Positions 1 to 32,593 of a stretch of 32,593 nt of DNA are shown here, in pieces. Under the pieces are notes generated by a model. The model had not been told where the DNA came from. It saw only the letters and a program-made list of their open reading frames with translations, and made no database searches. The stretch spans positions 1 to 32,593 of the forward strand of contig JANRJA010000046.1 in the NCBI GenBank assembly GCA_033764315.1, in the 5' to 3' direction. The position numbers and the translations under genes are program-made. Numbering within the stretch: the stretch's first letter is position 1; the number at the start of each line of letters is the position of its first letter. Source of the DNA: Oculatellaceae cyanobacterium bins.114 (GTDB lineage: Bacteria > Cyanobacteriota > Cyanobacteriia > Elainellales > Elainellaceae).

Positions 1-908
1 TTACGAATCGCCAAGGGGCGATCGCTCTGGAATGACACCGATGTAAAACCATCGATCTCTAAATGATTGGAATGGTGGTGCTCGTGATCGTGATCATGGG
101 CACAGTGTCCATGATCATGGTCGCAGGCTGAGTGGTCATCATGATCGTGATGCTCATGGTCATGGTGATGCTCATGATCGTGATGCTCATGAGTATCATG
201 TCCTTTGGCATCCGTATCAAAATAATTGCTCGCTTCAAACAAGCCCACACTCAAGATCAACGGTAGTGACACCTGAGCTTGAGACGTCCGCAGAATACGA
301 GCTTCATCAGATGTCGTACCCCGAACTTGTTTAATCGTGTCTCGGACTTTGATTTCTAATAAGTCTAAATCTGCCTCATCCACCAAATCGGCTTTATTCA
401 ACAAGATGATGTCGCCATAGACAATTTGGTTTAAGGCTGCCTGACTATTAAATAAATCAAGACTGTAGTTGGCAGAATCAACCACGGTCACAATTGAGTC
501 AAGCCGAGTTAAATCCCGCAGTTCAGTTCCTAAAAAGGTGAGTGCCACTGGCAGGGGATCTGCTAAACCAGTTGTCTCAACAACCAAATAATCAATTTGG
601 TCTTGACGCTCTAAAACTTTGTAAACCGCTTCCAGCAAATCATTATTGATGGTGCAACAGATACAGCCATTACTAAGTTCCACCATGTTGTTATCGTCGC
701 CCGTATTGACAATCAGTTCATTATCAATACCAATCTCACCAAATTCATTGACCAAAACGGCTGTCTTTAAGCCTTCTTGATTGGTCAGGATGTGGTTTAG
801 CAGGGTTGTTTTACCACTGCCCAAAAATCCTGTAATGATGGTGACTGGAAGACCTCGCTTGAGATCATTCATGGTTTCAGATTGAGCGGGAGTGACGGCT
901 GACTGCAT
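1..908 (-). CDS. COG0523/CobW-family metal-binding GTPase with His-rich linker (3' end runs off the window)
   Basis: Absent from the ORF track because it is truncated. Manual translation from ATG at 908 gives MQSAVTPAQ...PVTIITGFLGSGKTTLLNHIL (Walker A), VLVNEFGEIGID, ELSNGCICC (CxCC), LVVETTGLADP, ILLNKADL, then HDTHEHHDHEHHHDHEHHDHDDHSACDHDHGHCAHDHDHEHHHSNHLEIDGF. Confidence 0.92.
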   Translation of the reverse strand, partial: MQSAVTPAQSETMNDLKRGLPVTIITGFLGSGKTTLLNHILTNQEGLKTAVLVNEFGEIGIDNELIVNTGDDNNMVELSNGCICCTINNDLLEAVYKVLERQDQIDYLVVETTGLADPLPVALTFLGTELRDLTRLDSIVTVVDSANYSLDLFNSQAALNQIVYGDIILLNKADLVDEADLDLLEIKVRDTIKQVRGTTSDEARILRTSQAQVSLPLILSVGLFEASNYFDTDAKGHDTHEHHDHEHHHDHEHHDHDDHSACDHDHGHCAHDHDHEHHHSNHLEIDGFTSVSFQSDRPLAIR

Positions 909-953
909 AGTGCAATGGATAAAACGTCAGAAGGGATAAGGTTAAAAGCTTAG

Positions 954-968
954 AAGCAATGATTCTCA
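954..968. promoter_or_regulatory. Possible Zur/Fur-type box upstream of the COG0523 gene
   Basis: AAGCAATGATTCTCA partly matches a TGAGAATnATTCTCA-type 7-1-7 palindrome (right half perfect). It lies about 45 bp upstream of a His-rich COG0523 gene. Confidence 0.25.
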
Positions 969-1123
969 AAGACCTGACCGAACCTGCCGACAGAGACTCT
1001 GGAATAATTGCCATAGTAGATGAAGCTACTCCATTATTGCGTATCTATTTAAGGTTAGTCTTGGGATTATTGCCTACCTTCTCCTTCCTGTTCACTTTAT
1101 TGATTAGCGATCGCCCTTAAATC

Positions 1124-2671
1124 ATGTCCCTGAGCCTTTACAACAGCCTTACTCGTCGCAAAGAAGCCTTTGAACCGTTGGAATCGGGCAAAGTAAAGAT
1201 GTATTGCTGCGGTGTAACAGTCTATGACTATTGCCATTTGGGTCATGCACGGTCTTACATCGTCTGGGATACGGTGCGGCGTTATTTGCAGTGGCGTGGC
1301 TTTCAGGTGCGGTATGTGCAAAATTTTACTGATATTGACGACAAGATTTTGAAGCGGGCACACCAAGAAGGCTCCTCCATGCAAGAGGTGTCAGAACGCT
1401 ATATCCAGACTTATTTTGAGGACATGGCGCGACTCAATATCCGGGAAGCCGATGAGTATCCCAGGGCCACCTTCACCCTGGATGGGATCAAGCGGCTGAT
1501 TCACGAGTTAGAACAAAAAGGCTTTGCCTATCCCGCTGAAGGGGATGTCTATTATGCCGTGCGAAAGTTTCCTAACTATGGCAAGTTGTCTGGACGCAAG
1601 CTAGACGATATGCAAGCGGGAGCCAGCGGACGAGTTGACACCGACCCCGAGGCTCAGAAGAAACAAGACCCTTCAGATTTTGCGTTGTGGAAAGCAGCCC
1701 GACCGGGAGAACCTTTCTGGGAATCACCCTGGGGTGAGGGTCGTCCGGGGTGGCATATTGAGTGCTCAGCGATGGTGCAGGAGAGCTTTAAGTCCACTGA
1801 TGGCAAGTTAGCCGACACGATCGACATTCATGTGGGAGGTGCCGATCTGGTGTTTCCTCATCATGAAAACGAGATTGCTCAGTCAGAAGCGGCGACCGGG
1901 CATCCCCTGGCTCGTTACTGGCTACACAACGGCATGGTGAATGTGGGTGGTGAAAAAATGTCCAAATCTTTAGGCAACTTCACCACTATTCGGCAACTGC
2001 TGGACGCCCCGAATGCACCTGACCCGATGGCGGTGCGGTTGTTTGTCTTGATGGCACAATATCGCAAGCCGATTGACTTTACAGATGAAGCGATCGCCTC
2101 TGCCCAAAACGCTTGGCACACTTTGCAAGAAGGACTGTTGTTTGGTCATAAATACGGTCAGCAACTCCGCTACTCCGATATCAACGATGCCTCCTTCGGC
2201 AACCCCGAATCCATGCAAGTTCCAGATGACAGTGATGCGGTCAAACGCTTTCAAATGTCAATGGATGATGACATAAATACCCCTGGGGCGATCGCCGTCT
2301 TGTTTGAATTAGCCAAAGACCTGCAAAAAGAAGGCAACCGCTTGACTCATAAACAAGATCTTTCTGCCGATCCCAAAGTCTTGCGTGAAAAATGGCAAGC
2401 TCTAACTGTTTTGGCAAGCGTCTTAGGTCTGGAAGTTCCAAAAACACAGGTGATTCAGCCCAGTGGTATTCCTTCTAGTTCAACAGTAGGAAATCCTAAC
2501 GTTACTGTAGGAATAGGGGATGCTGAGATTGAAACCCTGATTCAGCAACGAGCCGATGCCAAAAAAGCCAAAAACTGGGCAGAGAGCGATCGCATTCGGG
2601 ATGAACTCAAAGCCAGAGGGATCCTCTTAATCGACAAGCCCGGTGGAGTCACCAATTGGATTCGGGAGTGA
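1124..2671 (+). CDS. cysS: Cysteine--tRNA ligase
   Basis: [19 protein letters not shown] (HIGH-like), [39 protein letters not shown], and C-terminal [11 protein letters not shown]. Confidence 0.97.
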
Positions 2672-2675
2672 AGCC

Positions 2676-2954
2676 ATGCCACAAGATGATGCTCCATTAA
2701 CTGGAGAAGCCCTCATCAAAGAAGTGTGTCGTCGGATTCGGGTGGCGAGGAGTTATTGGGACGCTCACAACAATGCGGCTTGTCGAAAAGAGCGCGATCG
2801 CGCCCTACACCTCTACAACACCCTAACAAAGGAAGAAAAAGAGCAGATTCCAGATGTTTTGAAAGTCTGGCTCCGCTATCGCAGCGAAAAATATTTCGGT
2901 TCCCACCGCACTCCTCCTGGAGGACATGCAAAGCAGAAACCGAAAAACAAGTAA
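2676..2954 (+). CDS. Small conserved cyanobacterial hypothetical protein (92 aa)
   Basis: ATG 4 bp after the cysS stop. The sequence EVCRRIRVARSYWDAHNNAAC...LKVWLRYRSEKYFG looks like a real helical protein. The ORF-track start at 2643 overlaps cysS and is less likely. Confidence 0.75.
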   Translation: MPQDDAPLTGEALIKEVCRRIRVARSYWDAHNNAACRKERDRALHLYNTLTKEEKEQIPDVLKVWLRYRSEKYFGSHRTPPGGHAKQKPKNK

Positions 2955-3082
2955 CCCGTAGCGATCGCCCCTTTCAACTCGCCCTGAAACGAATAGCCCC
3001 ATCAATTGCAGCGGTAGATGGTGATGGGTGATGCGAAGTAGTTCTCTTATGGGCGATCGCCAATGATGGGAATTGAGCAGAA

Positions 3083-4024
3083 TTAGACGAATACAAAAGC
3101 ACGAGATGTCAGGCTGACATTAGCAGCATTAACCCCTGCCAAAACTGCCACCAACTCTGATTCTCCATCGGCAGAGAGATAGATTCCTGTACCACTTGGC
3201 ATTCCAGTTGCTGAGACAGCCCCTAGTGTGTAGTCAGTGGCAACACCAGCCAATTGAATCCGATCTTCTCTTCTAAAATCTGTAATCACAGCATAGTCTA
3301 GATCACCCGCTTCGGCATAGAAGACGGCGGCAGTGTCACCGGGAGCAGCAGAGCCTCCTAACACAAAGGTGTCTCTACCTTGCCCACCCGTGAGAGTATC
3401 CACTTGCGGCACAATAGAGTTTTCGGGGTCTGCCAATGGGTCTTCTTCAGGCAGCATTCCGGGGTCTGGCATCAACGGATCCTCTCCTGGATTCATTGGA
3501 TCGCCTGTTGGAGGAACTCCTGCTGGGGGAACTCCTGGAGGAGCCATTGGCGGAGCATTGGGGGGTTCCATGTCCAAAGCGGCTGCATAGCCAACGAGGA
3601 TATCATTACCCTGTCCACCCAACAGAGTGTCATTGCCTACACCTCCATTGAGGATATCTTTGCCATTGCCACCGCTAAGCAGATCATCTCCTTCATCACC
3701 CATCAGGATGTCATTGCCGGTGCCACCCTCCAATCTGTCATTGCCTAATCCACCCATCAAATTGTCATTGCCAACCCCACCCGACAGTTGGTCGTCACCT
3801 TCTCCACCTTCCAATCTGTCATTACCTTCATCACCCATCAAAATATCGTTGCCAAGTTCACCTATCAGGATGTCATTGCCGCCACGACCCTTAATTGTGT
3901 CATCTCCTAAGCCACCTCTGATAGCATCAATTTGCATGCCACCGGTGAGAATATCATTTGCATCGGTGCCAAGGAGAGGTGGTCTCGGGCGACGGGTTTC
4001 ACGAGAATTTTGATTTGGTTTCAT
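3083..4024 (-). CDS. RTX/hemolysin-type Ca2+-binding repeat protein
   Basis: A dozen or more GGxGxDxLx nonapeptides, a Pro-rich insert, and a C-terminal DTFVLG...DYAVITDF...DRIQL region. ATG at 4024 has GGAG 6 nt upstream. Confidence 0.88.
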   Translation of the reverse strand: MKPNQNSRETRRPRPPLLGTDANDILTGGMQIDAIRGGLGDDTIKGRGGNDILIGELGNDILMGDEGNDRLEGGEGDDQLSGGVGNDNLMGGLGNDRLEGGTGNDILMGDEGDDLLSGGNGKDILNGGVGNDTLLGGQGNDILVGYAAALDMEPPNAPPMAPPGVPPAGVPPTGDPMNPGEDPLMPDPGMLPEEDPLADPENSIVPQVDTLTGGQGRDTFVLGGSAAPGDTAAVFYAEAGDLDYAVITDFRREDRIQLAGVATDYTLGAVSATGMPSGTGIYLSADGESELVAVLAGVNAANVSLTSRAFVFV

Positions 4025-4344
4025 TTGTTTCTCCAATTCGTAAACAGGGTTTTTGGTAAACCAAATCTAACGAATTGAATGGAATGAGACATCGAGAATT
4101 ATCCATAGAAATAATTTTATTTTTGCTATGTTTTTAAGAGCTAAATGGGGTGAAAGTGCGGATAATTTTCTGCAAAAACTGCATCCGGATCAGCTTTTTT
4201 TTAGAACCCCGCAATATTACGAATAATGAGTTCATGACTTGGATAAATTTAAGCTTTAGAACCTTAGTAAATGCCGTCCAAATACTGAGAGACAGCAAAT
4301 TTGTTAAGACCCAACTGGAAAGATCGTCAATCATTAAGCCCATT

Positions 4345-4498
4345 CAGTTAAGCCTCTAGCAAATGAATTCACGGCTATCAAGACAAAGTCTGCGGCTCGA
4401 TAGCTCAACGGCTCGACTAAGCTTTACCGAAGGTCTAAGTTTCGGCGGAGTTCTGCGGTTAAAACCGCCAGAATTCTGATCTCGAACTCAGGTTAATT
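4345..4498 (+). repeat. Dispersed palindromic repeat, copy 1 (family shared with 31462-31620)
   Basis: The ends ggctatcaagacaaagtctgc and gcggttaaaaccgccagaattctgatctcgaactca match the reverse complement of 31462-31620. Confidence 0.75.
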
Positions 4499-4548
4499 AG
4501 AGAATTAGAGGCTGTTCAAACACACCACAAGCGAAATTAAGTCAGGGA

Positions 4549-4646
4549 TTACAGCAAGCTGGTATTAGATGTGTACACTCGAAGGAGAAGGGGTTGAGCC
4601 GTTTAGCTGAGGCAAAGCCATCTCTAAACTCCAGCAGGGTTGCTAT
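4549..4646 (+). repeat. Degenerate MITE-like element (related to 26431-26539)
   Basis: ttacagcaa...gtac...aggggtt...ggcaaagcc...ctcc...ttgctat has the same order of motifs as the reverse complement of 26431-26539. Confidence 0.45.
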
Positions 4647-4695
4647 CCAATGATTTAGAGCTTGAAGTGAAGCATTTTGAAGGGATGAGGTATCC

Positions 4696-6135
4696 ATGAT
4701 TGTTGAGCTACAAAAGGTGCTATCGACCTTAGACATTCCTGCGAATTGGGTTGGTTTGCGAGCCGTAAAGGAGGCGATCGCTTATCGAGCGGTACGAGAT
4801 GGGTTGCCCCAAGACAACAGCAAATCTGCCAATCAAGGGGTAATGGTAGAAGTGCTTGTGAATGGTCAGATCGGGTATAGTGCAGTCAACTCTTGGCAAC
4901 CTGAGCGAATTCGACAAGCAGCTACCGTTGCCTATCAACAGGCATTAGCTGCCAGTCAATGGACAATTCATCCAATGACGATCGCTGCCCGTCCTAAAGT
5001 GGTTGGGCAATACACTTCCCCTTTTTTGAAGCCATTTGATGTGCTTACAGCAGGAGAAGTGAATGAGTTGTTGGTGCGCCTCTGCCAAACCCTCAAAGTA
5101 TCGGATCAGATTGTGCAGACCAATGCTGTGGCAATGACCAATGAAACTGAGTTTTGGTTTGTCAGCAGTAACGGCTCAGAGGTTTATCAGAAGTTTTTGC
5201 TATTGGAGACGCATTTTGGTGCCACGGCTCAAGAAGGGGCGATCGTGCAACAGCGCAGCAATAACGGATACTTGGCGCATTGCTATCAAGGAGGCTGGGA
5301 ATTGTTTCCAGAGCCAGATCTGTGGGAACGAGCACAGCAAATTGGTGAACAAACCCTGGAGTTACTGACAGCGGAGGAGTGCCCTACTGCAACTACAACC
5401 CTAGTTCTAGCTCCCGATCAGATGATGTTGCAGATTCACGAAAGTGTAGGACATCCGCTGGAACTTGATCGCATTTTAGGGGATGAGCGCAATTATGCAG
5501 GCGGTAGCTTTGTTAACCTCTCTGATTTTGGGCAGCTTTCTTATGGGTCAAAGCTGATGAACATTACCTTTAACCCCGCTGTGTCTGGAGAATTTGCCAG
5601 CTATCAGTTTGATGACACAGGTGCACCCGCCACACAGGAATACTTGATTCGAGAAGGAGTTTTGTTGCGCGGGTTAGGTAGCTTAGAGAGCCAAGCCAGA
5701 GCCAACGTTCCAGGAGTAGCCTGTGCACGAGCATCGTCGTGGAACCGTCCGGCGATCGATCGGATGGCAAACCTCAATTTGGAAGCAGGGAGAGACTCCC
5801 TTGAAGACATCATTCGCAATATTGACTACGGCGTTTATATGGAGTCCAACCGTTCCTGGTCGATTGATGATCAACGGTATAAGTTTCAGTTTGGTTGTGA
5901 GTACGCCAAGTTAATTGAGCATGGCGAACTCACTAAAACCTTGCGCAATCCTAACTATCGGGGTACAACCCCTGAGTTTTGGCACAGCCTCATTCGAGTT
6001 GGCAATAATGAAACCTGGCAAATCTATGGCACTCCCTACTGCGGCAAGGGAGAGCCTAATCAAGCCATTCGGGTGGGTCATGGTGCACCCGTTTGTGCCT
6101 TTGCGGGAGTCGAAGTGTTTGGGGGCGGGGAATAA
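4696..6135 (+). CDS. tldD: TldD family metalloprotease subunit
   Basis: HESVGHPLELDR (HExxxH), YQFDDTG, RASSWNRPAIDRMANL, and CGKGEPNQ. Confidence 0.92.
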   Translation: MIVELQKVLSTLDIPANWVGLRAVKEAIAYRAVRDGLPQDNSKSANQGVMVEVLVNGQIGYSAVNSWQPERIRQAATVAYQQALAASQWTIHPMTIAARPKVVGQYTSPFLKPFDVLTAGEVNELLVRLCQTLKVSDQIVQTNAVAMTNETEFWFVSSNGSEVYQKFLLLETHFGATAQEGAIVQQRSNNGYLAHCYQGGWELFPEPDLWERAQQIGEQTLELLTAEECPTATTTLVLAPDQMMLQIHESVGHPLELDRILGDERNYAGGSFVNLSDFGQLSYGSKLMNITFNPAVSGEFASYQFDDTGAPATQEYLIREGVLLRGLGSLESQARANVPGVACARASSWNRPAIDRMANLNLEAGRDSLEDIIRNIDYGVYMESNRSWSIDDQRYKFQFGCEYAKLIEHGELTKTLRNPNYRGTTPEFWHSLIRVGNNETWQIYGTPYCGKGEPNQAIRVGHGAPVCAFAGVEVFGGGE

Positions 6136-6136
6136 G

Positions 6137-7480
6137 ATGAATCCGGATTTAGCAGAATTAGAAGCCAGTTTTAACCAATTAGTGGCAGCATTGCTGGCAG
6201 AACTCAACCCAGGTGAACACTTGACACTCCGTTTGACCGGGGAGCAAAGCCAATTTGTCCGGTTTAATCATGCCAAGGTCAGACAAACAGGTCTTGTGAC
6301 AGATTGTCAGATTCATCTGACGCTGATGTCTGAGCAACGAACCGCTTATTATGATTTTCCGCTGACGGGGAACTGGCAGACCGATTGGCAACAGGCGCGA
6401 TCGTCTCTCCAGGAGTTGCGTCGAGAATTACCACAGTTACCCATCGATCCCTATCTCGTTTTGCCAACGGGTCATGCTGTAAGTCGGGAGATTCATACGG
6501 GGCAGTTGTTGCCTCCTAATGAAGTTGCGGCAACGGTTTTAACTCCTGTAGACGGGCTAGATTTCACAGGCATTTATGCAGGTGGTGTGCTGTTGCGGGC
6601 CTATGCTGACTCTGTTGGGCAAAAACATTGGTTTGCGACAGATTCTTTTTCGTTGGACTATTCCATCTTTACGGCATCAGGACAGGCTCTCAAAGGCACG
6701 TTTGCAGGCAGTGATTGGAATGCAGAGGCTTATGCTGCAAAGTTAGCAGATGCGAGGGGGCAACTCGATCGCCTCGATCAACCCCCTAAGTCCATCGCAA
6801 AGGGACACTATCGCACCTATTTAGCACCCGCGGCGATCGCTGAGATTGTCGCCTATCTTGCCTGGGGCACCCTCAGCGAAGCGGCGATTCAACAAGGAAA
6901 TAGTGGGTTACGACTGCTGCAATTGGGTGAGAAGCAGTTATCTCCACTGTTTACGTTAAGAGAAAACTTTCAATATGGGCTTGTGCCCCGCTTTAACGGC
7001 TGGGGAGAGGTAGCACCCCTGACATTGCCCGTGATCGAATCTGGAAAATTGGTCAACACGTTGATCAACTCCCGCACGGCAAAAGAGTATGGCAAAGCCG
7101 CCAATGGAGCAGACAGTGAAGAATCGTTGCGATCGCCCGAAGTGATCCCAGGGACGCTCGACCCGGCAGATATTCTCAAAACACTTGGCACAGGGTTATA
7201 TCTCTCTAATTTGCACTACCTCAACTGGAGCGATCGCGCCACGGCTCGGATGACGGGAATGACCCGCTATGCCTGTTTTTGGGTCGAAAACGGAGAAATC
7301 GTTGCCCCAATTGAAAATTTGCGCTTTGACGAAAGCCTATATCGCTGTTTTGGGGAAAACCTGGTTACCTTAACCCGTACTCAAGAATTTGTGCCAAATG
7401 TAGAAACCTACGGCTACCGTTCACTGGGCGGAACATGGGTGCCTGGGATGGTAGTTGATGACTTTACCTATACCCTTTAG
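6137..7480 (+). CDS. TldE/PmbA family subunit
   Basis: ATG 1 bp after the tldD stop. Motifs EQSQFVRFNHAKVRQTG and LHYLNWSDR...MTGMTR...APIENLRFDES; no HExxxH. The ORF-track start at 5915 overlaps tldD and is rejected. Confidence 0.88.
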   Translation: MNPDLAELEASFNQLVAALLAELNPGEHLTLRLTGEQSQFVRFNHAKVRQTGLVTDCQIHLTLMSEQRTAYYDFPLTGNWQTDWQQARSSLQELRRELPQLPIDPYLVLPTGHAVSREIHTGQLLPPNEVAATVLTPVDGLDFTGIYAGGVLLRAYADSVGQKHWFATDSFSLDYSIFTASGQALKGTFAGSDWNAEAYAAKLADARGQLDRLDQPPKSIAKGHYRTYLAPAAIAEIVAYLAWGTLSEAAIQQGNSGLRLLQLGEKQLSPLFTLRENFQYGLVPRFNGWGEVAPLTLPVIESGKLVNTLINSRTAKEYGKAANGADSEESLRSPEVIPGTLDPADILKTLGTGLYLSNLHYLNWSDRATARMTGMTRYACFWVENGEIVAPIENLRFDESLYRCFGENLVTLTRTQEFVPNVETYGYRSLGGTWVPGMVVDDFTYTL

Positions 7481-7659
7481 GGAAATAACCCTTCAGGGAA
7501 AAGGCAGAGAATGAGACGATGGAAGGAGGTACTGAAGGCTGAGTGGATCATCACACACCATCCTGGTATCTTGTGCTTTTCTTTTTTCATTCTTCGCTCT
7601 TCGTTCTTTCCTGAGACACCTTTTGGCACAATAAAGGGGTCTATCGAGGAGGCGATCGC

Positions 7660-8778
7660 TTGAAAATCGCGCCAGAACAGCGGATTTCGTTTTCTATTGC
7701 AAACCTATTGTTGGTTTTGGCAACTCTGTTGTTGCTCGTAATTTTGTGGCAGTTACGTAGCCTGATTGTGTTGCTGATGATTTCAATTGTGTTGGCAGCC
7801 TCGATTGCCCCTGTTGTGGATTGGGCCGAGCAGTGGCGCATTCCCCGGTGGCTCAGCGTTGTACTAGTCTATCTAGGGCTAATTGCCGGATTTGCAGGGT
7901 TGATTTTGATTATTGGACCCACTGCATTTACCCAAATCGATCAATTGATTCGACAGACTCCCGTTGCGGTTAGCAATTTAATCGTAGCCACTGAAAACTG
8001 GATACTCACCCTCAATGATACGCGCCCCGAATTGGTGAGCCAGCTTGAGAAGTTCTTTAATATTGAGGGGCTAGCAACGTGGGTCGTGCGATCGAGCCAA
8101 CAGTTATTGGTGCGGTCATTTAGCTTGACTACTGGACTTGTAGGAGGGGTGTTTAGCCTGGTTTTAGCTCTGTTTATCTCAGGATATATGTTGTCAGACA
8201 GTCGGACATTGATTAACAGTCTGACTCGCCTGTTGCCCGAACCCTGGGATGAACGGCTAGCCGCTCAAGTGGCGCCCATTAGCTCTCGCATTGGCACCTA
8301 TATTCGGGGGCGGGTGCTAGTATCTGGCATTTTAGGGATCATGACGACGTTAGGATTGGGGGCTTTGGGCTTGTCAGACTTTGCCCTGGGGTTAGGGGCG
8401 ATCGCGGCAGTTACCAATCTCATTCCATTCTTAGGACCGATCTTAGGAGCCGTCCCTGCGTTGATTGTCGCCCTCTCTCAAGGATGGTGGACTCTGCTGT
8501 GGGTATTGCTGCTGTTTGTCATCATTCAAAACCTGGAGACTTATGTGTTAGATCCTCTTTTAGTCGGTGCCTCCGTAGGAGTACATCCCCTCTATCAACT
8601 CTTAGCCGTCTTGGGAGGCACACAGGTGTTAGGTATTTTGGGCGCACTGATTGTGCCGCCTTGGGTAGCGGGTGCTGCTGTGTTGCTTGAAAATCTCTAT
8701 CTGCAACCCAAGTTGACCGCAGAAAAGCAGGTCATTCTGGGAGCCGAGATCACTCCTAAGCCTAAAGCCCCAGTTTAG
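7660..8778 (+). CDS. AI-2E (UPF0118/PerM) family transporter
   Basis: Multi-TM protein with NLIPFLGPILGAVP, IQNLETYVLDPLLVG...VHP and GALIVPP. TTG start with GAGGAGG upstream. Confidence 0.9.
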   Translation: MKIAPEQRISFSIANLLLVLATLLLLVILWQLRSLIVLLMISIVLAASIAPVVDWAEQWRIPRWLSVVLVYLGLIAGFAGLILIIGPTAFTQIDQLIRQTPVAVSNLIVATENWILTLNDTRPELVSQLEKFFNIEGLATWVVRSSQQLLVRSFSLTTGLVGGVFSLVLALFISGYMLSDSRTLINSLTRLLPEPWDERLAAQVAPISSRIGTYIRGRVLVSGILGIMTTLGLGALGLSDFALGLGAIAAVTNLIPFLGPILGAVPALIVALSQGWWTLLWVLLLFVIIQNLETYVLDPLLVGASVGVHPLYQLLAVLGGTQVLGILGALIVPPWVAGAAVLLENLYLQPKLTAEKQVILGAEITPKPKAPV

Positions 8779-8800
8779 GTCAAAAATGGGATAAGCCCGA

Positions 8801-8838
8801 AAACTGGAGAGACGCGATTAATCGCGTCTCTCCAGTTT
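8801..8838. repeat. Perfect 38-bp palindrome between convergent genes (possible bidirectional terminator or small dispersed repeat)
   Basis: AAACTGGAGAGACGCGATT|AATCGCGTCTCTCCAGTTT. Confidence 0.85.
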
Positions 8839-8848
8839 CACCAACCTC

Positions 8849-10438
8849 CTACATGGGTCGATAAGCCCGATAGTTAATATTGGGGAAGATGTTGTCGATC
8901 GCCTCTACTTTTTCGAGCCAACCCGAATCAATTTTGCCTGCGAGAATGTCATCTCGTAGCTTGTTAAACCGCATCAAGTGCGATCGCGTCCGGCGTACCG
9001 CATAAGGCACCATCGTTCCGGTTCGCATGATAAACGCCCAGTCAGAAGATTGTGCTAACAACAGTTCTCGTCCAGCTTGATTCAGTGCTCTCCACTCCAG
9101 TTCATCAACGGGTTCCCGACGAGCTAAATCAATCATTCGCTCAGCCGCTTTATGGAGGTGAGGGTAGATCCAAGAGTTAGTTTCATTCAACCAATATTCA
9201 TGAAAGCCTCGGAAACCCCAGCTAGACTGTGACGGACGGCAAACCTGTTGCGTTGGATGGGCTTGTAAGTAGTCTGCCAGGTGAGTCATGGCATAAGTGC
9301 CTTGGTCATACCAGGATTTACGGAACAAGTAGTCGATGAACCAAGGTCCTTCATACCACCAGTGCCCAAACAGCTCTGCATCATAGGGCGAGACAATAAT
9401 CGGAGGACGCTGCATAATACCATGCAAATGCTCAACTTGCCGCTCTCGATTATAGGTAAAGTTACCGGCATGCTCAGCCGCTTTTTCACGTGCCCAATAG
9501 GGGTCGTACCAAACCTTATCTCCCAGCCCTAAGCCTTTGCCTGTGATTTTGTGATATTTGATGCCCGTATTCTTGCGTTGACCGTTGGGCATGATGTAAG
9601 GCTTGATGTACTCATACTCCGCATCCCATCCCAAATCACGATAAAACTCTCGATATTCAGGTGCACCCGGATAGCCTACTTCAGAAGACCACACCTGCTG
9701 AGACGATTCGTGATCCCGTCCAAAGGCAGCCACCCCAGTTTCCGTAAAAATAGGAGCGTAGGTGCCAAACCGAGGACGAGGGCGAGCATACAGAATGCCA
9801 TGTCCATCGGTGAGGAAATAGCGCAACCCAGCATCCGCCAACATTCGCTCTAGCCCCTCATAATAGGCGCACTCTGGTAGCCAGATGCCTCTGGGGGGCT
9901 GTCCAAAATTCTCTTCATAATGTTGACAGGCGACCTGAATCTGTGCCCACACGGCTTGGGGGTACATTTTCATTAAGGGAAGGTAACCATGCGTCGCCCC
10001 GCAGGTAATAATCTCTAAATTGTTAGTATCCTGAAATTGCTTGAATGCTTTCACTAAGTCGTGGTCATAACGCTCCCAGACTTCGCGTACCTTGTTAAAC
10101 TCAGTGGCATAATATTCTGCAAGATAACGTAAGTGACCATTATGGGCATTGCGCTCAACCTCCATCTCTGTTAGTTCTTCTAACTGGGCAAGGTGAGCGT
10201 CATATCGTTCCTGAAGGAGTGGATCACGCAGCATCGACACGAGAGGGGGTGTCATGCTCATAGTGAGTTTGAAATCAACGCCATCTTGCTTAAGTCCTTC
10301 AAAGACCTGTAGCAAAGGAACGTAGGTTTCCGTGATAGCCTCAAATAGCCACTCTTCTTCTAAAACATAGTCACTTTCGGGGTGTCGAACAAACGGCAGG
10401 TGAGCATGCAGAACCAGAGCGAGATAGCCAATAGCCAT
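8849..10438 (-). CDS. Glycoside hydrolase family 57 (branching-enzyme type, DUF1957 C-terminus)
   Basis: LVLHAHLPFV, EEWLFEAITETY, CGATHGYLPL, GIWLPECAY (nucleophile Glu), PYDAELFGHWWYEG (acid/base Asp), LLAQSSDWAF. Confidence 0.93.
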   Translation of the reverse strand: MAIGYLALVLHAHLPFVRHPESDYVLEEEWLFEAITETYVPLLQVFEGLKQDGVDFKLTMSMTPPLVSMLRDPLLQERYDAHLAQLEELTEMEVERNAHNGHLRYLAEYYATEFNKVREVWERYDHDLVKAFKQFQDTNNLEIITCGATHGYLPLMKMYPQAVWAQIQVACQHYEENFGQPPRGIWLPECAYYEGLERMLADAGLRYFLTDGHGILYARPRPRFGTYAPIFTETGVAAFGRDHESSQQVWSSEVGYPGAPEYREFYRDLGWDAEYEYIKPYIMPNGQRKNTGIKYHKITGKGLGLGDKVWYDPYWAREKAAEHAGNFTYNRERQVEHLHGIMQRPPIIVSPYDAELFGHWWYEGPWFIDYLFRKSWYDQGTYAMTHLADYLQAHPTQQVCRPSQSSWGFRGFHEYWLNETNSWIYPHLHKAAERMIDLARREPVDELEWRALNQAGRELLLAQSSDWAFIMRTGTMVPYAVRRTRSHLMRFNKLRDDILAGKIDSGWLEKVEAIDNIFPNINYRAYRPM

Positions 10439-10493
10439 AAGATAGGTAGCGTTAGAGATGACACGTCAAAGGCAGGATGTGGCGAGCAATTAT

Positions 10494-10538
10494 AAGTTGT
10501 TGCCAAGACAAGCTGTTGCCGAGACAAGCTGTTGCCAA
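10494..10538. repeat. About three 16-bp tandem repeats in a divergent promoter region
   Basis: aagttgttgccaagac / aagctgttgccgagac / aagctgttgccaa. Confidence 0.8.
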
Positions 10539-10655
10539 AATTGTAAAGCAAAAGTTAAGCCAACAACGAGTTAAGAATTACCGTCTTTAATGAATTCAAT
10601 CAATTAATGATTAACGATTGATACACTGATCCCACTCCCTGATTTTAAGTGAGTT

Positions 10656-12437
10656 ATGACACAGTCGAATCTTTTAGAACTGGCAAAACAGGGTGATCCA
10701 ACGGCGATCGCCACCATGATGAATCAACAGCTTCAGCCAAAGGGCATCACAGCTACGACAGATTTGCTGCCTGGGAGGTGCCTGCAAGTCGTTTTGGAAT
10801 CTGCCCAGGCTCTCAATCGACAGGCACTCACAACCTTTGTTGAAAAGGGGTTAAAAAATCTGGGGGTGCGAACTCTGGATTCAGTCAAAATCATTGGTCG
10901 GCAAATCGGCTCCAGTGAGCCCGCCTGGATTCAAGACATTGGCATGGCAGCGGTGTCGCCCATGTCAAACACTGAACCGTTTCCTGAGGCGGTTCCTCCT
11001 CGTGTCGTCACTCCACCACCGCCACCTCCCAATCGAGGAAGCACACCGATCGTCCCTTTAGCCGGCACTGATGCTTTGATAAGCAAGGTTGAACCGAGCA
11101 CCGATGCCGCAGCTCTACACGACTTCCATGACAGCAGATTCCCAAATGCATCCCCTGACAATGGAGACGAGCTGCCTAATTACTCCCCCATTCCGGGTGC
11201 TTATCGCCCTCTAGAGGCTGACAATGCTCTGTTACTCAATGACTCAGATCTTGAGCTAAGAGGCACCCATGCCCTGGATTACCCAGATCATCCCTTAGAA
11301 GAGTCAGATGACTATGACTATGGTGATGACTACGATGTCATGCCGGGCGGATCGCATGCATTACATTATCCTGACGATCCACTGGATGACCCTGAAGATT
11401 ATGGCGACGACTATGATGAAGGATTTGTCGTCAGCCCTAGTTTTAACACAAGTCAGACAGACGACTCTCTAACACTGGATGACTATGACGATAACTATGA
11501 TACGGGAGTTGTAGTTGGCAGCCGAGTAGATGACCGTCAGTTAAACGACCTGTCAGAAGGGGAAGAGCCAGAACAAAGCAGTGCTTATATTCCTCCGACT
11601 TCACGAGACGTGGCTCCCATAGAGGAGGAATATAGCCCAATTCCTTGGACAGCTTTGATTGTGTCACTGGTTGCCACCTGGATTGTTGGCTTGGTCGGGT
11701 ATGCCCTCTGGTCAGGCGCAGCGAACCGAACGGCGCAGCAACCCACTCCTGGTGTTGCTCCTGCTTCTGCTCCTCCAGCGAGTCCTACAGTGCAAGCGAA
11801 TGTGCCTGCATCACCAGGAACACCTGCCAGTCCAGCCGCCAGTCCCCCAGGATCAAGCCCTGCGACTTCACCCAGTCCAGTCGCTTCGGCAAACCCGGCA
11901 CTGCAATTTACCCCGACTCAGGCAAGCCCAACAACTCCTGCTAGTCCATCCCCACAAGCCAGTGCCTCACCAGCCGCTAGCCCATCTGCTCTACCCAGCC
12001 CTACGACTGGAGCGACTTCACAGGCGACTCAAGCCAACCTCAGTGCAGCCCCTGCCCCTCCAGCGATCGCCTGTCGTCCAGTTCCATTTGGGGCAAACTC
12101 AGGCCCCGTCGAGTTGAGCAATTTGGGGTTTGATACATCAATTGCCGATGCTGATGGTCATTATGTGGTCGGTTGTATTACCAATCACAGTGATCAGGCG
12201 ATCGCCAAACTAACGATCTCGTTTCAGGGGCGATCGACTCAAAATCAAGCCGTGTCTCAAACAGGTTCAACCGATTTGACCTTTGCTAATTTGCGACCCC
12301 GTCAGGCCGTTCCCTTTAGAAGCCTGTATACGGTCAACCCAGAGATCAACGCCATGACCATCACCTCTATTTCTTGGATATCAGCTGGCTCAGCCCAACC
12401 CCGACAAGTCCAGGTCAACTTTCCGCTCAGACGCTAA
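10656..12437 (+). CDS. Bitopic membrane protein: N-terminal cyanobacterial domain, acidic Tyr-rich region, single TM, Pro/Ser/Ala linker, C-terminal FxLYD/DUF3426-like beta domain
   Basis: LLELAKQGDPTAIA...LQPKGI; D/Y-rich middle; TM IPWTALIVSLVATWIVGLVGYALW; C-terminal YVVGCITNHSDQ...ANLRPRQAVPF. Confidence 0.75.
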   Translation: MTQSNLLELAKQGDPTAIATMMNQQLQPKGITATTDLLPGRCLQVVLESAQALNRQALTTFVEKGLKNLGVRTLDSVKIIGRQIGSSEPAWIQDIGMAAVSPMSNTEPFPEAVPPRVVTPPPPPPNRGSTPIVPLAGTDALISKVEPSTDAAALHDFHDSRFPNASPDNGDELPNYSPIPGAYRPLEADNALLLNDSDLELRGTHALDYPDHPLEESDDYDYGDDYDVMPGGSHALHYPDDPLDDPEDYGDDYDEGFVVSPSFNTSQTDDSLTLDDYDDNYDTGVVVGSRVDDRQLNDLSEGEEPEQSSAYIPPTSRDVAPIEEEYSPIPWTALIVSLVATWIVGLVGYALWSGAANRTAQQPTPGVAPASAPPASPTVQANVPASPGTPASPAASPPGSSPATSPSPVASANPALQFTPTQASPTTPASPSPQASASPAASPSALPSPTTGATSQATQANLSAAPAPPAIACRPVPFGANSGPVELSNLGFDTSIADADGHYVVGCITNHSDQAIAKLTISFQGRSTQNQAVSQTGSTDLTFANLRPRQAVPFRSLYTVNPEINAMTITSISWISAGSAQPRQVQVNFPLRR

Positions 12438-12441
12438 AGCC

Positions 12442-12476
12442 TGGATTGCTGCATAGCTCAGCCATACAGCAATCCA
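12442..12476 (-). terminator. Stem-loop between convergent genes
   Basis: tggattgctg...cagcaatcca arms. On the minus strand the inner part also pairs through G-U pairs. Confidence 0.55.
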
Positions 12477-12486
12477 CATCAAAAAC

Positions 12487-13308
12487 TTAATAGAGCGTTG
12501 ACATTAAGCGGCGACGATAGGTTTTCGTTAGCGGATGCTCATCTCCTAACAGGTCAAACAGTGTCAGCATGGCTTTGCGAGCACCATCACTGCGATATTT
12601 GCGATCGCGCCCCACGATCTCCAAAAAGCCTTGGAACGCGCTTTCATAATCCTCTGCTAACACTGAACGAGCAGCTTGCAAATACACCTCGTCTAACTCA
12701 TGTTCGATCACAGGATGTTCACACTCTCGCTGAAACTGAATCAGCGATCGCATGGCCTGGGCTTGAGTAAAGTATCCTTTTTCGTAGTCTTGAACAGAAC
12801 CCAATAGCTTTTCGGCAGAGTCAAGTCGATTTTGGCGAATCAAAAATTTCGCCGCTTCGAGTAACAGTGGACGATTATCAGGATATTGAGCAATCAATTC
12901 ACCAAAGAGACGCTTGACCCCCTCAATATCGCCAGCCGTTTTAGCCACTTGAATTGCTTCTAACCCCACCTCTAAGCCCGATTTAAGATTCAGTTTAGAT
13001 AAAAACTCGCGCAATTGCGGCTCTGGCAAAACACCGACAAAGCCCTCCTGGATCTCGCCTTGAGTGACAACGCGCACATCAGGCACCCCTTCCACCCCAT
13101 ATGTATTAGCCAAATCGGGGTTGCGATCGATGTCTACCTTTGCCAACACAAAATCGTACTCTTGAGCCAGCTTTTCGAGCATCGGCTTAAGCATCTTGCA
13201 GGGGCCACACCAGGTTGCAAAGAAATCAACCAATACTGGCTTTTCATAGGATTTCTCTAGAACCTCTGTCGCAAAGGTATTGGCATCTACCTCAATCGCT
13301 ATCTCCAT
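12487..13308 (-). CDS. ybbN: Thioredoxin-TPR chaperedoxin (YbbN/CnoX family)
   Basis: PVLVDFFATWCGPCKML thioredoxin domain, followed by a helical TPR region ending DGARKAMLTLFDLLG...YRRRLMSTLY. Confidence 0.88.
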   Translation of the reverse strand: MEIAIEVDANTFATEVLEKSYEKPVLVDFFATWCGPCKMLKPMLEKLAQEYDFVLAKVDIDRNPDLANTYGVEGVPDVRVVTQGEIQEGFVGVLPEPQLREFLSKLNLKSGLEVGLEAIQVAKTAGDIEGVKRLFGELIAQYPDNRPLLLEAAKFLIRQNRLDSAEKLLGSVQDYEKGYFTQAQAMRSLIQFQRECEHPVIEHELDEVYLQAARSVLAEDYESAFQGFLEIVGRDRKYRSDGARKAMLTLFDLLGDEHPLTKTYRRRLMSTLY

Positions 13309-13357
13309 ATCACACTCTCCTTGCCAAAATCAGCACCATCTTTAACAGTCGGGGGTG

Positions 13358-14266
13358 CTATCGCAGAGCAAACCGACGAACCGCAAATAAACTACCCATT
13401 AAACCCACTGAACCGCCTAAACCCAGCAACACCAAGGGCAACAACAGCACTTTATCAGCACTCAACTTCAACCCGTCAGCTAAAAACCGGATGAAATCTG
13501 CCTGTTCTGATAGCAAACTTCCTATAAATTCTTGAGTTCCGGTGATCATGCCCCAGGCTAACAAAGCCCCAACAACCCCAAAAGTGAGTCCCTGCAAAAT
13601 AAAGGGCATGTAGATCCAGGTGGTGGTCGCCCCTACCAATTGCATCACCTCAATTTCTCGGCGACGTGCCATAACAATGAGCCGAATCGTGGTTGTAATG
13701 ACAGCGATCGCCGTTAAAGTCAGCACCGTTGTAATGCCAAAACTAACCCAATTTAAACCTTGATTGAGTTGGGCAATGCGTTGCACTGCCTCCGCCACAT
13801 ATTGCACATCATCAATACCCTGCATCTGTTTCAGTTTTTCTGCCAGAGCAGGAACTTGATCGGGCGAACTCGCTCTCACCTTTAACTCATCCACCAGAGG
13901 ATTGCCATTGAGCTGCTGAGTTGCACCCCGAATATCAGAAATCCCCATGTCTTTGACGAGGTTTTCCCAGGCTTCCTCTTTTGACACCACCGTTACGGCT
14001 GTCACTTCTGGAATCACAGCCACCGAGGGTTTGAGAACATCCCCTTGCACCCCGCTTTCGAGATAAACCGATACTTCGAGTTGGCTGCCAAACTGGTTGA
14101 GCAAGCCTTCAAACTGCCAGGAGGCTTGTAAGCTAATGCCAAACAAAAACAGCAGCACAGTCACAGTACTAACGGCTGCCCAATTCATCCAACCTCCCCG
14201 CTTTAGCCCTAGCAGGGTTTCACGTAACAAGTAATCTGATTTTGTGAGAAGTTGCAGCACGCTCAT
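13358..14266 (-). CDS. ftsX: Cell-division ABC permease FtsX
   Basis: Four TM segments, large periplasmic loop, TTIRLIVMARRREIEVMQLVGAT...PFILQG signature. Confidence 0.9.
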   Translation of the reverse strand: MSVLQLLTKSDYLLRETLLGLKRGGWMNWAAVSTVTVLLFLFGISLQASWQFEGLLNQFGSQLEVSVYLESGVQGDVLKPSVAVIPEVTAVTVVSKEEAWENLVKDMGISDIRGATQQLNGNPLVDELKVRASSPDQVPALAEKLKQMQGIDDVQYVAEAVQRIAQLNQGLNWVSFGITTVLTLTAIAVITTTIRLIVMARRREIEVMQLVGATTTWIYMPFILQGLTFGVVGALLAWGMITGTQEFIGSLLSEQADFIRFLADGLKLSADKVLLLPLVLLGLGGSVGLMGSLFAVRRFALR

Positions 14267-14514
14267 ATCCCAACCGTTACCCAGTTGAACATCTTTAATG
14301 ATTTGTCAGTTTACCCTTGCTAGGGCAAACGTCAACCGTAATTCTGGATCACAATCGAAAGCCGATTCGGATACGATTCTTTAAGATGAGGATTAAGATA
14401 GAAGAAGACCAAAGAATTGCGTCCTTGCCGACTCCGTTCATTGAATCTGTCTGCTTCGTCTGTTAGCACCCCTCGTTCATCCATTCTATTTAGCCTATTA
14501 AAAGGCGTGAGTTC

Positions 14515-15081
14515 ATGACTGCTCAAATCCTAGTTGAGAAAAAGAAATTAGCCAATCCACCCTTAAAGCTCCACTACCTCGGCGATCGCGTTTTGCGGCA
14601 ACCGGCCAAGCGCATCACGAAAGTAGACGATGAGATTCGCGAGTTAGCACGGCAGATGTTGCAAACCATGTATAGCGAAGATGGAATTGGTTTAGCAGCA
14701 CCTCAAGTGGGGGTCAACAAGCAGTTGTTGGTGGTTGACTGTGAATTAGACAACCCAGCCGCTCCTCCCTACATTTTGATCAACCCTGCCGTTACCAAAA
14801 AGAGTGCTGACACGTGTGTGATTCAAGAAGGGTGTCTCAGCATCCCCGGCGTGTTTATTGATGTGACCCGCCCTGAAGTGATTGAAGTGTCCTACAAAGA
14901 TGAAAACGGGCGACCTCAAAAGCTAGTCGCAGAGGGTTTGTTGGCTCGTGTGATTCAACATGAGATTGATCACCTCAATGGAGTCATGTTTGTAGATCGA
15001 GTTGATAATACTTTAGTTCTCAACCAAGAGTTGACAAAGTATGGGTTTTCAGTTGAAGCTGTAAAGCCGATTGACGCATAA
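14515..15081 (+). CDS. def: Peptide deformylase
   Basis: GIGLAAPQVG, EGCLS, QHEIDHLNG motifs. Confidence 0.96.
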   Translation: MTAQILVEKKKLANPPLKLHYLGDRVLRQPAKRITKVDDEIRELARQMLQTMYSEDGIGLAAPQVGVNKQLLVVDCELDNPAAPPYILINPAVTKKSADTCVIQEGCLSIPGVFIDVTRPEVIEVSYKDENGRPQKLVAEGLLARVIQHEIDHLNGVMFVDRVDNTLVLNQELTKYGFSVEAVKPIDA

Positions 15082-15117
15082 GTGCTGTATAGCGTTTAAC
15101 CCATTCAACAAACTCAA

Positions 15118-15312
15118 ATGTACGTAACTCCAAAAAGCGGTGTGTTCTTAGCAGCCTCGTGTGTGTCGGCGATCGCGGCTGTCGGCTCAATTTTTGAACT
15201 TTCGTCTGGCACACCCCAACTTGGGGCCGGGGTAACAGGGGTGATTTTGGCGATCGCTGTGCCTCTGACTGGCATTTTGTTCTATGCGGCAGTGCGTTCG
15301 GCCAAACCATAA
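15118..15312 (+). CDS. Small two-TM conserved hypothetical protein (64 aa)
   Basis: Two hydrophobic helices around AIAAVGSIFELSSGTPQLG; starts 36 bp after def. Confidence 0.7.
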   Translation: MYVTPKSGVFLAASCVSAIAAVGSIFELSSGTPQLGAGVTGVILAIAVPLTGILFYAAVRSAKP

Positions 15313-15450
15313 AGGTCAATGCTGGGTTTCTGTCATGGGATGTGCAACTTAGAGGGTTAGATCCAGGGTCTCTTTTGCTTTCTTCGTTTTTCCTTCTTCC
15401 TCTATAGTTGAGGGTAGAAAAATTTCTACCCAATTGAGGCATTCCAAACG

Positions 15451-16833
15451 ATGACCGAACCTGTTGCTGAAACTCCTGTTCTCAGGCAACTGCCCTCGGT
15501 GAATGCAGCCAGTTCAGCAGATGTGACCTATCCCATCACAGAGGAGATGACCATCGGGCGTGATCCCCGCTGTCAAATCGTGCTGGACTCAATGGTTTAT
15601 GGTGGCGTTTCGCGTCAACACGCCCAAGTCAGTCTCGTCACCGGAAGTTCTAACACCTGGCAACTCTGTGATCTCAGTAGTGCTAACGGCACCTTTTTAA
15701 ACGGTCAGCGATTACAGGGATGTCAAGTCCTATATCCGGGCGATCGCATTGCGTTGGGGCAAAATGGCCCCGAATTTATCTTTGAACAACAAGCTGTGTC
15801 ACGGTCAACGAGTGTTGAGAATGCATCACCAGACCCAGTCCTCCCCTCAGTAGCAGCATTTGCAGCCACCCGCCGCCCCGGAGAACCGTTTCCTAACAGC
15901 GTTCCCAATGATGTCACGTTAAGCCAACTGTTTCCCATCGTCTCAACTGGGCGAGAGCTGACCCAAAAAGCCTATCTGGTTCCGGCGATTTTAACGATCG
16001 CATTTGTGATCTTGATGTTTATCGCCGTTGGCACCCCCGTCTTCTTTAACTTGTTACTAGCCGCCTATATTGCGGGTGCAGCCTACTATTTTGTGTATCA
16101 GCTCTGTGGCAAACGCAAACCGTGGTGGTTGTTAGTCTCGGTTGGCATTATGACCATGCTGTTATTGGTCAGCCCGGTGCTAGAGCTGTTTATTGTTGTA
16201 TTTCGCGGCATCTTACCCGGAGCCATTCCAGAGGGTGAACCCTCCGGTAATTTCTTTAATCTGTTGGTAGGCATGTTTTTTGGCGCAGGACTGATGGAGG
16301 AGTTGCTCAAAGCCCTCCCCGTCTTGCTGGTCTATTTTATTGGCACTCAACTGCGATCGCCTCTCAGGGAACGGATCGGAGTCTGGGAGCCATTGGATGG
16401 AATCTTATTGGGGACGGCTTCAGCAGTGGGTTTCACCTTGCTAGAGACGTTAGGACAATATGTACCCGCGATCATCAACGATGTCACCCTCCAGGCCGGA
16501 GAAGGAACTGGAGAACTAGTCGGGTTGCAACTGCTGATCCCTCGCGTTCTCGGCTCGATCGCCGGACACATGGCATACAGCGGCTATCTAGGCTATTTCA
16601 TCGGACTCAGTGTCCTTAAGCCTTCTAAACGGTGGCAAATTTTAGGGGTGGGTTATCTCACAGCGGCGGGGCTTCACGCTCTGTGGAATGCGACTGGCAG
16701 TATCAGTTTTTTGATCCTGGCAGTCGTTGGTATTTTGTCCTATGCATTTCTGGCGGCAGCAATTCTCAAGGCAAGAGCACTCTCACCCACGCGATCGCAA
16801 AATTTTGCAACTCGGTTCTCAAGATTGCCTTAA
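15451..16833 (+). CDS. FHA domain + PrsW-family intramembrane glutamic/metalloprotease
   Basis: FHA: TIGRDP...VSRQHA...DLSSANGTFLNG. PrsW motifs: EELLK, GFTLLE, GHMAYSG, LHALWN. About 8-9 TM segments. Confidence 0.9.
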   Translation: MTEPVAETPVLRQLPSVNAASSADVTYPITEEMTIGRDPRCQIVLDSMVYGGVSRQHAQVSLVTGSSNTWQLCDLSSANGTFLNGQRLQGCQVLYPGDRIALGQNGPEFIFEQQAVSRSTSVENASPDPVLPSVAAFAATRRPGEPFPNSVPNDVTLSQLFPIVSTGRELTQKAYLVPAILTIAFVILMFIAVGTPVFFNLLLAAYIAGAAYYFVYQLCGKRKPWWLLVSVGIMTMLLLVSPVLELFIVVFRGILPGAIPEGEPSGNFFNLLVGMFFGAGLMEELLKALPVLLVYFIGTQLRSPLRERIGVWEPLDGILLGTASAVGFTLLETLGQYVPAIINDVTLQAGEGTGELVGLQLLIPRVLGSIAGHMAYSGYLGYFIGLSVLKPSKRWQILGVGYLTAAGLHALWNATGSISFLILAVVGILSYAFLAAAILKARALSPTRSQNFATRFSRLP

Positions 16834-16842
16834 ACGGCTCAA

Positions 16843-17457
16843 TTAGGATTGGTCGGTTGAGAGTTGAGCAATCGCGTAACGGGCGATCGCTAAACTCAGT
16901 CTCGCTTGCTCAATACTAGATAGCTCATCCCACGGTGTATGGCGTAACGAGTTGAGCGTTGTCTCAAGCGTCTCAGTGTCGGCTCCTCGCATAGCATAGG
17001 CAAAGGGACGGGCCAACACCTGCAAATCATCTTCTCCCCAACTGGGTAGCAGGTCTTGAACGCACATCACCAGCTTATCGGCTAACGAACTATTAACGGC
17101 TACGACCTGGTGTGCATGCTGCACAATGTCTTCTAAAAACTGTTGAGGGATCTGGGCGGCACATCGTTCAAACAGTTGATTCATCAATGAACGCATTGTC
17201 GTCTGTTCAACAGGTGCAATGGCAGACCATATCTGATCGACATGAGCGGCCAACGCCTTACCTTGAACCGCGATTTCTTCAGCCATCCAACCGGTTGCAA
17301 TCACTTCTTGCTCTAGATCAGCAAAGTAGGCATCTGTGCCCAACTCCGCTGGATTCCAAGGATAGGGTGTATCAGCGTGCAAAATTAATTGCAACAGTTC
17401 TAACTCAGCCTGTGCTTGGAAGGGTAAGAAGGATGGACGGGTCGAATCGCTGGTCAT
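16843..17457 (-). CDS. Hypothetical helical protein, PatU3-like
   Basis: 204-aa ORF directly downstream of the CHAT-FHA gene. Segments PYPWN, IPQQFLEDIVQHAHQVVAVNSSLADKLVMCVQDLLP and WDELSSIEQARLSLAIARYAIAQL resemble the core of PatU3 as recalled from memory. Confidence 0.7.
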   Translation of the reverse strand: MTSDSTRPSFLPFQAQAELELLQLILHADTPYPWNPAELGTDAYFADLEQEVIATGWMAEEIAVQGKALAAHVDQIWSAIAPVEQTTMRSLMNQLFERCAAQIPQQFLEDIVQHAHQVVAVNSSLADKLVMCVQDLLPSWGEDDLQVLARPFAYAMRGADTETLETTLNSLRHTPWDELSSIEQARLSLAIARYAIAQLSTDQS

Positions 17458-17618
17458 AGGGTTACTCCTGAATCATTGCTGGTCCTGATGGACACCGATA
17501 GCTACACCTGAGGGTTTGGTCGTTCCGTAAGGTTTTTTGTAATTTCAGTCAATTGGCGGAGAACGTCAATAAGGGGCAAATAGTGGGTCTGTCTTCGGAT
17601 AGAAACCAAGACACATTT

Positions 17619-19268
17619 TTATCCGTCAATGACAAACTCTAGGGCAGAGCTGTGACCAAATCGGAGCTGAGTTTTAGAGAGCAGGGGCACCTCTTGATGA
17701 TGCACGCGATGCCATCCATCCTGCATTAAAACAAGCGTCCCAAAACGGGAATAGTCTTTCAGGAAATACGTGTGTTGTCCATCAGCACTGGTAAACGAGT
17801 CGCGATAGAAAATTTCAGCGTGAACGCGCGAAACCCCAGGTTCTCGAATCACCAGATCATTGCCTTCACGACTGCCCACTCGCATAATGCCGCCGTGCAC
17901 CTGCCAAGTGCGACTCGGTGAGGTGAGCGATCGCAAGAAAGCCGTTGGAGTTTTGCGCCCAATCCAACTAGGAGAATTTTCAGGGATCTCTGTCACCCCT
18001 TCTGTCATTGGTTTGACCAACTCTCCATTAAATTCAGGATGCATGTAGAGGACAGGCAATGTCCAGGCAGGTTGGTTGAATTTGTAGAGGGTGAGCAAAT
18101 GTTGACGCGCGATCGCCACAGCCTGATCAATCGGGGCACGCTCTGACAACGCCTGAGTAAATTCACGAATAAAACTCAATGCCTCTTGATCGGCGATCGA
18201 GTCTCGCATCCCCAACACCGCTGGCACTCCGTGGTGAATCAACACTTCTGCCAGACTACTACGAGGAATAGCGCGATCGCCATCGTGATCAGGTTGTGCC
18301 CCCCAGCAGGTATTAAACACAGCTAGCTTGACCTGACATCGGGTCAGGACTTGAGCCAATTCTGTGCCATTGAGTGGCGCATTAGGTCTCACAAATAATA
18401 AGCCGCCATCTGGCGCAGGAACGCCATGCCCCGAATAAAACAAAACGTTGTAACTGCCACTTTCCAGTTCATCAATCAACTCTCCAGGAGTGGGTTGCAC
18501 CAGAGTTTTGACCTGGCAGGGAACCGGACTAGAAAAGGCATTTCCTGAGTTAGCATCTGCTGCTGCTTCTAACAGATCTGCCAACATTTTGGCTTCCTGT
18601 TCCAGCTTCAGCAATTTGTCCCCTGTGGGAGTCGCCGCTGGATCATAAACATCCATTTCTTCGTCTTGCCCTAAGACCAACAAGATTTGTAAGGAGTGCT
18701 CAACGCGCAACAAGGGCAGTGCATCAACGTCACTAGTCGTTCGACTAAATAGGAGTTGTTGACTGAGGGAGACAGCCTGCTTCCCCGGTTGGGGTTGCAT
18801 AATCTCCCAGGGAACAGAAATTAAATCTGGATCGCGCACCTCTAACCGAATTCGCAGCGGTTTGCCCTGACCGATGGCAATCCCCTGACTCCGCTCTAAA
18901 CTAATTTGAATGGGGCTTTCGTCAAACAACCAATGCCACAAGTTGACCCCTAAGTTCTGCATCAACAAACCTGTTTTACTGGTCGGTTGCCCCAAGGGTG
19001 GCGTCGCCGGATCAGGAGGCGAGGTAATGGGGCTAATCACCGGTGGAGAGGTACGGGGAAATCGAGGTACGGGCGGCAGACTTCGTATCGAAAACATATT
19101 TTGCCAGTTGTGCCAGGCTTCCGTCAGCAACTGAGTCCAACGGCGATCATGGTGAACATATCCCCCTGGATAAGGAGCTTGTAACACCCAAATCGCATAA
19201 TGATCTGGCTCAGCAGCCGTTAAAGGAGCGATCGCCAGACTTAAGCAAGGACTTTCAGGCAAAAACAT
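17619..19268 (-). CDS. CHAT (caspase/HetF-like) protease with C-terminal FHA domain
   Basis: LISVPWEIM, LFYSGHG (catalytic His), AVFNTCWG (catalytic Cys), GVPAVLGMR...IAD, WTLPVLY. FHA: VGSR...VSRVHAEI...LKDYSRFGT. ATG at 19268 preferred over the ORF-track start at 19292. Confidence 0.88.
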   Translation of the reverse strand: MFLPESPCLSLAIAPLTAAEPDHYAIWVLQAPYPGGYVHHDRRWTQLLTEAWHNWQNMFSIRSLPPVPRFPRTSPPVISPITSPPDPATPPLGQPTSKTGLLMQNLGVNLWHWLFDESPIQISLERSQGIAIGQGKPLRIRLEVRDPDLISVPWEIMQPQPGKQAVSLSQQLLFSRTTSDVDALPLLRVEHSLQILLVLGQDEEMDVYDPAATPTGDKLLKLEQEAKMLADLLEAAADANSGNAFSSPVPCQVKTLVQPTPGELIDELESGSYNVLFYSGHGVPAPDGGLLFVRPNAPLNGTELAQVLTRCQVKLAVFNTCWGAQPDHDGDRAIPRSSLAEVLIHHGVPAVLGMRDSIADQEALSFIREFTQALSERAPIDQAVAIARQHLLTLYKFNQPAWTLPVLYMHPEFNGELVKPMTEGVTEIPENSPSWIGRKTPTAFLRSLTSPSRTWQVHGGIMRVGSREGNDLVIREPGVSRVHAEIFYRDSFTSADGQHTYFLKDYSRFGTLVLMQDGWHRVHHQEVPLLSKTQLRFGHSSALEFVIDG

Positions 19269-19382
19269 GTAAAAAGATAATTTAAAACCCAAATACGATC
19301 AGTTTTTTACCAGTCTATACGGTATCGGGATGCAGGAGAACGAAGGCATAGACTAACTCCAAGGATGAGATCAGATAAAACC

Positions 19383-21839
19383 TTATGAGACAGCTGGCTC
19401 AGAGGTCACCGGAATGGTTGGTCCACCACAGACACCCCGCTCTTGAGGAGTCAGTGTGAGCTTAGGACTCACTAGACGTAATACTTCGGTTTCTTGAATC
19501 CAGCCAGTACCTCCAGGTTGCAACGGCTGGGGAGAGGGCACTGCTGCCGGATTGGGAGAGGGAGGTTCTAGCCCAGTGCCAGTTCCATTAGCAGGAGTTC
19601 CCGTCGGTTGAACAGGGACAGGGGTCACAGGCAAATTGACAAAATTGGAAAAAGCCGGAGAGGGCTCAGGGGCAATAACCGCATTGTCTGGGGTTGAACA
19701 CACTTTCAGTTCTACCCATCGTTCTTGGGGGTTAGTTGCACTGCCTCCTATCACTTGCACAATGCTACCCGACAGCACTGAACTAGCACTGACAATTGGC
19801 GGCTGCAACCCACCTGGTTTAGACAACACAATCATAGTCCCTTGATCTAGGGAACCAGAGGCGGACGGAGGATTGATTTGGAAAAATGAGCCAATGGCTA
19901 ACGGAGTCGATGGGGTAATAGGGGTAGATGATGTCGTAGGGCTAGGTGATGTAGTGGGGCTAGACGATGGGGCAGCCAACGGATTTAATCCAACCAGGCT
20001 ATCTATCCAACCTCGAAACGATAGATTGAGAGCATAGGCTAGCAGGCCGCCGCCACCAATGAGTAAGAGAATACCCAACAGCAACGGAAATACATGAAAT
20101 TTTTTAGTCTGACGAGTCGGTAATACTTGAGTTTTGGCGATCGCTGGAGCCGCTACATTAGAGCTATCCGGAATCATCGTCGTAGCCTCAGAGCCAGTTA
20201 GAGGCAGAGACTTAACTAGTGCTGGTGGTGTGTCTCGGGCTGACTGATTGGCAACTACCTGAATGTGAAATAGCCCCACTGTTACGTTATCGTGCCCATT
20301 CCGGGTGTTGGCCAGGTTAACCAATTGTTGGCTCACCGCACCGACCTCGGCTTTAGCATCTAACAAAGGCAATAGCGTCGTGTCCCAGTTTTCTTCAACG
20401 CGATCATTATCGCTTAACCCATCAGAGCACAACAAGAAGACAGTGTCTTCATCCAAAACAAAACGCTGAACCGTAGGATGCAAAACTGCAGAGGAACCCA
20501 TCCCCAAAGCTTGCACTAGAGAGCCGGCACTGGGCTGCTGCAACGCCTCTCGATAGGAACTGTAACCCAGCCGCACTTCTCGTGAGGCCACATCATCATC
20601 TTGAGTCACTTGACGGCATCCGTAGTGATTGATCCAATAGGCACGGCTATCCCCTACATGGATAATGTAAAGCTCATGGGCACGCACCAACCCCATGACT
20701 AACGTAGTGCCCATCCGCTGTCGATCAAACCGCTGTTCACTGTCATTGCGTTGGCTAATTAGATCATTTGCGACACATACTGCTTTCTCCAGTGCTAGTG
20801 TCAGCGATGAAGCATCTAAGGTCTCCAGAGCAAGGGCTTGCACCTGCTGCCGCACCGCCTGAATCGCCAGATTCGATGCTACATCACCCCCTTGATGTCC
20901 ACCAATGCCATCACACACAATAACGAGGACATTATCTAAAGCAGATTGAAGCGTATGAGTCGTGACAGTGCCACCAGGAGGATAACAGGCATCTTCGTTA
21001 CGTTGCCGACTGGGTCCTTGGTCGGTGCGGGTCGCTATATGAATTTGGTAGGAGAGCGATCGCCCCACTTGAGTGAGTAGCCCATCTAGTTGTCCGATCA
21101 ACTGTTCCGCATTGCGAATTTGCCCCTGTATTAATTGTTGGCAAACCTGAGTTAACCCTTTGACAATCTCAGGTCGAGCCTGACTGACCCATGTTGACCA
21201 CAGCTGACCTAACTGAGCTAGAGTCAACGTTTCCGCTTTGTCTGATTTGTCTGACCGCAGCTCTAGTAACCGCAGTAGTGCCCCCTCAACGCGCACAAGC
21301 TCTGGAGCCAACACACTAGAGACAGCCTGTTGACTAGCCAGTGGGTGCCAGAGATGGGCAATCTGCCAAAGCCAGTTAAGTTGTCGAATGGCGGGTGCTT
21401 CTTGCCAAACGTCGGTTAAGGCAGGTAACAACTGTGGCTCAACCACTTCAGCGGTCGGCTGAGATGCACCATCTAACACCAAACCAGAGCTATCAAACGC
21501 CGCCTGATCGAGCAAAACCAACGGAGAGGAATTTGCCAGAGCCACTACATCATAGATTTGAGGCACATGGATTCGGTAGGGAGATAACCTCAGATAGGCT
21601 ACAAATTCTGATGGGATCTCCGTTGGAGCAGCGGAATAAAGACCGGGCTTAGTATCTAAAAAAAGTCGAGGGCTTTTACATAGATAGCGATCGCCCAATA
21701 TTTCTCCAGAACGAAATCGCCCAACCCCCTCACCCACCGCCCATAAATAGTGGTGCGGCAACAGAGTGCGACACTTCTGGCAGAATTTATAGCTCTCTGG
21801 ATTAGGGGTTTGACAGGTGTAGTTAGGGCAATAAAGCAT
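19383..21839 (-). CDS. PP2C/PPM Ser/Thr phosphatase with N-terminal Zn ribbon and kinase-like region, TM helix and Pro-rich extracytoplasmic tail (PrpJ-like architecture)
   Basis: CPNYTC...CQKC; PP2C motifs RQRNEDA, VCDGIGGH, MGTT, HVGDSRAY, LLCSDGLSD, GHDNVT; TM FPLLLGILLLIGGGGLLAYAL. Confidence 0.9.
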   Translation of the reverse strand: MLYCPNYTCQTPNPESYKFCQKCRTLLPHHYLWAVGEGVGRFRSGEILGDRYLCKSPRLFLDTKPGLYSAAPTEIPSEFVAYLRLSPYRIHVPQIYDVVALANSSPLVLLDQAAFDSSGLVLDGASQPTAEVVEPQLLPALTDVWQEAPAIRQLNWLWQIAHLWHPLASQQAVSSVLAPELVRVEGALLRLLELRSDKSDKAETLTLAQLGQLWSTWVSQARPEIVKGLTQVCQQLIQGQIRNAEQLIGQLDGLLTQVGRSLSYQIHIATRTDQGPSRQRNEDACYPPGGTVTTHTLQSALDNVLVIVCDGIGGHQGGDVASNLAIQAVRQQVQALALETLDASSLTLALEKAVCVANDLISQRNDSEQRFDRQRMGTTLVMGLVRAHELYIIHVGDSRAYWINHYGCRQVTQDDDVASREVRLGYSSYREALQQPSAGSLVQALGMGSSAVLHPTVQRFVLDEDTVFLLCSDGLSDNDRVEENWDTTLLPLLDAKAEVGAVSQQLVNLANTRNGHDNVTVGLFHIQVVANQSARDTPPALVKSLPLTGSEATTMIPDSSNVAAPAIAKTQVLPTRQTKKFHVFPLLLGILLLIGGGGLLAYALNLSFRGWIDSLVGLNPLAAPSSSPTTSPSPTTSSTPITPSTPLAIGSFFQINPPSASGSLDQGTMIVLSKPGGLQPPIVSASSVLSGSIVQVIGGSATNPQERWVELKVCSTPDNAVIAPEPSPAFSNFVNLPVTPVPVQPTGTPANGTGTGLEPPSPNPAAVPSPQPLQPGGTGWIQETEVLRLVSPKLTLTPQERGVCGGPTIPVTSEPAVS

Positions 21840-21964
21840 GTCCGCAGAAGTTTCAGTGCCGGGGACTAGAACGGTTTTACCAGGATATCTTAGACTTCTC
21901 CAGCCTGCGAGAGTTATAAGATTTGAGTTACAAGTTCGCCGCCACTCAACCCCGATTCACTTCC

Positions 21965-22312
21965 TCAAAACACGTTGCCCTCAGCCGCCACTCTGGGTAA
22001 TCCAAGGCTATAGTTGCGAACTCGGCTTTGCAGGTTGTATGAGAGGGTGCCTGCTTGTAAGAGCGATCGCACAAAGTGTTCTAAATCAGAACCGATCCGC
22101 CGCATATTATAGTCTGTCAGATCAGCTCCTTCATAAGCCTCAACCAGCACATCAAACTTGCGATAGACCTGCTGAAGTGCCGCATCATTCCAAATCAACT
22201 CGTTGTCGGGGTCAACATCGAGTGTCAATTTATCAGCACTAGCAACCAATTCGTCGTTCTCAACCTCAGCAGTAAAAATGCGAATGTGACGAGTTGTAGA
22301 CTTCAGTAGCAT
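21965..22312 (-). CDS. ndhM: NAD(P)H-quinone oxidoreductase subunit M (NDH-1)
   Basis: [16 protein letters not shown]...TLDVDPDNE...[25 protein letters not shown]...NYSLGLPRV. Confidence 0.93.
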
Positions 22313-22533
22313 AGATATGGAGCTGAATTAGGGTGCAATACCGTTATTCTACAAGGTTTAAGTTGACCCTCACCCTCAACTCCCATGAGAATTCACAGCG
22401 CGATCGCTCATAAATTTCAATGGAACCGATTGATTCATTCCCCATTTCGCCAGACCGGGGAACTAAAATGACGATAAGTACGTCACCCTGGTAAATCAGT
22501 GGGTGATCGATCTGCCAACCAAAGGAATTTTGC

Positions 22534-23313
22534 ATGAGCAACTATAAATTTGGAGAGCGGCACGACCTTGAAGAAAGACTTGCGCTTTTAGAACAGCAGC
22601 TTCCCCAACATCGCTCAGGAGGTGGCTTTTTTAGAAAGCTATTTTTGATGCTGGCTGGGGGGCTAGCGGTGGCAGGGCTATTTGTCGGAATCGGTGTTTG
22701 GCGTGCAGGCGACCAATTTATCAACACAATCCAAACAGCATTTCTGCCACCCCAACCAGAACCTCAAGTCGATGTCGAGTCTATTGTCGTTGAGCAAGTG
22801 CGGGGGGTCAGTGAGTTGACAACCGCCGTTTTTGTGATGCAAGCCGTCGTTCCTACCAGCCGCGATCGCACTTTTGGGGGATATGTCGTGGGCAAAACCA
22901 CATTGCTCTATGTGGCATATGGTGAGGTGCGGGCTGGGGTTGACCTATCCAAAGTTCAGCCTGGAGATGTGCAAATCACAGCCGATACCGTCTACTTGCG
23001 CCTACCCCCTCCACAAATTCTAGACAGTAAGATCGATGTCACCCGATCGAGGGTCTACGACTACGATCGCGGTTTTCTAGGGTTAGGCCCCGACGCCGCC
23101 CCAGAGTTGCAAGACCGGGCTCAGCGCGAAACTTTGAACGAAATCGTAGCGGCGGCTTGCTCTGAGGGGGTATTGCAGGAGGCCAGCGATCGCGCCAAGC
23201 TAGTGGTCACTCAACTGCTAAATACCGCTGGATATCGCAACATTACGATTGAAACTCAGCCTCCTATCGCGAATAACTGCCCTACGGCTCCTACAACTTC
23301 TACGACTGAATAG
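22534..23313 (+). CDS. DUF4230 family membrane-anchored protein
   Basis: N-terminal TM; SELTTA...LLYVAYGEVRAGVDLS...LRLPPPQILDSKID...ILQEA-type region. Confidence 0.8.
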   Translation: MSNYKFGERHDLEERLALLEQQLPQHRSGGGFFRKLFLMLAGGLAVAGLFVGIGVWRAGDQFINTIQTAFLPPQPEPQVDVESIVVEQVRGVSELTTAVFVMQAVVPTSRDRTFGGYVVGKTTLLYVAYGEVRAGVDLSKVQPGDVQITADTVYLRLPPPQILDSKIDVTRSRVYDYDRGFLGLGPDAAPELQDRAQRETLNEIVAAACSEGVLQEASDRAKLVVTQLLNTAGYRNITIETQPPIANNCPTAPTTSTTE

Positions 23314-23708
23314 CGATGAGAGGAACCAGTTAACATAAAATGCTTTTAAGTGATTCAAAATACATCTCAATCTCAATCCCTTTCACCAAGAACTAAATTT
23401 ATTTAAAACCTCATTTCAAATTCAAATTAATTCCTGTAATTCTAGTTAGCAATATTAAAGTAGATTCTGGGTTGACATGATTGAGATAAATTGCGATCGC
23501 ACTCAAATTTGAGGCTAAAACGCAATTATACAAACGGTTTCAGTATTTACCTCAGTGAAGGTTTAGATATTTTCCTTAGCATAAATACGATGTCGTCGCC
23601 TTAAATTAAGCTCAGATAATTTTAAAGAAATGATGATTGTTTTTGAGTATGAATAGGGCAACATAGCCCTAATTGAATTGCAGTTAGTCAATAGCGGGAG
23701 AAATCGTC

Positions 23709-26312
23709 ATGGCGAGAGCTCAACAGGGAAACACACTGCGGACGGCAAGGACTACGGTGGTCGGTCCGACAGCCAGAACATTACGAGGAGCTCTTTCTGC
23801 CACAGATGGCAATGACTTTTGGAAGTTTACTCTGGCGGTTCGTAGCACCTTTAACCTCAATCTAACCGGCATTGGCAGAACGGCGAATGCAGATGCCTTG
23901 CTGCTTAACAGTCGAGGAGGCACCATTCGGGCGTTAAGAAGCCCTAAAAACCGACCAGAGCGGCTCTCCAACCTATCCCTTGACCCTGGCACTTATTACG
24001 TTCGAGTCCAACGCCGCACTGGCACAACCCGATATGCCCTCAGTTTGGCGGCCTCTCCGATCTCTACTCCGACTCCGACTCCAACCCCCGGTGTGACTCC
24101 GACTCCAACTCCTGGGGTCACTCCGACTCCTAGCCCTACTGATAATGGGGGCAACTCATTTGCCGCATCCTCAGCCTTAGTACCGGGCATTGTTCCAGCC
24201 GTTGACTTTAACACCCGCAGCCTCACCGATTTTGTCGGAGATGTTGATCCACAAGACATCTTTAGCTTTAGCCCCACCACCGCTGGCAATTTGTCATTGC
24301 AATTGACCGGGTTAACTGCCGATGCCAGTATTCAGCTATTTGATGCCAACCAGAGCTTGATTGCCTCCGGGGATGCCAACGACAGCCTATTGCAAAACAT
24401 TGCACAACCCGGCGGCACTTATTACATTCGAGTTTTCCAAGCAGCAGCAGGTAACAACACCAACTACACTCTTAACTTGGCGTTGACCCCAATCGATACC
24501 GTTGGCGATACGGCGGCAGCAGCAACCGTGATTAACGATTTGGTCGCCACAACACCGCCCGCCGCCCGTCAACCAACAGCCGTTCGCACTGAGTTTGTCA
24601 GCGGCAGTGATATCGATTTTTATCGCTTTGACTTAACCGCTCAAAACTTTGTCGGCATTGACTTGTTGAACCAGAGTGGCAATGCTGATCTGGAACTCTA
24701 TAAAGACAATGCGGGTACACCCACTTTATTGTTGAGTTCAACACGGGGGGTAGGTGCTCCTGAGCAAATCGGTGGAACTCTAAGCGCAGGCACTTACTAC
24801 ATTCGAGTAGCCGCCGGAGCAGGCGCAACAGGGTCTCCCTACAGCTTCACCATGTATGCTGAATCAACTTTGGGACTCCCCACTATTACTCGTGACATTG
24901 CCTTTGGCGCAACGGGTGGGCAGGCCAGTTCACAACCCCGTGACATCACAAATGTGAGTGGTACGGTCTACTTTGCAGCCAACGAACCTGGAATCGGTGC
25001 GGGTCTGTGGAGAAGCACCGGGGGAACAGCAGGGGGCAACTTAGATCAGACGGTTAAAATTCGTAACTTTAGTAGCCTTTCTAACTTTGTTGCTGCTGGA
25101 AACAACCTTTATTTCGTAGCCGATGATGGGCAGAGTGGTACGGAACTCTGGAAGTATGACGGTAATACTGCCATTCAGTTGACTAACAACCCTGGAAGTG
25201 CCTTTGTCACCAACCTCACGGCTGTTGGCGATTTCCTCTACTTCACCCTGTCTGATGTGAATGCACTCACCGATCAACGATTGTGGCGCAGCAACGGGAC
25301 AGCCGTCGGAACAGCCGAAGTTGGAGATCCAAATACAGCGATCGCTGAGGCGGGAGTACTTCCCAATAATCTGGTTGCCGTTGGCAATGATCTGTATTAC
25401 GCCGCCACTGACTCAGCGACAGTTAATAACAAGGGCAGAGAGGTCTGGAAGATTACTGGTGCGGGTACAAACACCCCTGGCACAGCCGCGATTGTGCTTG
25501 ATCTAGAACCGGGTTCTAGCGGTTCTGCTCCAACTCGCCTAACTGCGATCGGCACGAATCTCTTCTTTGTCGCTGAAACAATTGGAGATAGCGTTGGTAC
25601 AGAATTGCGCCGACTTGACAGCAATGGCACCCTCACAACCTTTGATGTCAGCGCAGTCAATGATCCGTTTGGGGATTCTGTAAACCCGATCGCGACTGCC
25701 CCCCTCGTCTGGAACATTGTAGAAATGGGTGGCAATGTCTACTTCGCCGCCGATGGTGGAGACGCCAAAGGTGAAGAGTTGTGGCGAGTGCCTGTGAATG
25801 GAGCTGCTGGCAGTGGAACTCGTGTCACTGATATCCGGTTAAATACGGGTAGCTCTAACCCCCGTAACCTGACGGTGCTCAACAATAAGCTGTTCTTCTT
25901 GGCAGATGATGGCACGAACGGGGTTGAGTTGTATGTGTATGATGGTACGACCACAACCTTGCTCACGGGAGGTCGCCCAGCCGATGCCCCTGATATTCAA
26001 GAACTGACCACATCAGGCACCAACCTCTACTTCACGATGGGGTCTGGAAGCGGTAACTCGGCAACGGGTCGAGAACTGTGGGTCAGCGATGGCACGGTCG
26101 TTGGAACTGAGATCGTCTTTGATATTCGGCCTGGTGGGACGGTTAACCCTGGTACGCCAGGTGATCCTACTGCGGATCCACCGATTCCGCCTACCCCTCA
26201 AACGTTTACAGCTAACACCTCTAACCCAACTGATTTGACCGATGCTAGCGGCAGATTATTCTTTGCAGCAGACAACGGACTGAATGGGGTGGAATTGTGG
26301 ACGTTGATTTAA
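23709..26312 (+). CDS. Surface/extracellular protein: three PPC-type beta-sandwich domains, PT linker, ELWxxDGT beta-propeller repeats
   Basis: Repeated D-x-Y/F-x-F...ADxxL...GTYYxRV modules. LYFVADDGQSGTELWKYDG, GRELWVSDGTVVGT, LFFAADNGLNGVELW. Confidence 0.88.
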   Translation: MARAQQGNTLRTARTTVVGPTARTLRGALSATDGNDFWKFTLAVRSTFNLNLTGIGRTANADALLLNSRGGTIRALRSPKNRPERLSNLSLDPGTYYVRVQRRTGTTRYALSLAASPISTPTPTPTPGVTPTPTPGVTPTPSPTDNGGNSFAASSALVPGIVPAVDFNTRSLTDFVGDVDPQDIFSFSPTTAGNLSLQLTGLTADASIQLFDANQSLIASGDANDSLLQNIAQPGGTYYIRVFQAAAGNNTNYTLNLALTPIDTVGDTAAAATVINDLVATTPPAARQPTAVRTEFVSGSDIDFYRFDLTAQNFVGIDLLNQSGNADLELYKDNAGTPTLLLSSTRGVGAPEQIGGTLSAGTYYIRVAAGAGATGSPYSFTMYAESTLGLPTITRDIAFGATGGQASSQPRDITNVSGTVYFAANEPGIGAGLWRSTGGTAGGNLDQTVKIRNFSSLSNFVAAGNNLYFVADDGQSGTELWKYDGNTAIQLTNNPGSAFVTNLTAVGDFLYFTLSDVNALTDQRLWRSNGTAVGTAEVGDPNTAIAEAGVLPNNLVAVGNDLYYAATDSATVNNKGREVWKITGAGTNTPGTAAIVLDLEPGSSGSAPTRLTAIGTNLFFVAETIGDSVGTELRRLDSNGTLTTFDVSAVNDPFGDSVNPIATAPLVWNIVEMGGNVYFAADGGDAKGEELWRVPVNGAAGSGTRVTDIRLNTGSSNPRNLTVLNNKLFFLADDGTNGVELYVYDGTTTTLLTGGRPADAPDIQELTTSGTNLYFTMGSGSGNSATGRELWVSDGTVVGTEIVFDIRPGGTVNPGTPGDPTADPPIPPTPQTFTANTSNPTDLTDASGRLFFAADNGLNGVELWTLI

Positions 26313-26349
26313 GCGATTGATTTTGAATGATCGATAGACCTAATGAGCC

Positions 26350-26387
26350 TCCCCTCTTCTTGTCGTTTGAGAAGGGGGGATTTTTTT
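26350..26387 (+). terminator. Rho-independent terminator
   Basis: tcccctcttct-loop-agaagggggga followed by seven T, 37 bp after the stop codon. Confidence 0.7.
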
Positions 26388-26430
26388 GAGCCACACGGTC
26401 GGGTAATACCGTTGCTATACGAGCTTGCAC

Positions 26431-26539
26431 TTATAGCAGTGTGCAAGTTGCTTGAGTACAGGGAGTGTTGGGGGCTTCGCCCTTGGCCAGGGGTGGAACC
26501 CCTACACCTCGTACTTTACCAAGTAGGGTATTGCTGTAA
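26431..26539. mobile_element. MITE-like small element with internal GC hairpins
   Basis: Imperfect terminal inverted repeats ttatagcagt...attgctgtaa, inner gtac arms, hairpins gggc-ttc-gccc and agggg-tggaa-cccct. Confidence 0.55.
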
Positions 26540-26683
26540 TTTTTTAACCTTCACTCGACCGTTATTGTGTGAAATGTCTGTAAATTTGACCGTATTAGCG
26601 ATCGCCTACCCGTTGAGTCAGTAAAACTGAATTTGTAGGTAATTTTGTCAGCAGTGAATTGTCGCAAGTTGTGAGATCTCACC

Positions 26684-27904
26684 ATGCTATTGCATTCTGC
26701 TCAAAGTGCCTCACCTCAACCAATTTCAGGCGATCGCACTGGCAATACAGTAAGACAAGCTAGACCTATCACCCTGCGAGCAGGCACAACTTCCATTCGA
26801 GAGTGGGTTGGGGGAGGCGATCGCTTTGATATTTATCGGTTTCGCTTAACCATTCGCAGTAGCCTTAATCTGTCACTGACTGGGTTAAACGCCAATGCTG
26901 ATCTAGCGTTGCTCAATCGCACAGGGAAAGTAATCCACCGTTCTACTCGGTTGGGTCGAGCGAAAGAAACAATACAACAGGTTTTGGAAACCGGAATGTA
27001 TTACATCCGGGTTTTTGCAAGACATGCTGCAACTCGCTATCGATTGGTTGCGGTGAAAACAGCGATCGCCGCTGATCTTCCGCCTTCTCCCGTTCCTCCC
27101 GATTCAGTCATTCCAACCACTCCGACTCCGACTCCGACTCCTGACCCAATCCCAAATCCAGTTCCTACAAGCCTCTTTAACATTCAGTTTGACTATCGGT
27201 TTGACACAAATCAGTGGTTTACCCCCGAACGGAGGCGTGTGTTAGAAGCAGCGGCTGATCTTTGGGAAACGATTGTTCAAGATGAGTTTGAGGCGATCGC
27301 AGTAGGTACTCGACTGAACGTGATTAATCCTCAAACCGGTATAAGCGTGCAACTGAACGCAGATTATGAGATTGACGATCTAGTTGTATTTGTTGGGGCA
27401 AGGTCTTTTGATGGGGCTGATGGAACCCTTGCCACAGGAGGCCCATCTGGATCTTGGATGGTGGGTAGCCGTTTAGAGACTCGTTATCAGGGAGCAGATT
27501 TTGAGCCGTGGACTGCTAGCTTGGGGTTTGATCTTGCAGAAAACTGGTTTTTTGATCCCACTCCTACAACAGCCGATGATGTGCCACTGAGCCAACCCGA
27601 TTTTTTGACGATCGCCCTACACGAGTTGGGGCATGCGTTAGGAATTGGAACATCAAAAGCCTTTGACAACTGGGTCAGTCAAGGGCAATTTATCGGAACT
27701 CACGCTAGAGCACAAAACAGTGGCAACCCAATTCCGCTAACGTTTGATGGGCATGTGCAGGATGGATTTATTGCCAGCAATGTAGGAATTGAGGCGTTAA
27801 TGGCTCCTAGATTCAGGTTTGGCACACGTCAAAAACAGACCCGTCTAGATATTTCTTTTTTAGAAGATATCGGTTATTCGGTTAGCTACAGCTCAACCCT
27901 ATAG
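26684..27904 (+). CDS. PPC domain + PT linker + metzincin-type zinc metallopeptidase
   Basis: GTLATGGP, IALHELGHALGIG (HExxH), a distal His (DGHV) and ALMAP Met-turn, C-terminal LEDIGY. Confidence 0.85.
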   Translation: MLLHSAQSASPQPISGDRTGNTVRQARPITLRAGTTSIREWVGGGDRFDIYRFRLTIRSSLNLSLTGLNANADLALLNRTGKVIHRSTRLGRAKETIQQVLETGMYYIRVFARHAATRYRLVAVKTAIAADLPPSPVPPDSVIPTTPTPTPTPDPIPNPVPTSLFNIQFDYRFDTNQWFTPERRRVLEAAADLWETIVQDEFEAIAVGTRLNVINPQTGISVQLNADYEIDDLVVFVGARSFDGADGTLATGGPSGSWMVGSRLETRYQGADFEPWTASLGFDLAENWFFDPTPTTADDVPLSQPDFLTIALHELGHALGIGTSKAFDNWVSQGQFIGTHARAQNSGNPIPLTFDGHVQDGFIASNVGIEALMAPRFRFGTRQKQTRLDISFLEDIGYSVSYSSTL

Positions 27905-27919
27905 CCTCAGAGCGATCGC

Positions 27920-29101
27920 CTAAGAGGAGGGTGGGGGAAGCAGAGGACGACGTTGTAGCAACAAAACCTCAGCTTCACTACTTTCACGAGCAACCCGAAT
28001 CAGCAAGGCAGCAGACACTAAACTAGAAATCATAGAACTGCCCCCATAACTAAACATCGGCAGAGGCAAGCCTGTAGTCGGCAGGGCACCTGTTGCAACC
28101 CCAATGTTTAGCAGTGATTGACCAACCAACAAAATGACAATGCCGATCGCCACGAGTTGATAAACAGGCTGTCGTGCTTTGAGAGCGACCTTTAACCCCA
28201 CTGTTGCATAAGCACCTAATAACAGCATTAACACTAAACTGCCGATTAAGCCAAATTCTTCTGCAAAGACCGCAAAGATAAAGTCTGTGTATTGAATAGG
28301 CAGATAAAACAGTTTTTGTTGAGACATGCCATAGCCCACCCCCCAAAAACCGCCAGAGCCGATCGCCAACAAACTCTGAATCAATTGATATCCGTTTTGA
28401 GTTGGGTCAGCCCACGGATTTAAAAAAGACATGACCCGCTCTCGTTGATAGTCTCGAATGCTGATGCTAAGCGTAGCGGTTAGCAAACCTGCGATCGCGG
28501 TTCCCACAAGATAGCGATAGGGCAAGCCTGAGGCAAGAGCAATTAACCATAACACAATGCCACATAACGCAGCAGTACTCAGGTTAGGTTGCAGCAAGAT
28601 GCCCACAATCAACACCACAAAAATACCTAACCACACCAGTCGAGATTGCTGAGACAGTTGATCCCACCGACCAAAAATACGAGCCGCTTGTAGGATTAAA
28701 AAGGGTTTGATCAATTCCGAAGGTTGTAGAAATGGTAGAGGGCCGATCGACACCCATCGACTCGCTCCATTGACCGGATCGGCGAACCCTGGGATCAGCG
28801 TTAGGAGAATCAGCCCTAAAAACAGCAGCATGAACCAGTCTGCCATGCCCAAGATGTAGCGAATTGGGGAATGGACAATCAGACTAAAGGCAATTAACCC
28901 AACCACAACCCAGATTAATTGACGCTTAAAATAATAAAGCCCATCGCCAGATTCACTGTCTGCCACCGCATAAGAGGCCGAAAACAGCACGATTAGCCCC
29001 ATAAACAGCCAGAGCAATGTCAGCCAGCGCAAAATTCGGGCTTCTAATGCCCAATCTTTGACAGATGAATCGAGGAAGGGAATAAACTGGCGAAGATTCA
29101 C
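27920..29101 (-). CDS. ftsW: SEDS-family peptidoglycan glycosyltransferase FtsW
   Basis: NGASRWV...QPSELIK, LLQPNLSTA, GYQLIQSLLAIGSGG, KLFYLPIQYTDFIFAVFAEE, PTTGLPLPMFSYGGSS. Confidence 0.9.
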   Translation of the reverse strand: MNLRQFIPFLDSSVKDWALEARILRWLTLLWLFMGLIVLFSASYAVADSESGDGLYYFKRQLIWVVVGLIAFSLIVHSPIRYILGMADWFMLLFLGLILLTLIPGFADPVNGASRWVSIGPLPFLQPSELIKPFLILQAARIFGRWDQLSQQSRLVWLGIFVVLIVGILLQPNLSTAALCGIVLWLIALASGLPYRYLVGTAIAGLLTATLSISIRDYQRERVMSFLNPWADPTQNGYQLIQSLLAIGSGGFWGVGYGMSQQKLFYLPIQYTDFIFAVFAEEFGLIGSLVLMLLLGAYATVGLKVALKARQPVYQLVAIGIVILLVGQSLLNIGVATGALPTTGLPLPMFSYGGSSMISSLVSAALLIRVARESSEAEVLLLQRRPLLPPPSS

Positions 29102-29128
29102 GAGGATCAGTGTTTAAGAAGGTGCTTA

Positions 29129-29252
29129 TACCAATTGAAACCGTCTTTACGACAGATCATTGCCCCGAACTGATCCCCCTCAGTCCCCCTTAACAAGGGG
29201 GATGCCGGAGGCAGGGGGATCAGATGTGTCGCGTTCATAACTCAAATTGGTA
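29129..29252. mobile_element. MITE-like element (124 bp) with 8-bp TIRs and flanking TTA
   Basis: TTA-[TACCAATT...AATTGGTA]-TTA, with internal hairpins ctgatccccct...agggggatcag and tcccccttaacaaggggga. Confidence 0.65.
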
Positions 29253-29282
29253 TTACAACGGTAGCGCAAGTTAAAAGTAGCA

Positions 29283-29313
29283 GATCTCCAACTCTTTAAG
29301 AAAGTTGGAGATC
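29283..29313. terminator. Inverted repeat downstream of the dienelactone hydrolase gene (terminator or small dispersed repeat)
   Basis: gatctccaact-N9-agttggagatc. Confidence 0.55.
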
Positions 29314-29332
29314 GCAATCCTAGACTTGCTAC

Positions 29333-30163
29333 CTAACTCACGCCGTTTTGTCTAAACCAGGTTTGCAGTCGTTGCCAACCATCCTCAGCCGCTTGCTGAC
29401 GATAACTAGGGCGATAGTCAGCATGGAATCCGTGGGGAGCATCAGGGTAAACAACAATCTCAGAGCCATTTCTGCTGGCGGCGATCGCCTGCCGCATTTG
29501 TTCGATCGTGCTAACGGGAATGCCATCATCTGCACCCCCGTATAACCCTAAAACGGGTGCTTTGAGATAGGGGGCAATATCAACCGGATTTTTGGGTCGT
29601 AGAGCGTTAGTCTCTCCCACCAGGCGACCATACCAAGCAACCCCCGCCTTGATTTGAGGGCTGTGAGCCGCATATAGCCAAACAACACGCCCACCCCAAC
29701 AAAAGCCAGTGATGCCCGCTCGATTAAGATCACCACCCGACTCTCCTGCCCACGCTAGCGTTGCATCAAGATCTGTCATGACTTGAGCATCGGGCACTCT
29801 AGCCACAACTGGGCGAATTTCATCAACGCTCGCCAGTTGAGAGACATCTCCTTGACGAGCAAAAAGTTCTGGTGCGATCGCCAGGTAGCCTAGCTTAGCA
29901 AAGCGACGGCAGACATCTTGAATGTATTCATGGACGCCGAAAATTTCTTGCACCACCATCACGATAGGAAAGTTAGTACCTGTGGCAGGTTTTGCCCAAT
30001 ATCCAGAAATTTCAACATCATCGGTGGGAATGGTAATTTCTCCAGCCGTTAGCCCCTCACTGTTGGTGGTAATAGTTCGTGCTGAAATCGGACGAACGGC
30101 GATCGCAAAGCCAGCAGCTAGGGTTGCCATAATTACATCTCGCCGTTTAAAGCGTCTATCCAT
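29333..30163 (-). CDS. Dienelactone hydrolase family protein with probable Tat signal
   Basis: KRRDVIMATLAAGFAIAVRP (twin-Arg), VVQEIFGVHEYI, GITGFCWGG (Cys nucleophile), APHGFHADYR. Confidence 0.9.
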   Translation of the reverse strand: MDRRFKRRDVIMATLAAGFAIAVRPISARTITTNSEGLTAGEITIPTDDVEISGYWAKPATGTNFPIVMVVQEIFGVHEYIQDVCRRFAKLGYLAIAPELFARQGDVSQLASVDEIRPVVARVPDAQVMTDLDATLAWAGESGGDLNRAGITGFCWGGRVVWLYAAHSPQIKAGVAWYGRLVGETNALRPKNPVDIAPYLKAPVLGLYGGADDGIPVSTIEQMRQAIAASRNGSEIVVYPDAPHGFHADYRPSYRQQAAEDGWQRLQTWFRQNGVS

Positions 30164-30305
30164 AGTTGAGTCGTTCCTCTAGTTACATGACTTGGTGAAC
30201 TGGCAAAATGCAGAACTCACAGTAAGATCTTCCCAAAAAGATTTCCTCAAATCTTCCTCAAAACGGGGTATCGCTTAGCTTATTTTTCTGGAGAGCATTT
30301 CCCAC

Positions 30306-31448
30306 ATGGGTATTACTGAGTTTTCGTTTCCAACACCGATTCGGTTTGGTGTCGGTGCCCGCCATGATATTGCGGCAGCACTACACGCTCAAAAGCTACA
30401 ACGTCCACTGGTGGTAACCGACCGCGGGATTGTTGCCCTGCCCTTTTTTCAAGCCTTGCTACAAGAGTTAGCTCAAGCGGGGCTGCAACCCTCTATTTTT
30501 AGTGACTTAGGCGGTAACCCGGTTAAATCTCAAGTCACAGCCGGAGTAGACGCCTTTCGGCAAGAGTCTGCTGATGCGATCGTGGCGTTAGGGGGAGGAG
30601 CCGCACTAGACGTCGCAAAAGCGATCGCCCTCATGGTGCATCACTCTGGTGATCTGTTTGACTACGAAGATGGCAAGCCCGATGCCCGTCCCATTGATCA
30701 ACCTATTCCCTATCTAGTTGCCATTCCCACCACTGCCGGAACAGGCAGCGAGGTAGGTCGCAGCAGCGTCATTTCAGACGATGAAACCCACGCCAAAAAA
30801 ATTATCTTCTCCCCTCGCTTGTTACCACAACGGGTATTCGCTGATCCAGAATTGTTGCTCAACCTGCCCCCCAAAATCACCGCTGCAACGGGAATGGATG
30901 CCCTGACCCATTGCGTCGAAGCCTATCTGGCAAAGGGCTATCATCCCATGTGCGATGGAATTGCCCTAGAAGGAGTGCGGTTAGTGGCTGAAAACTTGGC
31001 AAAGAGTGTCGCAGATGGCAGCGACTTAGAAGCTCGGAGCCAGATGTTGATGGCTGCCATGATGGGAGCCGTTGCCTTTCAAAAAGGGTTGGGGGTGACG
31101 CATTCCTGTGCCCATGCCCTATCAACGGTGTATGACTTTCACCACGGGTTAGCCAATGCTTTGATGATTCCCTATGCGATGCAGTTTAACGTAGAGGCAG
31201 TGCCAGAACGCTTAGCCCGATTGGCAACCGTGGTTGGGGCAGAGGAACCGACCGCAGCAGGGTTCATTCAATGGTTAAACTCACTCAAAGCAGAAATCGG
31301 GATTCCCAATACGCTGACAGACGCTGGAGTTGCCGCCGATCGCCTCGATCAACTGGTGGCGATCGCCTATGCCGATGGCTGTCACCCGTTGAATCCTCGC
31401 CCCTGCACAGCCGATGACATTCGCCGCATCTATGTTGCCGCCTTGTAA
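30306..31448 (+). CDS. Iron-containing alcohol dehydrogenase
   Basis: GGGAALDVAK, AIPTTAGTGSE, GMDALTHCVE, GVTHSCAH, HHGLANA. Confidence 0.93.
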   Translation: MGITEFSFPTPIRFGVGARHDIAAALHAQKLQRPLVVTDRGIVALPFFQALLQELAQAGLQPSIFSDLGGNPVKSQVTAGVDAFRQESADAIVALGGGAALDVAKAIALMVHHSGDLFDYEDGKPDARPIDQPIPYLVAIPTTAGTGSEVGRSSVISDDETHAKKIIFSPRLLPQRVFADPELLLNLPPKITAATGMDALTHCVEAYLAKGYHPMCDGIALEGVRLVAENLAKSVADGSDLEARSQMLMAAMMGAVAFQKGLGVTHSCAHALSTVYDFHHGLANALMIPYAMQFNVEAVPERLARLATVVGAEEPTAAGFIQWLNSLKAEIGIPNTLTDAGVAADRLDQLVAIAYADGCHPLNPRPCTADDIRRIYVAAL

Positions 31449-31461
31449 CAGCGATCAAGGG

Positions 31462-31620
31462 AATTAGCGTGAGTTCGGGATAGGAATTTTGGCGGTTAAA
31501 ACCGCCGCTATACGAGCAAAACCGACCTGCGTCGGTTCGGCAAACCTTTGGTGTCTGGTAGTCCGCCTTCGCAGACTTCGTCTTGATAGCCGCAAATTTA
31601 TTCGTCAGACTCTTAAACTG
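31462..31620 (-). repeat. Dispersed multi-hairpin repeat, copy 2 (family shared with 4345-4498)
   Basis: Hairpins ggcggttaaaaccgcc and aaccgacctgcgtcggtt; both ends are homologous to 4345-4498 in opposite orientation. Confidence 0.75.
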
Positions 31621-31688
31621 GATTGACGTCAGTTCGGTTTAAGAGCCGCATTTCCAAGCCCAGCATAAAAATGAGGTAAAAAATTTGA

Positions 31689-31703
31689 TCGCGCGGAGCG
31701 CGA
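31689..31703. other. GC-rich 6-bp hairpin with GGA triloop downstream of the putative DGR variable region
   Basis: TCGCGC-GGA-GCGCGA, about 60 bp past the stop of the FGE-sulfatase gene. Confidence 0.6.
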
Positions 31704-31765
31704 AAGGAGATAGGCAAAGGGCAAAAGAGCAAGGCTTCGACAAGCTCAGCCTAAAGGGTAAAGGG

Positions 31766-32593
31766 TTACGAAGTCCTCGGAGCACTACACACAACCCGAA
31801 AACCGATATCGTTGAAGCAGTAGTCGGGCGAAATATAGAGGCGACAGGCAGAACGGCAATCCCCCGGAGCGTAGTTCCAGGAGCCGCCGCGTAGCACCCG
31901 ACGCTCCGAATTCCCACCTGTCACCCACACACTGCCATCCATTGGCGCATTGGTATAGTTGCCGTGCCAATGATCCGCACACCACTCCCAGACATTGCCG
32001 TGCATATCAAATAACCCAAAGGCATTGGCAGGAAAGCAACCGACATACGTTGTTCGTTGCCGATGTTCGCTCTTGGGCGCATCGCTATAAGGCTCACTAC
32101 CATTACAGTTAACCCACTCAGCAGTCACCGTTTCACCAAAGTGAAAGGGCGTTGTGGTTCCGGCACGACACGCATATTCCCATTCTGCCTCACTCGGCAA
32201 GCGATAGTTGCGCCCGGTCTTCCTCGACAACCGCTGACAAAACTCCACCGCCTCAAACCAGGACACCTTTTCTACGGGTCGTTGATCCCCTTTAAGACGG
32301 GATGGATTCAGCTCTAGCTCTCGTTCGATTTTGGGGAAACCCGCTACCGTTTGCCATACCTTCTGAGTCACAGCATACTTACCCATGAGAAAGGGTGGCA
32401 CCGTCACGCGATGTTGGGGGCGTTCACGCTCCTGTGAATTCTTCTCCGCAGCAGGAGCACCCATGATGAAGCTGCCACCGGGGATAGAAACCATTTCAAA
32501 ATCAACCCCATTCCCCAAGTCTTCGATGGATTGCTTAGCTGTCTTTTTCTGAGGCTGGCGGATCAACTTTTTGCCAAATAAGCCTGCCTGAAT
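31766..32593 (-). CDS. FGE-sulfatase (SUMF1/CLec-fold) domain protein, C-terminal part; probable DGR target
   Basis: MVSIPGGSFIMG, RLPSEAEWEYACRAGT, NAFGLFDMHGNVWEWC, VLRGGSW...GFRVVC. The frame stays open to the window edge (IQAGLFGKKLIRQ...), so the true start is outside the window. Confidence 0.9.
   Translation of the reverse strand: MQAGLFGKKLIRQPQKKTAKQSIEDLGNGVDFEMVSIPGGSFIMGAPAAEKNSQERERPQHRVTVPPFLMGKYAVTQKVWQTVAGFPKIERELELNPSRLKGDQRPVEKVSWFEAVEFCQRLSRKTGRNYRLPSEAEWEYACRAGTTTPFHFGETVTAEWVNCNGSEPYSDAPKSEHRQRTTYVGCFPANAFGLFDMHGNVWEWCADHWHGNYTNAPMDGSVWVTGGNSERRVLRGGSWNYAPGDCRSACRLYISPDYCFNDIGFRVVCSAPRTS

Follow-up and report, generated by a model that had tools for sequence, protein, structure and literature searches.

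A CHAT-FHA protease and a remotely PatU-like partner as the probable core of a cyanobacterial gene cluster with a PP2C phosphatase and an FHA-PrsW protease

The cluster described here lies in a window of 32,593 nucleotides (the whole stretch of DNA that was analysed). We propose that its core is a two-gene unit of a CHAT-FHA cysteine protease and a 204-aa partner protein that duplicates the HetF-PatU3 pair, with a membrane PP2C phosphatase probably supplying a phospho-dependent input and an FHA-PrsW intramembrane metalloprotease that is not an obligate member. We give this reading a probability of about 55%. It draws on domain content, conservation of catalytic residues, co-occurrence and adjacency of the genes, a modelled complex in which the partner contacts the active site, and the partner's distant relationship to PatU. 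A phospho-linked switch of the HetF/PatU type is plausible; a cascade with two proteases is not supported. No published description of the cluster was found in the literature.

The FHA-PrsW gene (positions 15451-16833, 460 aa) is on the plus strand, and its stop converges with that of the 204-aa ORF (16843-17457, minus strand) across 9 bp (16834-16842). The minus-strand order continues with the CHAT-FHA gene (17619-19292 from a TTG start, 557 aa, or 17619-19268 from an ATG, 549 aa), the PP2C gene (19383-21839, 818 aa) and ndhM (21965-22312; NDH-1 subunit M, Pfam NdhM 177.7 bits). The last lies 125 bp upstream of the PP2C gene on the same strand and was used as a synteny control, not counted as a member of the system. 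The ATG at 19268 is likely the true start of CHAT-FHA, because the aligned orthologues begin there. The initial annotation had described three co-oriented genes ending 9 bp from a convergent FHA-PrsW gene, and had assigned PP2C, CHAT plus FHA, and FHA plus PrsW domains; this layout is confirmed and the domains are borne out by Pfam matches. A Ser/Thr kinase gene was not found in the window by Pfam and gene-content checks.

The only firm linkage is that between CHAT-FHA and the 204-aa protein. Among 141 cyanobacterial genomes at least 90% complete, in which the 204-aa family was searched with profile A1, 70 carried both genes and 69 neither. Each gene was present in 71 genomes, the single-gene cases being G100 (204-aa gene) and G056 (CHAT-FHA). 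G100 keeps the PP2C, 204-aa and PrsW genes, and no CHAT gene was found at the locus, nor elsewhere at an E-value of 1e-55 or better. In a set of 41 relatives the two genes occurred in an identical 36 genomes. CHAT-FHA adjoins the 204-aa gene in 52 of the 70 genomes, where 118-724 bp separate them, and in at least one case scored as non-adjacent (G050) both genes are at contig ends. In 20 of those 70 genomes, under seven family labels, all four genes stand side by side in the order seen here, so the arrangement is not due to chance; G038, one of these 20, has different flanks. Synteny in family f1 extends over the whole block ftsX-def-PrsW-204-CHAT-PP2C-ndhM-DUF4230, and much of the clustering there is therefore inherited. 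The clustering seen in the window thus recurs in other genomes; the CHAT-FHA and 204-aa genes also co-occur, but the distribution of FHA-PrsW is independent.

CHAT-FHA consists of an N-terminal conserved region, a Pro/Thr-rich linker, the CHAT domain (Pfam, 71.2 bits, residues 117-404) and a C-terminal FHA domain (40.0 bits, residues 471-546), and a hydropathy scan found no TM segment. The catalytic dyad, His289/Cys329 in the 557-aa numbering and His281/Cys321 in the 549-aa numbering, is invariant in 46 of 46 sequences. The HetF model NF045509 matches the CHAT part (145.7 bits, a partial match against a cut-off of 1200), and second matches to CHAT-FHA, with about 33-37% identity, were found in ORFs of 850-1000 aa in nearly all genomes. 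On sequence, CHAT-FHA is a paralogue of HetF. Its FHA domain is atypical, judging from the alignment: only 29 of 46 sequences have Arg behind the invariant Gly (the protein of this window has Ser), and 44 of 46 have an aromatic residue (Tyr, Phe or Trp) in place of the Asn in the NG turn. The canonical pThr-binding set, as we take it, has five residues, two of which are missing here.

The 204-aa protein matched no Pfam or NCBIfam model and showed no TM segment in the hydropathy scan. Its family comprises 254 clusters at 50% identity with a near-invariant motif, D144 L145 ... A149 R150 P151 ... M156 R157, and its predicted structure is all-helical, with nine helices (pLDDT 87.8). An hhalign comparison of profile A1 with an alignment of PatU, identified by its position directly downstream of HetZ (NF037963, 669.6 bits; cut-off 550), gave 77.1% (E 2e-5), 73.8% and 73.1% (E 3.1e-5), with residues 99-200 of the 204-aa protein matched to 146-256 of PatU. 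The controls gave 3.9% for the reversed profile, at most 1.1% for 20 column shuffles and at most 6.4% for 20 block shuffles. In genome G030, profile A1 also matched the hetZ-adjacent ORF (E 2.9e-6). The Atlas structure neighbours ranked second and third are PatU-named clusters, aligned over residues 88/89-204, with TM scores of 0.46 and 0.44. Over residues 99-200 or so, the 204-aa protein would then be remotely homologous to PatU, with a moderate hhalign probability (73-77%) and Atlas TM scores below 0.5, and the earlier label of PatU3-like is upheld by both comparisons.

Pairwise complex modelling, suggested with the initial annotation, gave 0.73, 0.74 and 0.73 in three runs for CHAT-FHA with the 204-aa protein, against 0.00 for the best of three controls. 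The pair passes a score mark that 116 of 157 solved complexes reached, against 2 of 215 mismatched pairs; as the alignments were our own, these counts apply only approximately. The runs share at least 91% of contacts, and the partner has a pLDDT of at least 76. A sequence search among solved structures gave no relative of the CHAT part, and no fold match could be recognised for the partner, so that a pass owed to memorised structures is unlikely. In the predicted interface, protease residues 279-281 and 319-321 bracket His281 and Cys321 (549-aa numbering), and partner residues 140-159, 180 and 182 coincide with near-invariant columns of its family. The prediction places the most conserved motif of the 204-aa protein on the catalytic His/Cys.

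This interface bears on whether the partner is a substrate. Protease substrates are normally bound in extended form, and residues 142-157 of the 204-aa protein are helical in the monomer model, so an inhibitor or regulatory subunit fits the docking as well as a substrate does. The 204-aa protein could instead block the CHAT active site as a stoichiometric inhibitor or chaperone until a signal dislodges it, in the manner of securin and separase, with the real substrates elsewhere. We consider this rather unlikely. It would account for an interface that covers the catalytic dyad, for the one-to-one co-inheritance of an operon-like pair, and for the near-invariant Arg150 followed by an invariant-like Pro151, a Pro after Arg making that bond a poor cleavage site for many proteases. 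CHAT and separase, moreover, were reportedly placed together in the caspase-haemoglobinase fold by Aravind and Koonin in 2002. However, the homologous PatU3 is degraded by HetF and is not its inhibitor, according to the available part of PMC9457339, and G100 retains the 204-aa gene without the protease, so the 204-aa protein also functions independently.

In the reading that we prefer, with the protease and its partner as the core, a soluble HetF paralogue, carrying a C-terminal FHA-like domain in place of the membrane anchor and periplasmic TPR part, would bind the PatU-like protein encoded just downstream, with the D144...R150-P151...M156-R157 segment over the catalytic His/Cys. The degradation of PatU3 by HetF suggests, by analogy, that the 204-aa protein is most likely a dedicated substrate. 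We infer that it is cleaved, perhaps at the Arg157-Gly158 bond, which aligns with a near-invariant Arg-Ser in PatU, and that its regulatory activity is thereby switched off or released as the physiological output. The membrane PP2C with its dead kinase domain probably gives the phospho-dependent input in one of two ways: FHA domains may dock on the phosphorylated pseudokinase, as FhaA does on MviN, or the phosphatase may remove a pThr mark by which the protease is recruited or activated. Such marks may also be read by FHA-PrsW.

The PP2C protein (Pfam PP2C_2, 51.6 bits, residues 298-508; also PP2C and SpoIIE) matched the NCBIfam models PRK14559 (284 bits) and Stp1 (161.8 bits), both under cut-off. 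It begins with a 4-Cys zinc ribbon (C4, C9, C20 and C23, invariant in 35 of 35 sequences), followed by a kinase-fold domain (about 30-265), the PP2C domain (272-524; PP2C motifs invariant in 39 of 39), a single TM segment at 580-608 in the hydropathy scan, a Pro/Ser/Thr-rich linker and an extracytoplasmic C-terminal region. The N-terminal model has a kinase fold (pLDDT 92), with the Rv3910 kinase-homology domain, PknG and Pan3 as its best structural matches, and none of the conserved catalytic kinase motifs; this domain is a pseudokinase.

The link of PP2C to the pair is drawn from gene order and is unproven, the functionally unrelated ndhM being a similarly frequent neighbour. PP2C adjoins CHAT in 44 of 66 genomes, ndhM adjoins a PP2C-like gene in 35 of 90, and ndhM stays with PP2C in G030, G056 and G090, where CHAT sits elsewhere. 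Perhaps only CHAT-FHA and the 204-aa protein cooperate, and PP2C and FHA-PrsW are inherited neighbours that act elsewhere, for instance on the cell envelope or, in view of the ndhM link, on NDH-1. The persistence of ndhM-PP2C and of def-PrsW adjacency points this way, as do the synteny of the wider f1 block and the PP2C-like matches (E 1e-110 or better, orthologues and paralogues pooled) in 24 genomes without CHAT. The PP2C-CHAT-204 run is nevertheless contiguous in 36 of 70 genomes under many family labels, and an FHA domain beside a pseudokinase-PP2C has a mechanistic precedent in MviN-FhaA, of which the fold match was computed here. We regard this restricted cooperation as fairly improbable.

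FHA-PrsW has an N-terminal FHA domain (Pfam, 64.9 bits, residues 34-103), a linker and a polytopic PrsW domain (123.4 bits, residues 223-437), with several TM segments from residue 170 on in the hydropathy scan. EExxK, H373 and HxxxN are shared by all 25 sequences compared. Its membership in the module is doubtful. The initial annotation had treated all four genes as one phosphorylation-gated cascade, in which the pThr state set by PP2C controls both FHA proteases and a membrane-to-cytoplasm regulator is released. The contiguous four-gene runs, including that with different flanks in G038, favour it, as do FHA domains and conserved catalytic residues in both proteases, the FHA domain of PrsW being canonical (GR, SRxH and NGT motifs conserved). 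FHA-fused PrsW versions are classed as likely signalling peptidases by Zhang et al. 2012, where, in the available text, the fusion is mentioned only in passing (PMC3482391). In Anabaena, both alr1728 and prpJ (all1731) are reported as needed for aerobic N2 fixation in the accessible parts of PMC4005646 and PMC6161253, alr1728 being the PrsW orthologue by a guess from locus-tag order. Against the cascade, 33 genomes have FHA-PrsW but no 204-aa gene, 14 have the 204-aa gene with no FHA-PrsW found, and the two are adjacent in only 28 of the 57 genomes with both. At 20 FHA-PrsW loci apart from the module or in genomes without it, def was the sole recurrent neighbour (6 loci). The gene is convergent and so not co-transcribed with the other three, a PrsW substrate is not evident, and the FHA domain of CHAT is atypical. 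The single cascade is distinctly unlikely. From the earlier interpretation, the domains, the clustering and the kinship with PatU3 stand, but the single pathway with two proteases is not supported.

Some defence systems use CHAT proteases, and PP2C had one weak PADLOC match (E 4.8e-4). An anti-phage or conflict system built on the CHAT protease, comparable to Craspase of type III-E CRISPR or to other defence proteases of caspase-like type, is however very improbable: CHAT-FHA, the 204-aa protein and PrsW had no PADLOC matches, the genes are single-copy among housekeeping genes in conserved order, their distribution follows families and is not patchy, and the gene content of the window includes no CRISPR or nucleotide-signalling genes near the cluster.

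In Craspase, the TPR-CHAT protease Csx29 cleaves Csx30. The cluster resembles it in having a CHAT protease with a dedicated substrate from the same operon whose cleavage frees a regulator (both putative here), and differs in lacking a CRISPR context, a TPR part, a PADLOC match and a sequence relative among solved structures. FHA-PrsW is like the PrsW of site-1 proteolysis of RsiW in Bacillus subtilis in being a membrane metalloprotease of that family with EExxK and HxxxN conserved, and unlike it in its N-terminal FHA domain and the absence of an anti-sigma or sigma gene nearby.

The MviN pseudokinase (Rv3910) of mycobacteria docks FhaA when phosphorylated, and PstP crosses the membrane once, with an extracytoplasmic tail. 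Our PP2C shares this topology with PstP, and its kinase fold without catalytic motifs has the Rv3910 domain as best structural match; as in the MviN-FhaA-PknB system and the fhaA-fhaB-pstP locus, a pseudokinase is encoded beside FHA-domain proteins. Here, in contrast, pseudokinase and phosphatase form one protein, the FHA domains are joined to proteases, the locus has no kinase gene and the phospho-docking is putative.

In Anabaena PCC 7120, a similar gene order presumably surrounds prpJ next to ndhM. PrpJ is said, in work by Jang and colleagues from 2007, to be a plasma-membrane PP2C. According to the available text, prpJ is all1731 (PMC6161253) and alr1728 a Fox gene (PMC4005646), and all1729 is hypothetical (PMC2821919); by locus tags alone, alr1728, all1729, all1730 and all1731 match the strand pattern here. 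All1731 is needed for heterocyst glycolipid deposition, and its likeness to our protein lies in being a membrane PP2C and in the locus tags. The relatives of the source organism are Leptolyngbyaceae and Oculatellaceae-like, so the function of the cluster cannot be heterocyst-specific.

Also among the closest comparisons is HetF of Anabaena sp. PCC 7120, whose CHAT domain, with Cys295 as the catalytic residue, brings about the degradation of PatU3, and which has a TM anchor and periplasmic TPRs (accessible part of PMC9457339), whereas CHAT-FHA has no TM segment and an FHA-like C-terminus. In addition, patU adjoins hetZ and not hetF, while the 204-aa gene directly follows that of CHAT-FHA, and the partner is about 200 aa against about 350 aa for PatU, with only some 100 residues in common. 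Both pairs are present in largely the same genomes; G036, which has the CHAT-FHA/204-aa pair, gave no HetF-like or PatU match, so the two are independent. In both, a CHAT cysteine protease with a His/Cys dyad goes together with a PatU-type protein, and the predicted placement of the 204-aa protein in the active site is as expected for a pair of the HetF-PatU3 type.

The genes and domains described in the initial annotation were recovered at matching coordinates, and Pfam and NCBIfam confirmed every domain. The FHA-PrsW gene (15451-16833, + strand) converges on the 204-aa ORF (16843-17457, - strand), their ends lying 9 bp apart, and beyond it on the minus strand are the CHAT-FHA gene (17619-19292 as called), the gene for the 818-aa PP2C (19383-21839) and ndhM (21965-22312). 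Alignment of the CHAT-FHA orthologues showed that they begin at the ATG at 19268, which gives a protein of 549 aa. The minus-strand intergenic gaps are 125 bp between ndhM and PP2C, 114 bp between PP2C and CHAT-FHA, and 161 bp between CHAT-FHA and the 204-aa gene. No Ser/Thr kinase gene and no sigma or anti-sigma gene was found within the window, and scans for promoter-like sites (10 versus 7.4 +/- 3.0 expected) and terminator-like sites (10 versus 6.9 +/- 2.7 expected) gave no signal. Elsewhere in the window, a 593-aa ORF (10656-12437, +) had no Pfam match at a threshold of E 1e-5. Two adjoining PmbA/TldD-type metallopeptidase ORFs (4696-6135 and 5915-7480, +) overlap by about 220 bp when called from their first start codons, and therefore the true start of the second is probably further downstream. 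Two large proteins combine PPC (pre-peptidase C-terminal) domains with Thr/Pro-rich linkers (23709-26312 and 26684-27904, +); like an RTX calcium-binding repeat protein (3083-4036, -), they are probably secreted surface proteins.

The strongest association in this region is between the CHAT-FHA protease and the 204-aa protein. A search of genome contigs with a single protein as query reached only eight close relatives. Among 41 relatives, the two genes were found in the same 36 genomes, and of 141 genomes sampled evenly across the class, each at least 90% complete, 70 had both, one had only the 204-aa gene, one had only the CHAT-FHA gene and 69 had neither. The two genes are adjacent in 52 of the 70 genomes, with gaps of 118-724 bp. 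The CHAT-FHA gene adjoins a PP2C-like gene in 44 of 66 genomes, and the 204-aa gene adjoins FHA-PrsW in 28 of 57. All four genes are contiguous in 20 of the 70 genomes, and 16 more keep PP2C, CHAT-FHA and the 204-aa gene together with PrsW not adjacent. By these counts the protease and its partner are firmly linked, and FHA-PrsW is only loosely associated. In family f1 the entire block ftsX-def-PrsW-204-CHAT-PP2C-ndhM-DUF4230 is syntenic, and ndhM, a synteny control with no evident functional tie, is the direct upstream neighbour of a PP2C-like gene, in the same orientation, in 35 of 90 genomes. Both observations temper the argument from gene order. In three genomes (G030, G056 and G090) ndhM stays with the PP2C gene although the CHAT gene has a different location; either long-standing synteny or a true connection of the phosphatase with NDH-1 could account for this adjacency. 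At one locus (L066, G100:C16:50000-62000) the PP2C, 204-aa, FHA-PrsW and def genes follow in order with a 1.1-kb gap in place of the CHAT-FHA gene, and no CHAT-FHA gene was found elsewhere in that genome at E 1e-55 or better. This locus is a natural protease-less variant.

The CHAT domain (PF12770) of the protease scored 71.2 bits against a Pfam gathering cut-off of 24, and in the alignment of fetched orthologues H289 and C329 were invariant in 46 of 46 sequences (His281 and Cys321 in the 549-aa form). Because these residues belong to caspase-like GHG and NxCWG motifs, and because Cys295 has been described for HetF in PMC9457339, we regard them as the catalytic pair. The HetF equivalog model NF045509 gave 145.7 bits, which does not reach its cut-off of 1200, and matched only at model positions 68-388. 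The CHAT part is also about 33-37% identical to a second CHAT protein of 850-1000 aa that is present in nearly all genomes compared. A hydropathy scan found no hydrophobic transmembrane segment in the CHAT-FHA protein, and its C-terminus is the FHA domain (PF00498, 40.0 bits). In one 3.3-Mb genome (G031, locus L072, C1:1352900-1362400) the CHAT-FHA gene is spread over three frames (query residues 13-54, 56-473 and 476-556), reflecting either decay or sequencing errors.

The 204-aa protein matched no family in Pfam or NCBIfam, even at E up to 10. Its own family, nearly all of whose members are about 200 aa long, comprises 254 clusters at 50% identity and has the near-invariant residues Y32-P33-W34, P104, D144, L145, A149, R150, P151, M156, R157, W176, L179, S180 and A192. 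The model consists of nine helices (pLDDT 87.8); Foldseek against the PDB returned nothing at E 0.001 or better, and the best Z of a wide VIA-align search, 6.1, falls in the range common for helical proteins, so no convincing structural likeness was found among solved structures. When the whole CHAT-FHA protein (46 alignment rows) was predicted together with the partner (87 rows), the complex scored 0.73, 0.74 and 0.73 in three runs, whereas none of three controls exceeded 0.00. Between runs, at least 91% of contacts agreed, and the partner pLDDT was at least 76. Of 157 solved complexes 116 attain the mark used for this score, as do 2 of 215 mismatched pairs; this is a rough guide only, because our own alignments were used. 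The predicted interface is formed by protease residues 57-61, 97-100, 279-281, 319-321, 354-363 and 396-400 and by partner residues 140-159, 180 and 182, and accordingly the catalytic His281 and Cys321 face the most conserved motif of the partner. No sequence relatives of the CHAT part were found among solved structures, and recall of a known complex by the predictor is therefore unlikely. The modelling supports binding of the 204-aa protein by the CHAT-FHA protease.

The 204-aa protein had been labelled PatU3-like. Equating PatU3 with Pfam DUF3038 was rejected as unsupported: the PatU clusters of the ESM Atlas share no common Pfam family, and no paper containing 'DUF3038' was found in the literature search. 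The two DUF3038 proteins of the source genome (L041 on C102 and L042 on C119; 215 and 205 aa) are unrelated to the 204-aa family (hhalign 0.2%). Directly after one of these DUF3038 genes comes a Pro/Ser-rich ORF of 383 aa, which begins 4 bp inside the end of the DUF3038 gene.

A relationship to PatU was nevertheless indicated by other routes. The second and third nearest Atlas structures to residues 88/89-204 belong to PatU-named clusters, with TM scores of 0.46 and 0.44 (below 0.5). Searched with the 204-aa family profile, the ORFs of the source genome yielded one of 347 aa at C65:3198-4238, directly downstream of a gene for HetZ (NF037963, 669.6 bits versus a cut-off of 550); because the position after HetZ is that of patU, we take this ORF to be PatU. 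The profile also matched the equivalent hetZ-adjacent ORF of a second genome, G030 (E 2.9e-6). Compared by hhalign with 30-31 PatU sequences, the 204-aa family gave probabilities of 77.1% (E 2e-5), 73.8% and 73.1% (E 3.1e-5) over about 100 residues (partner 99-200, PatU 146-256), against 3.9% for a reversed profile, at most 1.1% for 20 column shuffles and at most 6.4% for 20 block shuffles. The docking motif lies within the aligned blocks, VLARP..AYAMR in the partner versus VLasP----RS in PatU, so that Arg157 of the partner meets a near-invariant Arg of PatU (Arg204). With moderate confidence, these profile comparisons point to the 204-aa protein as a remote homologue of PatU, a relative rather than a member. 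Distant homology would fit the label, but position does not, since the source genome has its hetZ-patU pair at C65:3198-5376 and the 204-aa gene instead follows the CHAT-FHA gene.

PatU-like ORFs were found in 35 of the 41 relatives, being missing where CHAT-FHA is missing (five genomes) and from one other (G036). HetR was present in 77 of the 141 genomes, and 4 of 71 CHAT-FHA genomes were without it. The source genome is of the non-heterocystous type, and its HetZ (L102, C65:4234-5376, -) exceeds the NCBIfam cut-off; it also has weak sigma-70 region 4 and ECF sigma matches. The title of a 2026 PNAS paper (PMC13342950) mentions, for heterocyst differentiation, a sigma factor of unique structure.

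The initial annotation had proposed a single cascade in which the PP2C sets the phosphothreonine state and two FHA proteases release a regulator. The PP2C matched PF13672 and PF00481 above cut-off (51.6 and 32.9 bits), and its metal-binding motifs (NED, DGxGG, GDSR, DG and DN) were present in 39 of 39 sequences. Residues 1-275 were modelled with a pLDDT of 92, and the top Foldseek matches of this N-terminal part, at probabilities of 0.96-1.00 and E values from 1.7e-4 upwards, were without exception kinases or pseudokinases, the best being the kinase-homology domain of Rv3910 (MviN), PknG and Pan3. As judged on the sequence alignment, no catalytic Lys, HRD or DFG lies among its conserved columns, and four invariant Cys in the alignment form a zinc ribbon. 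The architecture is therefore zinc ribbon, pseudokinase, PP2C, transmembrane segment and outside tail. FhaA, an FHA protein, is recruited by the pseudokinase of MviN once the latter is phosphorylated, and by analogy this precedent suggests that the pseudokinase of the PP2C may be an FHA docking site. Locus tags fitting the cluster of the Anabaena PP2C PrpJ appear in three papers as all1729 (PMC2821919), all1731 (PMC6161253) and alr1728 (PMC4005646), a correspondence of tags only; all1729 was once among 'filamentous-only' genes and later dropped from the core set (PMC2821919). The GAF-PP2C phosphatases HltA and PhsP (PMC9430166, PMC12344097) are of a different PP2C group and have no bearing here.

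The FHA domain of FHA-PrsW (PF00498, 64.9 bits, above cut-off) conserves the GR, SRxH and NGT columns of the phosphothreonine-binding set, the canonical form of which is GR, SxxH and NG. In the FHA domain of the CHAT protease the Gly (46/46), Ser (46/46) and His (45/46) are kept, but only 29 of 46 sequences have the Arg that follows the invariant Gly, the window copy having Ser instead, and an aromatic residue (Tyr, Phe or Trp) replaces the NG-turn Asn in 44 of 46. The full set is not conserved across these 46 sequences. The PrsW domain (PF13367) scored 123.4 bits, above cut-off, with EExxK, H373 and HxxxN kept throughout the 25 aligned sequences. With invariant catalytic or metal-binding motifs, the CHAT, PrsW and PP2C enzymes all look active.

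In the 141-genome sample, FHA-PrsW occurred in 33 genomes without the 204-aa gene and was not found in 14 that have it. Where it lay outside the module, def alone recurred as a neighbour (6 of 20 loci). In the window def (peptide deformylase, 14515-15081) immediately precedes FHA-PrsW in the same orientation, and such same-strand def-PrsW pairs occur at loci L083, L086 and L088-L091. FHA-fused PrsW receives only a passing mention in PMC3482391. One defined two-protease cascade is thus unsupported, FHA-PrsW being only loosely associated with the unit.

The cluster might instead be an anti-phage defence system, and the PP2C did match PADLOC-DB, if weakly (E 4.8e-4). However, CHAT-FHA, the 204-aa protein and PrsW had no match there, and the cluster is single-copy in a housekeeping context; a defence role is therefore unlikely. 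The evidence supports the HetF/PatU-type protease-partner pair as a real unit, and phospho-input through the pseudokinase-PP2C is probable but unproven. In the boldest reading, the soluble CHAT protease would be drawn to the membrane by its FHA-like domain binding the phosphorylated pseudokinase of the PrpJ-type sensor phosphatase. Docked there, it would cleave the Arg157-Gly158 bond, a conserved site in its PatU-like partner, and this would release or destroy a regulator of cell division or differentiation, and the neighbouring FHA-PrsW might read the same phospho-mark. To a second phospho-regulated HetF/PatU-type switch in HetR-bearing cyanobacteria, with docking, Arg157-Gly158 cleavage and the shared FHA-PrsW mark taken jointly, we give about one chance in five.

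Our literature searches found no published description of the CHAT-FHA/204-aa pair or of the cluster; nothing was found for 'CHAT domain' with 'FHA domain' and cyanobacteria, and nothing on this cluster for PrsW with FHA in cyanobacteria. Half of the sampled cyanobacterial genomes have this paralogous HetF/PatU-type pair, with the partner gene mostly adjacent and a predicted active-site interface that is testable. It offers a direct route to the substrate rules of CHAT proteases, to a second proteolytic switch in filamentous cyanobacteria and to a possible function of PrpJ-type phosphatases outside heterocysts, and an orphan family gains a putative PatU-like relationship and a likely binding partner.

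In Anabaena sp. PCC 7120, HetF and PatU3 couple cell division to heterocyst differentiation, and no other pair of a CHAT protease and its substrate is known to have been characterised in cyanobacteria. PMC9457339 describes HetF as a membrane-anchored protein with periplasmic TPRs that degrades PatU3 via its CHAT domain. In HetF a transmembrane segment and the periplasmic TPR part come after the CHAT domain (PMC9457339), whereas the CHAT-FHA protein has no transmembrane segment and ends in an FHA domain.

Follow-up and report, generated by a model that had tools for sequence, protein, structure and literature searches.

HetF and PatU3 of Anabaena sp. PCC 7120 form the only CHAT protease-substrate pair worked out in cyanobacteria, and link cell division to cell differentiation. 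HetF is a membrane protein of about 830 aa with a transmembrane segment, periplasmic TPRs and a CHAT domain (clan CD cysteine protease), and it cuts PatU3 after R117, in the sequence T-N-Y-R|S-P-E-T (PMC9457339). The hetF and patU3 genes are not neighbours. PatU3 has 258 residues, and PatU (PatU5+PatU3), a protein of about 345 aa encoded directly downstream of hetZ, is the proposed anti-sigma factor of sigma-HetZ (PMC13342950). A comparable design is found in Craspase, the type III-E CRISPR TPR-CHAT protease, the dedicated, co-encoded substrate of which, Csx30, holds a sigma factor.

A CHAT protease locus was analysed in a window of 32,593 nucleotides (contig JANRJA010000046.1, positions 1 to 32,593, assembly GCA_033764315.1) from Oculatellaceae cyanobacterium bins.114. 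A gene encoding a CHAT-FHA protein is followed on the same strand, after a gap of 161 bp, by a gene encoding a small protein of 204 aa (Table 1). The initial annotation reported an intact CHAT dyad and three motifs in the small protein resembling PatU3, and these observations proved exact: the His codon (CAT) lies within YSGHG and the Cys codon (TGC) within FNTCWG, whereas in the small protein PYPW starts at residue 31, IPQQFLEDIV...DLLP at residue 103 and WDELSS...AIAQL at residue 176. True PatU proteins, although not PatU3 of PCC 7120 itself, carry the same three elements in the same order: PPLFPWETE; PMPEAVL..CQ.VVQSSL.EG.KLVQAVE.LFP; and Y..AT..QQM.LSLLAAREI. The interpretation of the small protein as a truncated PatU3 paralogue and the cognate substrate or inhibitor of the protease was largely supported, but with corrections, as described below. 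No other HetF/PatU3 pair, with respect to which this one would be the second, was found in the window; the 867-aa ORF is an ELWxxDGT-repeat protein. Promoter and terminator scans of positions 16600-19500 gave counts at the level expected from shuffled sequences, with nothing in the gap between the two genes on the minus strand.

Table 1. Position of the CHAT-FHA gene, the PatU-like gene and neighbouring features in the window.
Feature	Position	Strand	Size or residues	Matches and remarks
PatU-like small protein	16843..17457	-	204 aa	No Pfam or NCBIfam family
Region homologous to the central helical region of PatU	16861..17157	-	Residues 101-199	Own-genome PatU residues about 148-243
Predicted docking and cleavage segment, DLQVLARPFAYAMRG	16984..17028	-	D144-G158	Invariant segment
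R157 codon	16987-16989	-	R157	Inferred cut site
CHAT-FHA protease gene	17619..19268	-	549 aa from the ATG at 19268	Open frame of 557 aa extends to a TTG at 19292
CHAT domain (PF12770)	18081..18944	-	aa 117-404 of the 557-aa frame	Pfam E 1.3e-19, 71.2 bits (cut-off 24)
Catalytic His codon	18426-18428	-	His281	
Catalytic Cys codon	18306-18308	-	Cys321 (numbered from the ATG)	
FHA domain (PF00498)	17655..17882	-	aa 471-546 of the 557-aa frame	Pfam E 5.2e-10, 40 bits (cut-off 20.7)
PP2C-type Ser/Thr phosphatase with an N-terminal 4-Cys element	19383..21839	-	818 aa	Pfam PP2C_2 E 1.2e-13; NCBIfam PRK14559 E 2.3e-84
FHA-PrsW intramembrane metalloprotease, convergent with the small gene	15451..16833	+	460 aa	Pfam PrsW-protease E 1.1e-35; FHA E 9e-18
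ELWxxDGT-repeat protein	23709-26312		867 aa	

The CHAT-FHA protein resembles HetF in its CHAT region only. It matches the 836-position NCBIfam HetF model (NF045509; CHAT, membrane segment and TPR) at positions 68-388, with an E-value of 1.7e-42 and a score of 145.7 bits, far below the curated cut-off of 1200 bits, and it has a C-terminal FHA domain but no membrane segment or TPRs. The catalytic His and Cys are invariant in 29 of 29 aligned homologues. In the FHA domain of these sequences, the Arg and Ser/His of the phosphate-binding loops are present (R463 and H483 nearly invariant; S480, S507, G510 and T511 invariant), but the usual Asn of the S-x-N-G-T loop is an aromatic residue (consensus FSRYGT).

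The small protein is not a truncated or broken remnant of patU. It belongs to an old, full-length family of about 200 aa with its own N-terminal helices, for which 352 homologues and 284 representatives at 50% identity were found; all 150 of the listed representatives are about 100-290 aa long. Its AF2 model, of middling confidence (pLDDT 68), consists of eight helices, whereas the PatU model has strands at residues 244-342; the small protein ends after the last helix and thus lacks the C-terminal beta domain of PatU, as initially proposed, as well as its N-terminal part. It is not a PatU orthologue either: the small gene has no hetZ next door, and the genome's real patU (347 aa), the homologues of which have been named PatU by their depositors, follows a hetZ-like gene on another contig (C65). 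This hetZ-patU locus was reached with the NCBIfam model of HetZ-related protein 2 (NF037965, HetZ_rel_2); the neighbouring accessions NF037966 and NF037967 are HetP and SemiSWEET. HetZ-related protein 2 of this genome is encoded on contig C251 (12069-13169), and the genome has two other HetZ-like proteins.

Residues 101 to 199 or so are, nevertheless, remotely homologous to the central helical region of PatU. Profile-profile comparison of the two families with hhalign gave P 9.7e-5 over 91 columns, and with enriched alignments (257 sequences of the small family against 143 of PatU) P 4.8e-5 over 95 columns, whereas two reversed controls gave 0.096 and 0.14; the hhalign probability was, however, only 58-68%. 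A PatU HMM scored 269 members of the small family at up to 26.1 bits (median 10.1), against at most 6.4 bits for reversed sequences and 9.8 bits for 2690 shuffled ones, and the converse test on 120 PatU sequences gave up to 18.9 bits (median 12.0), with controls at 5.5 and 9.0. The pair from this genome is marginal when taken alone, the small protein scoring 11.3 bits against the PatU HMM and the genome's PatU 9.1 bits against the family HMM, with best shuffled controls at 9.8 and 9.0. Whole-genome profile searches mostly did not connect the two families: the profile of the small family found no second match in its own genome at E <= 10, and the PatU profile did not match the small gene at E <= 0.01 in any of the 51 sampled genomes carrying it, although it did hit a family member in another genome at E 3.5e-6. 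A structure search of the ESM Atlas, which is independent of these alignments, returned two clusters named PatU directly after the protein's own family, aligned over residues 88/89-204 with scores of 210 and 209 (128 for the next row), whereas a Foldseek search of the PDB found no match at E <= 0.001. The helices match in length and spacing (PatU 152-166, 172-181, 188-200 and 225-243; small protein 105-119, 125-134, 142-157 and 181-203). The N-terminal YPWNP motif was the top local match to LFPWET of PatU in a comparison of the N-terminal parts, but was not significant on its own (P 0.035, against 0.078 and 0.096 for reversed controls).

The two genes are tightly linked. In 60 of 62 metagenome loci with at least 1000 bp upstream, a CHAT/FHA gene lies directly upstream of the small gene on the same strand; the two other loci, and one genome in which the small gene is also frameshifted, carry it without an adjacent CHAT gene. 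A homologue of the PP2C phosphatase lies upstream on the same strand in 30 of 48 loci with at least 4500 bp upstream, and an FHA-PrsW gene is convergent within 600 bp in 31 of 62 loci with at least 1600 bp downstream. In a sample of 91 genomes, the small gene is present in 51, with one copy per genome. Its family-level distribution matches that of HetZ-related protein 2 rather than that of PatU or HetF: the two occur in exactly the same 21 of 31 families, and 84 of 91 genomes agree. These families include three that lack PatU (two of which were also searched for HetF and lack it) and exclude two that have PatU and HetF.

A complex prediction for the CHAT-FHA protein and the small protein gave a score of 0.73, against 0.00 for the best of three controls. 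This mark was reached by 58 of 80 solved complexes and 2 of 110 mismatched pairs, although these counts hold only roughly, because custom alignments were used here. The three runs agreed in at least 85% of contacts, with a partner pLDDT of 76, and no solved complex of this kind is known to the authors, so a high score due to memorization by the model seems unlikely. The predicted interface covers protease residues 279-281 and 319-321, including both catalytic residues, and partner residues 140-159, 180 and 182, placing the DLQVLARPFAYAMRG segment on the catalytic His/Cys; the FHA domain is not part of it. This segment is extraordinarily conserved in 257 sequences (D144 99%, L145 98%, R150 99%, P151 98%, M156 94%, R157 98%). 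The family has no conserved Thr, so the FHA domain probably does not read the small protein itself.

R157 aligns, within one position, with the conserved Arg of the P-x-R-[S/G] motif of PatU, but the alignment has a 4-residue gap just before it, so R150 cannot be excluded. The equivalence of this PatU Arg with R117 of PatU3 is inferred from length arithmetic and a look-alike motif rather than from the PCC 7120 sequence: 141 residues follow the cut in PatU3, 134-150 residues follow the conserved Arg in 22 PatU sequences, and two PatU proteins read PAYRS at that spot. The back-translated cut-site residues named in PMC9457339 had no match in a sample of 401 Cyanobacteriia genomes or in one genus of 2 genomes, and only 29 chance matches, none cyanobacterial, in a broader scan of genome contigs; a protein search with a split PatU3-like query, from Kovacikia rather than a Nostoc relative, listed no PCC 7120 protein. 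In the PatU model, the Arg (R204) borders a loop with pLDDT below 50 (residues 205-211), and in the small protein pLDDT dips at residues 151-170.

The most likely explanation, with a probability of about 0.6, is that the two genes encode a protease and its dedicated partner, built like the HetF-PatU3 pair. In this view, the CHAT-FHA protein is a soluble, HetF-like cysteine protease that probably cuts after arginine, and the small protein is a distant paralogue of PatU that keeps its central four-helix region and conserved arginine loop. The invariant segment would dock in the active-site cleft, and the most likely event would be cleavage after R157, separating the body of the protein from its last conserved helix (W176...ARYA) and so removing whatever the intact protein holds in check. 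The FHA domain and the neighbouring PP2C phosphatase and FHA-PrsW protease suggest that Ser/Thr phosphorylation decides when this happens; unlike in Craspase, there is no CRISPR context, and activation would come through phospho-signalling rather than target RNA. Of these elements, the homology, the linkage of the genes and the conservation are shown by the analysis, and binding in the active site rests on a model's prediction, whereas the cleavage itself, its position and its control by phosphorylation are inferences.

Other explanations are possible but less likely. The small protein could be a pseudo-substrate inhibitor, or a chaperone-like keeper, occupying the active site through residues A149-G158 and holding the protease off until a signal, such as a phospho-protein bound by the FHA domain, removes it, the real substrate then being some other protein. 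The predicted interface, the almost constant co-encoding (protease first, one copy per genome), as is usual for enzyme-inhibitor pairs, and the conservation of the docking segment, which fits a tight binding surface as well as it fits a cut site, are consistent with this view, although a model cannot tell a substrate from an inhibitor. It nevertheless seems unlikely, given that the nearest characterized relative pair, HetF and PatU3, is enzyme and substrate (PMC9457339), and that the aligned Arg is the substrate's cut site under the mapping inferred here. It is more doubtful still that the resemblance to PatU reflects convergence on, or retention of, a short recognition motif for HetF-type proteases, with generic helical similarity elsewhere. 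The strongest conservation in both families does lie around the Arg loop and flanking helices, and the own-genome scores and hhalign probability are low, but the alignment spans four helices, the highest-scoring HMMER alignments lie mostly upstream of the Arg loop, over the ..P..L...CQ.VV.S.L....KLVQ.V...P helices, and the structure search also returned PatU.

The CHAT-FHA protease might also act on the genome's true PatU, standing in for HetF or working beside it, with the small protein as a decoy or competitor tuning PatU turnover. No HetF was found in this genome at E <= 1e-80, the CHAT-FHA protein is the genome's best match to the CHAT region of HetF, PatU is present, and both PatU and the small protein carry the same kind of Arg loop. 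This seems improbable, however, because the assembly is 90.7% complete in 251 contigs and both sampled relatives of the same family have a strong HetF match, so HetF is probably just unassembled here, and because the small protein follows HetZ-related protein 2 rather than PatU or HetF across the sampled families that hold either protein.

The 204-aa family appears to be undescribed: literature searches on CHAT and FHA domains in cyanobacteria returned no paper, those on HetF together with FHA returned none with either term in its title or abstract, judging from the listing alone, and those on PatU paralogs and HetF listed nothing relevant. The pair differs from HetF-PatU3 in the architecture of both proteins, in its adjacent genes and in its distribution. 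Its presence in about half of the sampled genomes, together with a predicted docking segment and a predicted cut site, provides a directly testable system for how CHAT proteases pick their targets, and for what the PatU fold does outside heterocyst control. A more speculative and rather unlikely possibility, suggested by the shared distribution, is that many cyanobacteria carry a second circuit parallel to HetF/PatU/sigma-HetZ, in which the small protein would be the anti-sigma-like keeper of HetZ-related protein 2, released by the phospho-gated CHAT-FHA protease through cleavage after R157; such a circuit would be older and wider than the heterocyst-linked one. If the partner also holds a HetZ-like sigma factor, it would point to a widespread protease/anti-sigma/sigma design gated by Ser/Thr phosphorylation.

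The catalytic dyad and sequence motifs reported in the initial annotation were confirmed at the exact positions given: on the minus strand, a His codon is found in YSGHG and a Cys codon in FNTCWG, and the 204-aa ORF carries PYPW at aa 31 and two long strings at aa 103 and 176. The ORF upstream of this small gene, which begins at a TTG or at the ATG used in the initial annotation, encodes a Pfam CHAT domain (aa 117-404, E 1.3e-19) and an FHA domain (aa 471-546, E 5.2e-10), whereas the 204-aa protein matches no Pfam or NCBIfam model. The CHAT part matches positions 68-388 of the NCBIfam HetF model (E 1.7e-42), but at 145.7 bits, against a cut-off of 1200, and the protein is, therefore, HetF-like rather than HetF. 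The neighboring genes encode an 818-aa PP2C phosphatase, upstream on the same strand, and a convergent FHA-PrsW intramembrane protease. The PP2C protein has about 270 residues before and about 290 after the phosphatase domain, including an N-terminal 4-Cys element (weak matches, E 0.004-0.007) and a Pro/Ser/Thr-rich tail following a membrane-like stretch. FtsX-like and FtsW/RodA-like cell-division genes lie within 15 kb of the pair, although this proximity may reflect chance alone. An 867-aa ELWxxDGT-repeat protein (E 8.9e-52) encoded in the window has a weak match to a T9SS sorting-domain model near its N-terminal end (aa 59-107; E 1.3e-5).

Coordinates of the features of the window and of related loci in the same genome and in the genomes sampled
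Feature	Sequence	Coordinates	Strand
204-aa small protein gene	window	16843-17457	minus
CHAT-FHA gene, from the TTG	window	17619-19292	minus
CHAT-FHA gene, from the ATG	window	17619-19268	minus
Catalytic His codon	window	18426-18428	minus
Catalytic Cys codon	window	18306-18308	minus
PP2C phosphatase gene	window	19383-21839	minus
FtsX-like gene	window	13358-14266	minus
FtsW/RodA-like gene	window	27920-29101	minus
ELWxxDGT-repeat protein gene	window	23709-26312	plus
485-aa protein with the outer half of HetF	locus L002, own genome, contig C125	1489-2946	minus
Frameshifted small-family gene	locus L063, genome G408	4037-4769	
HetZ-related protein 2 gene and patU (family f21)	genome G021, contig C1	159571-162665	
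HetZ-related protein 2 gene and patU (family f21)	genome G045, contig C15	7743-10886	
HetZ-related protein 2 gene and patU (family f21)	genome G084, contig C17	7326-11642	
HetZ-related protein 2 gene and patU (family f21)	genome G066, contig C143	17426-22424	

The small protein belongs to a full-length family. A word-indexed search identified 352 homologues, at least 120 of which are 193-225 aa long and originate from cyanobacteria, and an exhaustive profile search of 1.84 billion representatives identified 284 proteins at E <= 0.001, most of a set of 150 of these being about 190-230 aa long. The gene is, thus, not a truncated copy, contrary to the initial annotation, in which it was considered to encode a truncated PatU3 paralogue. 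A single copy is present in each of the 51 genomes, of 91 Cyanobacteriia genomes sampled, that possess it. An authentic PatU was sought for comparison by searching the genome from which the window comes with the NCBIfam model NF037965 (HetZ-related protein 2). Three HetZ-like genes were found, one of which, on contig C65, is followed, with an overlap, by a 347-aa ORF, the homologues of which include proteins named PatU by their depositors. PatU5 plus PatU3 of Anabaena correspond to a single PatU in most filamentous cyanobacteria, and PatU3 (258 aa) is the likely anti-sigma factor of sigma-HetZ (PMC13342950). The split described for Anabaena is not unique to this organism, because patU is also split into a PatU5-like and a PatU3-like ORF outside the heterocyst formers, at two loci (L060 and L061, from genomes G402 and G403); the G402 piece is 100% identical to a Kovacikia minuta protein.

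Several lines of evidence relate the small family to PatU. Profile-profile comparison of the small family (34 sequences) with PatU (35 sequences) by hhalign gave P 9.7e-5, with a probability of 58%, over 91 columns, residues 102-200 of the small protein aligning with residues 149-244 of PatU. With enriched alignments (257 and 143 sequences), P was 4.8e-5, with a probability of 68%, over 95 columns; the reversal of one side gave P 0.096 and 0.14, whereas the reversal of both gave 1.5e-5, as expected. The PatU HMM scored 269 members of the small family at a maximum of 26.1 and a median of 10.1 bits, with reversed sequences reaching at most 6.4 and 2690 shuffled sequences at most 9.8 bits. Conversely, the family HMM scored 120 PatU proteins at a maximum of 18.9 and a median of 12.0 bits, with controls at 5.5 and 9.0. 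In a whole-genome search of another family, the PatU profile hit a small-family gene at E 3.5e-6. An independent structure search in the ESM Atlas returned, after the protein's own family, two clusters named PatU as the nearest neighbors, aligned over residues 88/89-204 with TM values by query of 0.46 and 0.44 and scores of 210 and 209, the next row scoring 128. AF2 models showed matching helices, at 152-166, 172-181, 188-200 and 225-243 in PatU and at 105-119, 125-134, 142-157 and 181-203 in the small protein, whereas a nine-strand beta domain (244-342) was present only in PatU. Other results argue against homology. The window's own protein scored only 11.3 bits against the PatU HMM, and the PatU of the same genome 9.1 bits against the family HMM; the family profile found no second match in this genome at E <= 10, and the PatU profile did not report the small gene at E <= 0.01 in any of the 51 sampled genomes that have it. 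The match between the N-terminal PW motifs was not significant (P 0.035, against 0.078 and 0.096). Taken together, residues of about 101-199 are concluded to be homologous to the central region of PatU, the rest of the protein not being demonstrably related.

Gene linkage was assessed on 80 metagenome loci encoding the family, scored with the window's proteins by phmmer. A CHAT and/or FHA-bearing homologue was found directly upstream on the same strand in 60 of the 62 loci with at least 1000 bp upstream, the 18 loci with less than 1000 bp upstream having been left out. The two exceptions, L075 and L120, have about 2-2.5 kb upstream of the small gene but no CHAT/FHA homologue there. A PP2C homologue lies further upstream in 30 of 48 loci with at least 4500 bp upstream, and a convergent FHA-PrsW gene lies within 600 bp downstream in 31 of 62 loci with at least 1600 bp downstream. 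Some loci are near-identical, and these counts are, therefore, not independent. In one genome (G408), the small-family gene is split over two frames (116-aa and 154-aa ORFs) and has no CHAT gene beside it, being flanked by an HtrA-like protease gene and an unrelated 457-aa gene. No terminator-like or promoter-like site was found in the 161-bp gap between the two genes on the minus strand, which neither shows nor excludes co-transcription.

A complex of the two proteins was predicted from paired alignments of 29 protease and 29 partner sequences. The three runs scored 0.73, 0.73 and 0.74, whereas the best of three controls scored 0.00; this mark was reached by 58 of 80 solved complexes and 2 of 110 mismatched pairs, although these counts hold only roughly for custom alignments such as those used here. 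The runs agreed in at least 85% of contacts, with a partner pLDDT of 76. The predicted interface includes protease residues 57-59, 61, 97-100, 279-281, 319-321, 354, 357-363, 396 and 398-400, and partner residues 140-141, 143-144, 146-148, 150-151, 154-159, 180 and 182. His281 and Cys321 (numbered from the ATG) constitute the catalytic dyad, and both are invariant in 29 of 29 sequences. The partner residues form the most conserved block of the family, with D144 at 99%, L145 at 98%, R150 at 99%, P151 at 98%, M156 at 94% and R157 at 98% of 257 sequences. The FHA domain does not form part of the interface. These scores reflect the confidence of a model and are not a measurement of binding.

HetF cuts PatU3 between R117 and S118, within T114-N-Y-R-S-P-E-T121 (PMC9457339). 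PatU proteins carry a conserved P-x-R-[S/G] motif immediately after the LNxLAGLVL helix, and, in 22 PatU sequences, 134-150 residues follow the Arg of this motif, whereas 141 residues follow R117 in the 258-aa PatU3. Two PatU proteins of another family read PAYRS at this position, close to the published N-Y-R-S. The HetF site is therefore inferred, from these lengths and this similar motif, to be the conserved Arg (R204 in the PatU of the window's own genome), which, in the model, borders a loop with a pLDDT below 50 (residues 205-211). This Arg was aligned by hhalign with R157 of the small protein (AYAMR|G), and HMMER alignments placed it at R157 or one position off. A 4-residue gap precedes it, leaving R150 as a weaker alternative. 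The confidence of the small protein's model dips at residues 151-170.

In the sample of 91 Cyanobacteriia genomes, PatU was found in 57 and HetZ-related protein 2 in 52 (E <= 1e-60). The small family and PatU were both present in 48 genomes, with the small family only in 3, PatU only in 9 and neither in 31. The small family and HetZ-related protein 2 were both present in 48, with the small family only in 3 (two of these genomes being 61% and 67% complete), HetZ-related protein 2 only in 4 and neither in 36. At family level, the small protein and HetZ-related protein 2 occupy the same 21 of 31 families, whereas PatU is missing from three of these families (f13, f19 and f31) and present in two others (f22 and f26). 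In all four sampled genomes of one family (f21), the HetZ-related protein 2 gene lies 1-3 kb from patU on the same strand, whereas the two are far apart elsewhere. A strong HetF match (E <= 1e-80) was obtained in 29 of 46 sampled genomes, following PatU (44 of 46 in agreement) more closely than the small protein (38 of 46). Related genomes are not independent, and these distributions provide leads rather than tests. No HetF match was found in the window's own genome at E <= 1e-80, although patU and hetZ are present, but both sampled relatives of its family have HetF and the assembly is 90.7% complete in 251 contigs, so this absence is probably an assembly gap. The same genome encodes a 485-aa protein that resembles a TIR domain at its start, on visual inspection, followed by a membrane-like stretch and a C-terminal part matching positions 544-831 of the HetF model (E 3e-54), so that the outer TPR-like half of HetF is joined to a different N-terminal module. 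Literature searches returned no paper combining the CHAT domain, the FHA domain and cyanobacteria, and, judging from titles and abstracts, none on this protein among those combining HetF and FHA; a search for HetZ-related proteins returned a preprint.

The proposal of the initial annotation, that the small protein is a PatU3 paralogue and the cognate substrate or inhibitor of the adjacent CHAT-FHA protease, is partly supported. Sequence and structure comparisons showed the remote homology of the central region, and the conservation of the dyad and of the D144-G158 segment and the linkage of the two genes were observed, whereas binding at the active site is predicted by a model, and cleavage, its position, its consequences, the target of the partner and the role of the FHA domain are inferred. 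In this view, a soluble HetF-like protease would recognize its co-encoded PatU-like partner through the invariant D144-G158 segment and most likely cut after R157, removing the last conserved helix and inactivating the partner. The FHA domain keeps the phosphate-binding Arg and Ser/His but has an aromatic residue in place of the usual Asn, and the partner has no conserved Thr; the FHA domain, therefore, probably docks on some other phospho-protein. The PP2C phosphatase and the FHA-PrsW protease, present in about half to two thirds of loci, would be optional accessories. By analogy with PatU3, and from the distribution, HetZ-related protein 2 is the leading guess for the target of the partner. 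The two genes would, in this reading, encode a protease-partner pair of the HetF/PatU3 type, differing from HetF and PatU3 in its architecture, gene arrangement and distribution.
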